DNA of 64,000 nt from Candidatus Omnitrophota bacterium (GCA_003485765.1 DNHS01000011.1:9929-73928), one strand, 5' to 3'; shown: positions 1 through 64,000, counted from the stretch's first letter. Program-made: numbers and translations. The notes: generated from the letters alone by a model not told the origin.

Positions 1-768
1 CGCAAAGGTGAAGAATTTATTCTTGATAAGAAAAAAGAAAACCTAACAAATCATTTGATTTTTCCATTGCCTTCCAAAATATCAAAAGGCGTCTTGATTA
101 TAAAGACTGCTGATGGAAATCCTATGATAGGGCCTACGGCTGAGGATATTGAAGATAAGGAAGATCTTTCTACTTCTGACTCAGGGTTTAGCAAGGTTTT
201 ATTATCTGCCAGGCGCCTGATTCCATCAATAAATGATAAAGATATAATCGCTTATTTTGCAGGCCTTAGGCCTGTGGCAGGAGATGATTTTATTATAAGG
301 CATGAAGGTAAAGCCCATGGATTTATAAATGTCGCAGGCATACAATCTCCTGGTTTAACAGCTAGCCCTGCGATAGCGCTTTTAGTCGCAGATATTCTAA
401 AAAATAACGGCCTGGCTCTTAAAAAGAAATTAATATTCCACGCTCATCGAAAAAAAACAGCGCATATATTTGCGAGCCCATTCTCAAAAACAAAAAAGCT
501 TATTAAAAAAGATGCTTCTTACGGAGATATTGTCTGCAGGTGCGAAATGGTTTCTGCTAAAGAAATCAAGGATGCAATAAAGCGCGGGGCAAAGACAATG
601 GATGGCGTAAAATTCAGGACTCGCGCGCAGTCCGGCAGATGCCATGGAAGTTTCTGCGCCACAAGGATTATGAAAATTATGGCTGAAGAAACCCGAATGC
701 CTTTAACAGGGATAACGAAAAGAGGCAGAGGTTCAGAGATAGTAAAAAGAGACCGGGCCACCATGTAG
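1..768 (+). CDS. FAD-dependent oxidoreductase, anaerobic glycerol-3-phosphate dehydrogenase (GlpA)-like, C-terminal part with BFD-like [2Fe-2S]-binding domain. 5' end truncated by the window; the frame is open from position 1.
   Basis: The frame is open from nt 1 with no stop upstream of the listed TTG at 55. The C-terminal Cys cluster CRCEMVSAKEIKD...RTRAQSGRCHGSFC is typical of the BFD-like domain. Genomic context is FAD oxidoreductase plus DUF1667, the usual three-gene GlpA-like cassette. Confidence 0.6.
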   Translation, partial: RKGEEFILDKKKENLTNHLIFPLPSKISKGVLIIKTADGNPMIGPTAEDIEDKEDLSTSDSGFSKVLLSARRLIPSINDKDIIAYFAGLRPVAGDDFIIRHEGKAHGFINVAGIQSPGLTASPAIALLVADILKNNGLALKKKLIFHAHRKKTAHIFASPFSKTKKLIKKDASYGDIVCRCEMVSAKEIKDAIKRGAKTMDGVKFRTRAQSGRCHGSFCATRIMKIMAEETRMPLTGITKRGRGSEIVKRDRATM

Positions 769-786
769 GTGGCAGAGGTTTGATAA

Positions 787-1734
787 ATGATTAAAAGAGA
801 TTTAGTGATAGTCGGAGGCGGGCCCGCAGGAATGGCAGCAGCTGTTTCAGCATACGAAAACGGCGTAAAGGATATTTTGCTTATCGAAAGAGACCAATAT
901 CTGGGCGGGATTTTAAATCAGTGTATACACACAGGCTTTGGCATTAATTATTTCAAAGAGATTTTAACAGGGCCTGAATATGCTGACAGGTTTATTAAAA
1001 AGATTAAAGATATACAGGATATAGAAGTTAGTTTAAAATCGCTTGTGGTCAAATTGACGAATGATAAAACTGTTACATTTTTAAAACCAGGCAGATTGGA
1101 AACAGTTAAGGCAAAGGCAGTTATCATGGCTACAGGATGCAGGGAAAAGACAAGAGAGATGATTCATATACAAGGCACAAGGCCTGCTGGGATTTTTTCA
1201 GCCGGGTTAGCTCAGAAATTGATCAATATAGAAGGTCTTTTGCCTGGCAAGGAAGTTGTAATTATTGGCTCAGGGGATATCGGCCTTATTATGGCGAGGA
1301 GATTTGCGCTGGAAGGCGCAAAGGTAAAAGCTATTATTGAAATCCAGAAAGAAACAAGAGGGCTTTTGCGTAACGTGGTGCAATGCGTAGAGGATTTTGA
1401 TATACCTTTTTATTTTAACCATAAAATTTCAAGGATTTACGGAAAAGATAGAGTAGAAAAGGTAAGCGTGATGAAAGTAGACGATAATTTTAATGAAATC
1501 CCGGGCTCTTTATTTGAAATTAAATGCGACACTATATTGATATCAGTGGGCCTTATTTCCGAGAACGAGCTTATAGAGATGGCAGGGGTTAAGATAGAAG
1601 AGAATAAAACATCTGTGCCAGGAATTTTTGTATGCGGAAATTCTTTTAAAATATACGATATGGTGGATTCCGTTACAGAAGATAGCATACTTACAGGTAA
1701 ACTCGCTGCGGAATATATAATGAGTTGTAAATAA
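787..1734 (+). CDS. FAD/NAD(P)-binding pyridine nucleotide-disulfide oxidoreductase, second subunit of the GlpA-like cassette.
   Basis: N-terminal dinucleotide-binding motif VIVGGGPAGMAAA and a second GSGDIGL Rossmann motif. RBS GGAGG-like sequence lies upstream. Confidence 0.6.
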   Translation: MIKRDLVIVGGGPAGMAAAVSAYENGVKDILLIERDQYLGGILNQCIHTGFGINYFKEILTGPEYADRFIKKIKDIQDIEVSLKSLVVKLTNDKTVTFLKPGRLETVKAKAVIMATGCREKTREMIHIQGTRPAGIFSAGLAQKLINIEGLLPGKEVVIIGSGDIGLIMARRFALEGAKVKAIIEIQKETRGLLRNVVQCVEDFDIPFYFNHKISRIYGKDRVEKVSVMKVDDNFNEIPGSLFEIKCDTILISVGLISENELIEMAGVKIEENKTSVPGIFVCGNSFKIYDMVDSVTEDSILTGKLAAEYIMSCK

Positions 1735-1738
1735 ACCC

Positions 1739-1781
1739 AAACAACTTTACAAATCGACAATGTCATTTTGTAAAGTTGTTT
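1739..1781. repeat. Palindromic intergenic element, copy 1 (arms AAACAACTTTACAAA / TTTGTAAAGTTGTTT, core TCGACAATGTCAT).
   Basis: Perfect 15-bp inverted arms are read directly from the sequence. A near-identical copy lies at 22227-22269. Confidence 0.8.
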
Positions 1782-1793
1782 AGAGGGGCATAT

Positions 1794-2153
1794 ATGACAA
1801 TAAAAAAGTTAACGTGTATAGAATGTCCGGAAGGGTGCAGGTTGACAGTTGATATAGAAAATTCCAGAATAATCAAGGTCGCTGGCAATAAATGCCCTAA
1901 GGGAGAAGAATATGCAATATCTGAGATTGAAAATCCGGTCAGGATCCTGACCTCTAGTGTTTTAAGCCAGGGCCTGGGATTAAAAATGATCCCTGTCAGG
2001 ACTGATAAGCCGATACCGAAATCCAGGATTTTTGAGGCAATGGAAGAGATTAAAAAAGTCAGGGTTAGCAGGCCTTTAAGTACAGGCGATATTGTTGTAA
2101 AAAATTTTTCAGGATTAGGTGTAAATCTTATTGCGACGAGAAGAGTAAAATGA
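1794..2153 (+). CDS. DUF1667-domain protein, third gene of the GlpA-like oxidoreductase cassette.
   Basis: ATG at 1794 is preceded by GAGGGG; the track ORF begins at an upstream TTG at 1776 inside the palindrome. Cys-rich N-terminus CIECPEGC...NKCPKGEE is typical of DUF1667. Confidence 0.55.
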   Translation: MTIKKLTCIECPEGCRLTVDIENSRIIKVAGNKCPKGEEYAISEIENPVRILTSSVLSQGLGLKMIPVRTDKPIPKSRIFEAMEEIKKVRVSRPLSTGDIVVKNFSGLGVNLIATRRVK

Positions 2154-2587
2154 ATAAAGAATTTTCAGCAGGCGCAGTTATTTTTAAAAAAGAAAGCGCT
2201 AATATATTTTTTCTTATCATATACAGCAGTAGAAATAAAATATGGGGTTTTCCAAAAGGGCATCTGGAACAAGGCGAGACTGCAAAGGAAGCTGCAATTA
2301 GAGAGATAAAAGAAGAAGTGGGCTTTGAAAATTTACATTTTATTGATGGGTTTAAAGAAAAAGTTATGTATGAAACGACAAGTAAAAGGCCGCCTTTTAA
2401 AGGTGAGAAAATAGAAAAATATGTGACATATTTTTTGTGCGAAATAAAAAATCAGGATATAATAGTGGATGGCAGGGAAATAACAGATTATAAATTTTTG
2501 CCTTTAGATAAGGCAGAACGAATGATCAGATTCCGCAATTTAGCTATTTTACTTAGGAGAGCTTATGATTTTTTACAAGGCATGTAA
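2150..2587 (+). CDS. NUDIX hydrolase
   Basis: Nudix box GHLEQGETAKEAAIREIKEEVGF matches GX5EX7REUXEEXGU. Its start overlaps the upstream stop by 4 nt. Confidence 0.75.
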   Translation: MNKEFSAGAVIFKKESANIFFLIIYSSRNKIWGFPKGHLEQGETAKEAAIREIKEEVGFENLHFIDGFKEKVMYETTSKRPPFKGEKIEKYVTYFLCEIKNQDIIVDGREITDYKFLPLDKAERMIRFRNLAILLRRAYDFLQGM

Positions 2588-3179
2588 ATTTTACGCAATT
2601 ATCGCCGGGCTTATGTTTTTAAGTGGTTGTTCTGTTCTGAAAGTCGCTGGCACTGCTGTCGGGACCACATGCAAGGTAGTCTATACAACAGTCAAGGTTA
2701 CAGGAAAAGTTGTGGGAACAACTGCTAAGGTTGTAGGCAAAACCGCTGTGGTGACAGGCAAGGGAGTCAGGACAGTAGTTAACATGGCGACAGGAAAGCA
2801 TACCGTGAAACTTACAAAATGTGGCAACAGCCTTACTACAGGCGTACTTTTGAATAGAAAAATAAACGCAGATTTGATTGTTGATACAGGGGCTAGCGAT
2901 ACTGTTATATCTACTAATCTCGCTAAAAAATTAGGCATACCTCTTAATAAAAGCCAGAATGTTTTGTGCCAGGTGGCTGATGGCCGCACAGTGAAAGGCA
3001 AGCAGGTAAATATAAAAGAAGTCAGGGTAGGCGGGGCAAAGGTCTATAATGTGCAGGCAGTGGTGCTTGATTCAGGGGAAATGGGAAATAGCCCAGGCTT
3101 ATTAGGCATGTCTTTTCTGAATAATTTTGTTTTTAAGGTAGATACTGAAAAAGAATTATTAGTATTGCAAAAAAGGTAA
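2565..3179 (+). CDS. Lipoprotein with a Val/Thr/Gly/Lys-rich repeat region and a C-terminal retropepsin-like (clan AA) aspartic protease domain.
   Basis: Lipobox LMFLSGC. Repeats KVVGTTAKVVGKTAVVTGKGV. The DTGASDTVIS catalytic motif and a G-rich flap are typical of bacterial retropepsin-like proteases (TIGR02281-like). Confidence 0.5.
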   Translation: MIFYKACKFYAIIAGLMFLSGCSVLKVAGTAVGTTCKVVYTTVKVTGKVVGTTAKVVGKTAVVTGKGVRTVVNMATGKHTVKLTKCGNSLTTGVLLNRKINADLIVDTGASDTVISTNLAKKLGIPLNKSQNVLCQVADGRTVKGKQVNIKEVRVGGAKVYNVQAVVLDSGEMGNSPGLLGMSFLNNFVFKVDTEKELLVLQKR

Positions 3180-3245
3180 CAAACCACCCTTTCTAATATT
3201 ACAAAACAAGTCATACTCATTTTGTAACATTCAATCCTTTTGGTA

Positions 3246-3311
3246 TTGACAGTGCTTAAGAGATATGATATATTTAATGTAGTTGATAGTTAACTATATT
3301 TACTATCAAGG
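3246..3311 (+). promoter_or_regulatory. Sigma-70-like promoter (TTGACA, 17 bp spacer, TATATT) followed by a perfect 12-bp palindrome ATAGTTAACTAT and a flanking ACTATCAA half-site; putative MarR operator.
   Basis: -35 at 3246-3251, -10 at 3269-3274. Palindrome at 3287-3298 lies between the -10 and the RBS GGAG of the marR-family gene. Confidence 0.5.
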
Positions 3312-3320
3312 AGATTAAAT

Positions 3321-3770
3321 ATGTCTATCACTATTACGGAGTTTGCTGATAAGATTAACGATGTGGTGCCTGTTATGATAAAGGAATTTTCAAGGCGTAA
3401 CGTCGCTGAACTTTATAAGGGCAAGATCACTCTTCCGCAGTTTCTTATCCTGGGATTTCTGCATAATAACGGCGATTCAAAGATGTGCGGCATTGCCAAA
3501 TTTATGTCAGTGACAACAGCTGCCATGACAGGCATGGTGGACAGGCTTGAAAAATACGGGTACGTAAAAAGAAAATCTGAGCCTCAAGATAGAAGAATCA
3601 TCAATGTGAGCCTTACCAAAAAGGGCATGGAGCTTGTCAAAAAGATAAACGAGAAGAGGCGGCGCATGATAATAGACGTATTCGGCAGAGTTTCTGAACA
3701 AGACCGCTCTGATTATCTGAGGGTTTTGATGAAGATAAAAGAAATATTGACAGATAAAAAGGCAGAGTGA
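3321..3770 (+). CDS. MarR family transcriptional regulator
   Basis: 149 aa with a winged-HTH core (LTLPQFLILGFL...MTGMVDRLEKYGYVKR). First gene of the efflux operon. Confidence 0.8.
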   Translation: MSITITEFADKINDVVPVMIKEFSRRNVAELYKGKITLPQFLILGFLHNNGDSKMCGIAKFMSVTTAAMTGMVDRLEKYGYVKRKSEPQDRRIINVSLTKKGMELVKKINEKRRRMIIDVFGRVSEQDRSDYLRVLMKIKEILTDKKAE

Positions 3771-3771
3771 T

Positions 3772-5325
3772 ATGAAAAGGATTATTTGTACTTTATTAAT
3801 ATGGATGGTCTTATTCACATTTGGCGGCATTTCCTTTGCAGCAGATATAAAAATCGATGAGGAAATGTCAAGAGTAATAGACAGGCTTCTTTTTATAGCA
3901 GCCGGTACTCAGAATAGAGTTTTAAAGATTAGCTTGGTAGATGTGATTTCTTATGCCCTGAAAAGCAACTCCGAGATACTTATAAAGCAGATCGACCCGA
4001 AGTTAAAAGAAGATGATGTGAGGATAGCCAGGGCAGATTTTGAGCCAATCTTTAGCGCTGATTATACGCTGCATAGTAATACGAAGGCTTCCTCATCTAG
4101 TTTAAGCGGGGCAAATATCTCTTATACAAGAGATATTGATTTTAACGCAGGTATGTCAGGAAAATTAATTACAGGGACAGAGTATGCGGTAGATTTTATA
4201 AATGAGAGATATAAAAGTAATTCTAGTTTCCAGTCTATGAACCCTTATTATACTACAGAGCCGAAGATAACTATTACACAGCCTGTTTTTAGAGACTCTG
4301 GTATTTTAGTTAATACTGCCGATATTGTCATAGCGCAGAATAATAAAAAGGTGTCCGAGGAAGATTTTAAAGAAACTGTTATGGATATCATTACCAAAAC
4401 TAAGGTTAGGTATTATAATCTCATGTATTTTTTAGAGAATTATTCCATCGCCGGCTCTTCATTGGAACGCGCAAAGGACTTGTTAGAGATAAATAAAGCC
4501 CGGTATAAAAAAGGTTTGGTAAGTTCATTAGATTTATTAGAAATAGAAACAACCGTTGCTGATAGGGAAAAGGCGCTAATCAGCGCAGAAGCAAATTTAA
4601 AAAAGGCAGAGGATGATTTAAAACTAATTACTAATTTAGTAGACGACCCGGAATTATGGAATGCAAAACTGGAATTGATTGATGATAAGCCAGAATTTAA
4701 TGAACAAAATTTGGATTTACTTGAGTGTCTGAAAAATTCCTTTCAATATCGGCCTGATTATAATTCAAACAAGGTGGATTTAAAAAATAAAGATATAAAG
4801 ATATTAACTGCCCAGGATGCGCTTTTTCCTACGGTGGACTTAGCTGGCAGTTTTGGCCTAAATGGATTGGGCAAGGATTATCAGGATGCATTAGACAATA
4901 CAAAAGGCGATTACAAGGATTGGAGTGTTGGTTTTAAGGTAAGTGTTCCATGGGGAGGGAGCGAACGCGCAAAACTTGACCAACGCAAACTTGAATTAGC
5001 CCAGGCCATCATAGCTTTTAAAAGATTAGAACAAAATATTATATTAGATGTTAGGGATAAGATAAGGGCTGTTAATATCGCGATGCGGCAGATTAAGGCA
5101 TCCCGGCTTTCTAAGGAGAAAGAAATTCGAAATTATCAAGCACAAAAAGAAAGATATGCCACAGGCCATGTATCAACGCATGATATTTTAGATTATCAGG
5201 AAAATTTAGCCCGCGCAGAACTTGATTATATAAAAAGCCTTATTGATTATAATATAGCCATTGTCAATTTAGATAAAAGCCAGGGATTGGCCCTAATAAA
5301 AAATAATATAATGGTGGAGGGATGA
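3772..5325 (+). CDS. TolC family outer membrane efflux protein
   Basis: Signal peptide, about 517 aa, two repeated alpha-helical/beta-barrel halves typical of OEP (PF02321-like). Its start is 1 nt after the marR stop. Confidence 0.8.
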   Translation: MKRIICTLLIWMVLFTFGGISFAADIKIDEEMSRVIDRLLFIAAGTQNRVLKISLVDVISYALKSNSEILIKQIDPKLKEDDVRIARADFEPIFSADYTLHSNTKASSSSLSGANISYTRDIDFNAGMSGKLITGTEYAVDFINERYKSNSSFQSMNPYYTTEPKITITQPVFRDSGILVNTADIVIAQNNKKVSEEDFKETVMDIITKTKVRYYNLMYFLENYSIAGSSLERAKDLLEINKARYKKGLVSSLDLLEIETTVADREKALISAEANLKKAEDDLKLITNLVDDPELWNAKLELIDDKPEFNEQNLDLLECLKNSFQYRPDYNSNKVDLKNKDIKILTAQDALFPTVDLAGSFGLNGLGKDYQDALDNTKGDYKDWSVGFKVSVPWGGSERAKLDQRKLELAQAIIAFKRLEQNIILDVRDKIRAVNIAMRQIKASRLSKEKEIRNYQAQKERYATGHVSTHDILDYQENLARAELDYIKSLIDYNIAIVNLDKSQGLALIKNNIMVEG

Positions 5326-6200
5326 TGAAGAAAACAAAGATTATTTTGGTATTTGTATTCTGCATTTTGAATTTTCTATCTGGCTGTACAAAAAAGCAAG
5401 AAGTAACTAAACAGGACGAGCTGATTCCCGTAAAAGTAATGAGGGTTGGGCTTAAAGATATTTACAAGACATTGGAATATGTGGGAGATATAAAGGCGCT
5501 GGAAGAGGCAGTTATATATCCAAAGGTCAGCGGTAAGATTATAGAAAAGGTAAAGCAGGATGGAAGCGAGATTGAAAAAGGCGGCGCAATTTTTTATATA
5601 GACAGAGACGAAGTGGGGTTAAAGTTTGAAAAAGCGCCTGTTGAAAGCCCTATAGATGGTATTGTGGGCAGGATATATGTAGATATAGGCGCTAATGTTA
5701 CAACTCAAAGCCCTGTCGCGCTTGTAGTCTCTATGGATAAGGTAAAGATAGGCCTTAGCATACCCGAAAAGCATCTTGCCAGTATTTCGCTCGAGCAGAA
5801 AGCGAGTGTCCGCGTAGATAGTTATCCTGACAAGGAATTTACAGGCGTTGTAACAAAGATAAGCCCTGTCTTGGATATGGAAACGCGTTCAATGCCTATT
5901 GAGATAACAATAGATAACAAAGGCCATTTTCTTAAATCAGGGATGTTTGCCAGAGTGTCTTTAATAATAGACAAGGAAAAAGCCGCGCCTTTAATTTTAA
6001 AGGAATCTATTATGGGTAAAGGCGAAGATACGTATGTATATATTGTAGAAAATAATAAAGCTGTTTTGAGAAAGGTTAAACTTGGCATAAGACAAAATGA
6101 GTATTTTCAGGCAAAAGAAGGCGTTAGGGAAGGATATCTTGTTGTCATAATGGGGCAGCAGAGGTTAAGAGACGGTGTTAGCGTGAAAGTAGAACAATAA
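5322..6200 (+). CDS. Efflux RND transporter periplasmic adaptor (membrane fusion protein, HlyD/AcrA family).
   Basis: Lipobox LSGC. Biotinyl-lipoyl-like and beta-barrel MFP segments. Overlaps the TolC stop by 4 nt. Confidence 0.8.
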   Translation: MMKKTKIILVFVFCILNFLSGCTKKQEVTKQDELIPVKVMRVGLKDIYKTLEYVGDIKALEEAVIYPKVSGKIIEKVKQDGSEIEKGGAIFYIDRDEVGLKFEKAPVESPIDGIVGRIYVDIGANVTTQSPVALVVSMDKVKIGLSIPEKHLASISLEQKASVRVDSYPDKEFTGVVTKISPVLDMETRSMPIEITIDNKGHFLKSGMFARVSLIIDKEKAAPLILKESIMGKGEDTYVYIVENNKAVLRKVKLGIRQNEYFQAKEGVREGYLVVIMGQQRLRDGVSVKVEQ

Positions 6201-6215
6201 TAAGGGTGGTGCGGG

Positions 6216-9200
6216 GTGAATCTTCCTGAATTTGGAGTTAGAAGGCCTGTAACAAATCTCATGATATTCTGCGTAATACTTGTCATTGCGCTTTATAGCA
6301 TTACAAAGCTCGGGATCGACATGTTTCCTAAAATAGAGCCGCCGTCCATATCTGTAATTGCGGCTTATCCAGGAGCGAACCCGCTTGACGTAGAAGCAAA
6401 AGTCACAGAGCCTCTTGAAAACCAGCTTGGCACTACCCCCGGCCTTGAAAAGATTACATCGCGCTCAACAGAGGGCATGTCCAGCCTTTCCCTTAAATTC
6501 AAATGGGGGACAAATTTAGATGAGGCCTCAAATGACATACGCGACAGGATTGATTTAGCAAAAAGATTTCTTCCGGATATACCAGATGAAATGGACAACC
6601 CTTTTATATTTAAATTTAATACGGCAAATATACCTATCGTATTCCTTGGCATAACAGCGAAAGAAACATATTCGGAACTCTATGATCTTGTTGATAAAAG
6701 GATTGGGGACGCGCTCCGCCAGCTTCCCGGCGTAGGCGCTGTTCAGATTCAAGGAGGCGGGCTTCAAAGGCAAATAAATGTCTGGATGGACAGAGATGTT
6801 TTAGAAGGTTATGACCTTTCAATATTGGACATACAGGCTATATTAAAGCAGGAAAATATAACTCAGCCAGTGGGCAGCATTAAAGCAGGGCTTACAGATT
6901 ATCTATTGAGGCTGCCAGGCGAATTCGCAAGCCCTGACGAGATAAATTCCGTTATTATAGGAAAGAAAGACAATAAATTTGTTTATTTAAAAGATGTCGC
7001 GCGGGTAGAAGACGGATTTAAAGAGGTTGATTCTATTGTAAGAGTAAATAGAAATCCCGGCATCATGATGATGGTCCAAAAACAGTCTGGCACAAATACT
7101 GTTGAGGTGGCAGAGACAGTTAAGAAAAAATTGGACGATATTAAAAAGACACTGCCGGCCGATGTAAATATTATTGTAATCTTTGATACTTCAAAAGATA
7201 TTATAAATTCTTTAGAGTCTTTAAAATCTAATGTGTGGGCCGCGGTGTTTCTTGTTGTCGGGGTAGTGTGGTTTTTTCTCAGGCAATTTGCTCCGAGCGC
7301 AATAATTGCGCTTACAATACCTTTTTCGCTTCTTATAAGTTTTATATATTTATTTCTTTCTGGAAAGACAATAAATATCATAAGCCTTTCAAGCCTCGCT
7401 ATAGCGAGCGGCATGGTTGTTGATAACGCTATTGTAGTTGTTGATAATGTTTACCGCCATATGGAAAAAGGCCAGAGGCCTAGCGAGGCATCGATATACG
7501 GCGCATCAGAAATGTTTTTATCAATAGCAGCTTCCACGCTTACAACAGTGGTTGTATTTGTGCCTATGCTTTTTATTACAGGGGTGACTGGCATAATGTT
7601 TAAAGAATTAGCTGTCATAATAATAGTTACCTTAATAGCGTCTCTTTTTACAGCAGCTACTTTTTCTCCTATGCTATGTTCCAGGTGGCTCAGGGTCAGG
7701 AAAGAAAGAAAAGGGTTTTTTGAAAAATTTTATAAGGTATTCGAAAATATGTTTAAATCATGGGAAAATATTTACGCTGCTTCGCTTAGATGGTGCCTGA
7801 GGCATAAAAAGATAGTTTTAATAGGGTTTTCAGCTATATTTATTTCCAGTTTATTTTTAACCCGTTTTATAGGAAATGAATTTTCTCCTGAAGAGGATTC
7901 AGGAGACATAAGGATCAGTATAGACCTTCCACTTGGCACGCGAGTCGAAGAGACTGATAAGGCGGCTAATGTAATAGAAGGGATTTTTAAAGAAGAAGCG
8001 CCTGAGGCATTGTATATGTATGTCAGGAGCGGCCAGGTTTCAGGCATTGGCAGAAGCCTTGGGCAATCTTCAGGCACGCATATTGTTGCAGCAGGCGTAA
8101 AACTTGTGCCTAAAACGCAAAGAAAAAGGCCTGTTACAGAGGTTGCGCAGGCCTTGAGGAAAAGGATTATTGCTATCCCCGGGGTTACAAAAACAGATGT
8201 AACAACTGGTAATCCTATAGGAAGGCTTGTAAGCGGAATGGGCGGAAAGGCAGTGCAGGTAGAGATTATAGGCAATTCATTTGAAGACACAGATAGACTT
8301 GCAGCTAAGGTAAAACAGATGATGGAGAAAGTGCCGGGCGCTGTTGATATTACTATATCCAGGGAATCAAGAAGGCCTGAGCTTGAGATCCAGATTGACA
8401 GGCAAAAGGCTGTAAATCTTGGTTTAAATATGAACGTAATAGCCTTAAGCCTTAAAAGTTATATAGAAGGCTCCACTGCCACAAAATACAGGGAGAAAGG
8501 AGAAACATATGATATATATGTCAGGCTTGAGGAAAGCTCCCGTTCAAAAATAGAAGATATTGAAAATCTTTCTATAGTATCCCCATATACAAAAAAACAG
8601 GTGAAGTTTGCGAATTTTGCAAGCGTGAAAGAAGCTCTTGGCCCTGTCAGGATAGACCGCATGAACAGAGAGAGGGTTGTAAAAGTGGAGTGCAATACTT
8701 ATGGCCGCTCCACTGGAAAGGTAGTAGAGGATATTAAAAAAGAATTGCAAAACATAGTGATGCCGTATGGTATTATGGTAAATTTCGGAGGGGATGCTGA
8801 AGAACAGCGAAAAGCATTTAAGGATATGTGGCTCCTACTCGTATTGGGGATAATACTTGTTTACATGGTAATGGCAGCGCAATTTGAATCGCTTCTGGAC
8901 CCTTTTATTGTCATGTTCAGCGTGCCTTTTACGTTTACCGGAGTTTTTGCTGCGTTTGCATTGACGAATACAACCTTGAGCTTGATAAGTTTTTTAGGAA
9001 TGGTCATGCTTATGGGTATAGTGGTAAACAATGCGATTGTCCTTATAAGTTATATTAATATATTGAGAGCAAGGGGCCTTAATATTGTGGAAGCGGTTAC
9101 GCAGAGCGGAAAAGAAAGGCTCAGACCTGTTCTTATGACTACAATTACTACTCTTGTAGGGCTTCTGCCGCTGGCATTGTCAAGAGGCGAGGGGTCAGAA

Positions 9201-9341
9201 ACATGGAATCCGCTTGGAATCACCATGATAGGCGGACTGACAGTGTCTACATTTATTACAATGCTGTTTGTCCCGACTCTTTACGCGGTTTTCGAATCAA
9301 AACTGAAAAAGAAAGGCAAGACAGCAAGTTTACACTTCTGA
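6216..9341 (+). CDS. Efflux RND transporter permease (AcrB/CzcA superfamily), GTG start.
   Basis: 1041 aa. Shows the 12-TM architecture with two large periplasmic loops and the conserved TM4/TM10 motifs (AIASGMVVDNAIVVVDN; GMVMLMGIVVNNAIVLI). RBS AAGGGTGG. Confidence 0.85.
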   Translation: MNLPEFGVRRPVTNLMIFCVILVIALYSITKLGIDMFPKIEPPSISVIAAYPGANPLDVEAKVTEPLENQLGTTPGLEKITSRSTEGMSSLSLKFKWGTNLDEASNDIRDRIDLAKRFLPDIPDEMDNPFIFKFNTANIPIVFLGITAKETYSELYDLVDKRIGDALRQLPGVGAVQIQGGGLQRQINVWMDRDVLEGYDLSILDIQAILKQENITQPVGSIKAGLTDYLLRLPGEFASPDEINSVIIGKKDNKFVYLKDVARVEDGFKEVDSIVRVNRNPGIMMMVQKQSGTNTVEVAETVKKKLDDIKKTLPADVNIIVIFDTSKDIINSLESLKSNVWAAVFLVVGVVWFFLRQFAPSAIIALTIPFSLLISFIYLFLSGKTINIISLSSLAIASGMVVDNAIVVVDNVYRHMEKGQRPSEASIYGASEMFLSIAASTLTTVVVFVPMLFITGVTGIMFKELAVIIIVTLIASLFTAATFSPMLCSRWLRVRKERKGFFEKFYKVFENMFKSWENIYAASLRWCLRHKKIVLIGFSAIFISSLFLTRFIGNEFSPEEDSGDIRISIDLPLGTRVEETDKAANVIEGIFKEEAPEALYMYVRSGQVSGIGRSLGQSSGTHIVAAGVKLVPKTQRKRPVTEVAQALRKRIIAIPGVTKTDVTTGNPIGRLVSGMGGKAVQVEIIGNSFEDTDRLAAKVKQMMEKVPGAVDITISRESRRPELEIQIDRQKAVNLGLNMNVIALSLKSYIEGSTATKYREKGETYDIYVRLEESSRSKIEDIENLSIVSPYTKKQVKFANFASVKEALGPVRIDRMNRERVVKVECNTYGRSTGKVVEDIKKELQNIVMPYGIMVNFGGDAEEQRKAFKDMWLLLVLGIILVYMVMAAQFESLLDPFIVMFSVPFTFTGVFAAFALTNTTLSLISFLGMVMLMGIVVNNAIVLISYINILRARGLNIVEAVTQSGKERLRPVLMTTITTLVGLLPLALSRGEGSETWNPLGITMIGGLTVSTFITMLFVPTLYAVFESKLKKKGKTASLHF

Positions 9342-9363
9342 CATTGTCGCAAGTGTAAACTTG
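9325..9363. repeat. Palindromic intergenic element, copy 4 (arms CAAGTTTACACTT / AAGTGTAAACTTG, core CTGACATTGTCGC).
   Basis: Perfect 13-bp inverted arms overlapping the RND stop codon. Confidence 0.75.
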
Positions 9364-9381
9364 CCTGGTGCGGGGGATGAT

Positions 9382-9672
9382 ATGAAAATGGTGATGATAG
9401 TTTATAATGAGGCAATGGATATGGAGGTGATGGAGGTATTACATGGGTGCGTGCTGAAGAATTACACAAAGATCCCAGGTGTATTCGGTAAAGGGAATAC
9501 TTCAGGCACGCATATGGGAGATGATATATGGCCTGGAAAGAATAATATTTTATATGTAGCCTGCAGAGAGGATGATACAAAACAACTGCTTACCTGCGTT
9601 GAAAACCTGCGTAAAAAACTTGGCCGCGAAGGCATCAAGGCATTCACCTGGAATTTGGAAGAAATAACCTGA
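9382..9672 (+). CDS. Small P-II-like (GlnB-fold, DUF3240-like) protein encoded directly downstream of the RND pump.
   Basis: Beta-alpha-beta pattern with the G-rich T-loop-like segment GVFGKGNTSG aligns to P-II. SD GGGGGA lies 7 nt upstream of the ATG at 9382; the track ORF starts at an upstream ATG at 9361. Confidence 0.45.
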   Translation: MKMVMIVYNEAMDMEVMEVLHGCVLKNYTKIPGVFGKGNTSGTHMGDDIWPGKNNILYVACREDDTKQLLTCVENLRKKLGREGIKAFTWNLEEIT

Positions 9673-9719
9673 TAATTTTCCTCGCCTTATATTATTTTTT
9701 ATGATATAACAATAACACT

Positions 9720-10253
9720 ATGAATATTCAAGATGGTTGGGAAAAAGCTTTAAAACATACTAAAATAATAAGGCCGAGGCCTAAGGATCTCCTGACCTTT
9801 GAGGCTACAGAGGTGCCGTATATATTTTTATCTGAATCTCTGGTCAATCTGGGAGATACTGTGGTTAGGAAAGGCCAGGTAATGGTTGAAAAGCCCGCTA
9901 TAATACTTCCCTCTAACCTGCCTCAATTCGAAGGGTTTGATTTTGAAAAGGAATTTCATTCAGGACAGGATATGATTTTGAATTTTCTCCTTGTCCGAGG
10001 GGTTACTTTTCCATCCTTAAAATATAATAATAAAACCTATTCGCTTGATATTTATGAAGGCCACCTCGAAAAGGCGATCGGATATTATTCCGATAAATTA
10101 CAGCGGGGAGAAGATGTTACTAACGGCCTGGTGGTAGGGCCTGAAGACTCCTGGCAGTTTTCCGTCCTGATTTTTATAGCTACCCAGATTATGCGATCAG
10201 CAGACGGTGATATAAGAAGGCTACTAGAACGGTTCAGAAAAGAACAAGGTTAA
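9720..10253 (+). CDS. Hypothetical protein (177 aa); no recognisable motif.
   Basis: Clean ORF with coding-like composition; no domain recognised by eye. Confidence 0.4.
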   Translation: MNIQDGWEKALKHTKIIRPRPKDLLTFEATEVPYIFLSESLVNLGDTVVRKGQVMVEKPAIILPSNLPQFEGFDFEKEFHSGQDMILNFLLVRGVTFPSLKYNNKTYSLDIYEGHLEKAIGYYSDKLQRGEDVTNGLVVGPEDSWQFSVLIFIATQIMRSADGDIRRLLERFRKEQG

Positions 10254-10284
10254 TCTGCCATGAATTCCTTGACGACTATACATC

Positions 10285-11313
10285 TTGGATAAAAAAGATA
10301 TAAAGAATCTTGCTTTGGAAGAATTTAAGCAAGAATTGGAAAAGATTTCAGAGCCTTCATACAGGGCTGAGCAGATATTTTCCTGGATTTATAAAAAGGG
10401 CATAGAAGATTTTGATGCCATGGATAATCTGCCGAAATCATTCAGGAATAAATTAGCCCAATCCTTTTATATAGGCGCAATAAAACCCTTGAAGCGCCTC
10501 AAGTCTATTGACGGAACTGAAAAAGTTTTGTTTGAGCTTAGCGATGGTAATCTGATAGAAACAGTGCTGATATGTTCAGGTAAAAGAAAAACAGCGTGCC
10601 TTTCAACTCAGGCAGGCTGTAAGTATGCTTGCGCATTTTGCGCAAGCGGCATGAATGGTTTTAAAAGAAATCTGAGCGTATCAGAGATATTAAGCCAGAT
10701 ATTATACCTTGCGTATAGTCTGAAACATGGGATGACAAATTTTGTGTTTATGGGCATGGGTGAGCCCTTTGATAATTATGAAAATGTATCCAGGGCTGTA
10801 AGAATGATGAATTCTCCTAAGGCAATGGGTATAGCAGCCAGAAGAATTACTGTTTCAACATCCGGTATCATACCAGGCATAGAGAAATTTAAAGAATTGG
10901 GCTTACAGGTTAATTTGTCAATATCGCTTCATGCTGCAAATAGCGGCCTGAGGGATAAATTAATGAGTGTTAATAAAAAATATTCTCTTGAGGAGCTTTT
11001 AAAGGCTTGCGAAAATTACATAAGTAATGACGGTAGGATGCTCACGCTTGAATATATGGTGCTTAAGGATATAAATGATTCGCAAAAAGATATAGATGAT
11101 CTGGCAAAAATAGCAAGGAGGTTAAAAGCAAAAGTCAATATTATACCTTATAGCAATATACCTGGTTTAGAATTTAAATCTCCTTTGAAAAAAGATATAG
11201 AAATTTTCAAGAGCAATCTTCTTAAAAAAGGCATCAATGTAATAGTAAGAGAATCTAAAGGTAAAGATATTATGGCTGCCTGCGGCCAGCTCGCAGGAAC
11301 CTTAACAAGTTGA
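10285..11313 (+). CDS. rlmN: 23S rRNA (A2503-C2) / tRNA (A37-C2) methyltransferase RlmN, radical SAM; TTG start.
   Basis: Radical SAM CxxxCxxC reads CKYACAFCASG. The N-terminal helical domain and the C-terminal conserved Cys (MAACGQL) are present. The only in-frame start after the upstream stop is the TTG at 10285. Confidence 0.8.
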   Translation: MDKKDIKNLALEEFKQELEKISEPSYRAEQIFSWIYKKGIEDFDAMDNLPKSFRNKLAQSFYIGAIKPLKRLKSIDGTEKVLFELSDGNLIETVLICSGKRKTACLSTQAGCKYACAFCASGMNGFKRNLSVSEILSQILYLAYSLKHGMTNFVFMGMGEPFDNYENVSRAVRMMNSPKAMGIAARRITVSTSGIIPGIEKFKELGLQVNLSISLHAANSGLRDKLMSVNKKYSLEELLKACENYISNDGRMLTLEYMVLKDINDSQKDIDDLAKIARRLKAKVNIIPYSNIPGLEFKSPLKKDIEIFKSNLLKKGINVIVRESKGKDIMAACGQLAGTLTS

Positions 11314-11341
11314 CACTTTTGTCATTGTCAAAAGTGTCAAC
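11309..11341. repeat. Palindromic intergenic element, copy 3 (arms GTTGACACTTTTG / CAAAAGTGTCAAC, core TCATTGT).
   Basis: Perfect 13-bp inverted arms overlapping the rlmN stop. Confidence 0.75.
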
Positions 11342-11359
11342 TTTGATGAGAGTGAGTGT

Positions 11360-12058
11360 ATGAAGGATTCGTGTATGGCGAAACAAGGTATTAAAAAATG
11401 GCCCAAGGACGAAAGGCCCAGGGAAAAGCTTTTTAAATATGGCGAGCATACGCTTACAAATGCAGAGCTTTTGGCAATAGTATTCCGCACAGGCGTGAAA
11501 GGCATAAGCGCAGTAGATCTAGGCAGGCAGGTGGTAGAGCATTTTAAGACTTTTAGAAATATGAGCCACACTAATATTTCTGAGATGAGAAGTTTTAAAG
11601 GTTTAGGGGATGCAAAGATCTCGCAGTTAAGAGCTAGTTTTGAAATAGCAAGGAGGTTTCTGTCTGAACCTAAAGACATATCCAAGGCAATAAAGTCTCC
11701 AAAAGACGCAGTTAAACTTTTTATGCCAAGGTTAAGAGATATTAAAAAAGAGATATTTCAGATATTGCTGTTAAATAGTAAAAATAATATAATAGATATT
11801 ATTGAAATAGAAGAAGGGACTGTTGACCAGGCCAGCCCGCAGATCAGGGAGATAGCTTTAAAAACGCTTCAGAATTTTGCAACAGGCATAATCGCGGTGC
11901 ATAACCACCCTTCAGGAGATCCTGAACCCAGTAAAGAAGATATAATGTTTACTAAAAGTCTTACAACAGCCTGCAGGGTCCTTGAGATAAATGTTATGGA
12001 CCATATAATAATAGGAGATAATAAGCATTATAGCTTTGCAGAGCATAAGCAGCTTTAG
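11360..12058 (+). CDS. radC: RadC-like JAB-domain protein (UPF0758 family).
   Basis: N-terminal helix-hairpin-helix-like DERPREKL...LTNAELLAIV and JAMM motif HNHPSGDPEPSKEDI. The true start may be the ATG at 11375. Confidence 0.75.
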   Translation: MKDSCMAKQGIKKWPKDERPREKLFKYGEHTLTNAELLAIVFRTGVKGISAVDLGRQVVEHFKTFRNMSHTNISEMRSFKGLGDAKISQLRASFEIARRFLSEPKDISKAIKSPKDAVKLFMPRLRDIKKEIFQILLLNSKNNIIDIIEIEEGTVDQASPQIREIALKTLQNFATGIIAVHNHPSGDPEPSKEDIMFTKSLTTACRVLEINVMDHIIIGDNKHYSFAEHKQL

Positions 12059-12070
12059 AACGAAACAGAT

Positions 12071-12147
12071 GCGCCCGTAGCTCAGATGGATAGAGCGACT
12101 GGCTTCGAACCAGTAGGCTGGGTGTTCGATCCACCCCGGGCGCGCCA
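12071..12147 (+). tRNA. tRNA-Arg (anticodon TCG)
   Basis: Cloverleaf folded by hand: acceptor GCGCCCG/CGGGCGC, anticodon loop CTTCGAA, T-loop TTCGATC, encoded CCA. Confidence 0.85.
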
Positions 12148-12174
12148 AATTCGCTTCGCAAATTTTGAAAATTA

Positions 12175-12203
12175 TTGACGAATTTTTTAACCTGTGATAT
12201 CAT
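12175..12203 (+). promoter_or_regulatory. Sigma-70-like promoter (TTGACG, 17 bp spacer, TATCAT) driving the downstream tRNA array.
   Basis: -35 at 12175-12180 and -10 at 12198-12203, about 26 nt upstream of tRNA-Lys. Confidence 0.5.
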
Positions 12204-12229
12204 CTAGACTTAACGTCTGGATTAATTAC

Positions 12230-12305
12230 GCCCCCATAGCTCAGCTGGTAGAGCACCTGACTCTTAATCAGGGCGTCACAGGTTCGAACCCTGTTGGGGG
12301 TACCA
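12230..12305 (+). tRNA. tRNA-Lys (anticodon CTT)
   Basis: Acceptor GCCCCCA/TGGGGGT, anticodon loop CTCTTAA, T-loop TTCGAAC, CCA encoded. Confidence 0.85.
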
Positions 12306-12360
12306 TGAACCGGAGCGGAAAAAGGTAGCAGTAAAACGGATAGCTTAGCGACTGGTACAA

Positions 12361-12445
12361 GGGCGGATGGCGGAACTGGCAAACGCGTACGGCTTAGGAC
12401 CGTATGGAGCAATCCTTGGAGGTTCAACTCCTCTTCCGCCTACCA
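12361..12445 (+). tRNA. tRNA-Leu (anticodon TAG), class II with long variable arm.
   Basis: Acceptor GGGCGGA/TCCGCCT (G1-U72), D-arm GCG-GAACTGGCAAA-CGC, anticodon loop CTTAGGA, 13-nt variable arm, T-arm GGAGG-TTCAACT-CCTCT, CCA encoded. Confidence 0.8.
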
Positions 12446-12451
12446 TGAATT

Positions 12452-12961
12452 ATGATAAATGTTATAGATAAAATCGCAATAATGAATAAAGCTCGTGCAA
12501 AATATAGAATTGAACATGATATAGAAATTAAAGAGCAAGCAGAAAAATCTTTTGAACAGTATAAAAATGATCCACTTTTTATTGCGGGTATAATGCTTTA
12601 TTGGGCGGAGGGAAAAACTGCAGAGAAAAAAGCTTATTGTCTGGAATTGAATAATTCTGATCCTGAATTGTTAAAATTGTACTGCCGATTCCTACACAAA
12701 TATCTCAATATAGCAGAGGGTAGAATTAGAGCTAGACTGTTTCTATATCCGGATTTAAATGAGAATAATATTAAATTATATTGGTCGGAGTTATTGAATA
12801 TTCCATTAAATCAGTTTATTAAGTCCTATATAGCAGATAGCCGTAGTTCTGTTACAAAGAATAAATTGCAGTATGGGACATGCAGTGTATATATTACAAG
12901 TAAAGATTTGCGTTCTATAATGGCGGTTTGGATAGAGAAGTTCGCCAGTCTCTATTCTTAA
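12452..12961 (+). CDS. Hypothetical 169-aa protein encoded inside the tRNA array between tRNA-Leu and tRNA-Gly; strongly AT-rich.
   Basis: Clean ORF starting 6 nt after the tRNA-Leu CCA and ending 19 nt before tRNA-Gly. Its GC is clearly below that of its neighbours. No recognised motif. Confidence 0.4.
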   Translation: MINVIDKIAIMNKARAKYRIEHDIEIKEQAEKSFEQYKNDPLFIAGIMLYWAEGKTAEKKAYCLELNNSDPELLKLYCRFLHKYLNIAEGRIRARLFLYPDLNENNIKLYWSELLNIPLNQFIKSYIADSRSSVTKNKLQYGTCSVYITSKDLRSIMAVWIEKFASLYS

Positions 12962-12980
12962 AGATTAGCGTTTGAATTTC

Positions 12981-13056
<76 letters not shown>

Positions 13057-13095
13057 AATTTCATCAGTTAAACCTTTTAAAGGAGGAAATGGTGT

Positions 13096-13566
13096 ATGCG
13101 TATTCTAGATTTTTTGAATGAAAAGGCAGTATCATCGGATTTAAAGTCCAAGGATAAAAATAGCGTCATAAAAGAGCTTGCGGATCTATTGATCAAGTCG
13201 GGCCAATTGAAGCCCAAAGACAGAGACCCTGTTGTAAAAGTTCTTTTAAACAGAGAAGCGCTTGGTTCAACCGGCATTGGCCAAGGCATTGCTATACCTC
13301 ATGGAAAATGCGAATATGTGAGTGAACTCATAGGCGCTTTTGGAGTGTCTAAAAGCGGCATAAAGTTTGACTCACTGGATGGAGAGCCAGCCTATATATT
13401 TTTCTTGTTGTTGGCTCCTATAGAATCTTCAGGGCCGCACCTCAAAGCGCTGGCGCGCATCTCAAAATTATTAAAAGATAAATATTTCAGGGATTCGTTA
13501 AAAAGCGCAGATAGCGAAAAAACCCTGGTTAAGATTATAAAAGAGGAAGATATTAGAAGGGTATAG
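13096..13566 (+). CDS. ptsN: PTS EIIA-type-2 protein, nitrogen-regulatory PtsN (EIIA-Ntr)-like.
   Basis: Mannitol/fructose EIIA fold with phosphorylatable His in GIAIPHGK. RBS AAGGAGG. Followed by yvcK, ptsH and ptsI. Confidence 0.6.
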   Translation: MRILDFLNEKAVSSDLKSKDKNSVIKELADLLIKSGQLKPKDRDPVVKVLLNREALGSTGIGQGIAIPHGKCEYVSELIGAFGVSKSGIKFDSLDGEPAYIFFLLLAPIESSGPHLKALARISKLLKDKYFRDSLKSADSEKTLVKIIKEEDIRRV

Positions 13567-13573
13567 GTTAGAT

Positions 13574-14818
13574 ATGAAAAGATTGAAATGGTTGTATCCA
13601 GGAATGAAAATAAAACGCTGGATATTTATTTCCTCTACAGGTGTTTTATTGGTTGCGATAGGATCTATTATACTCATACTCAAAAGATTTCCTGGTTCAA
13701 AGATTATTGGCAGCGCTGTTGTAATCCTGGGCGCATTGATAGTTATATATGGCATGAAGAGGATGATAAAATCATTCATTGCAGTTTTTCTTCCTAAGAG
13801 AGAAAGAGAACTTGTAGATATTATGTATCATTACCGCCAGCTTGAAAAAGGGCCAAAGGTAGTGGTTATAGGAGGAGGGACAGGCCTTTCAACCATTCTT
13901 CATGGTTTAAAAGAGCAGACAAGCAATATTACAGCGATAGTGACTGTTGCAGATGATGGCGGGTCTTCCGGAAGACTGAGAGAGCAGTTTGGCATACTTC
14001 CGCCAGGAGATATAAGAAACTGCCTTGTTGCGCTTGCGGATGCAGAACCTTTGATGCGCGAGTTGTTTCAGTTCAGGTTTGGGAGCGAGTCAGAACTAAG
14101 CGGGCATAGCTTCGGAAATCTATTTATAACCGCGATGTGCAAGGTTACAGGAGATTTCGAAAAAGCAATAAAAGAATCCTCTAAAGTCCTTGCAATAAGA
14201 GGCAGGGTTATCCCTTCTACATTTGACAAGGTTAAGCTTGTGGCAGAATACCGTAACGGGCAGAAGACAGTAGGCGAGACAAAGATAGCAAAACAGAATT
14301 CTCCTATACAAAAAATATATTTAGACCCTGAGCATTGCAAAGCTAGCTCAGAATCATTTGAGGCAATAGCTGAGGCAGACATAATAGTCCTTGGGCCCGG
14401 CAGTTTATACACAAGCGTTATACCAAACCTCCTGGTGGATGGCATAGCTGAGAAGATTGCTCAGTCCAAGGCGCCTAAGGTCTATATCTGCAATGTGATG
14501 ACGCAGTCCGGCGAAACAGATAATTATACAGCATTTGACCACTTGAACGCTCTTATAACTCATACGCGGCCTGATATACTTAGTTATTGTATTGTAAACA
14601 TAGGGAAGGTGCCTAAAGAACTTCTTAAGAAATACGAAGAAGAAGGCGCTTATCCTGTTTTAGCTGACTCAGATAAAATTATAGAGAACGGTTATAACGT
14701 AATAGAAGGCGATGTGGTAAATGCTCAAAATCATGTAAGGCATGATGCCAAAAAACTCTCAAAGGTTATTATAGACCTTACTCTTAAGACAAAAGGCAAA
14801 AAGATATCCATTGATTAG
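13574..14818 (+). CDS. YvcK/UPF0052 (CofD-like, gluconeogenesis factor) family protein with an N-terminal roughly 80-aa two-TM extension.
   Basis: VVVIGGGTGLSTILHGLK...AIVTVADDGGSSGRLR motifs. The N-terminal hydrophobic segments may mark a later true start near 13790. Confidence 0.7.
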   Translation: MKRLKWLYPGMKIKRWIFISSTGVLLVAIGSIILILKRFPGSKIIGSAVVILGALIVIYGMKRMIKSFIAVFLPKRERELVDIMYHYRQLEKGPKVVVIGGGTGLSTILHGLKEQTSNITAIVTVADDGGSSGRLREQFGILPPGDIRNCLVALADAEPLMRELFQFRFGSESELSGHSFGNLFITAMCKVTGDFEKAIKESSKVLAIRGRVIPSTFDKVKLVAEYRNGQKTVGETKIAKQNSPIQKIYLDPEHCKASSESFEAIAEADIIVLGPGSLYTSVIPNLLVDGIAEKIAQSKAPKVYICNVMTQSGETDNYTAFDHLNALITHTRPDILSYCIVNIGKVPKELLKKYEEEGAYPVLADSDKIIENGYNVIEGDVVNAQNHVRHDAKKLSKVIIDLTLKTKGKKISID

Positions 14819-14829
14819 GTGAATCCGAC

Positions 14830-15093
14830 ATGTTAATAGAAAAAAAAATAACCATTAAGAATGAACAGGGGCTTCATGCCAGGCCTGCGGCAATATTTGT
14901 GCAGATAGCCAATAAATACGAAAGCGATATTGCTGTAAAAAAAGGCAGGCAGGAAGTGAACGGAAAATCCATAATGGGGCTATTGACTCTTGCGGCAGAA
15001 AAAGGCGCTAAGCTTCATATCAAAGTAAATGGCCCTGATGCAAAAGAGGCAATCGAGGAACTTGAAAAGATAATACTGGGAGAAATGTCATAA
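14830..15093 (+). CDS. ptsH: Phosphocarrier protein HPr
   Basis: 87 aa, active-site His in GLHARPAA, regulatory Ser region GKSIMGL. Confidence 0.85.
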   Translation: MLIEKKITIKNEQGLHARPAAIFVQIANKYESDIAVKKGRQEVNGKSIMGLLTLAAEKGAKLHIKVNGPDAKEAIEELEKIILGEMS

Positions 15094-16844
15094 TGTTATT
15101 AAAAGGCATACCGGCTTCGCCTGGAATAGCCGCAGGCAAAGCATTTTTATTTGATACAAGGCAGCTTATAGTAACTGAAAGGGATATCAAACAGGATACT
15201 GTCCCTTCCGAAATTATCCGCTTTGAAGAAGCTCTTATAAAGACGCGTTCCGAGATACTCGCTATACAGAAAAAGATTTCACGCGAAATGGGCGCCCAAC
15301 ACGCAGAGATATTTAACGCTCATTTGCTGGTCATGGAAGACAGGATGTTGATAGAGGAGGTTATAGAAGGCCTTAAAAAAGAACGTAAATGCGTGGAATA
15401 TATATTTTCAAAGGTTATAAGTAAATATATAAACGTCTTTTCAAAAATGAATGATGAATATCTGAAAGAAAGGACCAGCGACATAGAAGATGTAGGCAAA
15501 AGGATTTTAAAAAATCTTATAGGAGTTCAGGAAAAGACCCTTAGCGACCTGAAGGAGCAGGTAATAGTGGTTGCGTATGATATTTCTCCGTCTGACACCG
15601 CTAATATGCATAAAAAGAATGTCATGGGATTTGTCACTGATATAGGCGGCAGGACCTCGCATACTGCAATTATGGCAAAGTCTTTGGAAATCCCTGCTGT
15701 AGTGGGCCTTGAAAATGCGACAACTAAAATAAGGCCAGGGGATATCCTGATTGTGGATGGGACAGATGGGATGGTGATAGTAAATCCGGATAAGGTAACC
15801 CTTAAAAAATATGAGGCAAAACAGCAGAAATTTGTAAAGTTTGAAAAAACGCTTTTAGATTTTAAAGATACGCCTGCTGTCACTATTGATGGCCACAAAG
15901 TGGAGGTTTCGGCAAATATCGAATTGCCGGATGACGTCAGCTCTGTTATTGCGCATGGAGCAGAAGGTATAGGGCTATACCGCACGGAATTTCTTTATAT
16001 GAATAGAAATGATTCTCCTGACGAGGAAGAGCAATTTGAGGCATATAAAAAAGTAGCTGTCAAGCTTGCTGAAAGCCCTGTTATTATACGCACGCTGGAT
16101 ATTGGAGGAGATAAATTTTTATCCCAGCTCAAGGTCCCGCACGAGATGAATCCATTCATGGGATGGAGGGCTATAAGATTCTGCCTTGCAAGGCCGGAGG
16201 TGTTTAAGGTGCAGTTAAGGGCGATACTGCGCGCAAGCGTATTCGGAAATATCAAGATTATGTTTCCCATGATATCTGGCCTTGGAGAGCTCAGGCAGGC
16301 GATAAAAGTTTTAGAAGAAGCAAAAGAGGATCTGAGAAATAAGTCGATTAATTTTAACCAGGATATAGAAGTAGGGGCAATGATAGAGATACCATCAGCT
16401 GCTTTAACCTGCGATCTTCTTGCCAAAGAAGTGGATTTTTTTAGCATAGGGACCAATGACCTTATACAATATTCTCTGGCAGTAGATAGGGCTAATGAAA
16501 AGATAGCTTATTTATATAAGCCTACTCACCCGGCTGTATTAAGGCTTATAAAAAATATTATAGATTCAGGTCATAAAGAAAATATATGGGTAGGCATGTG
16601 CGGAGAAATGGCAGCAGAGCCTGGGTTTGTCCTTATACTCCTGGGGATGGGGCTGGACGAATTTAGCATGAGCCCTGTGGTAATTCCTGAGGTGAAATAC
16701 GTTATCAGCAATGTGAGATTTGAAGACGCCAGAAAAGTCGCAGAAAAGGCATTAAGTTTGTCTACGGGCGAAGAGATAGAGGCCTTTACAAATAAACGAC
16801 TGAACGAGCTTATTCCATGGCTCAAGAAGACTAAAAAACAATAA
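15093..16844 (+). CDS. ptsI: Phosphoenolpyruvate-protein phosphotransferase (PTS Enzyme I)
   Basis: 583 aa with the phosphohistidine domain (GGRTSHTAIMAK) and the PEP-utilising TIM-barrel (MCGEMA...). Overlaps the ptsH stop. Confidence 0.85.
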   Translation: MLLKGIPASPGIAAGKAFLFDTRQLIVTERDIKQDTVPSEIIRFEEALIKTRSEILAIQKKISREMGAQHAEIFNAHLLVMEDRMLIEEVIEGLKKERKCVEYIFSKVISKYINVFSKMNDEYLKERTSDIEDVGKRILKNLIGVQEKTLSDLKEQVIVVAYDISPSDTANMHKKNVMGFVTDIGGRTSHTAIMAKSLEIPAVVGLENATTKIRPGDILIVDGTDGMVIVNPDKVTLKKYEAKQQKFVKFEKTLLDFKDTPAVTIDGHKVEVSANIELPDDVSSVIAHGAEGIGLYRTEFLYMNRNDSPDEEEQFEAYKKVAVKLAESPVIIRTLDIGGDKFLSQLKVPHEMNPFMGWRAIRFCLARPEVFKVQLRAILRASVFGNIKIMFPMISGLGELRQAIKVLEEAKEDLRNKSINFNQDIEVGAMIEIPSAALTCDLLAKEVDFFSIGTNDLIQYSLAVDRANEKIAYLYKPTHPAVLRLIKNIIDSGHKENIWVGMCGEMAAEPGFVLILLGMGLDEFSMSPVVIPEVKYVISNVRFEDARKVAEKALSLSTGEEIEAFTNKRLNELIPWLKKTKKQ

Positions 16845-16856
16845 AAAATCTTTAGT

Positions 16857-17918
16857 ATGAATAAACTGGACAATTTGGAATTCATAAAAAAACTGGACTG
16901 TTCGAATATGCTGAAATTTATTTCAGACTTGCCTGAACAATGCCGCGATGCATACGCAATTGGAAAATCCATCAATATAAATAAACCCGCAGTGAATAAT
17001 ATAGTATTTGCAGGCGTGGGAGGGTCTGGCATAGGGCCTGACATGGTAAGGGTTTACCTGGGTGATGAGCTCAAGATACCTGTATCAATATGCCGCAATT
17101 ATACCTTGCCTGATTTTGTGGGAGAGAGAACGATTTTATTCTGTTCAAGCTATTCTGGCAATACTGAAGAGACACTTTCTTGTTTTAAACAGGGCCTTAA
17201 AAGAAATGCTTTTATAATTACAATGGGTTCAGGCGGCAGATTAAAAGAGCTGTCTTCAAAAAACAGCAGTACTCATATATCAATTCCTCCGGGATACCCT
17301 CCCAGGACAGCTATTGGCTACATGTCTATAACAGTGCTTGGTGTTTTAGTAAAGCTTGGGCTCATAAAAGATAAAGAAAATGATGTAAAAGAACTTTTTT
17401 CTATACTTACCGATGTCAGAGATAAAGAAATAGGTTTTAGCGTCTCTATGGAAAAAAATATTTCCAAACAAATAGCTGTTAAACTCTATAAAAAGTATCC
17501 CATAATATATGGCACGGCTGATACCACAGAAGCTGTAAGCAATAGATGGAGAGAGCAGATCGCAGAAAACGGAAAGGCGCTTTCATCCAGCAATACGCTG
17601 CCTGAAATGAATCACAACGAGATAGTCGGCTGGAGGTTTCCAGAAAACCTTCTTAAAGATTTCAAGGCCATAATACTTTACGATAAAGATGATCATGAAA
17701 GAACAAAGGAACGCGTAAGAATTACCAGCGAGATTATAAAAAAATCAGGTGTAGAGGTTATGGTATTGAAAAAAGATAATGGCGGAAGGCTTGCGAGGAT
17801 ATACTCTCTTTTATATATAGGAGATTTTGTGAGTTTTTATCTGGCCATTCTTAATAATATTGACCCAACCCCGGTAGAGACAATAGATTATCTGAAAAAA
17901 GAACTAGGAAAGATATGA
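16857..17918 (+). CDS. Bifunctional phosphoglucose/phosphomannose isomerase (SIS-domain, archaeal-type PGI/PMI).
   Basis: SIS motif VFAGVGGSGIGPD and overall PGI/PMI-family pattern. Confidence 0.6.
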   Translation: MNKLDNLEFIKKLDCSNMLKFISDLPEQCRDAYAIGKSININKPAVNNIVFAGVGGSGIGPDMVRVYLGDELKIPVSICRNYTLPDFVGERTILFCSSYSGNTEETLSCFKQGLKRNAFIITMGSGGRLKELSSKNSSTHISIPPGYPPRTAIGYMSITVLGVLVKLGLIKDKENDVKELFSILTDVRDKEIGFSVSMEKNISKQIAVKLYKKYPIIYGTADTTEAVSNRWREQIAENGKALSSSNTLPEMNHNEIVGWRFPENLLKDFKAIILYDKDDHERTKERVRITSEIIKKSGVEVMVLKKDNGGRLARIYSLLYIGDFVSFYLAILNNIDPTPVETIDYLKKELGKI

Positions 17919-18664
17919 AGGTTTTATTATTAGCCGCAGGGTATGCTACAAGGCTGTATCCATTGACATTAAATACTCCAAAGCCGCTTCTTGAAGTAGC
18001 TGGCAAAACTGTCATGGGATATATATTTGATCTCATTGAGCCTTTGAAAGAAGTGGATGAGGTTTTTATTGCAACAAATAAGAAATTCTACCAGAATTTT
18101 GAGGACTGGAAACAAAATTTTTCAAGTTCAAAGAAAATAACAGTTATAGATGACGGCACAACCTCTAATGAGACCAGGCTCGGGGCCACTGGGGACATAG
18201 AGTTTGTCATAGAAAAAGAAAATATATCGGATGATTTGCTGGTTCTTGCAGGAGATAATCTTTTCAAGGCAGACCTTTCTATATTTACAAATTTTTGCAT
18301 ATCGAAAAAGCCTTCTATTACAATAGGCCTTTATGATATAAAAGACTTGATTCTTGCGGCCAGTTACGGTATAGTATCCATTGATAAAAATAATAAGATC
18401 ATTGATTTTAAGGAAAAGCCTGCCAATCCAGCCTCTACTCTTGCGGCAATGTGTCTTTATTTTTTCCCAAAGGAAAGATTGGGCATAATGACGAGATACA
18501 TGGGAATGGATAATGCGAAAGATGCGCCAGGTTATTTTCTGGAATGGCTTTATAAAAGAGAATCGGTATTTGGTTACGTGTTTAAAGATAAAAAGTGGTT
18601 TGACATAGGAGATAAAAAATCATTAGAAGAAGCTGATAAGGAACTCAGAAAGGAGAAGGAGTAA
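17915..18664 (+). CDS. Sugar-phosphate nucleotidyltransferase (NTP_transferase family, likely mannose-1-phosphate guanylyl/thymidylyl-type).
   Basis: N-terminal [15 protein letters not shown]...PKPLL signature. Overlaps the PGI/PMI stop by 4 nt. Confidence 0.6.
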
Positions 18665-18666
18665 AA

Positions 18667-19833
18667 ATGCCTAAAGGAAAATATTACGTTACTTCGGAAT
18701 CAGTTGGAGAGGGTCATCCTGATAAGTTGTGCGATCAGATTTCAGATTCAATACTGGATGAGGTTTTGCGTCAGGATTCAAGGGGCCGCGTTGCGTGCGA
18801 GACATTTGTAACAATGGGCCTTATTATAGTAGGAGGAGAAATCACCACCACTGCTTATGTAGATGTAATAAATACCGCGCGAAGAGTGGTTAAGGAAATA
18901 GGCTACACAGACCCTAAATATGGAATGGATTATAAGACGTGCGCTGTTGTAAATACGATACATGCCCAGTCTCCTGACATTGCGCAGGGCGTTGATAAAG
19001 GCGGCGCGGGCGACCAGGGTTTTATGGTTGGATACGCGTGCGATGAGACCAAAGAACTAATGCCTTTACCGATTATGCTGGCGCATAAACTTGTCAGGAA
19101 AATGGCTGAGTTGAGAAAAAATAAAACGCTGAAATATCTTGGGCCTGATTCTAAAAGCCAGGTAACAGTTGAGTATAAAGATGGCAAGGCAGTCAGGGTA
19201 AACTCAGTGGTTCTGGCGTGCCAGCACACGGAGGAGATACTGGATAAAGGCGGTGAACACATAACAGAAAAGGCAAGAAAAGAGATTATAGAAAAAATAG
19301 CAAAACCTATATTGGGTAAACTAGTTGACGATAAAACAGGATATTATGTAAATCAGACAGGCAAGTTTTTAATAGGCGGGCCGCAGTCTGATACTGGTAT
19401 GACAGGAAGAAAAATAGTAGTGGATACGTACGGCGGAATCGTATCCCATGGAGGCGGGGCTTTTTCAGGCAAGGATCCTACAAAAGTTGACCGCTCAGCT
19501 GCGTATATGGCAAGATATGTTGCAAAAAATGTAGTAGCCGCAGGCCTTGCCAAGAAATGCTGCATTCAGCTTGCGTATGTAATAGGGAAGGCAGAGCCAT
19601 TGGCAGTAATGGTTGAAACCTTTGGGACAGGAAAGATTTCAGAAGAAAAGATTTCAGCGCTTATACGGGAACATTTTGACCTTACACCAAGAGGCATAAT
19701 AACAGAGCTGGATCTTCTTAAGCCTATCTATAGAAAGACAGCTAGCTATGGGCATTTTGGCCGCGAGGAAGAGGGTTTTACATGGGAAGAAACTGACAAG
19801 GTTTGTCTATTAAAAAAGAGCTGCGCGATATGA
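18667..19833 (+). CDS. metK: S-adenosylmethionine synthetase
   Basis: [21 protein letters not shown]-terminus, [19 protein letters not shown] motif, 388 aa. Confidence 0.9.
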
Positions 19834-21086
19834 AATATGACATAACCAATATAAAATTAGCTCCTACCGGAAAATTAAGAATAGAATGGGCAGATGAAAA
19901 TATGCCTGTTCTGAAACTTATAAGAGAGAGGTTTTCTAAAGAAAAACCATTAAAGGGGGTAAGGGTAAGCTCGTGCCTTCATGTAACTACAGAGACAGCG
20001 GTTTTAATGAATACCTTGAAATCAGGAGGAGCAGAGGTAAATCTATGCGCTTCTAATCCTCTCAGCACTCAGGACGATGTGGCTGCGTCCCTGGTAAAGG
20101 ATTCTAATATCCCTGTTTTTGCAATAAGAGGAGAGGACAATAAATCCTATTATTCTCATATAGAAAGCTCTCTAGGGCTAAAACCGAACGTAACAATGGA
20201 TGACGGCGCAGACCTTGTGTCCACTATCCATAAATCCAGGCTAGATCTTGTGCCGAATATATTAGGCAGCACAGAGGAAACTACCACCGGGATAATAAGG
20301 TTAAGGAGCTTGGAGCAGAATAAAAAGCTTCTTTTTCCTGTAATTGCTGTAAATGACGCAGACACAAAACATCTTTTTGATAATCGTTATGGCACAGGCC
20401 AGTCAACAGTGGATGGGGTTATAAGGGCTACAAATATTCTAATAGCAGGTAAAATTGTGGTTGTGCTTGGTTACGGTTGGTGCGGCAGGGGATTTGCCAT
20501 GCGCGCAAGAGGTATGGGAGCCAATGTCATAATTACAGAAGTGGACTCTACTAAAGCGCTCGAAGCAGTAATGGACGGTTATTCAGTAATGCCGATGAAG
20601 GAAGCTGCTAAAAAAGGAGATTTATTTGTAAGCCTGACAGGCAATACTACGGTTATTGCAGGAGAACATTTTAAAGTGATGAAAGACGGGGCAATAGTAG
20701 CTAACTCAGGCCATTTTAATGTTGAGATAGAGATACCTGCTCTTGAAAAAATGAGCTCAAAGAAACGAGTTATCCGTAACGGAGTTGAAGAATATCTTTT
20801 GAAAGACGGCAGGCGCATTAATCTTTTAGGAGAGGGCAGGCTTGTGAATCTTGCCTGCGCAGAAGGCCATCCTGCGATAGTAATGGATATGAGCTTTGCA
20901 AACCAGGCGCTTGCTGCTGAATATCTTGTAAAGAGCCATAAAAAGCTTGATAAGAAGGTTTACAGGATGCCTGAAGCAATAGATAAAGAAATAGCCAGGC
21001 TTAAACTCAAGAGCATGGGCATTCAAATAGACATACTTACCGCGTTCCAGAAGAAATATCTTTCCAGCTGGGAATTAGGAACGTAA
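19830..21086 (+). CDS. ahcY: Adenosylhomocysteinase (S-adenosyl-L-homocysteine hydrolase)
   Basis: NAD-binding GYGWCGRG motif and catalytic-domain signatures. ATG at 19830 overlaps the metK TGA by ATGA; the track start at 19803 lies inside metK. Confidence 0.85.
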
Positions 21087-21094
21087 ATAATTCT

Positions 21095-21122
21095 GTAGGG
21101 GACAGGCATGCCTGTCCCCTAC
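21095..21122. terminator. Perfect 28-nt palindrome GTAGGGGACAGGCATGCCTGTCCCCTAC between convergent ahcY (+) and lptF/G-family (-) genes; putative bidirectional terminator.
   Basis: GC-rich 13-bp stem read directly from the sequence, placed between convergent stop codons and flanked by A/T-rich sequence. Confidence 0.6.
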
Positions 21123-22216
21123 TAATTTCTTATCATTATTACCCCGATTAATCCAAATAATATATTTGCCAGGTGAGCTGAGAGGAATGCTGGAAGAGTT
21201 CCGCTTTTACCGAGGGCCATGCAGCTTGCCATAAAGGCATAATATATGAATCCTATCGCGATACTCATACCTATGCCTAATAGAGCAGTGGCTTTGCCTC
21301 TTTGCCTTACCCTCAATGCAAAACCAGCTCCTATTAATATCACCACAAGGTTTATAAAAGGAAGGCTTATTTTTTGATGCAAATCCACGCGGAGCCTTGT
21401 TATCAGCTTGGGAGATGTTTTGGAAAAATTCTTTGTATAATTTAATAGATCGCGAAAACTCATGTATTCATAGTTAGTGCCTTTTGATATAAGGTCTTTA
21501 GGTTTTTCCATATAAATTATCTTTTCCTGAAAAAATTCAGGCGAGCCGATAACTGTTCCTTTATTGTCCAATTTATACGTTAATATATTTGAAAAAACCC
21601 ATTTCCCATCCAGCCATTTCGCTTCATGAGCGCTTATCTTTAATGACACATTGTCTTTTTTGTCTTGCTCCAGTATGGTAATACCCATTGCGGTTTTAGA
21701 GGTTGGATCGAAATTGTCTATGAATATGAGGCGGTTATCTTTGCCGTAAAGCGCGATATTGGATATCATTATTTTGTTAACAGGCTTACTTTTATCAATA
21801 TTTTCTATAGAATTTGCTTTTATAGATTCTGCTTTTCTCATGCTCTGAGGCAGGATTTTTTCAGATATGCTAAACACTAATATTGTTATAGCAAACCCGA
21901 TATATATAAAAGGCATTAGTATTCTATATATGCTTATCCCAGCTGAGCGCATGGCTGTTATCTCTCCGTATTTATTGAGCGCGCCTAGGACATATATGGC
22001 GGAGATTAGGCTTGCCACCGGCGCGGTCTGTATGACAATCAAAGGTATTATTGATAGGTAATATTCCCACAGTATTCCAATGTTAATATTTTGTTTCAGA
22101 ATCTCATCCATGCGCCCAAAAAGATCTATAATAATGTAGAGCACGATGAATACCATAAGGCAATATAAAAAAGGCAGTATAAAATATTTAGTTATGTATT
22201 TATCTAATATTCGCAT
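21122..22216 (-). CDS. LptF/LptG family LPS export permease (YjgP/YjgQ)
   Basis: 364 aa with N-terminal TM helices, a central periplasmic beta-jellyroll region and C-terminal TMs; paired with a paralog upstream. Confidence 0.75.
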   Translation of the reverse strand: MRILDKYITKYFILPFLYCLMVFIVLYIIIDLFGRMDEILKQNINIGILWEYYLSIIPLIVIQTAPVASLISAIYVLGALNKYGEITAMRSAGISIYRILMPFIYIGFAITILVFSISEKILPQSMRKAESIKANSIENIDKSKPVNKIMISNIALYGKDNRLIFIDNFDPTSKTAMGITILEQDKKDNVSLKISAHEAKWLDGKWVFSNILTYKLDNKGTVIGSPEFFQEKIIYMEKPKDLISKGTNYEYMSFRDLLNYTKNFSKTSPKLITRLRVDLHQKISLPFINLVVILIGAGFALRVRQRGKATALLGIGMSIAIGFIYYAFMASCMALGKSGTLPAFLSAHLANILFGLIGVIMIRN

Positions 22217-22226
22217 ATATTAACCT

Positions 22227-22269
22227 AAACAACTTTACATTTTGACAATGTCAATTTGTAAAGTTGTTT
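22227..22269. repeat. Palindromic intergenic element, copy 2 (arms AAACAACTTTACA / TGTAAAGTTGTTT, core TTGACAATGTCAA).
   Basis: Near-identical to copy 1 at 1739-1781. Lies between the two lptF/G-family genes. Confidence 0.8.
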
Positions 22270-22271
22270 GT

Positions 22272-23369
22272 TCAAGATTCTATGGTTTTGCGTAGCAGTA
22301 CTATACCTACAGCTCCGATTATTATATTCGGCATGTACATCCAGAAGCCCGGGTTCCAAATGCCTTTTAAAGATAAAGCTATGCTCGCAGCCATTAATAT
22401 ATAATATACCACAATTACCCCTAGAGCTATGGCAAACTGTATGGTTTTTTCTCCGCGCCTGGTGAATATGCCGAGAGGTATGCCTATAATTATAAATACT
22501 ATACTCGCAAAGGATATTGAAATCTTCCTATGGAATTCCGTGATAAGCGATGGGGTGTCTACATGGTACTTGCCAAGACGATCGATCTCGTTTTTTATTT
22601 CCTGAAAATTCATTTCCTTGGATTTTTTATCTGTATAACCGCTAGGCGCCATTGATTCGTCTATGTTTAGAGTAAGGTAATACGTTTTGAAGTTCAGTTT
22701 ATAGAAATTTATCGGATTTTTAGGATTTGGCTCGTCGCTTGTGCCATTGATAAGCTTTAACTTGATCGCATTCTGATTATCAAGCGTTATGAATTCTCCT
22801 CTTTCAGCTATTATAGTTCTCGTGGAATGTTCATCCTGCGGCTGATAAATGCGGACGCCTTTGAGTTTATTTTTATCTATTCCATGTATGAATATTATAT
22901 AGCCCTTGAAACTTTTTATAAATACGCCTGGCTCAAGATATGCGGCTGGAGTTTTTATGCCTATATTTTTTATAATTTTTCTGGATTCAAAATGCATCCT
23001 GGGTATTAGATCGTTATTTAATACTATTGAAAGAAGGCTGAATAAAAGGCCTATTACAAGCAGGGGAAAGCTTAACCTGTAGATATTTATGCCGCTTGAG
23101 CGGATAGCTACGATTTCATTATCTCCTGAAAGCCTGCCGAATACAAGCAGCGCAGAGGCCAATATAGACATGGGTATGGTGTAGCTCAATAAAAACGGTA
23201 TTAGATAAAGAAAAAGTTTACCCACGAGCCTTATATCCACACCTTTATTTATTACGAGCTCTGCGAGCTTTATAATATTTCCCACCACAAGAGTAAATGT
23301 GAATATGATGAGGGAAAATACAAACATAACAATAATTTCTTTTATTATATAATTACGCAGTATTTTCAT
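22272..23369 (-). CDS. LptF/LptG family LPS export permease (YjgP/YjgQ), paralog
   Basis: 365 aa with the same architecture as the downstream paralog. Confidence 0.75.
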   Translation of the reverse strand: MKILRNYIIKEIIVMFVFSLIIFTFTLVVGNIIKLAELVINKGVDIRLVGKLFLYLIPFLLSYTIPMSILASALLVFGRLSGDNEIVAIRSSGINIYRLSFPLLVIGLLFSLLSIVLNNDLIPRMHFESRKIIKNIGIKTPAAYLEPGVFIKSFKGYIIFIHGIDKNKLKGVRIYQPQDEHSTRTIIAERGEFITLDNQNAIKLKLINGTSDEPNPKNPINFYKLNFKTYYLTLNIDESMAPSGYTDKKSKEMNFQEIKNEIDRLGKYHVDTPSLITEFHRKISISFASIVFIIIGIPLGIFTRRGEKTIQFAIALGVIVVYYILMAASIALSLKGIWNPGFWMYMPNIIIGAVGIVLLRKTIES

Positions 23370-24082
23370 GCGCTATCTCCCCTCGCCAGGGTTATAACCT
23401 CTACGTGTCTTGCGCCTGCATCCTTGAGGACTCTTGAGCATTCGTTTACAGTAGAGCCTGTTGTAAAGAGGTCATCTACCAGCATTATATTTTTATTGCG
23501 GACAATTAAACTGTCTTTTAAAAAGAAGCTCGAGTATAAGTTTTTTATTCTAGCTTCTCTTTTAAGTTTGCTTTGAAGCGGTGTATCTTTTGTTTTCTTT
23601 AAAGTGTTTCTGGAATAAGAAATACCAAGTTTTTTTCCTAAAGCTCTGGCCAGGATATCGGCGTGATTAATTTCTCTTCTGAATAATCTATCAGGATGCA
23701 TTGGTATGGGTAGAATCATCTGAGCGTCTTTTCCGATATTATATTTTTTCATGAAACTAATAATTAAAGTTGTGAAATCTGTTGAAAGAGAGGTTATTTT
23801 TTTATATTTGAAATCATGAATCAAGTCTTTTAGCAGCCCGTCGTAACAGCAGGCTGACCAGGCCCTGTCAAAATATAGCTTATATTTTTTACAGTCTGGA
23901 CATGTGGCTATTAATTCAGAACTTCCTTTAAGCTGCCTGCCGCATTTTACGCAGAAAGGAGGGAGTCTTTCTTTTATCTTCTTAGCGCAATCATCGCAGA
24001 TGTTGCGGTCAAATTCATTTATCTTTTTAGAGCAGGCCCTGCACAGGGCAGGATAGAATAGATTTATTATTGCCCCTAACAT
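23366..24082 (-). CDS. ComF family protein (double zinc-ribbon plus phosphoribosyltransferase domain)
   Basis: N-terminal CxxC...CxxC pairs and a C-terminal PRTase motif VMLVDDLFTTGST. Confidence 0.7.
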   Translation of the reverse strand: MLGAIINLFYPALCRACSKKINEFDRNICDDCAKKIKERLPPFCVKCGRQLKGSSELIATCPDCKKYKLYFDRAWSACCYDGLLKDLIHDFKYKKITSLSTDFTTLIISFMKKYNIGKDAQMILPIPMHPDRLFRREINHADILARALGKKLGISYSRNTLKKTKDTPLQSKLKREARIKNLYSSFFLKDSLIVRNKNIMLVDDLFTTGSTVNECSRVLKDAGARHVEVITLARGDSA

Positions 24083-24177
24083 ATGATAAATATAACATAA
24101 TGAACGAATAAAATCAACCTACAGTTAATCGTCCTCCTCGCGCAATGTTACAAATTTCTTAACATTGTTGCATTTTT

Positions 24178-24927
24178 ATGCTATATTGTCCAGATATGGA
24201 AGATAATAATATTGATAATATAGAGCAAAAGATAAAGAATCTTGAAGAATGGAACAATGAGCGCGCAAATATCAAGCCTATTCTAGAAACGGCTGTTGAC
24301 TGCCATAATAGGGCGCGGCGTGAATCGTATTGGAAGAACTACGAAAAGGCATCGGAGTTTTTCAAACAGGCTATTGAAAACTATAAAAGCGCGCTAAAAC
24401 TCAATCCAAAATATTATCTTCAGGATATTATCGAAAGGGTGGATTCTGTTATAGGGGAGTATATGAATAATATTTTCAACCTCAAAATTTCTGGCGATAG
24501 GTTGAAGACCGAACAAGGCGTAATAGAATATATGGAATTTATAGAAAACCTTAACTCTGAAGAAAAAAAATACATAGACCAGTATGAGATAGCCCTAAGC
24601 TATTTTAAGATAGGAGCTATATATTTTGAGGATGGTAATTTTGACAGGGCATATGAATTTTTTAACAAAACGGCAAGCCTAGAGTGCAACAGGCCTTTTC
24701 TAAATAGAGACACTTATTTTAAGATAGGGCAAATACTTTTTAATAAAAAAAGATTCAAAGAAGCCCTTGTGAATTTTATCTCCGTGCTTTCTTTTGACAG
24801 GGACAATATAAATGCAGTTAACCATCTTGATAAATGCTTAAAGGAATTAAAAATATCCGAACACAGGTTTAAATTCTTGTCTGCAACGCCTAATGAGGCA
24901 AAGAAACTTATAATGGAGGTGTTATGA
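24178..24927 (+). CDS. Tetratricopeptide-repeat-like hypothetical protein
   Basis: Helical repeats with TPR-like W/Y/F periodicity. Confidence 0.4.
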   Translation: MLYCPDMEDNNIDNIEQKIKNLEEWNNERANIKPILETAVDCHNRARRESYWKNYEKASEFFKQAIENYKSALKLNPKYYLQDIIERVDSVIGEYMNNIFNLKISGDRLKTEQGVIEYMEFIENLNSEEKKYIDQYEIALSYFKIGAIYFEDGNFDRAYEFFNKTASLECNRPFLNRDTYFKIGQILFNKKRFKEALVNFISVLSFDRDNINAVNHLDKCLKELKISEHRFKFLSATPNEAKKLIMEVL

Positions 24928-25307
24928 TAAACGATATCTTCAAGGAAAAAAGAAAGTATCCCAGAGTTGAATTAAAGCTGAGCGCCAAGTATAAAGTGCT
25001 TGATTACGAACAGGTATTTCAGTTTACGAGGACGGAGAATATTTCTGCGGAAGGCGCGTCCTTTGAGTCCAGGGAACTCTTAAAGCCGGGGGTTTATGTG
25101 CAGCTTGAAGTAGATCTTGAAGATGCACTTCCGCCTATATCCATGGTGGCTGAGATAAGATGGATAGGAGATATAAAATCTGATAGAGATAAGAAATATA
25201 TCAATGGCGTCAAGATTATAAGCATGCCTGTGAAAGATGAAGCCAGATTTTTAAGATATTACTGCGACAAAATAGTTGAGAAGTTATCAGCTTATCTTAG
25301 AAAATAG
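24924..25307 (+). CDS. PilZ domain protein
   Basis: RxxxR (RKYPRVE) and D/NxSxxG (ENISAEGAS) c-di-GMP-binding motifs. Confidence 0.6.
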   Translation: MINDIFKEKRKYPRVELKLSAKYKVLDYEQVFQFTRTENISAEGASFESRELLKPGVYVQLEVDLEDALPPISMVAEIRWIGDIKSDRDKKYINGVKIISMPVKDEARFLRYYCDKIVEKLSAYLRK

Positions 25308-25329
25308 TATAAACGAAAGGGGGATTAGT

Positions 25330-25716
25330 ATGGTAATGCGTTTAATTATGATTTTTGTGTTACTGACGGGTTTGACCGGCTGCCTCAAAAAGGCTGTAGA
25401 TGAAAATGCGTCCATGGAGTCTGCTGTTACAGAAGAGGCGGTGGTAGATGTTGCTCAAGAGCCGCAGGCTAGCCAAGGGAAAAGCGTTTCTGTGGAACCT
25501 GCTGTTAGTCAGGCGGCAACGGTTGAAAAACCAAGTGTCCAGGATATACAGCAGGCTTTGAAAAATGCCGATCTTTATGAAGGCAAGATAGATGGCATCC
25601 TTGGCCCAAATACCAGAAAGGCTATAGAAGCTTTCCAGTCTCAGAATGGTTTAAAAGTAGATGCTAAGGCCGGCCCAAAGACATGGCAGAAACTAAAAGA
25701 ATATCTTGTTAAATGA
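25330..25716 (+). CDS. Lipoprotein with a C-terminal peptidoglycan-binding (PG_binding_1) domain
   Basis: Strong SD AAGGGGGA before the ATG at 25330, lipobox LTGC, and the PG-binding motif LYEGKIDGILGPNTRKAIEAFQSQNGL. Confidence 0.55.
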   Translation: MVMRLIMIFVLLTGLTGCLKKAVDENASMESAVTEEAVVDVAQEPQASQGKSVSVEPAVSQAATVEKPSVQDIQQALKNADLYEGKIDGILGPNTRKAIEAFQSQNGLKVDAKAGPKTWQKLKEYLVK

Positions 25717-26369
25717 ACCCAGATAATCAAAAGAGATATGATATAATTTATGAAGATGAGCATATTTTTATAATCAATAAACCTTCCGGGATATTAGTGG
25801 TGCCTACCCCAAAAGGAGAAACAAATACCCTTACGGATCTTTTGAATCAGGAGTTGGATAGGCGTGGCGCTTTGGCCAACGCCTATCCATGCCACAGGAT
25901 TGACAGGGAGACATCAGGCCTTATAATTTACGCAAAAGGCAAATCTATCCAAGATGCCATGATGGAGCAGTTTAAAAAACATCTTGTAAAAAAGACGTAT
26001 ATCGCTTTTGTTCACGGCGCTGTGCGGAAAAACTCTGACACCTTACAAGGCAATGTTTACAATAAAAAGAAAAGAAAACGAGAGTTCATGATCACGAAAT
26101 TCAAAGTCCTTGAAAGAAGAAAGGATTTTACGATAGTCGAGGTGAAGCCTGTTACCGGAAGGACAAATCAGATCAGGATACATTTTAAAGGACTTGGCCA
26201 TCCCTTGGTTGGAGAGAGCGTATATGCCTTCAGGAAGGATTTTAAACTGAGATTTAAAAGGGTTGCGCTTCACGCAAAGGCATTAGAATTCAATCATCCT
26301 GTAACAGGAAAAAGAATGAATTTTAATTTGCCGTTGCCGGATGATATGGTAAACTTTATACAAAAATGA
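25713..26369 (+). CDS. RluA family pseudouridine synthase
   Basis: Catalytic motif HRIDRETSGLIIYAK. Confidence 0.8.
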   Translation: MNPDNQKRYDIIYEDEHIFIINKPSGILVVPTPKGETNTLTDLLNQELDRRGALANAYPCHRIDRETSGLIIYAKGKSIQDAMMEQFKKHLVKKTYIAFVHGAVRKNSDTLQGNVYNKKKRKREFMITKFKVLERRKDFTIVEVKPVTGRTNQIRIHFKGLGHPLVGESVYAFRKDFKLRFKRVALHAKALEFNHPVTGKRMNFNLPLPDDMVNFIQK

Positions 26370-27379
26370 AAATAACCATAGAGCTTTTATTGCTGGTAAT
26401 TTTACTTTTGATAGGCGCTTTGACAGCTGCGTCAGAGACGTCTATTATTGCGGCTAGTATTATAAAATTGAGGCGGCTTGCAGCTGACGGGTCAAAGAGC
26501 GCCAGGATGATATTAAAGATTCTAGAAGCCCCGGAAAGATTTTTCGGGACAATAGTTGTTGCCAATAATATAGTAAACTCATTCATAGCTTCTATTATTA
26601 CGGTTATAGTGATTTCTTTTATCGGCGAAAACTCCAAAAGCATACTCCTGGCGACTTTGATAGCGTCTTTTCTTATAATAGTCTTAGAGGTGGCTGCTAA
26701 GACGCTTTCAGCAGGAAATCCTATAAGGATATCGCTGGCTCTTGTGAGAATGGTAAAGGTTCTGGTATTTATACTATCTCCTGCGGTCAAGGGCCTTTCA
26801 GTGATTACAAATTTTATAGTAAATCTTCTTGGTGGAAAGACAAAAGGCAAACCCTCTCTTGTAGTGGAGGACGAGATAAAAGCGCTCATCAGGATAGGTG
26901 AGGAGGAAAGCCCCCGCCATAAAGATAAATACAAAATGCTTTCTAAGGTATTCGAATTCAGCAATACTGTCGTCAGGACTGTAATGATACCAAAAGATAG
27001 AATGATTTTGATCGATATAGGTTCAAATATAGGAGATATACTGGATAAGGTCCTTGAGTCAGGCCATTCCAGGCTGCCTGTCTATAAAGATAATCCGGAC
27101 AATATAATCGGAGTTATAAACATGAAAGATTTATTGAATCTTTCCGTCAATAGAGACCTTGTGATCTTGCAGGATATAATATATCCGCCTATATTTGTGC
27201 CTGATTCCAAGAATGTGGCAGAGCTACTAAAGGAATTCCAGAAAGGCCACACCCACCTGGCTATTATAATTGATTCGTACGGCAAGATTCAGGGACTGGT
27301 GACTATGGAGGATCTGCTTGAGGAAATAGTGGGCGAGATCGAGGATGAGCACGATATCAGGAAAAAAGTAAGGAAATGA
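26366..27379 (+). CDS. CNNM/CorC-HlyC family membrane protein (DUF21 TM domain plus CBS pair)
   Basis: Four N-terminal TM helices followed by two CBS motifs. Confidence 0.7.
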   Translation: MKITIELLLLVILLLIGALTAASETSIIAASIIKLRRLAADGSKSARMILKILEAPERFFGTIVVANNIVNSFIASIITVIVISFIGENSKSILLATLIASFLIIVLEVAAKTLSAGNPIRISLALVRMVKVLVFILSPAVKGLSVITNFIVNLLGGKTKGKPSLVVEDEIKALIRIGEEESPRHKDKYKMLSKVFEFSNTVVRTVMIPKDRMILIDIGSNIGDILDKVLESGHSRLPVYKDNPDNIIGVINMKDLLNLSVNRDLVILQDIIYPPIFVPDSKNVAELLKEFQKGHTHLAIIIDSYGKIQGLVTMEDLLEEIVGEIEDEHDIRKKVRK

Positions 27380-27472
27380 AGCCCGCATGGGCTTAAGTTC
27401 AGTATTCCTTGGGCGGAATACTGAGCGGCCAATCGCTATTTCGTACCCTGAAGGTCGCGGTTTTGTGGCCGC
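27379..27472 (+). other. Structured intergenic leader with three consecutive hairpins (AAGCCC-GCAT-GGGCTT; TCAGTATTCC-TTGGGC-GGAATACTGA; GCGGCCA...TGGCCGC).
   Basis: Inverted repeats read directly from the sequence, between the CNNM-family stop and the next start codon. Confidence 0.35.
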
Positions 27473-27482
27473 GAATGTATAA

Positions 27483-28670
27483 ATGCAAAAATTTGATATT
27501 GCTATTCTAGGAGGCGGAGCGGCAGGTATAATTGCGGCTATTAGTGCCGGCCGAAAAGGTAAAAAAGTAGTTATTTGCGAAAAGATGCCGCAGCTAGGAA
27601 AAAAGATTCTTATTTCAGGAGCTGGAAGATGTAATATTTCCAACCATGATCTAAGCGAGGCGCATTATAATCCTGAAGCAAGGGGAATTGTAAAAAGCGT
27701 ATTTTCCAGGTTCGGCAGAGAAAGAATAGAAAAATTTTTTAATGAACTCGGGTTAAAGCTCTATTCTGATGGAAAAAGAATCTTTCCTGTCACAAATCAA
27801 GCTGCGAGCGTCTTAAAAGTTTTAGAAGAAGAGCTTAAAAATCTAAAGATATCTATAGAATTTGATTTTGAAGTGAATCATATTGCTGGCTCAGCCAATG
27901 GATTTATAGTGAAATCTAAAAGCGGCAAAACCATCTCATGCGATTCTATTGTAATAACTGGAGGCGGAAAAACCTATCCGAGCCTTGGTTCTGATGGAAG
28001 CTGTTACGGTTTAGCCAAAGCGTTTGGCCATAAAATAATAGAACCTGTCCCAAGCGCTGTGCCGCTTTTAGCAAAAGACAGATTTTGCCATTTGCTTCAA
28101 GGCCAGAAAATACAATGCATTGCAAAAAGCATAATAGATGGTAAGATACAAAAAGAAATAGAAGGGGAATTACTTTTTACAAAATATGGGTTATCAGGCA
28201 CTGCTATACTGGATATAAGCGAGGATATTTCAATAGCGATAAATAGGCTTGGAAAGATTGGCGTGCAGGTTTCGATTGATATGGCGCCTTTTATTGATAA
28301 ACCCAGCCTTAAGAAAGAGATTGAAACGAGAATTTCCAGGCATTTTGCAATTGAAAATCTAATGATAGGCATTCTGCCTAATAAATTCAGCCTTGTTTTC
28401 AGGGATTTATTCAAAGGCGCAAGCGTTGAAAAAATAGTAGATATGTTAAAAGACAAAAGATTTGATATAATAGGCGCAAAAGGCTGGAACGAGGCGGAGT
28501 TTACAGCAGGCGGCTTGGATATTAAAGATATAAAAGAAGGCACCTTGGAATCAAAATTAAAAAAGAGAGTTTATTTTGCAGGAGAAATCCTGAATGTAAA
28601 TGGCGAACGAGGCGGGTACAATCTTGCCTGGGCATGGGCATCAGGCTTTGTAGCCGGACTAACAGAATAA
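27483..28670 (+). CDS. HI0933-family NAD(P)/FAD-dependent flavoprotein (aminoacetone-oxidase-like)
   Basis: N-terminal FDIAILGGGAAGIIAAISA dinucleotide-binding motif and C-terminal YFAGEILNVNGERGGYNLAWAWASG, typical of the family. Confidence 0.7.
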   Translation: MQKFDIAILGGGAAGIIAAISAGRKGKKVVICEKMPQLGKKILISGAGRCNISNHDLSEAHYNPEARGIVKSVFSRFGRERIEKFFNELGLKLYSDGKRIFPVTNQAASVLKVLEEELKNLKISIEFDFEVNHIAGSANGFIVKSKSGKTISCDSIVITGGGKTYPSLGSDGSCYGLAKAFGHKIIEPVPSAVPLLAKDRFCHLLQGQKIQCIAKSIIDGKIQKEIEGELLFTKYGLSGTAILDISEDISIAINRLGKIGVQVSIDMAPFIDKPSLKKEIETRISRHFAIENLMIGILPNKFSLVFRDLFKGASVEKIVDMLKDKRFDIIGAKGWNEAEFTAGGLDIKDIKEGTLESKLKKRVYFAGEILNVNGERGGYNLAWAWASGFVAGLTE

Positions 28671-28686
28671 AAAAAGGGGGTAGCGT

Positions 28687-28920
28687 ATGCCGTACGATGC
28701 AAGTCTTGATAAGGAAGTATTTGCTAAATCTAATGAAAATGATGATGGGAAAATCACAGTGAGTGTCCATTCTTACAATAATGGCCCTAAGAAATTGCAG
28801 ATAGTAAGGGAAAATAGAGACCAGGAAGGCGGCTTTAGATTTGCAAAGCTCGGGAGAATGACCAAGGATGAAGCCCAAGCAATCCTGCCTTTTATCCAGG
28901 AAGCCCTGTCCAGTATGTAA
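28687..28920 (+). CDS. Small 77-aa protein, possibly PC4/YdbC-like ssDNA-binding fold
   Basis: The pattern ...SYNNGPKKLQI.REN....GFRFAKLGRMTKDEAQAI resembles YdbC-family proteins. This is a weak assignment by eye. Confidence 0.3.
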   Translation: MPYDASLDKEVFAKSNENDDGKITVSVHSYNNGPKKLQIVRENRDQEGGFRFAKLGRMTKDEAQAILPFIQEALSSM

Positions 28921-29085
28921 TGCAGACAATATAAAAGTTTTCATTCAGAGTTTTGGATGTCAGATGGCTGCGCTATAGGGGGACTATGGAGAAGATAGCG
29001 CAAACGCTAATTAAGCTGGAGTAAGGCAGGAAAAGCGGATTTGAGTGATAAATTGGTATGAAGATGTCAGGTGCATACATTTTTC

Positions 29086-29170
29086 TTGACTCCGGTTTGG
29101 TTCATGGTAAAATGTCCACTAATAGGAAATGTCCACTATTAAGTGGACATTTATAGGAAATGGACATTTA
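29086..29170 (+). promoter_or_regulatory. Promoter with extended -10 (TTGACT, 16 bp spacer, TGgTAAAAT) overlapped by four copies of an AAATGTCCACT / AGTGGACATTT half-site; putative autoregulatory operator.
   Basis: -35 at 29086-29091 and -10 at 29108-29113. Half-sites are at 29110-29120 and 29127-29137 (direct), 29142-29152 (inverted), and a degenerate copy at 29157-29168. Confidence 0.55.
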
Positions 29171-29188
29171 GAAGAGGGAGTAACTACA

Positions 29189-29863
29189 ATGAAAATACTC
29201 TTGGGTGATAAGGCCAACATAATCATACGCGTCATGATGTCTCAGCCCGACAGGAAGTGGGTTGCGAGAGACTTTGAGAAAGAGTTTGGCGTAGGTCGCG
29301 CGCGCGCGGCCGCGGTATTATCCGCATTACGCGTGAAGGGGTTTGTCGGCGGAATTCGTTCCGGCAGGCTTGCTCATAGCGTATTGCAAAACAAAGAGGA
29401 GCTACTCGAGGAATGGCTCAAGGTTTATAAGTTTGAGCTTAATGAAGCACATCTTTATTACTCAGCTCGTGAAGATATTTTAAGTCGCTTAAAAGAATAT
29501 TTCGCGGCCAAGAATGAATCCAAGAAGTACGCCTTAACGCTTCATACCGGCGCGAATTTTATTACGCATTACGTAAATACACCAACGATATATTGCTATT
29601 TGTCGGCTGAAAAATTCAAGAATGCTTCGCTGGACTTAAGACAGTCTCTTGACCTTAAAGAATTGAAGAAAGGCGGTAATATTTATTTAATAAAACCGTA
29701 CTATAAAAATACTGTATTTTTCAATACCCAAACGATAAAAGACTACAACGTTGTTTCGGATCTCCAGCTTTACTTGGATCTGTACCACTTTCCGCAGAGA
29801 GGCAGAGATCATGCGGAATATTTGCTAAAAACCTTAAAAGAGGAAGGAAAGAACATTGTCTAA
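29189..29863 (+). CDS. Putative winged-HTH regulator / AbiEi-like antitoxin
   Basis: ATG at 29189 follows the RBS GAGGGAG; the track start at 29129 lies within the operator. N-terminal wHTH-like segment, about 224 aa. The stop overlaps the next gene by 8 nt. Confidence 0.4.
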   Translation: MKILLGDKANIIIRVMMSQPDRKWVARDFEKEFGVGRARAAAVLSALRVKGFVGGIRSGRLAHSVLQNKEELLEEWLKVYKFELNEAHLYYSAREDILSRLKEYFAAKNESKKYALTLHTGANFITHYVNTPTIYCYLSAEKFKNASLDLRQSLDLKELKKGGNIYLIKPYYKNTVFFNTQTIKDYNVVSDLQLYLDLYHFPQRGRDHAEYLLKTLKEEGKNIV

Positions 29864-30647
29864 AGAATTTTCCGGAGAAAAACTCCTCATCAAAGTCATA
29901 GACGATCTTGCAGATTTCTTGCCGTATTTGGTCCTTGTCGGAGGTTGGGTGCCATATATCTACGCCAGATATATTTGGAAGAATGTCCCCAATATGGCAG
30001 TAACAACTGGAGACATAGACTTTGGTGTTGGCGCACAGGATTACAACGGCAAGGATACTGTCGCTTCCTGTGTGCAAAGACTGGGTTACGGAGAGCGCCA
30101 TGTTTCTATGGATAGGTCATTTCCATTCGTTCCTATTGTTAAAGACGCCTCTGGAGACGTGAAAGCCGAAGTTGAATTTATTACTGATCCCAAGGTCTCG
30201 AGAAAGCTTGTAAATAAAATCGTAGGCCAAGAGATCAAGATCAATGAGATTCAGCATTTCAGTTTACTGCTTGGTTCCGTTTTAACGGCGCAAATGGACC
30301 TAAAGAGTATTCAGATACCGACCGAATCGATGTTTACTTTCCACAAATTACTTACATTTGTCGATCGGGAGAATAAGGAGAAATTAAGGAAGGATCTGTA
30401 TTACGTTTACTATATGCTGAGATTCTGCCCTAAAAGGGAACAACTTGCTGATGATGTGGTTGCTCTTATTAAAAAACGAAAAGAAGGAAAACAGGTAAAC
30501 GAAAATCTCAAAGAGTATTTCAGTAGCGTGGATTCAAAAGGACCTCTTTTTGTAGAGCAGGAAAACGGCCCAGATGCTTATATTGATAATGTGAGACAGG
30601 ATGCCTTTGATAAGTTTAGCGGAATCAGGGGAAGGGTTGAGGAGTGA
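29856..30647 (+). CDS. Nucleotidyltransferase, AbiEii/AbiGii-toxin-like
   Basis: Polymerase-beta-type NTase motif LVGGW...TTGDIDFGV near the N-terminus; 263 aa. Translationally coupled to its neighbours. Confidence 0.45.
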   Translation: MSKEFSGEKLLIKVIDDLADFLPYLVLVGGWVPYIYARYIWKNVPNMAVTTGDIDFGVGAQDYNGKDTVASCVQRLGYGERHVSMDRSFPFVPIVKDASGDVKAEVEFITDPKVSRKLVNKIVGQEIKINEIQHFSLLLGSVLTAQMDLKSIQIPTESMFTFHKLLTFVDRENKEKLRKDLYYVYYMLRFCPKREQLADDVVALIKKRKEGKQVNENLKEYFSSVDSKGPLFVEQENGPDAYIDNVRQDAFDKFSGIRGRVEE

Positions 30648-31336
30648 AGACCTACGCTATCGGGGACATCCATGGCGCTTACAAGGCGTTGATGCAGTGT
30701 TTTAAGCGCGCGAAATTCGATTATATAAAAGACCGTCTGATTGTGATGGGCGATGTTTGTGATGGGTATCCGGACGTTAAGCAGTGCATTGATGAGCTTT
30801 TGAAAATTAAGCACTGCGATCTGGTCATTGGCAATCATGATATGTGGGCTCTGGACTGGGCTTTGCGCGGCGATAAGCCGGAGATATGGACGAGTCAGGG
30901 CGGTGACCGGACAATGGCGTCTTATAACGGCGGTCCCATGCCGCAGGCGCACATCGATTTCTTGAAGGGCGGACAACTCTGGATCGAGCGAGACGAACAG
31001 GTTTTTGTGCATGGCGGGTTTAATCCGGATATATCGCTTTCAAGTCATAGCGCGCAGGCATTGGTCTGGGATAGAAGGCTCCTTGACTTGGCATGGAAGA
31101 AGCAGGTAGACGGGCATAAATGTCAATTAGGCAAGTACAAGGACATATTCGTCGGCCACACGACCACCGAGCTTTACAACACGTTACAGCCGATCCATGT
31201 GTGTAATGTTTGGAATATCGATACCGGAGCTGGATGGTCAGGGAAGCTAACTATAATGGATGTTGATACAAAGGAATATTGGCAGGCAGATTTGACGCCG
31301 GATTTATACGGCGGAACGCCTGATAGGATAAAATAA
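30644..31336 (+). CDS. Calcineurin-like metallophosphoesterase (PPP-family phosphatase)
   Basis: GDIHG, GDVCDGY and GNHD motifs. Overlaps the previous stop by 4 nt. Local GC is clearly higher than elsewhere in the window. Confidence 0.7.
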   Translation: MKTYAIGDIHGAYKALMQCFKRAKFDYIKDRLIVMGDVCDGYPDVKQCIDELLKIKHCDLVIGNHDMWALDWALRGDKPEIWTSQGGDRTMASYNGGPMPQAHIDFLKGGQLWIERDEQVFVHGGFNPDISLSSHSAQALVWDRRLLDLAWKKQVDGHKCQLGKYKDIFVGHTTTELYNTLQPIHVCNVWNIDTGAGWSGKLTIMDVDTKEYWQADLTPDLYGGTPDRIK

Positions 31337-31339
31337 CGC

Positions 31340-31894
31340 ATGAATAGCAGAAAGACCATTCCTATTATCCACATTATCGGCTTGCCGGGTGCTGGGAAAA
31401 CGACATTATCTCGAAGATTAAGTAAGGTATTAAAAGTGCCGGTGATTCATATCGGTTACCATAGGGCGCGATTTCTACAGACGCCTATGGGTGAGGCCGA
31501 CGCGTGGATTGCGTTGTTTCGGGAGCTATCGCGGCGCCGATGGAAGAATTGTATACTCGAAACCACAGGGTTGAATCGTAGAGAAGAATTCCTAAGAACA
31601 GCATTGCCTTTTGAGCAGGTCTTTACGATCAAGTTGGACGCGTCTCGTAAGACCCTTGCCGCGCGTATTCGTAAAAAGAAGAAACGAGATCGAGGGGGCA
31701 GGTGGTTTTACGGTGCGGAATACCGGAATAAATATGAATTTGTCCGAAAGCTCTTCAAACACTTTCGTAAAATTCCCGCAAATTGTCGTATTAACACCAA
31801 CCGACTAACCAGTGCAGCGGTGTATCAGCTGGCACTCAAAGAAATCAATTTTATGGGATCAATTATGACGGTAAATCATAATCATTCATCTTAA
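31340..31894 (+). CDS. P-loop NTPase / small-molecule or polynucleotide kinase-like protein
   Basis: Walker A GLPGAGKTT at the N-terminus; 184 aa, basic C-terminal half; 3 nt after the phosphoesterase stop. Confidence 0.5.
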   Translation: MNSRKTIPIIHIIGLPGAGKTTLSRRLSKVLKVPVIHIGYHRARFLQTPMGEADAWIALFRELSRRRWKNCILETTGLNRREEFLRTALPFEQVFTIKLDASRKTLAARIRKKKKRDRGGRWFYGAEYRNKYEFVRKLFKHFRKIPANCRINTNRLTSAAVYQLALKEINFMGSIMTVNHNHSS

Positions 31895-31909
31895 AAATAT
31901 AGGCGATGA

Positions 31910-33130
31910 ATGAGAGCGACTTTACATAATATGTTTAAAAACAATGAGTTACAAAAAACAGTCTACATCCGTACCTTCGGTTGCCAGATGAATGAGCATG
32001 ATTCCGGCAGGTTAAAGGACTTGCTATTAGAGCGGGGTTATACCTTTTGCGATAGTCTGGAATTTGCGGATGTGGTTATTTTTAATACCTGCAGCGTCAG
32101 GAAACATGCTGAGGATAGGGTATATGGTAAGGTAGGGGAGCTCCAAAAATTAAAGGCCAAGAAACCAGGCCTTATAGTAGGCATTATCGGGTGTATGGCA
32201 GAGGCGCAGAAAGACGAGATTTTTAGAAGGCTTCCTATTGTAAATTTTTTATGCGGGCCAGCTGATTTAGATAATGTTCCCGGCATTATTGATAGAATTA
32301 AAAACGGCGCAGGCCGTATTATGTATCTGGAAGGCTATAAATCAAAAATAATCCCAGCCTTTTCCAGAAACAGAAAAACCGGCGAAACTGCGTATGTAAA
32401 AATAATGGAAGGCTGCGATAAATTTTGTTCATATTGCATAGTTCCTTATGTTCGGGGCATGGAAAGAAGCAGGCCATCAAAGGAGATTTTAGAAGAAATA
32501 GAGTCATTGATAAAAAAAGGCGCTAAAAATATTACACTATTAGGCCAGAATGTTAATTCATATGGCAAAGGCCTTCAGGAAAAAATCAATTTTGTCGCTC
32601 TCCTTACAAAAATAGATAAATTAACCTCTATCCATCCCAGGGGCGCCATCCCAGGGGCGCCATCCCAGGGGCGCGAAGGTGATATTAAAATAAGTTTTTT
32701 TACCAGCCATCCGAAGGATGCAAGCTTGGAATTATTCAGAGCAATAAGGGATCTAAAATCTATAGTAAAAATCTTGCATTTACCTATCCAGTCCGGCTCG
32801 GATAAAATACTAAAGAGAATGAATCGAAAATATACAGTAGCGAAATATAAAAAGCTCGCAGGTGATTACAAAAAAATTGTTAAAAGCGGCAATATCAGCG
32901 GAGATATTATTGTGGGTTTTCCGGGCGAGACAGAGAAAGATTTTAATGATACCTTTAATATAGTCAAAAAACTTCAATTTGACGCAGCTTATATCTTTAA
33001 ATATTCTCCCAGGCCTTTTACAAAAGCAGCTGGATTTAAAGATGACGTGAGCCTTGAAGAAAAAGAAAGGCGCCACACTTTGCTTCTAGATTTACAAAGA
33101 AGCATATTATTAAATAAAAAATGCCAGTAA
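31910..33130 (+). CDS. miaB: tRNA-i6A37 methylthiotransferase MiaB
   Basis: MTTase N-terminal Cys triad (FGCQMNEHDS...NTCSVR...GCMA), radical SAM CDKFCSYC and a TRAM-like C-terminus. Contains an in-frame 3 x 14-nt tandem repeat. Confidence 0.8.
   Translation: MRATLHNMFKNNELQKTVYIRTFGCQMNEHDSGRLKDLLLERGYTFCDSLEFADVVIFNTCSVRKHAEDRVYGKVGELQKLKAKKPGLIVGIIGCMAEAQKDEIFRRLPIVNFLCGPADLDNVPGIIDRIKNGAGRIMYLEGYKSKIIPAFSRNRKTGETAYVKIMEGCDKFCSYCIVPYVRGMERSRPSKEILEEIESLIKKGAKNITLLGQNVNSYGKGLQEKINFVALLTKIDKLTSIHPRGAIPGAPSQGREGDIKISFFTSHPKDASLELFRAIRDLKSIVKILHLPIQSGSDKILKRMNRKYTVAKYKKLAGDYKKIVKSGNISGDIIVGFPGETEKDFNDTFNIVKKLQFDAAYIFKYSPRPFTKAAGFKDDVSLEEKERRHTLLLDLQRSILLNKKCQ
32632..32673 (+). repeat. Perfect tandem repeat, 3 copies of CCATCCCAGGGGCG, inside miaB
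   Basis: Read directly from the sequence. It encodes the inserted peptide HPRGAIPGAPSQGR in a loop of MiaB. It is GC-rich within an AT-rich gene. Confidence 0.9.
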
Positions 33131-33999
33131 TATTTTTAATAGGCCCTACAGCCTCAGGGAAAACCAGCCTGTCTTTAAAACTTGCGCGAAAGTTAAATGC
33201 CGAGATTATCTCCTGCGATTCAATGTGTGTCTATAAAGGCATGAATATACTTACCTCTAAACCTTCTGCGGACGACATGGAAAAAGTAAAACATCATCTT
33301 ATAGACATAATTCAGCCCACTAGAGAATTTAGCGTTGCTGAATACCGCTCTATGGCGCTTGAAAAAATAGAAGAGATTCTGAAGCGCAAAAAAAACCCTT
33401 TATTTGTTGGCGGCAGCGGCTTGTATATCAAAGCTGTTATAGATGGCCTTTTCCCATCAGCTGAAAAAGATCTAAGGTTTAGAAAAAAACAGGAGGCCCT
33501 TGCCGAGAAATACGGCAAAAGCTATTTATATAAAAAATTGTGGAAAATAGATTCTGATCGAGCTAAAAAAATACATCCAAATGACTTAAGGCGCGTTATA
33601 AGAGCGCTTGAAATTTACCATACGGAAAAAAAGCGGCCTTCTGAATTAGCGATAGATACAAAGCCGTTGAAATATGACTTTAAAATCTTTGGCCTCAAGC
33701 TTGATAGAGATGAACTTTACAAAAATATAGATGATAGAGTATATCAGATGTTTAAAAAGGGCATTGTTGAAGAGGTAAGAAAGCTTTCCAAGAAAAAACT
33801 TAGCATGACCAGCCAGAAGGCATTGGGGTATGGTGAAGTTTTGGGCTATTTAAAAGGCGAATATTCTCTGGAAGATGCCAAAGAGCTTCTTAAGAAAAAC
33901 ACCCGTCATTTTGCCAAAAAACAGCTGACCTGGTTCCGTCCCGACCGCCGCATAATCTGGGCCTCTAACTTTACAACTGGTGCCTGGCACCATTTGTAA
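33121..33999 (+). CDS. miaA: tRNA dimethylallyltransferase
   Basis: P-loop GPTASGKT and the overall IPT-family pattern; 292 aa. Confidence 0.85.
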   Translation: MPVIFLIGPTASGKTSLSLKLARKLNAEIISCDSMCVYKGMNILTSKPSADDMEKVKHHLIDIIQPTREFSVAEYRSMALEKIEEILKRKKNPLFVGGSGLYIKAVIDGLFPSAEKDLRFRKKQEALAEKYGKSYLYKKLWKIDSDRAKKIHPNDLRRVIRALEIYHTEKKRPSELAIDTKPLKYDFKIFGLKLDRDELYKNIDDRVYQMFKKGIVEEVRKLSKKKLSMTSQKALGYGEVLGYLKGEYSLEDAKELLKKNTRHFAKKQLTWFRPDRRIIWASNFTTGAWHHL

Positions 34000-34027
34000 A
34001 GTTAGGGATGGGTAAGGGGTTATTGGT

Positions 34028-35257
34028 ATGGAAAAAGCGGTATTAGTGACAGTTGATATGAATGAAAGGTTCGAGTGGCCGCTGGAGGCAAGGGCTGCGG
34101 AGCTCAAAGAACTCGCGTGTTCTAGCGGCGCATCTGTAGTGGCCGAGATATTGTGCCACAAGGAAAAACCTTCCCCTGATTTATTTATAGGTAAAGGTAA
34201 GTTTGAAGAATTATGCCAGCTTGTTTACCAGAAAAAGGCAAATCTAGTGATATTTAATAATGACCTTACGCCTACTCAGCTTAGGAATATAGAAAAAGGC
34301 ATGGCTGATATCAGGACTATTGACAGGACCCAGCTTATACTGGATATTTTTGCTAAGAATGCCAGGAGCGTAGAGGGCAAAGTCCAGATAGAACTGGCGC
34401 AGTTAGAATATTTACTGCCGCGGCTTACAGGAAAAGGCATTCATCTGTCCAGGCTTGGAGGCGGCATAGGCACCAGGGGCCCTGGAGAAAAGTTATTGGA
34501 ATATGACCGCCGTAAGATCAAGCGCAGTATCTTAAAATTGAAAGAAAAATTGGGAGACATAGAGAAAAGGCGGACAGCTTTACGCAAAAGACGCAGTGAA
34601 GCAATGCTTACAACAGTAGCGATCATAGGCTATACAAACGCAGGCAAAACAACTCTTTTAAATCAATTGACCAATTCTAAAAATCTGGTCGCGAACCGGC
34701 TTTTCAGCACTCTTGACCCGGTTGCAAGGAGTTATACGCTTCCGAATAATCAGAAGGTTCTGTTTTTGGATACGGTCGGGTTTTTGCATAACCTGCCGCA
34801 TCATCTTGTAGAGGCGTTTAAGTCAACGCTTGAAGAAGTAAAGATGGCTGATATACTTTTGCACGTATTGGATGCCTCAAGTGAAAAAATCCACGAGCAG
34901 GATGAGGCTGTATATAAGGTATTAAAAGAATTAGAGGCGGAAAATAAAATTGTTATAGAAGTGCTGAATAAAATAGATCTTGTGGACAGCCCGGATCGCA
35001 TAAACCGCCTGAAAAAAGATTTTGAAAAATCTACGCTCGTGTCCAGTTTGACAGGCCTAGGCATGCCCATGCTCATAGAAGAGATATCTCAACTGCTTTC
35101 AGGCCTTGTCACTGATATCAAAATAGACGTACCCAACAACAGAATGGATTTGGTAAACTTAATTTATGAGAATGGCAAGGTGAATTACAGAGAAGACAGA
35201 CTAGAATCAGTTTACCTGGAAGCAACTATCCCAGTTCGCCTAAAGCATTTAATATAA
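34028..35257 (+). CDS. hflX: GTPase HflX
   Basis: HflX N-terminal domain followed by a GTPase domain with G1 GYTNAGKTTL, G3 DTVGF and G4 NKID. Confidence 0.85.
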   Translation: MEKAVLVTVDMNERFEWPLEARAAELKELACSSGASVVAEILCHKEKPSPDLFIGKGKFEELCQLVYQKKANLVIFNNDLTPTQLRNIEKGMADIRTIDRTQLILDIFAKNARSVEGKVQIELAQLEYLLPRLTGKGIHLSRLGGGIGTRGPGEKLLEYDRRKIKRSILKLKEKLGDIEKRRTALRKRRSEAMLTTVAIIGYTNAGKTTLLNQLTNSKNLVANRLFSTLDPVARSYTLPNNQKVLFLDTVGFLHNLPHHLVEAFKSTLEEVKMADILLHVLDASSEKIHEQDEAVYKVLKELEAENKIVIEVLNKIDLVDSPDRINRLKKDFEKSTLVSSLTGLGMPMLIEEISQLLSGLVTDIKIDVPNNRMDLVNLIYENGKVNYREDRLESVYLEATIPVRLKHLI

Positions 35258-35270
35258 CCCCCCCCTGCTA

Positions 35271-35299
35271 TTGACAACATTGATAATATAGTGTATAAT
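35271..35299 (+). promoter_or_regulatory. Consensus sigma-70 promoter (TTGACA, 17 bp spacer, TATAAT) upstream of the giant ORF
   Basis: -35 at 35271-35276 and -10 at 35294-35299, about 95 nt upstream of the ATG at 35394, in an AT-rich leader. Confidence 0.6.
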
Positions 35300-35393
35300 A
35301 TTACAATAGTAGTTGTTTATTTCTAAAATAAATGTATTTAAAAAGTATTTAAAATAAGTTTATTTATGCAATAATAAAAAACCATGAGTAATT

Positions 35394-38300
35394 ATGTTAG
35401 ACTGGCAGAATAAAACCTGGATTAAGATAATATCAACAGTTCTTATAGTGGCTTTTCTTACATATGACATAGCCTGGGCAACGGACTTTACCCCTCTCCA
35501 GAAAAAACAATACACTTCAAGAAGCCTATTTAAGAATAAAAAAGTCGATCAGACTACCATAAGCTCCCAGAATGAACAAAGCCTAGAAACAATAAAAGAC
35601 GCTCTATCTCATAAAAAGAATAATAATACAAAAGATTCTATATATCACAAAGACTCTACTCTTAGCTTAAAAGCTTCTTATATTAATGATATAGCTAATA
35701 TATATATCAATGATACTCTTGGTAAAGTAATAGATTCTTACACTTCTCCTAATTCAAAAGGAACAGTAATCCATATCCAGGATCTCCACACTAACCCAGA
35801 AGCATCTCTTAACTTAGCAAATATCTTAGAGATTCTGATCAAAGATTATGATCTTAACTTAGTCTGTTCAGAAGGAGCAAGTGGAATAGTAGACACATCT
35901 AGTGTATCAAACTTCCCAGATAAAGATGTAAGGGAAAAAGTCGCTCGAGTCTTTATTAACTCAGGAGAGCTTACAGGAGAAGAGTATCTATCTATAACTA
36001 AATATCCCAATCTACCTATCTGGGGCATAGAAGATAAGGATACATACTTCCAGCATATCATAGAATTCAATAAGATAATAAAGTTCTCCAAAGATGCCCT
36101 GAATCTTATAAATCAAATAAAAGATGAGTTAAATAACCTAAAGCCAAAGATATATTCAAAAGCTCTACTAGACCTAGATTCCAAAGAAATTGAATACCAA
36201 GAATCTAAATTAGATACTACTAAATACCTGGAGTATCTATTAAACTTAGCTAAAGAGATTACTTCGGAAGCCACCTCTAAAAGTTCTCCTCGCAATGACA
36301 TAAGCCTATCTAACTATAAGAATATAACTATCTTTAAAGAAACCCTGAACCTTGAAAAGACAATAGACCAATCTAAGATTATAAAAGAGTCTCAAGAGAT
36401 CCTATCAAGCCTCCAATCTATCTTAAAAGATAAGGACAATAAAAATGAATTAAAGTCATTATCAATAAAAGCATCTCTATTCAAAGATAAGAAAATCTCC
36501 CCATTCTCATTCTATAGCTACTTGGATGAATTAGCCCGCCGACACATAAAAGACTTAGATAGCTATACTAACTTAATTAACTTCGTATCATATTTAAAGA
36601 AAATAAACTCCCTTGATTCCAATAAGCTCTTTAATGAAATAGAAGAACTCACCTTTGATATAAAAGACCTTATCTCAGACAACCCTAACCAGAAACTCCT
36701 CACTAAAGCCTTAAGGAACATACATTTCTTAGAAAGCTTCTTTAATCTCAAAGTCTCGAATGAAGAATTAGAATATTATCTTAAAGATAAGGATAGCTTC
36801 AAAGTAACATTCTTTGAAAGCTACTTAAAAGAAAACCTTCAAAAATACAATATAGATTCTTTCATAAATTATAACCCAGACCTAATAGATAAAAACCTAC
36901 CAGATCTCGAGAACTTCTACGGACTTGCCCATAAAAGAGACCTGGCAATGTTTAATAACACAACAAGCGAGATAGAAACTCGTAAACCTAAATTAACAGC
37001 CCTGATAGCAGGCGGATTCCACACCCAAGGCATAACAAAGCTCTTAAAAGACAATAACTATTCTTATGTAGTTATCTCGCCATATTCAAAGACAACTATA
37101 GATGAAGAGAACTATAGAAACTTATTGGCAGGGAAAAGAAAACCACTTAAAGAACTGATAAAAGGGCTTAATGAGAAATTAAGGCCTCTTATGGGGTTTG
37201 TTAATAGAGGGGTTAGAAAGGATTATAATAATCAAGTACCCCCTACTCTTAGGGTATTAGGCATAATTATTGCTGAAGCGCAGCCTCTTGCAGAAAGAGT
37301 TACGATGCTGCTAGCTGTAGCAGGAGGGCAAACAACAGAGCCCGTTACTACTTTAGCAGCTATAGCTCCTGATCTACACACAGTTGTTACTTCTACAGAA
37401 TCTGTTCTACCTGATGTAAGAATAGAAGGCATTAAACCAGAGGTTACAGCCACAGTACCTCTTGCATACAGTAGCGCTGATCTCACAATGACAGATCCTC
37501 TTGAAGCAGTTTTACCTTCAGCAACGTCTACTTCAAGGGTAGAGGCTGCGGTTGTTTCTTTAACTGATGAAACTTCTGCGTCGTATACTACTACCACGCA
37601 AGTTTTTGCTCCACCAGGAGCTGTTACAACAACAATGCAAGAACAATTAGCTATACTGCCACCAGAAGAAGTTGTAACATTTACAGGCCCAACCATTGGC
37701 CGTACCAGCATATCTACTGTGACCAGCGCAGCTGCTTTACCTAAAGCGAAAACGGTTGTTTCAACAGTGACTACCGCGGTTGCAGGCGCTAGTGTCATGT
37801 TTTTCCAGCAGCAAGGAACTAATGAGCCATTTTCAACTGCATTTTTATTATCAGCAATAGCAGTTGGGATTATTTCGATTGCCTTGTTAGTATTTGTGTT
37901 GTGGCATTCGAAACGCGCCCAGGAGATAGACGAAGTAGAACATTTCTTTAACGAAGAAGCCTATGATAGCGACTCTATTATCGTACCTCTAGATAGGGGC
38001 GAAATAGTTAAAAAGGCGCCTTTTATTATCATGACTATTTTGGCTTGGATTTATTTTGCAGCACACTTAGAGATGTCCCATAAATTTGTATGGTTATTAT
38101 TGATTGTTTCGTTAGGATTCTATGGAGGAGGAGTTTTATCTAATATTATTGAACCTTTGTTGTCAGAGCATATGGAATCGCGCGATTTTAAATCGTTACG
38201 TGGCGCTAATCCTGCTGATCTATTTCAGCTTGCCAATGCTATAGTATCCTATGGGATTATAGGTTACTTCATGGGCCCGGTAATGAATTTAGATACATTT

Positions 38301-41300
38301 CCAGCCATTGTCTTAGGTATCGCTGTTGGTTTACTTTTTTATAGATTTCATATTTATCATCATTTTATTGAGAGATATTTCAAAGCCTATACAAAATTTA
38401 AAAATGACCCATATAGCATTGCGATAACAAATGGCCAACCTATGCCGTTATGGCTGAGCCCATTGTATAAAATCTATGATGTTGCATTTTATATATTGGG
38501 GATTTTTGAAGTTTTGCTGCCTATACTGGCTGTGAAAACCCTTATATCTCCAGCTATGGAAGGAGCTATATTACCATTGGATTCAGGCTCTCCACAACTG
38601 GCGCTTTTTGCTGGGACTATATTGGCGTCTTTCAAGTCAGCAGGGACGCGTATATCGCACTGGAAATCTGATTTGTCCGCAGTTTTAAGAACTCATGTAA
38701 AGTTACTCCCAATCGTTTTAATTATTCTGGCTTCCGGGCTTAATCTTGTATTCGGGGTTGCTATGCAAAGCCAGGGAGGGGGATTGCAGTTTGAGTTGTT
38801 GTTTCCGATACTCGCATTTATCTCAGCAGTGTCGGTATTTATCTGGCTCTCATGGAAACTCCCTGACGGTCTGCCTAAACCCATGATTATGTTTTTTGCA
38901 GCTGCTGCGGCGTATATAGTTGTGGGCTATGGCCTGCCATTGCTCATTTACAATGCGCATGTTTTTGCTTATGGCCTTGGAGTGCCTGGGTTACCTACGC
39001 CATGGCCAACAGGCACGCCAATACCTACATTAACACCTGTACCGACATGGACGCCTACTATGACACCAACCGCGACTTCTACGCCCCTACCTACTTTTAC
39101 ACCAGTTCCATCGTCTACTCCTTTTGCACCAGGGTCGACATTACAACCGCCTTTGATTGACCAAAGCCAAGGCGATTTTATGGGTCCTGTGTGGAGCGCA
39201 TTAGCTATAGCAGGGTTCTATATGTTTATGTGTGTTACAGCTCTCATTGAATTTGGCAAGAGCCTGTCTATACGGGCCAAGGCAGGTATCGTGGTTATTC
39301 CAGTATTACTGATGTGGCTCGCAGTATATTATCTGGATCCTGCGCTTGCTCTGGCGCTAAATCAGCTCTGGTCAGACCTCTGGCTTTCATTAACTACTGG
39401 TTTAACAGGCAGTCTGCTGGAACCAGGCACTTCACAACTAGCGCTTTCTGCGGGAACTACATTGGCAGTTTCTGCGGCATTATTAGGCAAAACTCATAAA
39501 AGCATTGATGAAATTGAAAAAGTCGTGTTATCCGGCGCACTTGAGCCTGGTCAGCGCGTGGAACTTATGCTGGAGATGGCTGGGCTGCTCAAAGCAGCTG
39601 ATAATGAAGCAGGGGGCGCTTCAGATACAGGTGAACAACTCCCATTGTTTGAAGCTGAAACATTGACATCGCCAGCGCGCCTTGTTATCGAAACACAAGA
39701 AGGAAAAAGTTTGTATGACACAGCCAGAGAAAAAATAGTTGCGCCTTTTCTTGATGCGCTCTCTGGATGGATTCAAGTTATACAGCAGGGGCCAACTAAC
39801 ATGCCTAAAGGATTAGGTAGATTAGTCGGAGATGCCAGGAATATTTTTGGGCTAAGTGAAGTAATCGGCCATCGCAGCCGCCAAGATTTAGATACAATGT
39901 GGCAGAAAGATAAGCCTGATCCATTTTTGTTATGGACAAATTGGGAGCAGTATAAAGATACTTCTGATAGTAAAGACATTTTACTGCGCGATGCAATAGC
40001 AATGAGGCTTTGGGAAATGCTTATAGGCTTGATAAATACAAGGCTCGTTAAGCTTGAGAAAGATTTTCTTAATGAAGAAGCTGAACATAATCTTAAGGAT
40101 GCAGAACTTAAGCTAATGGATCCTAATGCAAAAACAATAGCTCATTTTCCTCAGATGTCTAGTATCAGAGCTCAAATAAATGGCCTGGCTGCAGCTCGTA
40201 AGGCCATTGTGTTATCCGGGCCAGCTGAATTATACAAGATGTTAACAGCGATAAAATTAGGAAAAAGTTCTGAATGGACTTTAACTCAAAGAAATCATGT
40301 TAAAGAGTTTTTGAACCAACATATTGACGGAGGAGTATATCAGATTAAGCTAATAAGAATATTAGAAGTTCTTAATGAATGGCAAGAAGAACATTTTGTT
40401 GTTATATCTGCGCCCAGCGAAATGCAGCCTATAGCTTTAATCAACCAGCGCCTGGCCGCGTTGTTTGATCCTGCGACGTTTGCTGAAGGGCTGCGGCTGG
40501 TTGCTGCGACAGTTACAGATGCTCAAGGCTTTACCAAGCGCCTTGCAATTGTAATTCAGGCTGTAGTAGGGGATGGAGCAGGTGAAAAGGCTCAGATGAA
40601 CCGTAAAGCTATAGCTATTGCCTTGGTTGGATTGTTAGAGCAATCTAATCCTCAAACTGCTATTGTTCTCGTTGCACAGACCATAAGAGCGCTTGTCGAG
40701 GACAAGCCAGGTCTGGCCTATGATTTGGCAGGCGATTTAGCTGGACTTTCTCCAGAGCGTTTTAATCAGGTGGTAGATGGGAATATTGAAGTGCTTGGCA
40801 ATATTATGAATGCGCTGGGATGGGGGCAACTTCCTGCTTTAAATCAGTCAGAGGCAGTAATTAATAAGATGGAGCAGGTGGAGTTGAATGCTGATCCAAT
40901 CGATGCGCTTACAAGCGGGCCATTGGATGATGTTTTTTTTCAACAGCTCAATGCAGAACTCAGTCCGGAGACGCGCAAGACAATCAGGCGGATTCCTAGC
41001 CTGGCAGCTTTCCTGCTTGGCTTGAAACCTATTTTCTACAATTCCCGCAATAATCCAAACATCCACCGCGTGGTGTTGAACATGATAGAGGCGCCCAGTG
41101 TGCAGAAGAGGCTGGCTGCCGGACAGTGGTCTATGTCCCAATCACCATGGCGTGGTATTATACTGGCTTCCAGGGATTGGATCAGTCAGATTGACGACGT
41201 GCTGAAGATAGCGTTGGCTGATGCCAACCGTGAGGCTCTAGCCAAACAGGTGTTTGATGCGGCGGGTGAATTCTTTGCCAGAACGCATGGCAACCCGCTT

Positions 41301-44300
41301 ACGCTAGAAGAACAAACACAAGTGCTAGATACGGTGAATAGTCAACTTGCAACTCTTCCTTACGATGAGGTACTGGAAGGAGTGGTTTGCGGCATACCGC
41401 TACTCGATGCCGTGCTGTTCGGGGTCTTTCGAGGCTTACCCGAGACATTTCATCTCCCGTTTGGCGGCCTTCCCTCTGAATTCTCTATTCCTAATTTGCG
41501 CTATTTTAATCAGAGATTCCCGGCAGCCCCAGATTACGTAGTTTTCACGCAATTTTTTGCCGAGCGCCTTAAGAAATGGGACTCCAAGATTGCGCAAGCC
41601 TATGGTCGAATGGAACACAATGGGTATTCTAACAGCGGTTCAGTCTATATAGATATGGTAAATCCTGAAATAGGAATGCTTAGAAATCAAGTTGAGGTTA
41701 TTTTGGAAGCGGCTCGCAAAGTTGGCAAGTCAATAAAGATTTGGCTGCGAGTTAAGCATCGGGTGTCTATTGATACTAACAAGTTGCCTGAGGAGCGTAG
41801 ATGGTTAGGCGATATTGTGAATCGGGCTGATGGCGATTCAATCGAGGGTATTCTTAGCGCTTTGGAAAAGGCAGGAGTAGATACTTCTATTTTGCCGGAT
41901 GATTACAACTCGCGGCTTAATACATATATTACAACGCTTGCTCAACTTGGCAAAGCGCTCGTTATTGATCCAACTCAAGAAGTCAGTCCACAGCAAGGTG
42001 CAGATTTTAATGAGGCCTTTGAACAATGCAGGATGGCTCTTGAATCAGCAGGTTTTAACGGGCCGCCTGAATCAGAAGATTTGCTTATACCAAGCGATAT
42101 GACAGACTCCTACCTTATTTTTGAGCGAATTTCTGCTAGATGGAATAATTTAATTACCTCTCTTGCTTCTGAAGTCTATAACCAAACACTTAAAGCCACC
42201 AATAACCCAGATGCTGCTTGGGTGGCGGCTAACCTTATTTTAACTACAAATGGGGCAGAGGGAGTAAGTTTAACTACCTCACCGCTTATAATAAAAGATG
42301 ACACATTCAATAATGCCAGTAAATTGTTATCTCCACTTGCTCACCTTGGTTTAGTTACTGCTTCTAGTATTTTGAATTTAGGCGCAGGTGATACGCTTGA
42401 TATTTCTATAGTTGCTGCTGAGGCAGAACCTGCGCCAAAACTAGCATATGATGCAAATAGAAAAACAGGCGCGGCTTTGGTAATGGGAGCGCGTGATGGG
42501 CTGCCTGCTGAAGCGCTTGAGGTATTTGCCAGTGATACACGTGATAACAGTCTATGGGCCACAGCAGCAGTGGAACCAGTAGCTGTGTCAAAGATGCATG
42601 CTGATGTTGCTGATGATATTACTGTTGTTTCAATCGACCAAAATCTACCTACTGCGGATCTAGTTCACGATGTACTCGAAGCGCTAAAGCTAACTCTAAT
42701 GGTAGAGGGTGACGCAGATGAATCTGCAGCCACATTACAGCAACACGAGGCGCACCTTTTAGTCGAAGCGAAGCGGGTCAAAGATGTCAGAGAGATAGCT
42801 AAAAAAGGCGCTAAGGACTATGTTGCAGAACATCTGAATACAGAGGTAGTGATTGAAGAGCATACTCCAAGCTATGTACCGCTTTCAACAGAAGATATTG
42901 AAAACAAGAGCCTGCGTAAGGCAATTGGCCGGATTAATAGAGAGCTGATTGCCAGACACCCCATCACGGCTGGGGTACTTGCTGAGCTCTATGATATCGC
43001 GCTTGGCCGCAAGAAAGATGGAGTCGATGAAGCTGACTCGTTTAGAAAGTTAGTTACGGTGATTGCGGAGGCGATGAGACAAGAGGCTGAAAAGCAGCCT
43101 TCTCCAGGCACAAGCCCGATTGAAGACTTTCCAGTCCGACTGCTCTTGCGTGATGGAGAGTGCTATTTTGTGACTCGGCGAACTATGCTTACACTACCTG
43201 AGTTTGTCAGTGGCGTTACTCAAGCGCATGGCGTATTACTGCCGCAAGCCGTTGACTGGAGCATCTTCGCGCAGCACGTGTGGGATAGTATGATCCTTCG
43301 CGGAGAGGCGCTTCAAGCAGTGGTTGAGCGTGCCATGGTTTTACAGGAGGCATTTCTCAAAGAAACGGCCAGGAGTTATACAAAGACCTACGGACAATCG
43401 TTTCAGACAGTACGCACAATTCAGGGCTTGGTAGAGGTTCCGCCTGACACATATCGCTTCACAGATTTGTACCCAGATCTCCTCCAAACGGGAGACACGT
43501 TGCGCCAGCAACTTCCATCGATTGACCCTGTCAGACGGATTATTGCCGGTGCCAAACAGCCACTTGAGACTGAAGCTGATATAGAGCGGTTGGTTGAGCA
43601 ACCAGCTCGCGAGGTAGTTCGCCATCTCAAGAGATTGGGTGTGCAAACGGACACTGCCAACGCCTATGGATCAGGTCTGAAACGTGTAAGCTGGGAAGGC
43701 CCAGATGGGAATTTCTACATTACACTGCTTCAGCGTGAATCTTATAATATCGAGGCGTTGTCGACCGAACCTCTTCAGCCCAAGGCTCCAACTGACATGG
43801 TCTTAGAGGAACTTTCCGAATGGATTGGGGATAGGCCTCAGCAACTCGCTAAGCAGTATGAGGCGAAGCTTGAAGCGCTGCAAGAGCAACATGCCGATAA
43901 TCCAGAAGCATTAGCCAATGCCCTTGAAGCTTTTCATGCAGAGCGTCAAGCTGCGCTGCAAAAGTTTGCGGAGGAAATTTTTTCTAAAACTATTGAATCG
44001 CTTGCTGCGATGTCTGTTGATGACCAGATTGCTCACACTCTCGCTAATTTTATCACCCAGTGGGCCTTGGCGATTACCGGGGCATATTCTGTATCTGCAA
44101 CTGAATCGCATCCTCAGGGTAGATTTCTATACCCAGCCGGATGTTTAGCCAGAGGCATAGAAGGACTTACAAGAAAAATGTATCAAGATATCAGGAGAGA
44201 GGGGTTATCTTGTTCATTTAACAGAGATAAGACAAGACGCACTTCCGTATATCCTGAGGCAGTTTCTTTTGCGCTTTGTCCGGATGAAATGTTTGCTTCG

Positions 44301-47300
44301 GGTAGAACGACTGCGATTGACAAATTTGGGCCATCAAAAAGCAAAGATAATGTTACCTTTGTTTTAGACCCTGAATGGGTAAAAGCCAATAAAGGCAAAT
44401 TTAAATTAGTCGGGTCAGTTTTTGATCCAAGTGGCCCCTCTAGAATTCGTTACTCGGAAGGCCTTGAGTTGTTAGGTCTCGAAAAACATGAGTACGAGGT
44501 TGAAGTTAGAGTTATAGGCACTGATTTGTTTGTAGGAAATCGGGACGAAATCCATTTTATATCTATTTCGCAGGAGCAGTTTGAGGATATCCCACCTGAA
44601 GCGATACTCGGCATTATTGCCCGTCCGGAGAAAATTATAGAGATGCTGCAATGGGATAGAGAGTTAGGGCTCGGTTCTCTTCCTATGTTTGCATGGAAGC
44701 GGGAACCTTATGTCAGGAAATTGAGTTTATTCGATCCTGACGTAGAGGAGACAAACGCGCAACTTGCCTTAAAAGTAATAACTGAGGCAAAAAATCGGAT
44801 TGCTCAAGCAGGCGATTTAGAAACCATTCGGGCTATGAATGATATATTTGAATTTGCCAGAAAATTGGGAGCGGTTGAAATCGAAGGAGAAGAGGCAGGT
44901 TCATGTTTTACTTCTGAAATGGGAATTCTTGCGCTGGATGAGAATGGATGGGGTATCATTGAAGAAATGCGAAAGGATGCGTCTGCCTTTAATCATTTGC
45001 GTGAGAGCGATGGATATATCCAACTATTGGCCAGGCTTGGAGAATATGATAAAGTTAACGGACCCGGGATTTATTTTAACAGGGAAGCAGTATTGCAAAG
45101 GGAGAGAGAACAAAGATATAAAGTTACGAAATCGTATTTTGTCATTAAACTTTACGAGCTGCTTGTAAGTGAATTTAATCTAATAGACATAGATTTTTAT
45201 CAAACGACTTTTTATAAGCACCCTATAGTGCTGGAAGGAGGTTTTAGATTTGCCAGTCTCATGGGTCCTGATGAATTACAGGTAATCCTTACCCTTATAA
45301 AAAAATATATGGATTCAAGATTTTTAAGCAGGGAGGGGATACGCGAATACATAGTTAAATTAATGGAGGATTCCGGGACGCAAGAATTCCATGAGGAATC
45401 ATTAGAGATGTTTACTTCTGGGGTGGATAGGGATATGCTGCGTGCGCTGAGGAGCCAACCAGCAGTTGTTCCAGCGCCAGCAGGCAACGATTCTGAAACT
45501 GCAGGGACGGGTTACTTCTCTGGCGAGAAGTGGGCAGATATTTTTAGCGGCCGGAGCAGTCAGATTAAAGACAATGACCTTACTGCGCATTATCAGGAGC
45601 GGATTCTCAGGGTAGTTGAAGATGCTTTAAGAAAAAATTCTCTTGATGATACTGATAGAGCTATATTTCAAGCTGTAGCTAATGGTTTGCGTCAAGGCGC
45701 TTATTATATATATGGGTTTAAGGGGATTGTTGTTGGCAGTAATGATTATTGTTTGGGTTTACATAGCTTTAATCCAGGTTTTTCCAGGCTTTTTCTGGCT
45801 ACTGATGTGATGGCTGAATTGGAAACAGTGGGAGGACCGGAGCTGGTAGACGCATATTTTTTAAGGCTTCTACAGTCTTCTTCCAGCCAGCGTTACAATA
45901 TGAGCTTAGAAAATGCTATGTTGCGCGGTTTTATTGATGGGGAAAGGCATTTTATAGAGTTAAGAGGTTTTAAGACGCCTGAGACTGAGCGTCTTGCAGA
46001 AGAAACAGCAAGAGAATTTTTAGAATATACAGTAGTGAGAGAATACTTACGGGCTTCAGGTGTTTATCAAGGTTTTGATTTGCAGAAATTGTGTGGTTTT
46101 ATCTTAGACGAAACAACCGGCGCATGGCAGCCACCTGAGATAGAAGGAGGCAGGCGTTTAAAACTATATGTTTCAGCTTCTGAGGATATAGAACAATTGC
46201 GCAGAGAGATACGTAATGGCCTCTGGCATGTTTTACGGGTTACTCCTCGGTCAATAGAAGGCCGCTTAACTAGTGAAGCAAAAAAGATTTTACCTCCTGA
46301 GGTAATTGAGCAGATTGAACGTATCGGAAGCTGGGATCTTGCTAAATGGACAGAGGATGATTTTAATGCAATAACTCTGTCTGGACGCGCCATTTATCTT
46401 AAATTACTTAACCCAATTCGTATAGGCAATGAGACATTTGAAGCAGTAAGATTAATAGGTTCAGTTGCTCTTGAGCTACTACCTCCTCTTTTAATACCTC
46501 ATCGCAGGGGAAGAGGGTTGAATATCGATTCAAAAGGGGCTATAGAGCGGGGAGGATTTGATCCACTTGGCGGACTAATATTAGAAGGCGCTTTGACCGA
46601 AACCGAAACTTTATTACTGCTGCGGCAAGCTGGTTATGATGTAAGTTATCCTTGCGGTCATTATCGTTATCCAGGACAAGTCTTTGAAGGAGATGAGACT
46701 GGTTTTAGCGTAATGCTTATGCATGAGGGGCAGGAGAAAAGGATGTTTGACCAGTGGGGCGAAATCATGAATACATCAGGGTTTTCTCGAGGCCGCCATG
46801 TTTTAGGGCCTATTTATAAAATGGGTAGGTTCTCAAGGTGGATCCAAGAAAATCTAGGCCGGACATGGCCAGGACAACATTATACCAATGTTTCTTTGAC
46901 AGGTGCTGAATTAAGGAGCGTCCGCTTCCATGATTTTAAAGAAAGCAAGGTATTGCCAGACAATATAGCCCAGGCAGTCGGGCTTCGTTTTTTAGACATA
47001 GCTGAATTTGTTATGCATAACGAATATTCTATAAAGATGGGCGCGGATTCGGAACAGGCAATAGAGCGCGTAGCCACAGAGTTAAAACTGGCTAAAGCAT
47101 ATCTTGAAGGATATTTTGCCGATCTCCTTAATAAGCCTGATCCGAGAATTGTTAATTTCTTAACAGAAGAAGAATTTCCTAATACCATAGAATTTATTAA
47201 ATCAGTAATGAGGAACTCTATACCTTCAGGTGAATATTATTCGGTGCCAATCTACCAAATCAAGCATCCTTTAATAGCCTTATTAATAGAATTAGAAGAG

Positions 47301-50300
47301 AAGCGTCAGAGCAGAAGAGAGAGATTGGCCTCGCCCGGAGGGCTCGGCACTTCCTCGGACATTTCGTCCTCGGTCGCTTCGTCCCTTATGGGGGTTCGCA
47401 ATGACAGTTTAAGGGTTATTCCGTTAGCCGAGATGACGCTCCGTAAGGTTCCAAAGAAACCAGTAGAGCAGGGCGAACCGGTTAGTGAGGAAATCAATAC
47501 AGCAGTAACAGCTGAGGCTGAAAATGCTGCTGCAGCAGCCAAAGCGCAGAAAGTTGATACTGTTCAGGCTGAAGCTGTTGTAGGTAATGCTATCCAGTCA
47601 CTCATTCATTTAACCAACCAGGTTACCAATCTAATCAATAATATGGGCGAAGGTAAATACGCGTCTCAACCTAATGCTTTAGAAGGCATTCAAAGGCAGC
47701 TTAAAGCTGTTGTTGAGAGGGTGGTTGATGTTGATAAAATTCCTGCCTCAACTTCCGGCATAGATGTTGTCAAAGGCCAAATCAGGACTCTTGAGATATT
47801 GTTAGGATTTCTTGAGGCATTGGAGCCTGGTAAAAGCGCGACAGGCATGGCTCCGGAACAGGCGGACAGCCCTGATTCTTTAGCTAATATTATCAGCCAG
47901 CTGCAGATTATCCTGGCGCAATTTCAGGCAGAGAGAGTTAAATTAGGCAATAAAATAGAAGAATGGCGTTTTCAGCGTTCGCTGACTGGCCTGTCAGGTT
48001 TGGAGAAATTTCTTGGAGCTGTGATAGCGTTAACAGCTATTATTATTGCTCCTTTTGGTATCGGGTATCTGGCTGGAGGGATATCAGGGGTAGTGGCAGT
48101 ATGGTTTGCGCTCTTTTTACTGACTGTTTCATGGGCGCCGCTTGACTGGTTTATGAAAGAAGATTGGAAAGCAGGGACTGTAAGCCTGGGCATTGCGACA
48201 TTAGCGCTCTTATTTCTGCCTAAGTTTGGAGTGAGCGCCGCAGACTATTTGATTTATCCCTGGACGGCGTGGATGGCCATAGGAATGTTTAGAATGATTC
48301 TTGGCGGAATTAGAGGAAATAGAAACGATTTTTCTGCAGTAGAAGCTGACGCATACCAAGGTATTGATTTTAGTCAAATAGCAGTTAACTTGCGGAATTC
48401 ATGGCCTGTCCGCTTATTAAACTGGCTTACATTTAGTGTAATTTTCCCTGCTATTCAATTGGTTTCTGAACAGATTCGGCAGGCGCTTAGCGATGATGAG
48501 TTTAAAAAGCAGATTGCGGCATTGGGCGATACCATTGTACAGTCGTATCAAGAGGCAGTAACCGCAGGCAATGCCTTGCAGGAAACAGTGAAAGATGTCC
48601 AAGGCGAGATGGAAGCTATTCAGGGAGAGATGGGCCGCCTGTCAATAAATGTAGAGACAGCAGGAAATGAAATAACAGGACTCTTTTCGCAGTTTAAAGA
48701 GCTGGAAAAATTATCTCAGAAGCTTGAAGATGAGATTGGCCAGGCAAGGCAGGAGGTTGAAAAACGTTGGGCTGATGCATTGCCTGCGGCAAGGGCAAAG
48801 GCTGAACAAGTTAAGGCATTACATAGCCAGATGTCTGCGTTAGCAGATGACAGCCAGGTTCATATAGATAGAATTCATACTTTTGACCACGAACGCAAAC
48901 AAGCGCTTCTGGCGCGTTTTTCAGCCTTACGCGAATCCATTGAAAAGCTAAATAGCGGGGTCGCTAAAACAAAAGAGGTATTAGATGCGTTAGAGCTCCA
49001 AGTGCAAAAGAGCAGGAATTCTCTTAAGCAAAGAAATTTGGCTGTTGCCCAGCAGCACGTGAACACGGGTAAACAGCTTGTTGCGCTTGCAGAGCAGTTG
49101 TTGGAACAAGTAGATAAAGGTGTTAGAGATGCGGAGCTTGAATGGGAGCCTGCGATTACAGATGACGCGGTTAGTCAGGGGCAATTCGAAGTTAATCTGG
49201 AACAGGAAAAAGAAGCGCTCCGCGTAGATAAACAGCGCATGGCTGATTTGCTTTTAAAAGCCGCGAGCCTTGTTGAAGAGATGGTTATTGAAAAGCAAGT
49301 TATTAGAGCTGAGACAGCCCATGTAATTACAAATGCCAGAGCAGCTGGCGGGCAGCTACGGCGTGCCACTATGACAATGGAAGAAAGTCTCGAAGCTATA
49401 AGACTGCGCTCAGGAGGATTGAGCGGAGAGGTTGACACGGCAGGACAAAAGCTTCAAGAAGCATTGGATAAATTAGGCAAATCGCGAAGCGCTGCTGATA
49501 AGGAGATTGGTAATATAATACAAGCCAGGGCTAAAGGCGATACTGCTCTTAAGGAAATTGGGCGTTTTCGCGATGACTTGATAGGCAAACGAGTAGATAG
49601 TAAGAGTGTTCAAACGAAATTGCTGGAGCTTAGCCTGCAGGTTGAACAAGCGCAGGATGCCATTAACACAGCAGGAGAAACTGCCAAAGCATTACTGCCT
49701 AATCAAAAGATATGGAATGAAGCTTTGCAAGCTATGATGTTAGTAGCGCGAACAGCCCATGATGTTTTAAGCCGTCAATATGAAAGAACGCGTTTAGCAG
49801 AAGAAAGGCTTACCGAAGCTGAAGCAGTCAATATGTCCGGCTCAGAAGAATATCAAGCGCTTATTGCTTCAGGCCAGGCTGAAAAGCTGGCTATGGCTAG
49901 CCTTAATGCTGATATTGAGACAATGATTAGTCGCGGCCTCGCAGATATTGCAGAAAGCCTGCTTGCAACACGGGCGCAGAGAGCGCTCCTGATAAAGACT
50001 TATACGGACTGGATTGCGTCAGTTAAAGCCGCGAGAGAAAACATGGGGCAGCAGCTTGCGTTGTTTGGAGAAGCGCTGGAACGCATTGATTATCTGATTG
50101 AAGAGCGCAAGAGCCAAAAAGCGCTGCAGCTTTCGCTGCAAGCAAAGTTCCGACAATTAGAAGAGGAATTGCGGCCAGGAGAAGTAACTTTGGAAATTAG
50201 AGGGGAAGACTGGATAAGAATGATTGGCGATGAAAATTTATTGAGAGTATTGATTGAAAAAAATCCTTTTCTTAGAGTAGATAATATTGCTTATGTATTG

Positions 50301-53300
50301 AGCAACAATGGCGCGCCAGTTATTTTATATATAAGAATTCAGGTACTCTCTCCGGATGAACGTATTTTTAGACCTATAGAGGTTGGTTTTGGGTTTGAAG
50401 CCAGACAAGAAACATTAAGGATAGCTAAAGAGCGTATGCAGGAATTGAGGGCTATTTCTGATCCTCTGCTAAAGTTATTGGAGGATATGCGAGAACAATT
50501 CGGTATTCCAGAGACAGCTATTAAGTGGGAAGATAGCCGCAGTTCAGTTAAAGGACGGATGCTGGTACGCCGCTTGCCTCCTGCTGAAGAAGATAAAGGT
50601 ATTCCAATACAAGATGTATTTGGCTATGGGATTCTAGGAGCAATCGAAAAGAGTCGACAGCCTGAGTGGGTAGACCAACTTATAAAAGCGCAAGAAACAG
50701 AACCTGGTTCTTTGCTTGAAGAGTTCGTGAGGTTTATGGAAAGTGGCAGGACTACTACTGATCCCAGGAGCAGGCCTGGATGGGCAAGTAGTGGAGGGTG
50801 GGGTAGCGCAATGCCGGCTGAACGAAAATTGCAGGAAGTAAGCCTTGTTACTGCAGATAGCGCTGTCATGCATCGGCCTAATGTAGGGTGGCATAACGAT
50901 GCGGGAAGATTATGGCGCAGACAAGGAATAGGCGGGCTTTTGCCAATATTTACCCGTATGTTCAAGGCAGTTGGCATTGATGGCCTGAAGCGTATTTTAT
51001 TTTTTCAGCCTTTACTGGAATGGTTATGCTTTACAGTTTTACCAAGTTCCATTGCTATATATATAACAGGCCAGCCTATTACCAGCCCTGAAGGGTTACT
51101 GATATTCGGGGTAGTCGGCGTATTTATGCAGATTCCTTTCTTGCTGGGGCATATAAGCGATAAAAGATTATTATTACCAGCTGCGCTTGTCGCAATAGGC
51201 GCTAGCTTACCAGGCGCATTGTTAGTTTTAGGATTTAGCCTGCCTTTGGCTGTGGTGGCGCTTGGGCCGCTAATTGCGCATATAGCAATAAACTCAGTTT
51301 TTAGAATATATTTATTATCAATAGATACGCTGCCTTCCAATAGTGATGCTTTTAGTGAGATAAGCGCAAGGGCGCCGCCTTTTGTACTGCGCGCGATTTG
51401 GCTACGACTTGTTATTAATAATGTTTTAAAGGTTATATCAGAAGATAAAAAAGTAATTTTAACCGGACATAATAATTATGAAGCAATAAAAGAAGTTTAT
51501 TATGAAATTGCCCGCAGGAAACCGGAAGCCCTTGATAAAATCTATATACGCCCCAAATATATTACCAAAAATATAACTCCAAGGGTTAAAGCAAAATTAG
51601 ACAAACTAAAATCAAAATATCCAGATACATTGCCACTTAATATATTAATCAATGTTACCATTATTGAAGGGAAAGACGGGATTCGTATTTATAGAGCTCC
51701 GCTTTTAAGAGAACTTAAAAATAATGAGGTTTATAGGCTTAATCTTGAAAGCTCAGTCCAGAATGGAGTTGGCGAGTTTGCGCTAAGAAAAGAGAATTTC
51801 CCTGCAGATGACCCTGAAAGAGTTATAGTCTGCGAATTAGCTGGCAGGCTTGTGAGCGGAGTTATAACCTATATTAAAGAAGGAGATATCCCTAATACGT
51901 ACAACATGCTTAGAGATGAATTTGAAAATAAGGAGGTGTTGTTAAAGGGCGAGGTTACTCTCTGGTGTTACTGGATTTTCTCAAGAAGCATAACACTTTG
52001 GCCCAAGGCATTGATTTATTTTATAGGAGAATGGATTAAATTTATATCAAGCGGCCGCAGAACGCCTAAACCAAGCTGGAAGAAAATAAAATTAAGAGGT
52101 TTGGGTTCACAGACTGTAGATGCAGTTATAGAATATGTAAAACATCTTAAAACTATCTTTGGAGATGATGTTCAAATAGTGATAGCAGCTTATAGCAGGG
52201 CAAGTGAATATTACAAATTTCATGCAAAGGTTATGATAGAAAATGAAAATGACTATATAAATAAGTTCTTTAAGCAATTTAATGTGATTTGGGGTGGACA
52301 TTCTGGCATAAATTATTACCCATACGCAGTTGTTAAAAAAGAAACAGAAGATAAATACAATAAAGCAGGTTTTGACGAGTTGTTTGCGTATCTATTATGG
52401 CTTAAAGACAAGAAATATAAACTTGCTGAGGCGCATAAATATTTTGGCCTGTTTTTAATTGAACATCAGGAATATAGAGTTTTTGATGATACAATCTGGT
52501 TTCATTGCAGAAATGCCTTAGCAAAAGGCATGGTTCCTGTAGTTGGGCCTGTCCAACTCAACAGCAGGCCAGAGGATATCGAAGGTGGTTATGCAAATGT
52601 GCCGGTATTCTATAGAGGAGAGCAGAGACGTCAGATTATAACAAACTCTATTTTGAATAATGAGGCCATAAAAAACAGATTGGGAGATGCTGAGGGAGCT
52701 GAATTAAGAACGATATACGATAATATTATTGACCTGGCTGTTCAGGCTATTATTGATGGAGAAGTAAATAAGGAAAAATTAGATAAGCTATGTGGTGATT
52801 TAAGAGGCCGCGCTCCGTCGAACCCGGAAAAGATAGGCGAATTTCTTTTAGATTTATATTATTTATTAAGAAATGAAAATTATTTTAATTTAGAGAAACA
52901 AACCCTCCTTAAAATCTTTACAAGATTATTTGCGGAATTAATAGCTCCGTTTAGAATGACGAGGCCCGCAGATGTTCGATATCCTGCTAAAATGGCTGAT
53001 AATATTTCGAAGGCGTTAGATAATTCAATAAGCAGAGCAGAAACCCTGATAGCTAAAATTGGAGGAGAATTTAGAGTAAAAGAAACTAAATTATCGGATA
53101 TAGAAACTACTATTGAATTTGTTAATGAAACAGATAAACCATTTATATCCTGCCAAAAAATAAGAGTTTCTTCTGAAGTTGAGATTACCCAGATAAGATT
53201 TGAAGATGGCGCAAATGTTGAGATAATTGCAAAAGGAGATGCTGAAAATAGAAGTTATATTATGGTAGATGGGTCAATGAGCGTAACCTACCCTGCGCTA

Positions 53301-56300
53301 AAGAAGGTTTTAGAGGCGCTTGGTATTGAGATTTCAAAGATAGAAAAAATTATCATTACCCACGCAGATATGGACCACGCTGGTGGAGCGCTTAACCTTG
53401 CAAGAGAATCTGAAAAACCTGTATATGTTCACAGAGATTTTCAAAAAATCCTAAAGAGCAGATTTCATTACAAAGCTAATAATCAAGATGAACATTTATT
53501 AGATTATCTTTGCACAATGGTATTTAAGATAATGAGCGATTTTAGAGAGCCAGATGGAATTAAAAATATCTTTTATTATAAAGAAAGCTCAGTATCAAGA
53601 GAATTTGGAGGTTTAGGATTTAATATGCTGGCCGAAGAAGGATTTGGAGATACTAAGATTCTGGTTTTAGAGGCAGGGGGCCATACGCAGGATGGCATAA
53701 TTATTATGCTTACTGATAATAAATATAACCCGCTGGGGATAATAAGCGGAGATGTGTGTATACCCAAAACGATTAAACCTGAACAGGCGCGGTTTGTATT
53801 TACTTTACAAAGATTATCAGGACAGCTTAATTTGGATGAAGGTACACTAAAGAAAACAGAAGAAGCGCTTTTAAGCGTAGAAGGTATCCGCATCTGGCCT
53901 GGCCACGGGAAAAGTTATATGACAGGAAAAAGAATCGACAGGGATTTATCTGATGCTGCACGGATGCCATTGTTGCAACCGTTTTATGATAGATTTGGCT
54001 CAGGATGGGTCGGACAGGCGTTAATGCCGACTCTTATAGAATCTGTATTAGGAGGAATACTTTTTACAACAATCATTAATTTGCTTGGGACATTTATCTT
54101 TGGCATACCGTTTTCTTTCGGCCCGCCGTCTCAAGAGATACTATTTGGTTTTTTCCTGCTATTTCATTTGCTTCATCTGCCGGGAGCGCTCGCAGAAGTG
54201 CCTGGCGCTACAAACCTCCAACAGCTCAAATTCGCATTCTCCGGTGGAAAACTCCTCACAACATTACCTGCCTTTATCCTGGTCGCATTAGGTCTGCTTG
54301 ATCCGATGAGCGGGCTTATCCTTCATACCATACTTCATTTTGTTGAGAATATTTTTTGGAGGGATATAAATAAGCATTACAGAATTGTATCCAGGGATTT
54401 AAATTCTTCCTGGGGACGGAATTTGATAGAAAAACAGTATGAATCAATGGAGATAAATTCGAGTCTATATCAGCTATTCTTTATATTAATTTTGCCGTTT
54501 TACGCGCTTAAAAAACTATTACAGCATGTATCTGTCGCAACTATAGAAGGGATTAAAGAGGCGTGTGGTCAGTTAAGTAAAGGTTACAGCGAAGCTGGAA
54601 AAAAGCTGCCACAGGGTTTTAGTTATCTTGATGAGCTGGAAAAAGACGATATAATTGCTACCATAAAACTGGTAAATCCGGAGGTGATTACGCCGCACGA
54701 AAAGGCCGCTGACGCAAGCGAATTATATAAAGTTATTGCAGCTACAGGCATATTCTCATGGCCAAGGGTTCTTATATTTTCCCAGATAAAATATGATAAA
54801 AAAGAAGACAGGTTTGTGAAATTAGACGACAGTTTATTGCTTGATTTTATTATGGATACGCCGGTCCCTAAATTTATTATAGCAGAATTTTTTATACGAA
54901 ATTTTATAACACCATTTCTTTTATTTGCGTTAAATTCCCGCTTTAGCGCAGTTTTTGTAAGAAGGTCTATTCTACATTCAGGTTTCTTCTCGTGGCCCAT
55001 AATAGTTGCCAAGGCGCCCACGGGCAGTCTGTATGAATATGTGATAGTAGATGGGACCAATCGCTGGAATGTGGCAAGGATATTGGGATTAGAATTGGTG
55101 CCTGTGCAGGTTGTTGATTATGAGGCAGAAGAACCGGCTACAGGAAAAAAATTAATCAAGATTGGGCGATGGGACATGCTTGCAAGGATTAAACCGTCGG
55201 ACTGGGAAGAATTTAAGGTTTTTTGTAAAAGCGAAAGAATTGGTTTATTTGAGATGACGGACCTTAATCAGAGTATTGGAGAATTTAATGGAGCGCCATT
55301 TGCAAGGTTCTGCTATGTGGATGAAAATGACAAGATCGCTTGGTATGCATTAGGAGACCCGGGGGATAGAAGTATAATTAATAGCGGTTCCCATGGTTTT
55401 AAAAAGGCGTTTAATTTGGTGTACGATTATATGCTGGCTAAATGGATTCATGAGGGCATTGCCAGAGACAAAATACCCAATGCTCACGAACTTGACATTT
55501 CAAAAATGCAAAAAGGAGATCTCCTAATCTTGCGGCCTATGTTGACAAAAGAGGAGATACTTGCTTCCGCAAATACAGGAGCGTGGATAGGAGTTAAGAC
55601 AGAGCGTCATGTATTGGATGGGCTTATCGGCAGGGTAGTTGGAGGGGTTGCAGTGCCGCTAACCACCCTTATGGGATTAGATGGAAGTCCAGATGAGGTT
55701 AATATGAAATTACATAATGACCTTGCCAATGCAAGATGGGTAAGATTTCATAAAGATTCATGGCTGGATAGATTTTACGGCGAAAGTACCCTTGCTCCAG
55801 AATTTCCTTTTGGTATAAAGACCAGTCTGATATTTAAGGATGTTTCCAATGGCTTTGTTCTTCAGTTTAAAGGGTATAGGGATATAGGCAGGCTTATTTT
55901 CAATCTCCGGAATTTCTTTAAACTACCATGGTTAGCTGCAGCGCTAAGCTCTTTTGCTATAGTGCCGTTTGATAATCTTAACCCTTCAATTTTACTTGAT
56001 AGTTCTACAATAGAAAGTTTATTCAGTATAAATATTATCTTTGTATTTTTAGGCATATTCGCATTAATTATTTTAACCCTCACCCCTCTTAACCCTATTG
56101 CCGGGATAGGGCTTTACAGGCTCCTTCAGGCGCCTTACAAAATTGCTCCACAAAAGTTTACCACAACATTAAGCAGAAAACAGTGGGAAGATTTTCGCAA
56201 TCCCCACTGGATTTATTCTATTTCTAACATCTTTCCTTCTGGAGTGAAAATGCTGGCAGAGAGATTTCTTTGGACTACCTTTGTTCAACAACAGGTGATA

Positions 56301-59300
56301 AGGCTTATACTGGATGAATTTAGGCCAGAAGCAACCGCTCAATCCCATTTTTTTGGCAGGCTATACAGCAATCTTATAATAAATTCGATTAAACTATTAC
56401 GCCCGAAACTTTTAGCTCTGAACATGATTTCTATTTTAGCAGTAATGCTTTTTTCGCCTTCCGGGGCTCTATTTATTCTTAGTATAACTGTGACAGTTAT
56501 TGCAAGTATTATTATGTTTGTCTATGGAGAGCATTTGCGGGCAAGAATTGTAAGGCGCGGTTTTGAGGTAGGCCAATACGCCCATCTTAAAGAGAATTTA
56601 CCCTCTGACAGAGAAATGCCTTTATTTCATAAGGCTTTTGATTTTCTCATTGAGAAGTCTAATGTCTCTATACAAAAACCAGGATTTTTCCGCGACAGCG
56701 GAGACCTTGCTATTTTTCATGTAATGAATGTAGCTGAAAGATTTGCAGGCAGGGTTAAATCTATGAAGCAAAGATATCCTGATCTAAACTGGATATTACC
56801 CGGAAACCTTTCTGGTAAAGATAAAGGTTCTAATTTTGAAGATGAACTTTTTGCCGCAAGCATGTTGCATGACATAATTGAATCTAAACAGGCCACCTTA
56901 GATGAAATTGAGCAGAGATTTGGCAGAAGAGTCCGTTATTATGTACAATTACTGACCAAAGATGATGTGGATGAAAGCCTTCCTCCTGAAGAATTGGAGC
57001 GCGAGGAGGCAAAACGCGATAGAAAATATCTTGAAGGCTTGTATAGCGGAATACATAAGACTCCCCAAAAAGATAAACCCTGGGGATTACCCTGTCTGCT
57101 GATAAAACTTGAAGATAGAATGAGCAATATTGAGACGATAGACGCTTTTAAAGATGAACAAGGAAAGTCCAGCATAGAACGTCAGATAGAATATCTTAAT
57201 GAAACAGTTTCTCTAATGCTTTTTGGCCATTTTGCATATTTATCTATATGTAAAGATGACGGGAGTTTGGAAAAAGCTCTTTTAGATGATGTTTTAAATA
57301 ATCTTAAAGAAAAATTATATGAGAATTATAGGCGTCTTGAGACCTGCGGATTGTCCCAGGAAGAGCTTAAGAAGTTAGCTTTTATAAAAGAAAGACTGGA
57401 AGCAATCGAAAGACTTGCGGAGTTTCACGGGGATATTTTTAAAATAGGTTCTATTTCTATTCCGCTGACATTGGATTATGTTTTATTGGCTGAAGCAAAT
57501 TTTCGTTATTTAAATAAAGAGGACGCTAATAAGAGAAGGCAAAAAGAATTAGCAGTAGGAAATATATTAGAAGCATACAGATTAGCTGGTGTATCTATTT
57601 TGCATGAAGCAAGAGCAAACTGGCCATTACTTGAGGCAGTCGCTATCTTTGATGAGGCTATTACCTGTCAGGCGCAATTAGGTAAAGAAGATTTAAATAA
57701 TGCTCAGGAAATCTTTGCTAAGATAGCTATGCTTATGGAGCCAAGTGGATTTGAAACCCAGTATAAGAATATATTTATAAATAAACGCCCGCAGGAAGAA
57801 GGCCTGAGGTATTTTGTTTTAATAAATCAGCCCTTTGGAAGAGAAAGAGCAATTCTTGCAGTATCTACTCTGCTTCCTGTTGAGGATAGAGACGTTAAGA
57901 AAGCGCTTAGAAGAAATTTAAGAGCTTCTGCAGGATTAAGAGATGTGGAAACGCCTAAAGCAAAAGTTGACAAGATAAGGTCTTATTTAAAGAAGGTATT
58001 AAATTTATTAGAGATATGTGACGAGAATATAGAAAAAACTGTTGATAATGTTTTTAATCATATGAGTTCATTTACTGCAGAAAGAAGACAAGCTTCTCTT
58101 ATGAAATTGTCATGGCTATGCAAGGCATGGGGTGAAATGTCTGATTTAAGAATAGCTAAGCTGCAGGCAGCTATTCTTTTAGGCAATCCACTTCTACATA
58201 GCGCAATATTTTCTAAACAGCAATTACCTGAAGAAGATTTAGAAATAGTAAAAGAGATAGAAGAATATGCCGCTTCCTATTATCGAGGCGGATTTAAAGA
58301 ACTTATGCGGCAAGTATTCCGCAGGTATTTTAGCAGGACTTTAGTAAATGATGAACTAAAAAGCCAGTATAATGAGCTTCTGGCTTTGGCAGGAGATGAT
58401 AAATTCTGGGATTTATTATGGGAGTGTTCTGAGAAAGAAGATTTAACGCCTCCTGACCTTAACCTTCTTTCTGTATGTATTAATGACTGTTTTTCAAATC
58501 TACCCATTGCTACATCAGCGCAAAGAAAAGAGGTTTTTGAAATTATCTCCTGGGCGAAGATGGAGGGATTTTTAAATGAAGCAGTAGGGTTGCTTAGCGA
58601 GAAAGGGATTCCTCGCAAGGGAGATATCCGTCATCCCTTGCTTGTTTTACTCCTTTCTTATTTACAAAATCCAACAGAAGAAAGAAAAGCATTGTTAATT
58701 GGAGTATTAAAAGAACTGGCGCAGCCTGAAACGCATATTAAAGTATCAGAGGTTGAAACAATGTTTAAGACCGATTTAGCTCCACTAATTTCTCTGGCTG
58801 AAGAAAATGAGACTATTGGCAAAGCTTTAAAAATTGCCCATAAGGCTTATAATGGTCGTTTCTTCTTAGGTGGCGCACAAAGATATATTGACCATGCTAT
58901 GCTTTATGCTGCACATGTCCTAAAACTAGCTAAAGAACTTGATTTACCATTATCTATTCAGGAGAACCTTATCTGCGCTGCTCTACTGCATGGTTTAGAG
59001 CAGGATATAGATGGCATAAAAACATATTTGATTAGTGAAGGAGAACTTGATAAAACCGCGGCAGAACATATTGCCAAACTTGCAACAAAGGTAAGAGACG
59101 TTACAAAGATACCTTATTTTCCACCGGAATCAGGGACCTATTTTATCTATAACCATATGAATCTTATAATACAAGAGGCAGCTTCGCCAGAGGTTATGCT
59201 TCTGGCATTCTGCGACCGCTTAGCCAGTATCTCAGTCGTAGGAAATATTCCTTCCAATCTCAAACAATATGCTGACTATGTGATTAGAGAAGCAAAACAA

Positions 59301-62300
59301 ATCTATATTCCCCTTGCTGAAAGGTTAGGATTATCCAGCGTGGCAGGTGAACTAAGAGAGAGGATATTTTTCTTGGAACAAAGAGATGTATATTTAGCTA
59401 CAAGAGAGCGGCTATTAAAATATGAAATGTTTGGCAGGGGAATGGATTATGAGGAAGCTAAGAGAAGATGGGAGGAAGATGAAAGATTGCAACTTGAAAA
59501 TGAGTTGAAAAATTTAGAAACCAGAGTTCCTGGGCTTATAATCGAGACGCTCAGCCTAAGAACAAAAAATATTTATTCTATCAGGGAGAAAACACAGCGA
59601 AAACCAGACGAATATCCTGGCCCAGAGTCTGAAAGGGATATATTTGGAATAAAGATTTTGATTAATTCGAGAGATTATCTTGCTAGGGTATTAGAATTTC
59701 TCTCAAACCGCTATGGTGTAAAGACAGTGGGAGCAGAGGAAAAGCATAGACTATATAAAGTTTATCATCTTAATCTTCAGGATGAGCAGGGTAGATATAT
59801 AGAAATCCAGATATTCTGGGATAAAGCTGAGTATTTGAAAGAAAGAACAGGTGAGTACGCTCACTGGGTAAAGAAAGCAAGTGAAGAAACCGGGGAAAAA
59901 TTTTCTCCTGACAAAGTTGAAAATGATATGGGAAAACTTGTCCCTATTGAACTGACAGGAGATTTCTTTGAAGATTTTAACGCTATCCATGGTTCCCCGG
60001 TTATAAGAAACTGGGTTTACGTAGTTTACCATCCGGATGGCAGAGCCTTAAGGCTAAAGAGAGGCGCTACAAGCGCTGATTTTGCTTCTCTGCCCCGCAT
60101 CGATCGTTTTGATGCCAATTTTAGCGGAATAACTATCGCAAAAACCAGCTTGGATTTAATATCTCCACGTGAAATACAGGATGAAGAGGAACAGGCACTT
60201 CTTATTTATCATGATATGATAAGCGTCGCTATACGTGAGCATCTTGAGAGAGGTTTAAATAATGAAATATCTCCTGGAGCTGAAATTTTGTCTTTTAAGA
60301 AGAAAAATGAATATCTTTTAGGTAGCGAAGGTGAAAAACGTAAAGCAGAAATCGAAAGAACAGCAAAACATCTTCGCACAATTCTTTTGCTTAGGCTACT
60401 TTCATTGAGCAAACCTGCAGAATTTCGGGCTGAAAAAATAGAAAGAGGCAAGAAAGCGCTGGCGCGGACTTTAGGTATTGATATTAAAAGAGATTTTCAG
60501 ATGCGTACTTTTCTAAGGCCGCTTGTTTATCAATATGACTTGGCTGATGCGGATGAATTATATATTTGCCTTGCCTTGGCAGAAGAAGGAGATAGGGCAA
60601 TAAAAGAAAGATTATTTGATTTATCAGATATCAGGGAGATGGCAAAAAATATCGGGCAGGAAATATTAGAGAAGGAAAAGATTCAATTAATGGATAAGGA
60701 TTTAACCAACTTTAATTTTGAATCAAAAGAGCAACTCTATATTGCCCTGGCTACAGGGCAGATTGAGACATCTGAAATCATCAAGCGTAGAACTTCTAAT
60801 AAGGATCTTTTTGTTAAGAATATGTTTGAGAAACAAATTTCATTCGATTGGGCTGCTTTTCGTAGAGGTGAAGATACGTCATTAAAGATCTTAGCCGGAG
60901 CATTTATAGATACAGAACAATATGTCCTTTTATATGATTTAAAGATAATCAAAGGCAAGCATATTATTATCAAGAATGCAAATATTTCTAATCCGCGCGA
61001 TTTTGTTTTATTGGAGTTAGTTATAGGGATGCTTAAAGACCATGGCGCTAAGGTTACAGTATCAGGGCTGCAACTTGCATATTTAGATACTCCAGAAGGT
61101 AGGCTTCATACTGTTATTCTTAAAGGCATTATAGAAAGATTAAGCAAAGGCACGCATGATTTTAAAAAGGCATCTAAAACGCGGCGTATTACACCTAAAC
61201 CAGATCAGATATTATGTCTTGGCGCGCAAAAACAGGGTTTGGCGCAGACACTTGCAGAAAAGTTTAATATAGGATATGCAGAAGTATCAGTAACCCCATC
61301 TGCTGATGAATGGCCACTCGTAACACTCCCTGAGTTACAAAAAAATCTAAAGCATGTTATGCTTGTGGCTGATAGCGCTACTGATGAAGATGTTTTGAAG
61401 ATTCAGTTGACAGTTGCGCTGCTTAAAGCTAAAGGGGTAAAAGAGGTTATTATAGTAGATCCATATATCAGGTATTCCCGCCAGCATCATTTTGAGGTAA
61501 ATAAAATAGGCCAGGCAGGCAGTAATAGTTTCAAGACATTCTTGGATATTCTTGATGGTTTTTCTGGTGGAGATTTTAGAGTCAGCGCGCTCTTTGGCGC
61601 AAATATCCATGCAGTGAAATATGATGATAAGACTGGGGATAGAATATTGGCAGTAGGAGGATATACTGGGGGCATTGATGTTATAGATATAGATGTTTTA
61701 CCTGAAGTTGCCAAATATTTTGTCCAGAAATTTAACTTAGGGCCTAAAAAACTATTTGTGATGGCAACAGATAAAGGTTCTAATTTCTATGCGCAGAATG
61801 TTGTTAACTTTTTGAGAACATTAGGATTAGATGTGGAATTTGTATATGTGAAAAAAATACGTATAAGCGAGACAAAAGTTATATTTGAAAAGCAGATATT
61901 TAGAAAAATCCAAGGAGAAGAAGCAGAAATTGATTTGGATGAATTGAAAGAAGCTGATGTTTTAGTCACAGATGATGAGCTTCGCACTGGAGGCACGCTG
62001 CGTGAATTATGCGATTTGTTAATGAAAGATTTAGAAATTGGCAGGGTCTTTGTGGGCTTTACGCATGCTATATTCTCAAAAGGCCCTGAAGCTTCCAGAG
62101 ATATGTTTAACGATCTCTTGGAACAAGGCAGAATGGCAGCTTCGAATTCTGTCATCTCTGTTACTGAGCGTAATGAAGTCTTGCCTGAAAAGATAAATGT
62201 TGATAGATATATTGTAGACAGTATTTATAGTCATATAGGATCGAATAGCTCTGCAAACAATTTAAAGCAATTAACCCATCACATTATCCCATCCGAACTT

Positions 62301-64000
62301 TTCAGTATTTCAGTCCTTGCGCTAGTATCAGGCATTGTCCCAGTTATCTTAAAGGTTTTGTTTAGGATAGATATACCTGATTGGCTGCCATACCTTAATA
62401 TAGTGACTGTGCCACTAGCTGCATTCTTATTTGGATTAGCTATTTCTATACAGCATACGCTTGACTTGTTAAAAGATACGCTTCAAATCAGAGATGGGCC
62501 ATCAGCAATAAGATGGATTGATTCTCTCTTTAAAAAGAAAACTCCGTCACTTATTGCTGAATTTACAGAATCTGATCAAATTAAGCACGATTCCACCAGT
62601 TACATTGCCTATTATTCTCAAAAAGATAAATTGATCCATATAAGGCGCGAAGCTGTCGAGCAATACCAAGACTATATCCAGCGTCTTATCTACATTAAGG
62701 AAAAAACTCAGCAAGCTCTTAACCAGCCCAAGCTTCCTAATGAAATCATATCCTATGCAGTAATGATTTTAGCAATTGCGCCTGTAATGAGCTTGGAGTG
62801 GAATAGAGGAATTAGATATGCCAGCCTTGGAGCTATGTACTGGCGTCTTTATCAGCATAGCAGTATGCCAAAACATCTGACTGCCGCAATAATCTATTAT
62901 GAAGAGGCAATTAAAGAGGGTGTCTGGAAGAAAATTATCCCCCTGAAGATTCGGCAGGCTATAGAAACGAGAAATACCCCTTATGATAGCGATATGGGAG
63001 ATACTTCATGGCAGGATATAGAAGTATTTGCTGAAAGAGGCCGTGAGGCTATAAAAAATATACTTGGGCAATTAAAATCTGAGATTGAGGCATTTCAAGA
63101 AGCTATCTTCGATGGGCACATAAAATTAAAGTCAGTTGAGCAGTTTCGGCATATAAATAACTGGGTGCATAAGCTCTTTCTGATAGAGGTTGAGCTTCAG
63201 GATAATAAATCCCTTTCATTCTATCTTGTCTATCCAAAAAAAGGAGAAATGCGTGTTATTTTGAAGGGCCCAAAACGCATAATGGCTGATACAGGAAAGA
63301 CCCACCAGGAGCCAGATATTGAGATTAGTTCTCTTCAGAGATATTATGAGGAAATAGAGGATATTGTAGGATTTCTACAGAAGGAATTCAGAAATCCTAA
63401 TGTTTTTCTGGGAGAAGTTAGGTATCTTCGAAAAAAAAGAAGCGCGCAGGTTTTCTTTTCTATAAACTCAGAACATATACAACTTGCGCGAGCAGCTAAT
63501 CCGCTTATCAGTTTTTTGGCAGGGCAATTACCCGATACCTCGTTTGCCTTTCATTCTGCCATTTGCTGGGTAGATACTGAATCTATGGAAAGATATGACG
63601 GAATCGCAGGGGTGCGCTTTGTATACCTGCCTCGCAGCTGGCTTAGACAGCTTACGCCTAAAAAAATCGCAGATATAGGGCACGAATGGTTTCATATCAT
63701 ATGGACAGCATGGCTGAAAAAGGAAATAAAGATTAAAGAACGGCAAACAGGTGGGGCTATACTGCGAGAAGAGGAAATTAGCCATCTCTCAAGGATGGAT
63801 AGGCTGAGGGGATTTGCGTTAAAAGAAGAAGCGCTCTTATCTCTGAGAAAGTGGCTTGCATCAAGCTCTATTTACCGCTTTATTTTTGAGGAAGAAGAAA
63901 AAAATCCCGAAGAGTTCCGAAATGACTTAGCCGAGGAAATTATTGCGCAACTTATAGAGGCTATATTTAAAGGCGATGCTGCCATAGTCAAACCAGAGGA
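35394..64000 (+). CDS. Giant multidomain membrane-anchored protein, 3' partial. It reaches at least 9,535 codons without a stop and runs off the window.
   Basis: Frame 0 (positions divisible by 3) was translated manually from the ATG at 35394; an in-frame TGA lies at 35385-35387. No stop was encountered through nt 64000. The ORF track lists no + strand frame-0 ORF over this 28.6 kb, which is consistent with a single unterminated frame. Spot checks at 45000, 49980, 56100, 63480 and 63960 all read as sensible protein. Signal peptide MLDWQNKTWIKIISTVLIVAFLTYDIAWA. Neighbouring genes use TAA, TAG and TGA as stops. Confidence 0.7.
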   Translation, partial: MLDWQNKTWIKIISTVLIVAFLTYDIAWATDFTPLQKKQYTSRSLFKNKKVDQTTISSQNEQSLETIKDALSHKKNNNTKDSIYHKDSTLSLKASYINDIANIYINDTLGKVIDSYTSPNSKGTVIHIQDLHTNPEASLNLANILEILIKDYDLNLVCSEGASGIVDTSSVSNFPDKDVREKVARVFINSGELTGEEYLSITKYPNLPIWGIEDKDTYFQHIIEFNKIIKFSKDALNLINQIKDELNNLKPKIYSKALLDLDSKEIEYQESKLDTTKYLEYLLNLAKEITSEATSKSSPRNDISLSNYKNITIFKETLNLEKTIDQSKIIKESQEILSSLQSILKDKDNKNELKSLSIKASLFKDKKISPFSFYSYLDELARRHIKDLDSYTNLINFVSYLKKINSLDSNKLFNEIEELTFDIKDLISDNPNQKLLTKALRNIHFLESFFNLKVSNEELEYYLKDKDSFKVTFFESYLKENLQKYNIDSFINYNPDLIDKNLPDLENFYGLAHKRDLAMFNNTTSEIETRKPKLTALIAGGFHTQGITKLLKDNNYSYVVISPYSKTTIDEENYRNLLAGKRKPLKELIKGLNEKLRPLMGFVNRGVRKDYNNQVPPTLRVLGIIIAEAQPLAERVTMLLAVAGGQTTEPVTTLAAIAPDLHTVVTSTESVLPDVRIEGIKPEVTATVPLAYSSADLTMTDPLEAVLPSATSTSRVEAAVVSLTDETSASYTTTTQVFAPPGAVTTTMQEQLAILPPEEVVTFTGPTIGRTSISTVTSAAALPKAKTVVSTVTTAVAGASVMFFQQQGTNEPFSTAFLLSAIAVGIISIALLVFVLWHSKRAQEIDEVEHFFNEEAYDSDSIIVPLDRGEIVKKAPFIIMTILAWIYFAAHLEMSHKFVWLLLIVSLGFYGGGVLSNIIEPLLSEHMESRDFKSLRGANPADLFQLANAIVSYGIIGYFMGPVMNLDTFPAIVLGIAVGLLFYRFHIYHHFIERYFKAYTKFKNDPYSIAITNGQPMPLWLSPLYKIYDVAFYILGIFEVLLPILAVKTLISPAMEGAILPLDSGSPQLALFAGTILASFKSAGTRISHWKSDLSAVLRTHVKLLPIVLIILASGLNLVFGVAMQSQGGGLQFELLFPILAFISAVSVFIWLSWKLPDGLPKPMIMFFAAAAAYIVVGYGLPLLIYNAHVFAYGLGVPGLPTPWPTGTPIPTLTPVPTWTPTMTPTATSTPLPTFTPVPSSTPFAPGSTLQPPLIDQSQGDFMGPVWSALAIAGFYMFMCVTALIEFGKSLSIRAKAGIVVIPVLLMWLAVYYLDPALALALNQLWSDLWLSLTTGLTGSLLEPGTSQLALSAGTTLAVSAALLGKTHKSIDEIEKVVLSGALEPGQRVELMLEMAGLLKAADNEAGGASDTGEQLPLFEAETLTSPARLVIETQEGKSLYDTAREKIVAPFLDALSGWIQVIQQGPTNMPKGLGRLVGDARNIFGLSEVIGHRSRQDLDTMWQKDKPDPFLLWTNWEQYKDTSDSKDILLRDAIAMRLWEMLIGLINTRLVKLEKDFLNEEAEHNLKDAELKLMDPNAKTIAHFPQMSSIRAQINGLAAARKAIVLSGPAELYKMLTAIKLGKSSEWTLTQRNHVKEFLNQHIDGGVYQIKLIRILEVLNEWQEEHFVVISAPSEMQPIALINQRLAALFDPATFAEGLRLVAATVTDAQGFTKRLAIVIQAVVGDGAGEKAQMNRKAIAIALVGLLEQSNPQTAIVLVAQTIRALVEDKPGLAYDLAGDLAGLSPERFNQVVDGNIEVLGNIMNALGWGQLPALNQSEAVINKMEQVELNADPIDALTSGPLDDVFFQQLNAELSPETRKTIRRIPSLAAFLLGLKPIFYNSRNNPNIHRVVLNMIEAPSVQKRLAAGQWSMSQSPWRGIILASRDWISQIDDVLKIALADANREALAKQVFDAAGEFFARTHGNPLTLEEQTQVLDTVNSQLATLPYDEVLEGVVCGIPLLDAVLFGVFRGLPETFHLPFGGLPSEFSIPNLRYFNQRFPAAPDYVVFTQFFAERLKKWDSKIAQAYGRMEHNGYSNSGSVYIDMVNPEIGMLRNQVEVILEAARKVGKSIKIWLRVKHRVSIDTNKLPEERRWLGDIVNRADGDSIEGILSALEKAGVDTSILPDDYNSRLNTYITTLAQLGKALVIDPTQEVSPQQGADFNEAFEQCRMALESAGFNGPPESEDLLIPSDMTDSYLIFERISARWNNLITSLASEVYNQTLKATNNPDAAWVAANLILTTNGAEGVSLTTSPLIIKDDTFNNASKLLSPLAHLGLVTASSILNLGAGDTLDISIVAAEAEPAPKLAYDANRKTGAALVMGARDGLPAEALEVFASDTRDNSLWATAAVEPVAVSKMHADVADDITVVSIDQNLPTADLVHDVLEALKLTLMVEGDADESAATLQQHEAHLLVEAKRVKDVREIAKKGAKDYVAEHLNTEVVIEEHTPSYVPLSTEDIENKSLRKAIGRINRELIARHPITAGVLAELYDIALGRKKDGVDEADSFRKLVTVIAEAMRQEAEKQPSPGTSPIEDFPVRLLLRDGECYFVTRRTMLTLPEFVSGVTQAHGVLLPQAVDWSIFAQHVWDSMILRGEALQAVVERAMVLQEAFLKETARSYTKTYGQSFQTVRTIQGLVEVPPDTYRFTDLYPDLLQTGDTLRQQLPSIDPVRRIIAGAKQPLETEADIERLVEQPAREVVRHLKRLGVQTDTANAYGSGLKRVSWEGPDGNFYITLLQRESYNIEALSTEPLQPKAPTDMVLEELSEWIGDRPQQLAKQYEAKLEALQEQHADNPEALANALEAFHAERQAALQKFAEEIFSKTIESLAAMSVDDQIAHTLANFITQWALAITGAYSVSATESHPQGRFLYPAGCLARGIEGLTRKMYQDIRREGLSCSFNRDKTRRTSVYPEAVSFALCPDEMFASGRTTAIDKFGPSKSKDNVTFVLDPEWVKANKGKFKLVGSVFDPSGPSRIRYSEGLELLGLEKHEYEVEVRVIGTDLFVGNRDEIHFISISQEQFEDIPPEAILGIIARPEKIIEMLQWDRELGLGSLPMFAWKREPYVRKLSLFDPDVEETNAQLALKVITEAKNRIAQAGDLETIRAMNDIFEFARKLGAVEIEGEEAGSCFTSEMGILALDENGWGIIEEMRKDASAFNHLRESDGYIQLLARLGEYDKVNGPGIYFNREAVLQREREQRYKVTKSYFVIKLYELLVSEFNLIDIDFYQTTFYKHPIVLEGGFRFASLMGPDELQVILTLIKKYMDSRFLSREGIREYIVKLMEDSGTQEFHEESLEMFTSGVDRDMLRALRSQPAVVPAPAGNDSETAGTGYFSGEKWADIFSGRSSQIKDNDLTAHYQERILRVVEDALRKNSLDDTDRAIFQAVANGLRQGAYYIYGFKGIVVGSNDYCLGLHSFNPGFSRLFLATDVMAELETVGGPELVDAYFLRLLQSSSSQRYNMSLENAMLRGFIDGERHFIELRGFKTPETERLAEETAREFLEYTVVREYLRASGVYQGFDLQKLCGFILDETTGAWQPPEIEGGRRLKLYVSASEDIEQLRREIRNGLWHVLRVTPRSIEGRLTSEAKKILPPEVIEQIERIGSWDLAKWTEDDFNAITLSGRAIYLKLLNPIRIGNETFEAVRLIGSVALELLPPLLIPHRRGRGLNIDSKGAIERGGFDPLGGLILEGALTETETLLLLRQAGYDVSYPCGHYRYPGQVFEGDETGFSVMLMHEGQEKRMFDQWGEIMNTSGFSRGRHVLGPIYKMGRFSRWIQENLGRTWPGQHYTNVSLTGAELRSVRFHDFKESKVLPDNIAQAVGLRFLDIAEFVMHNEYSIKMGADSEQAIERVATELKLAKAYLEGYFADLLNKPDPRIVNFLTEEEFPNTIEFIKSVMRNSIPSGEYYSVPIYQIKHPLIALLIELEEKRQSRRERLASPGGLGTSSDISSSVASSLMGVRNDSLRVIPLAEMTLRKVPKKPVEQGEPVSEEINTAVTAEAENAAAAAKAQKVDTVQAEAVVGNAIQSLIHLTNQVTNLINNMGEGKYASQPNALEGIQRQLKAVVERVVDVDKIPASTSGIDVVKGQIRTLEILLGFLEALEPGKSATGMAPEQADSPDSLANIISQLQIILAQFQAERVKLGNKIEEWRFQRSLTGLSGLEKFLGAVIALTAIIIAPFGIGYLAGGISGVVAVWFALFLLTVSWAPLDWFMKEDWKAGTVSLGIATLALLFLPKFGVSAADYLIYPWTAWMAIGMFRMILGGIRGNRNDFSAVEADAYQGIDFSQIAVNLRNSWPVRLLNWLTFSVIFPAIQLVSEQIRQALSDDEFKKQIAALGDTIVQSYQEAVTAGNALQETVKDVQGEMEAIQGEMGRLSINVETAGNEITGLFSQFKELEKLSQKLEDEIGQARQEVEKRWADALPAARAKAEQVKALHSQMSALADDSQVHIDRIHTFDHERKQALLARFSALRESIEKLNSGVAKTKEVLDALELQVQKSRNSLKQRNLAVAQQHVNTGKQLVALAEQLLEQVDKGVRDAELEWEPAITDDAVSQGQFEVNLEQEKEALRVDKQRMADLLLKAASLVEEMVIEKQVIRAETAHVITNARAAGGQLRRATMTMEESLEAIRLRSGGLSGEVDTAGQKLQEALDKLGKSRSAADKEIGNIIQARAKGDTALKEIGRFRDDLIGKRVDSKSVQTKLLELSLQVEQAQDAINTAGETAKALLPNQKIWNEALQAMMLVARTAHDVLSRQYERTRLAEERLTEAEAVNMSGSEEYQALIASGQAEKLAMASLNADIETMISRGLADIAESLLATRAQRALLIKTYTDWIASVKAARENMGQQLALFGEALERIDYLIEERKSQKALQLSLQAKFRQLEEELRPGEVTLEIRGEDWIRMIGDENLLRVLIEKNPFLRVDNIAYVLSNNGAPVILYIRIQVLSPDERIFRPIEVGFGFEARQETLRIAKERMQELRAISDPLLKLLEDMREQFGIPETAIKWEDSRSSVKGRMLVRRLPPAEEDKGIPIQDVFGYGILGAIEKSRQPEWVDQLIKAQETEPGSLLEEFVRFMESGRTTTDPRSRPGWASSGGWGSAMPAERKLQEVSLVTADSAVMHRPNVGWHNDAGRLWRRQGIGGLLPIFTRMFKAVGIDGLKRILFFQPLLEWLCFTVLPSSIAIYITGQPITSPEGLLIFGVVGVFMQIPFLLGHISDKRLLLPAALVAIGASLPGALLVLGFSLPLAVVALGPLIAHIAINSVFRIYLLSIDTLPSNSDAFSEISARAPPFVLRAIWLRLVINNVLKVISEDKKVILTGHNNYEAIKEVYYEIARRKPEALDKIYIRPKYITKNITPRVKAKLDKLKSKYPDTLPLNILINVTIIEGKDGIRIYRAPLLRELKNNEVYRLNLESSVQNGVGEFALRKENFPADDPERVIVCELAGRLVSGVITYIKEGDIPNTYNMLRDEFENKEVLLKGEVTLWCYWIFSRSITLWPKALIYFIGEWIKFISSGRRTPKPSWKKIKLRGLGSQTVDAVIEYVKHLKTIFGDDVQIVIAAYSRASEYYKFHAKVMIENENDYINKFFKQFNVIWGGHSGINYYPYAVVKKETEDKYNKAGFDELFAYLLWLKDKKYKLAEAHKYFGLFLIEHQEYRVFDDTIWFHCRNALAKGMVPVVGPVQLNSRPEDIEGGYANVPVFYRGEQRRQIITNSILNNEAIKNRLGDAEGAELRTIYDNIIDLAVQAIIDGEVNKEKLDKLCGDLRGRAPSNPEKIGEFLLDLYYLLRNENYFNLEKQTLLKIFTRLFAELIAPFRMTRPADVRYPAKMADNISKALDNSISRAETLIAKIGGEFRVKETKLSDIETTIEFVNETDKPFISCQKIRVSSEVEITQIRFEDGANVEIIAKGDAENRSYIMVDGSMSVTYPALKKVLEALGIEISKIEKIIITHADMDHAGGALNLARESEKPVYVHRDFQKILKSRFHYKANNQDEHLLDYLCTMVFKIMSDFREPDGIKNIFYYKESSVSREFGGLGFNMLAEEGFGDTKILVLEAGGHTQDGIIIMLTDNKYNPLGIISGDVCIPKTIKPEQARFVFTLQRLSGQLNLDEGTLKKTEEALLSVEGIRIWPGHGKSYMTGKRIDRDLSDAARMPLLQPFYDRFGSGWVGQALMPTLIESVLGGILFTTIINLLGTFIFGIPFSFGPPSQEILFGFFLLFHLLHLPGALAEVPGATNLQQLKFAFSGGKLLTTLPAFILVALGLLDPMSGLILHTILHFVENIFWRDINKHYRIVSRDLNSSWGRNLIEKQYESMEINSSLYQLFFILILPFYALKKLLQHVSVATIEGIKEACGQLSKGYSEAGKKLPQGFSYLDELEKDDIIATIKLVNPEVITPHEKAADASELYKVIAATGIFSWPRVLIFSQIKYDKKEDRFVKLDDSLLLDFIMDTPVPKFIIAEFFIRNFITPFLLFALNSRFSAVFVRRSILHSGFFSWPIIVAKAPTGSLYEYVIVDGTNRWNVARILGLELVPVQVVDYEAEEPATGKKLIKIGRWDMLARIKPSDWEEFKVFCKSERIGLFEMTDLNQSIGEFNGAPFARFCYVDENDKIAWYALGDPGDRSIINSGSHGFKKAFNLVYDYMLAKWIHEGIARDKIPNAHELDISKMQKGDLLILRPMLTKEEILASANTGAWIGVKTERHVLDGLIGRVVGGVAVPLTTLMGLDGSPDEVNMKLHNDLANARWVRFHKDSWLDRFYGESTLAPEFPFGIKTSLIFKDVSNGFVLQFKGYRDIGRLIFNLRNFFKLPWLAAALSSFAIVPFDNLNPSILLDSSTIESLFSINIIFVFLGIFALIILTLTPLNPIAGIGLYRLLQAPYKIAPQKFTTTLSRKQWEDFRNPHWIYSISNIFPSGVKMLAERFLWTTFVQQQVIRLILDEFRPEATAQSHFFGRLYSNLIINSIKLLRPKLLALNMISILAVMLFSPSGALFILSITVTVIASIIMFVYGEHLRARIVRRGFEVGQYAHLKENLPSDREMPLFHKAFDFLIEKSNVSIQKPGFFRDSGDLAIFHVMNVAERFAGRVKSMKQRYPDLNWILPGNLSGKDKGSNFEDELFAASMLHDIIESKQATLDEIEQRFGRRVRYYVQLLTKDDVDESLPPEELEREEAKRDRKYLEGLYSGIHKTPQKDKPWGLPCLLIKLEDRMSNIETIDAFKDEQGKSSIERQIEYLNETVSLMLFGHFAYLSICKDDGSLEKALLDDVLNNLKEKLYENYRRLETCGLSQEELKKLAFIKERLEAIERLAEFHGDIFKIGSISIPLTLDYVLLAEANFRYLNKEDANKRRQKELAVGNILEAYRLAGVSILHEARANWPLLEAVAIFDEAITCQAQLGKEDLNNAQEIFAKIAMLMEPSGFETQYKNIFINKRPQEEGLRYFVLINQPFGRERAILAVSTLLPVEDRDVKKALRRNLRASAGLRDVETPKAKVDKIRSYLKKVLNLLEICDENIEKTVDNVFNHMSSFTAERRQASLMKLSWLCKAWGEMSDLRIAKLQAAILLGNPLLHSAIFSKQQLPEEDLEIVKEIEEYAASYYRGGFKELMRQVFRRYFSRTLVNDELKSQYNELLALAGDDKFWDLLWECSEKEDLTPPDLNLLSVCINDCFSNLPIATSAQRKEVFEIISWAKMEGFLNEAVGLLSEKGIPRKGDIRHPLLVLLLSYLQNPTEERKALLIGVLKELAQPETHIKVSEVETMFKTDLAPLISLAEENETIGKALKIAHKAYNGRFFLGGAQRYIDHAMLYAAHVLKLAKELDLPLSIQENLICAALLHGLEQDIDGIKTYLISEGELDKTAAEHIAKLATKVRDVTKIPYFPPESGTYFIYNHMNLIIQEAASPEVMLLAFCDRLASISVVGNIPSNLKQYADYVIREAKQIYIPLAERLGLSSVAGELRERIFFLEQRDVYLATRERLLKYEMFGRGMDYEEAKRRWEEDERLQLENELKNLETRVPGLIIETLSLRTKNIYSIREKTQRKPDEYPGPESERDIFGIKILINSRDYLARVLEFLSNRYGVKTVGAEEKHRLYKVYHLNLQDEQGRYIEIQIFWDKAEYLKERTGEYAHWVKKASEETGEKFSPDKVENDMGKLVPIELTGDFFEDFNAIHGSPVIRNWVYVVYHPDGRALRLKRGATSADFASLPRIDRFDANFSGITIAKTSLDLISPREIQDEEEQALLIYHDMISVAIREHLERGLNNEISPGAEILSFKKKNEYLLGSEGEKRKAEIERTAKHLRTILLLRLLSLSKPAEFRAEKIERGKKALARTLGIDIKRDFQMRTFLRPLVYQYDLADADELYICLALAEEGDRAIKERLFDLSDIREMAKNIGQEILEKEKIQLMDKDLTNFNFESKEQLYIALATGQIETSEIIKRRTSNKDLFVKNMFEKQISFDWAAFRRGEDTSLKILAGAFIDTEQYVLLYDLKIIKGKHIIIKNANISNPRDFVLLELVIGMLKDHGAKVTVSGLQLAYLDTPEGRLHTVILKGIIERLSKGTHDFKKASKTRRITPKPDQILCLGAQKQGLAQTLAEKFNIGYAEVSVTPSADEWPLVTLPELQKNLKHVMLVADSATDEDVLKIQLTVALLKAKGVKEVIIVDPYIRYSRQHHFEVNKIGQAGSNSFKTFLDILDGFSGGDFRVSALFGANIHAVKYDDKTGDRILAVGGYTGGIDVIDIDVLPEVAKYFVQKFNLGPKKLFVMATDKGSNFYAQNVVNFLRTLGLDVEFVYVKKIRISETKVIFEKQIFRKIQGEEAEIDLDELKEADVLVTDDELRTGGTLRELCDLLMKDLEIGRVFVGFTHAIFSKGPEASRDMFNDLLEQGRMAASNSVISVTERNEVLPEKINVDRYIVDSIYSHIGSNSSANNLKQLTHHIIPSELFSISVLALVSGIVPVILKVLFRIDIPDWLPYLNIVTVPLAAFLFGLAISIQHTLDLLKDTLQIRDGPSAIRWIDSLFKKKTPSLIAEFTESDQIKHDSTSYIAYYSQKDKLIHIRREAVEQYQDYIQRLIYIKEKTQQALNQPKLPNEIISYAVMILAIAPVMSLEWNRGIRYASLGAMYWRLYQHSSMPKHLTAAIIYYEEAIKEGVWKKIIPLKIRQAIETRNTPYDSDMGDTSWQDIEVFAERGREAIKNILGQLKSEIEAFQEAIFDGHIKLKSVEQFRHINNWVHKLFLIEVELQDNKSLSFYLVYPKKGEMRVILKGPKRIMADTGKTHQEPDIEISSLQRYYEEIEDIVGFLQKEFRNPNVFLGEVRYLRKKRSAQVFFSINSEHIQLARAANPLISFLAGQLPDTSFAFHSAICWVDTESMERYDGIAGVRFVYLPRSWLRQLTPKKIADIGHEWFHIIWTAWLKKEIKIKERQTGGAILREEEISHLSRMDRLRGFALKEEALLSLRKWLASSSIYRFIFEEEEKNPEEFRNDLAEEIIAQLIEAIFKGDAAIVKPE
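37830..39490 (+). other. Giant protein: first polytopic transmembrane region (about a dozen hydrophobic helices) containing a Pro/Thr-rich linker at 38979-39150
   Basis: Runs of 20-25 hydrophobic residues (e.g. FLLSAIAVGIISIALLVFVLW; IIMTILAWIYFAAHL) and the linker GLPTPWPTGTPIPTLTPVPTWTPTMTPTATSTPLPTFTPVPSSTP. Confidence 0.5.
47990..50200 (+). other. Giant protein: second TM cluster (47990-48450) followed by a roughly 570-residue coiled-coil-like region rich in A/E/Q/L/K/R heptads
   Basis: Hydrophobic helices (VIALTAIIIAPFGIGYLAGGISGVVAVWFALFLLTVSW...) are followed by heptad-like sequence such as LQETVKDVQGEMEAIQGEMGRLS...LEQEKEALRVDKQRMADLLL. Confidence 0.45.
53260..53930 (+). other. Giant protein: metallo-beta-lactamase-fold domain with a variant metal-binding motif (TH-A-D-M-DH-AGG instead of HxHxDH)
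   Basis: IIITHADMDHAGGALNL at 53352-53386, then downstream LEAGGHTQDG, ...GDVCIP... and IWPGHGK, matching MBL motifs 2-5. It resembles the glyoxalase II THxHxDHAGG signature with a His-to-Asp substitution. Confidence 0.5.
55030..55115 (+). other. Giant protein: ParB/sulfiredoxin-like (DGxxR) nuclease-fold motif
   Basis: YVIVDGTNRWNVARILGLELVPVQVV resembles the ParB N-terminal domain core. Short match identified by eye. Confidence 0.3.
56640..57260 (+). other. Giant protein: SpoT/RelA-type HD (p)ppGpp-hydrolase-like domain with intact catalytic residues
   Basis: AIFHVMNVA (His), AASMLHDIIESKQAT (HD plus ED..T) and LLIKLEDRMSNIETI (Asp) align with SpoT YITHPLAVA / AALLHDVIEDT / LIKLADRTHNMRTL. 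Confidence 0.6.
58821..60180 (+). other. Giant protein: complete long-RSH N-terminal module. It has a degenerate HD (HG instead of HD), a RelA/SpoT nucleotidyltransferase ((p)ppGpp synthetase)-like domain and a TGS domain.
   Basis: KIAHKAYNGRFFLGGAQRYIDHAMLYAAHVLKL...AALLHGLEQD aligns with the SpoT HD domain. The synthetase motifs are DIFGIKILINSRDYLARVL, YKVYHLNL, RYIEIQIFW and EYAHWVKK (compare D.xGIR, GYQSLH, EIQIRT and AHWxYK). The TGS-like segment is VYVVYHPDGRALRLKRGATSADFA. Confidence 0.65.
61200..62190 (+). other. Giant protein: full-length ribose-phosphate pyrophosphokinase (PRPP synthetase, Prs)-like domain
   Basis: ILCLGAQKQGLAQTLAEKFNIGYAEVSVTPSADEWPLV aligns with the Prs N-terminus ([35 protein letters not shown]). 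VIIVDPYIRYSRQHH aligns with AVIPYFGYARQDRK. VLVTDDELRTGGTL aligns with the PRPP-binding loop ILVDDMIDTAGTL. The whole domain is about 330 residues. Confidence 0.6.

Follow-up and report, generated by a model that had tools for sequence, protein, structure and literature searches.

A divergent PRPP synthase-like module beside an RSH region in a giant, predicted membrane protein of Candidatus Omnitrophota

Results

The giant reading frame and its setting

The window analysed here, i.e. the whole 64,000-nt stretch of Candidatus Omnitrophota DNA, contains, when translated, a stop-free frame of 9,537 codons on the + strand (35388-63998). The first ATG is found at 35394: the resulting giant ORF (35394..63998, + strand), at least 9,535 aa long, holds all the parts described below and runs past the 3' end of the window. 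Within it, GC content ranges from 32% to 48%. MBL, HD_4 (twice), RelA_SpoT and Prs domains are recognisable by Pfam; the first ~5,900 aa are without Pfam match. The first-pass annotation had located a ribose-phosphate pyrophosphokinase (Prs) at 61200-62190, downstream of an RSH module in the same polypeptide. This arrangement is borne out: the Prs segment is read in frame 1, the same + frame as the whole giant ORF, its translation contains both strings originally quoted (VDPYIRYSRQHH and VTDDELRTGGT), and HD_4 (58824-59333) and RelA_SpoT (59559-59870) domains are found upstream in that frame. Neither an internal promoter nor an SD signal was seen in the region ahead of the Prs module.

The genes neighbouring the giant ORF (miaB, miaA, hflX) are chromosomal housekeeping genes. 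The nearest loci are those of Ca. Omnitrophica CG1_02_40_15 and Ca. Omnitrophota OS_PC_MetaG.mb.108; upstream of the giant gene, no synteny was found between the window and locus L001. Short-read contigs with an identical hflX, retrieved by an HflX look-up, end where the giant gene begins. No second Prs was found within the 64 kb window. A weak match to a ComF-like PRTase is located at 23369-24118, on the minus strand. In the PADLOC search (E<=0.01) the Prs, RSH and HD cassettes have no match, and only generic MBL-fold matches are reported.

Predicted membrane topology

The Kyte-Doolittle profile of the ORF features about 25 transmembrane (TM)-like segments, grouped in 7 clusters, in agreement with the membrane anchoring previously suggested for the host protein. 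Two predicted TM hairpins, both on the + strand, delimit a long soluble loop. The opening hairpin (56394..56531; giant aa 7003-7048) has hydropathy peaks of 1.7-2.7 and is followed by HLRARIVRRG, while the closing one (62280..62471; giant aa 8965-9028), with peaks of 2.2-2.5, is followed by a Lys/Arg-rich flank. According to the positive-inside rule, the Arg-rich flank after the opening hairpin suggests the cytoplasmic side; hydropathy and this rule, taken together, probably place the HD domain, the RSH and the Prs on a cytoplasmic loop of ~1,900 aa between the two hairpins.

HD and RSH domains

Past the opening hairpin, ~640 aa upstream of the RSH, a probable small-alarmone-hydrolase-like HD domain is found (56838..57176, + strand; Pfam HD_4, E 3.8e-5, 23.9 bits, below the 27.2 cut-off), whose motifs are unbroken (MLHDIIES, 56862-56885; KLEDRMSN, 57105-57128). 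The RSH has an HD domain of its own (58824..59333, + strand; HD_4, E 3.8e-10, 40.1 bits, cut-off 27.2), of the long-RSH type and degenerate: in the alignment with the Rel N-terminal structures 7OIW and 8ACU, LLHGLEQD replaces LHDxxED (aligned residues FLHDVIED), and CDRLASIS replaces ADRLHNM. The HD...ED hydrolase motif, characteristic of bifunctional Rel/SpoT enzymes, is not present in it, and the RSH would be expected to behave like a RelA-type pseudo-hydrolase.

The synthetase domain (59559..59870, + strand) is recognised by Pfam RelA_SpoT (E 3.3e-10, 40.7 bits, cut-off 27) and, in the phmmer search of the PDB, matches 7OIW (E 9.6e-13); the motifs RTKNIYSIREK, DIFGIKILI, EIQIFW and AHWVKK are retained. 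HD_4 and RelA_SpoT, in tandem and both above cut-off, form the domain pair of long RSH proteins, and their best PDB matches are Rel N-terminal regions. The pair is followed by a TGS-like segment (VYVVYHPDGRALRLKRGATSADFA; 60003..60197, + strand), which matches Pfam TGS weakly (E 0.037, 14.5 bits) and is aligned with 7OIW where the TGS region of that structure begins, and by a helical region (60345..60827, + strand), spanned by the blastp alignment between giant aa 7787-8467 and the RSH cassette of P0008 (MFA6358535.1), a distant Omnitrophota giant protein. Between the helices and the Prs module, neither ZFD nor ACT/RRM was detected by Pfam at E<=10: the interval 60720-61230 is empty and 59940-60900 contains the weak TGS match only.

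Sequence matches and predicted fold of the Prs module

When the isolated segment 61200-62190 is analysed, Pfam Pribosyltran passes its 26.3 cut-off (E 4.7e-7, 29.7 bits). For Pribosyltran_N, proposed as a check by the first-pass annotation, the E value is significant (1.3e-4), but the score, 22.3 bits, is slightly short of the cut-off of 25. The best NCBIfam model is NF002095, the archaeal-type ribose-phosphate diphosphokinase (E 2e-18; residues 26-317 against positions 4-250 of the 287 in the profile), with a score of 66.5 bits against an equivalog cut-off of 296; TIGR01251 scores 64.8 against 113. No NCBIfam Prs model, therefore, reaches its curated cut-off, nor does Pribosyltran_N: the generic Pribosyltran is the only one to pass. 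By phmmer, all of the nine top PDB matches are Prs, the first being 1U9Y from M. jannaschii (E 3.6e-7); in a search of 1.84 billion proteins, canonical Prs surface only at E 1e-7 to 1e-4. A word-index homologue search left the module unmatched and, with alignment A1 (see below) as query, gave only four canonical Prs, although relatives are present in the same collection: since it is blind to these relatives, no count of RSH+Prs fusions is derived from it.

The AF2 model of 60840-62250 (pLDDT 87.9, pTM 0.90) was compared with the PDB by Foldseek. The top 50 matches are all PRPP synthases (50 out of 50; E about 1e-14 to 1e-12), with target-normalised TM scores of 0.75-0.84 and ~350 aligned columns, an extent which, over these top 50 matches, indicates the presence of both Prs domains. 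As modelled, the segment is a two-domain ribose-phosphate diphosphokinase, with N-domain and C-domain arranged in Prs topology; the first-pass proposal of a full Prs-type fold, N-terminal domain included, is thus upheld against a mere Rossmann-like resemblance. A generic PRTase identity (Apt/Hpt-like) was considered and rejected on the grounds of three Prs-specific features: the N-domain, the K-x-R loop and structural matches along the full length.

The N-terminal domain (61200..61625, + strand), identified by Pribosyltran_N, contains the RF-loop YSRQHH (61473-61490), ANIH (61599-61610) and a degenerate FLAG position, SADEW (61299-61313). The C-terminal, PRT-type domain (61626..62237, + strand), identified by Pribosyltran and Foldseek, contains ATDKGS (61764-61781), the catalytic loop KKIRIS (61851-61868) and the ribose-5-P loop TDDELRTGGT (61968-61997), and is completed by a C-terminal strand and helix. 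An insertion of ~20 aa precedes the C-domain, and the RQD motif reads RQH.

Conservation of the catalytic residues

Conservation was evaluated on alignment A1, composed of 30 sequences with a pairwise identity of about 20%. Exactly these columns are invariant: R214, H257, D311, K339, R341, D378, D379, G384 and T386; Y212, Q215 and G313 are nearly so. The whole Prs catalytic set is intact in the module: RQ (R214 and Q215, in YSRQHH), His (H257, in ANIH), Asp (D311, in ATDKGS), K-x-R (K339 and R341, corresponding to K8823 and R8825 of the giant protein) and the DDxxxTGGT loop, where D378, D379, G384 and T386 are located. In the canonical class I Prs P0048, the catalytic columns correspond to R96, Q97, H130, D169, K192, R194, D218 and D219, K192 and R194 being the residues aligned with K339 and R341. 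In the Prs of E. coli and of B. subtilis, the flexible-loop Lys and Arg are catalytic; the E. coli residue numbers were cross-checked against P0048.

The first-pass annotation had asked for conservation of the Lys/Arg loop and of the Mg-binding Asp: both are conserved, as are the Mg-binding His and the ribose-5-P loop. Its alternative suggestion, a co-opted nucleotide-binding scaffold, is disfavoured by the invariance of the catalytic residues. In comparisons with close relatives the dN/dS of the module is 0.24-0.31: the module is under purifying selection.

An additional partial N-domain

The segment 61200-62190 does contain the Prs, but the conserved module is longer: it extends from about 60876, ~110 residues farther upstream, to about 62237. 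The additional part is a partial copy of the Prs N-domain (60876..61169, + strand), so that the module may be described as "one and a half Prs". It is invisible to Pfam alone, and was found by profile-profile comparison: hhalign aligns it to the Prs N-domain over 61 columns, with a probability of 98.9% and an E of 2.6e-17. Its block-mean pLDDT in the AF2 model is 82-95.

The half-domain carries a FLAG-type motif, F-I-D-T-E (60903-60917), and is common to 18 "long-type" relatives, F and E of F-x-D-x-E being found in all of them (18 out of 18). F-x-D-x-E is lost from the true N-domain: its FLAG position reads S-A-D-E-W, with Trp for Glu. The same exchange, i.e. loss in the true N-domain and retention in the half-domain, is found in most long-type relatives, while F-x-D-x-E is kept by all the canonical sequences covering that region.

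Relatives and their domain partners

Every named relative is from Omnitrophota. The closest ones (70-74% identity) contain the module, in proteins of 1.1-2.1 kaa, without an RSH; in these, the module corresponding to giant aa 5332-5851 stands before the Prs. For giant aa 5332-5851 no useful PDB sequence match was found (one is at chance level, E 0.019), and the AF2 model, built on a 3-sequence alignment, has a pLDDT of 49, too low for the model to be used. Stand-alone proteins of about 500 aa also feature the Prs module. In other large Omnitrophota proteins it is paired with NAD synthase, PGK, 6PGL, PRK/uridine kinase, amino-acid kinase or glycogen phosphorylase; in P0039, for example, the co-fused enzymes are of the NAD pathway. 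Independent database proteins of 5.8-6.0 kaa are comparable mosaics, one of them in RSH-Prs order.

The RSH-then-Prs order is found again in P0008, whose RSH cassette shares 28% identity with that of the window. The two are not contiguous in P0008, where a repeated linker cassette lies between them; this HELISH linker, present in P0008 and P0007, was not found in the window protein. The first-pass annotation had called the combination of two pyrophosphokinases in a membrane-anchored giant protein unprecedented. The term goes too far, given the order found in P0008 and the membrane-anchored multi-enzyme giants already described in the phylum; a paper describing an RSH-Prs fusion was not found in the literature. 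Coupled nucleotide-signal synthesis had also been suggested as one possibility; nothing points to an obligate coupling of the two pyrophosphokinases, as the closest relatives have no RSH, and in most other carriers the module is paired with unrelated metabolic enzymes.

Discussion

Comparison with known systems

The closest counterparts of the module are the class III PRPP synthases (M. jannaschii 1U9Y, T. volcanium 3MBI/3LPN, S. solfataricus 4TWB), which provide its best PDB sequence matches, share the two-domain fold (target-normalised TM 0.82-0.84), and have RQ, His, Asp, K-x-R and DD..TGGT in common with it. Identity, in contrast, is only ~18-20%, FLAG is moved to the extra N-terminal half-domain, RQH stands for RQD and the insertion of ~20 aa is present; moreover, class III enzymes are free oligomers of ~285 aa, while the module forms part of a giant membrane protein. 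The RSH region is similarly comparable to RelA-type long RSH (pseudo-hydrolase, synthetase, TGS, helical, ZFD and ACT domains): degenerate HD and RelA_SpoT are matched, and a weakly scored TGS-like segment and a helical region follow, whereas ZFD and ACT are undetectable, the Prs cassette is found in their place, the RSH lies inside a giant TM protein, and a separate HD_4-like domain with an intact HD motif is present ~640 aa upstream.

Single-domain PRT folds, such as HPRT, XPRT and the PurR effector domain, share with the module the PRT-type phosphoribosyl loop, where (p)ppGpp is reported to compete with PRPP; the module differs in that the two Prs domains are present, as is the catalytic loop peculiar to Prs, and PurR is non-catalytic. 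Phages and conjugative elements encode polyvalent proteins (Iyer et al. 2017, PMC5512222) which, like the window protein, are long mosaics of shuffled cassettes, and may hold RelA/SpoT, PRTase, ParB-like and metallopeptidase domains. They are, however, soluble, encoded by mobile elements and endowed with ComFC-like PRTases; the window protein is chromosomal, with many TM segments and a true Prs.

At the level of the whole protein, the likeness is to the giant "multi-enzyme metabolic cluster" proteins of Omnitrophota, which share its origin, its many TM segments and the tiling of enzyme domains along a very long polypeptide. Membrane-anchored multi-enzyme giants with domains on the cytoplasmic face are known in this phylum (10.64898/2026.06.07.730766; 10.1101/2023.11.21.568195), and a 2026 catalogue includes those of at least 10 kaa (10.64898/2026.06.07.730766). 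The window protein is of Omnitrophota origin; 9,537 aa of it are seen, with the gene continuing past the window, and it has TM clusters and the recognisable domains listed above, next to ~5,900 aa without Pfam match. RelA/SpoT, ppGpp and PRPP synthase are absent from the main text of both papers. Processing into pieces has been proposed for such proteins (10.1101/2023.11.21.568195), and by analogy this one may be processed as well. The pairing of RSH and Prs fits the known habit of Omnitrophota of stringing many enzymes into giant proteins.

A probable, divergent PRPP synthase as one unit of a giant protein

The best explanation, to which a probability of about 0.6 may be assigned, is that the region ~60876-62237 is a divergent, archaeal-type (class III-like) PRPP synthase, probably competent, forming one enzyme unit of a membrane-anchored multi-enzyme Omnitrophota giant. 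ATP and ribose 5-phosphate would be converted to PRPP and AMP. The 5-phosphate on the ribose would be bound by the loop DDELRTGGT and ATP by R8698 and Q8699, with Mg held by D8795 and H8741, and diphosphoryl transfer would be catalysed by K8823 and R8825 of the flexible loop.

The ATP site of canonical Prs is shared between subunits, in a dimer or hexamer that might be out of reach for a tethered cassette, a point which counts against the explanation proposed. The half-domain suggests a way out: its FLAG motif (F8506...E8510) could be supplied in cis at the adenine, replacing that of the bent-dimer partner, so that the cassette could work without the usual oligomer in a tethered giant polypeptide. 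In PRPS, the FLAG Glu and R96 of the RF-loop are involved in adenine binding across subunits (10.64898/2026.06.01.728777). The missed curated HMM thresholds, the Trp in place of the N-domain FLAG Glu, the RQH for RQD and the insertion of ~20 aa are also to be counted on the negative side, as are the possible processing of the giant and a topology derived solely from hydropathy and the positive-inside rule.

As to the neighbours, the Prs cassette would occupy the position normally held by ZFD/ACT in a RelA-like, synthetase-only long RSH, beside an HD hydrolase-like domain. This adjacency most likely reflects co-localised nucleotide metabolism; a functional coupling to the RSH is possible but unproven, and cis regulation, with ppGpp acting at the PRPP loop, is a possibility.

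Other explanations

According to a different interpretation, the Prs-like unit, standing in the ZFD/ACT place, would be a regulatory or sensor module: mainly a switch which responds, at its PRT loop, to a ligand (PRPP, ribose-5-P, ATP or (p)ppGpp) and gates alarmone synthesis, while producing hardly any PRPP or none. The position directly past the RSH helices, with no ZFD/ACT detected, is in its favour, as is the recurrence of the RSH-then-Prs order in P0008 despite the low identity of the RSH cassettes. The loss of the FLAG Glu from the true N-domain and the missed HMM cut-offs may be read in the same way, and (p)ppGpp is reported to bind the PRPP-binding motif of the PRT-fold proteins HPRT, XPRT and PurR (PMC6783271; 10.1101/2020.03.04.977603; PMC8789054). 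This role is nevertheless unlikely: all Prs catalytic residues are invariant at an overall identity of about 20%, the 70-74% relatives and the stand-alone forms have the module without an RSH, and in P0008 the two are kept apart by the linker cassette.

A diphosphokinase of altered specificity, which would replace ATP by another donor, or ribose-5-P by another acceptor, and produce an unusual pyrophosphorylated metabolite or signal beside (p)ppGpp, is rather improbable. The strong divergence from canonical Prs, the RQH motif, the subfamily-specific insertion and the remodelled FLAG region would suit it, and several diphosphoryl donors can be used by class II PRPS, where the FLAG Glu is lacking (10.64898/2026.06.01.728777). 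Here, instead, the FLAG Glu is kept in the half-domain; DD..TGGT loop, K-x-R loop and RF-loop Arg/Gln are all intact, and enzymes co-fused in relatives, for example those of the NAD pathway in P0039, either consume PRPP or are neighbours of enzymes that do.

A link between Omnitrophota giant proteins and predation has been drawn (10.1101/2023.11.21.568195): RSH and Prs might then be weapons that consume ATP, which a predatory cell delivers to its prey or which act on it, in analogy to alarmone synthetases of the exported or toxin type. Both RSH toxins and alarmone synthetases that are exported are known (PMC12691689), and RelA/SpoT and PRTase domains occur in phage polyvalent proteins (PMC5512222). 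Little credit can be given to this idea: the TM hairpins and positive-inside flanks point to the cytoplasmic face, the RSH is of the long Rel type, with a TGS-like segment, unlike the small toxin-type SAS, neither cassette has a PADLOC match, the sister cassettes are housekeeping-type anabolic enzymes, and the PRTases of polyvalent proteins are ComFC-like rather than Prs (PMC5512222). Finally, the suspicion that the giant frame was created by a chimeric assembly, or that its cassettes never share a polypeptide and their fusion is without biological meaning, raised by the short-read contigs ending at the start of the giant gene, the GC swings and the 1.1-2.1 kaa proteins of the closest relatives, is highly implausible, as chance cannot produce 9,537 stop-free codons at 40% GC, comparable mosaics occur in independent proteins, one of them RSH-Prs ordered, and the module is under purifying selection.

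Implications

A more far-reaching possibility, speculative and improbable on present evidence, goes beyond a competent PRPP synthase. HD domain, RelA-like RSH and "one and a half Prs" would form an integrated, membrane-tethered control unit: Prs would replace ZFD/ACT, its turnover or its occupancy by PRPP/ribose-5-P would gate alarmone synthesis in cis, (p)ppGpp would shut PRPP synthesis at the PRT loop, and the half-domain would create a self-sufficient pseudo-dimer. If true, this would represent both a new PRPS class and a new wiring of the stringent response to nucleotide supply.

For the preferred explanation, a divergent PRPP synthase within a multi-enzyme giant, an active cassette would mean that an enzyme of central metabolism, providing PRPP for purines, pyrimidines, NAD, His and Trp, exists as a tethered unit of a giant protein, possibly as the only copy of the cell. 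The relocation of FLAG to the half-domain suggests a route from obligate oligomer to self-contained module, bearing on both PRPS evolution and enzyme engineering. An RSH with a Prs in the ZFD/ACT place may be seen as a natural experiment on ways of regulating alarmone synthesis when the C-terminus that senses the ribosome is missing. To the largely uncharacterised giant proteins of Omnitrophota, two concrete predicted enzyme activities are added, both open to assay.

Identity and conservation of the PRPP synthase module

The segment at 61200-62190 belongs to the ribose-phosphate diphosphokinase (PRPP synthase, Prs) family. It is translated in frame 1 as part of a giant ORF, a stop-free plus-strand frame at 35388-63998 (9,537 codons, first ATG at 35394) that continues past the window end; both peptides quoted in the first-pass annotation, VDPYIRYSRQHH and VTDDELRTGGT, are present in the translation. 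When the isolated segment is analyzed, Pfam Pribosyltran exceeds its cut-off (E 4.7e-7), while Pribosyltran_N falls just below it (E 1.3e-4, 22.3 bits against 25). The NCBIfam ribose-phosphate diphosphokinase models match over nearly the whole profile (E 2e-18); their scores lie far under the equivalog cut-offs, in keeping with strong divergence within the family. The best nine matches in a PDB sequence search are all Prs, headed by the archaeal class III entries 1U9Y, 3MBI and 3LPN. Only 45 proteins at E<=1e-3 were found by an exhaustive HMMER search among 1.84 billion representatives. The AlphaFold2 model, built from an alignment of 30 module sequences (A1), scores pLDDT 87.9 and pTM 0.90; by Foldseek, its top 50 PDB matches are all PRPP synthases (E 1e-14 to 1e-12, target-normalised TM-scores 0.75-0.84, about 350 aligned columns). 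The N-domain match and the length of the structural alignments support the proposed full Prs domain, rather than a generic PRTase Rossmann similarity lacking the N-domain. The observation is correct and statistically solid.

The 64 kb window contains one Prs module. The sole other PRT-fold gene, at 23366-24082 on the minus strand, encodes a ComF-like PRTase (DZR_2 + Pribosyltran) and not a Prs.

Identity to the window sequence in A1 is about 20%, except for the three closest relatives (34-73%). Invariant columns, in alignment numbering, are R214, H257, D311, K339, R341, D378, D379, G384 and T386, and include the catalytic Lys/Arg and the Mg-binding Asp singled out for checking by the earlier reading; Y212, Q215 and G313 are nearly invariant. 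The conserved motifs, all on the plus strand, are YSRQHH (61473-61490), ANIH (61599-61610), ATDKGS (61764-61781), KKIRIS (61851-61868) and TDDELRTGGT (61968-61997). Conserved residues align with R96, Q97, H130, D169, K192, R194, D218 and D219 of a canonical class I Prs (P0048), which we take to correspond to E. coli R96, Q97, H131, D170, K194, R196, D220 and D221. Comparison with close relatives gives a dN/dS of 0.24-0.31 for the module, a sign of purifying selection. It departs from canonical Prs in the change of RQD to RQH, in an insertion of about 20 residues ahead of the C-domain, and in a degenerate N-domain FLAG motif, S-A-D-E-W instead of F-x-D-x-E.

An additional half-domain carrying the FLAG motif

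The segment first assigned to Prs is only part of a larger module: the alignments of many distant relatives begin about 100 residues upstream, and hhalign identifies the region at about 60876-61169 as a partial second copy of the N-domain of Prs (probability 98.9%, E 2.6e-17). This half-domain is missed by Pfam alone; in the AlphaFold2 model it is predicted with high confidence, as part of a single compact unit. It retains a FLAG motif, FIDTE (60903-60917, plus strand). In a set of 18 "long-type" sequences, the half-domain motif has its F and E throughout and its D in 15, and most of the same sequences have lost the motif from the true N-domain; all canonical sequences covering the FLAG region in A1 retain it there. 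Stand-alone versions of about 500 aa also occur; one of them is P0009, a protein of Ca. Kaelpia imicola that carries a hypothetical annotation.

In class I PRPP synthases the Glu of the FLAG region hydrogen-bonds N6 of the adenine bound in the partner subunit's site, and R96 of the RF loop contacts adenine N1 (10.64898/2026.06.01.728777). Since this Glu acts across subunits, and the motif here sits in the half-domain, we infer that the half-domain would supply the FLAG function in cis. The cassette would then be a built-in pseudo-dimer, suited to an enzyme tethered within a giant polypeptide. The module is a real, probably active PRPP synthase of an unusual "one-and-a-half" type.

The soluble loop

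The Prs module lies within a soluble stretch (giant ORF residues 7049-8964), with a TM hairpin on each side. The flanks of the hairpins are rich in Arg/Lys (HLRARIVRRG after residue 7048, KDTLQIRDGPSAIRWIDSLFKKK after residue 9028), which, by the positive-inside rule, points to a cytoplasmic location of the loop. The first domain in the loop is HD_4-like (56838-57176, plus strand; E 3.8e-5, below cut-off), with the MLHD...E and KLEDRMSN motifs intact. Next comes a long-RSH (RelA/SpoT-type) cassette, which includes, in order, HD_4, RelA_SpoT synthetase, a TGS-like segment and a helical region. Its HD_4 catalytic motif is degenerate (LLHGLEQD versus FLHDVIED; CDRLASIS versus ADRLHNMR), while the synthetase domain keeps its main motifs. 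The Prs module follows immediately in the same uninterrupted frame, as the first-pass annotation had stated, and neither an internal promoter nor a Shine-Dalgarno start is apparent ahead of it. The interval from the RSH helices to the Prs module yields no match to ZFD or ACT/RRM; the module therefore occupies the place held in Rel/RelA by these regulatory domains.

Relatives and recurrence of the RSH-Prs order

All named relatives come from Omnitrophota, and the nearest related loci are in Candidatus Omnitrophica/Omnitrophota genomes. The closest relatives of the module (P0001, P0002 and locus L004, 70-74% identity) carry it C-terminally in far shorter proteins, behind another conserved module that resembles giant ORF residues 5332-5851; no RSH and no synteny with the window are found in them. 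P0001 matches NCBI OIO34682.1 in length and hit pattern (2,102 aa, complete). More distant carriers are large Omnitrophota proteins where other enzymes are joined to the module: ARMT1-like phosphatase and hexapeptide transferase in P0007; HD, PRK/uridine kinase and amino-acid kinase in P0016; cytidylyltransferase-like, CN-hydrolase and NAD synthase in P0039; glycogen phosphorylase in P0022; CheR in P0020.

Among the relatives RSH is found only in P0008 (MFA6358535.1), a 5,805-aa fragment filling its entire contig, in the order PGK, HD_4 + RelA_SpoT, Prs, a 6-phosphogluconolactonase-type domain and a second Prs. Its RSH cassette aligns with that of the window along about 680 residues at 28% identity (blastp E 1e-49), the two being much closer to each other than either is to solved Rel proteins. 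By eye, the P0008 HD also appears degenerate (FHC). In P0008 the RSH and Prs cassettes are kept apart by a repeated linker of about 105 aa. This linker, containing YHELISHI (HExxxH), recurs between enzyme cassettes of P0008 (aa 1-106, 2371-2474, 3136-3242, 4198-4299) and P0007 (aa 868-974), and may be a cassette boundary or self-processing element; it is absent from the window protein. The RSH-then-Prs order thus recurs in one other protein, itself very distant; this hints that the arrangement is preferred, yet is far from showing an obligate pair.

The giant ORF and its chromosomal setting

The 35 kb upstream of the giant ORF carry an ordinary set of diderm chromosomal genes (RND efflux, ptsI, yvcK, ahcY, miaB, miaA, hflX). 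A four-tRNA cluster (Arg-TCG, Lys-CTT, Leu-TAG, Gly-GCC) is located at 12071-13056. At 29129-30647 an AbiEi_2 antitoxin-like gene and an NTP_transf_8 (AbiEii-like) gene overlap and form a probable toxin-antitoxin pair; their Pfam assignments are taken from identical genes of contig L005. Two short-read contigs, L005 (ENA ERZ27254745 k141_2571680) and L006 (SRR6482978_149), encode an HflX identical to that of the window and end about 0.4 and 0.17 kb past hflX, at the start of the giant gene, which illustrates how genes of this kind interrupt assemblies. The miaB gene, a single ORF of 406 aa in the window, is split into two called ORFs in L005 (245 + 134 aa).

TM clusters are distributed along the giant ORF by hydropathy analysis, and about 5,900 residues of the visible protein have no Pfam match. 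The N-terminal hydrophobic anchor motif, ..AF..DI.WA.. (35394-35460), also heads P0001, P0002 and P0018, large Omnitrophota proteins that otherwise differ. In the Pfam-dark middle, a TM cluster is followed by a long coiled-coil-like stretch (48552-48836, plus strand, within residues ~4380-4960; TMF_TATA_bd-type matches, E 2.9e-5, below cut-off). The conserved module at residues 5332-5851 (51381-52940, plus strand) is 42-47% identical to its P0001 and P0002 counterparts, which sit directly before the Prs cassette; it has no Pfam match and no useful PDB match, and its AlphaFold2 model is unusable (pLDDT 49). Upstream of the HD/RSH/Prs loop, on the plus strand, lie a metallo-beta-lactamase-fold domain (53250-53705; Lactamase_B, E 9e-14) and, about 420 residues past it, a weak ParB_N-like match (54963-55127; E 0.004), which by eye reads VIVDGTNRWNVARILGL. 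An HExxH motif, GHEWFH (63681-63695, plus strand), lacks Pfam support and could mark a processing metallopeptidase; by eye, the region that holds it resembles repeated linkers of other Omnitrophota giants.

GC content within the giant ORF (35500-64000) is mosaic: it is about 32% between 35.5 and 37 kb, 44-48% between 38.5 and 50.5 kb, where Pfam matches are essentially absent, and 35-40% between 52 and 62.5 kb. The level of similarity to P0001 changes along the protein as well, from 56-77% for the N-terminal and Prs modules to 36-42% for the 5332-type module. Taken together, the two patterns hint at module shuffling or insertion. Within coding sequence at 56000-64000, terminator-like hairpins exceed those of shuffled sequence (16 versus 5.9 +/- 3.2), while promoter-like sites are not enriched (18 versus 22.8).

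Discussion

Membrane-anchored Omnitrophota giants that array a large number of enzyme domains on the cytoplasmic side have been described (10.1101/2023.11.21.568195; 10.64898/2026.06.07.730766), and their proteolytic processing has been proposed (10.1101/2023.11.21.568195); the main texts of both papers do not mention RelA/SpoT, ppGpp or PRPP synthase. Full-text literature searches found nothing joining RelA_SpoT with Pribosyltran(_N), or Omnitrophota with ppGpp, and no RSH-Prs fusion is mentioned in the RSH survey of Atkinson et al. Phage and plasmid polyvalent proteins can combine RelA/SpoT and PRTase domains; unlike the window protein, they are soluble products of mobile elements, with ComFC-like PRTases (PMC5512222). 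Many classes are defined in a pan-domain survey from 2026 that covers more than 35,000 PRPP synthase sequences; word searches through the main text find no such extension, insertion, fusion or additional domain (10.64898/2026.06.01.728777). PADLOC assigns no defence system to the Prs, RSH or HD cassettes.

A Prs module that directly follows a RelA-like RSH within one giant membrane protein is rare, and no description of this arrangement was found. Yet the fusion is not unprecedented, as first supposed, given P0008, and the multi-enzyme giants are a known class. Since, in addition, the nearest relatives function without RSH, the module is most simply read as an independent enzyme cassette that shares its location with alarmone metabolism. 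Regulation in cis between the RSH and Prs cassettes is an attractive possibility, by analogy with HPRT, XPRT and PurR, whose PRT-type PRPP loops are reported to bind (p)ppGpp (PMC6783271; 10.1101/2020.03.04.977603; PMC8789054). The interest of the finding lies mainly in three features: the relocated FLAG motif, a Prs module standing in the position of the RSH regulatory domains, and the possibility of enzyme activities open to assay in giant proteins that are opaque in other respects.
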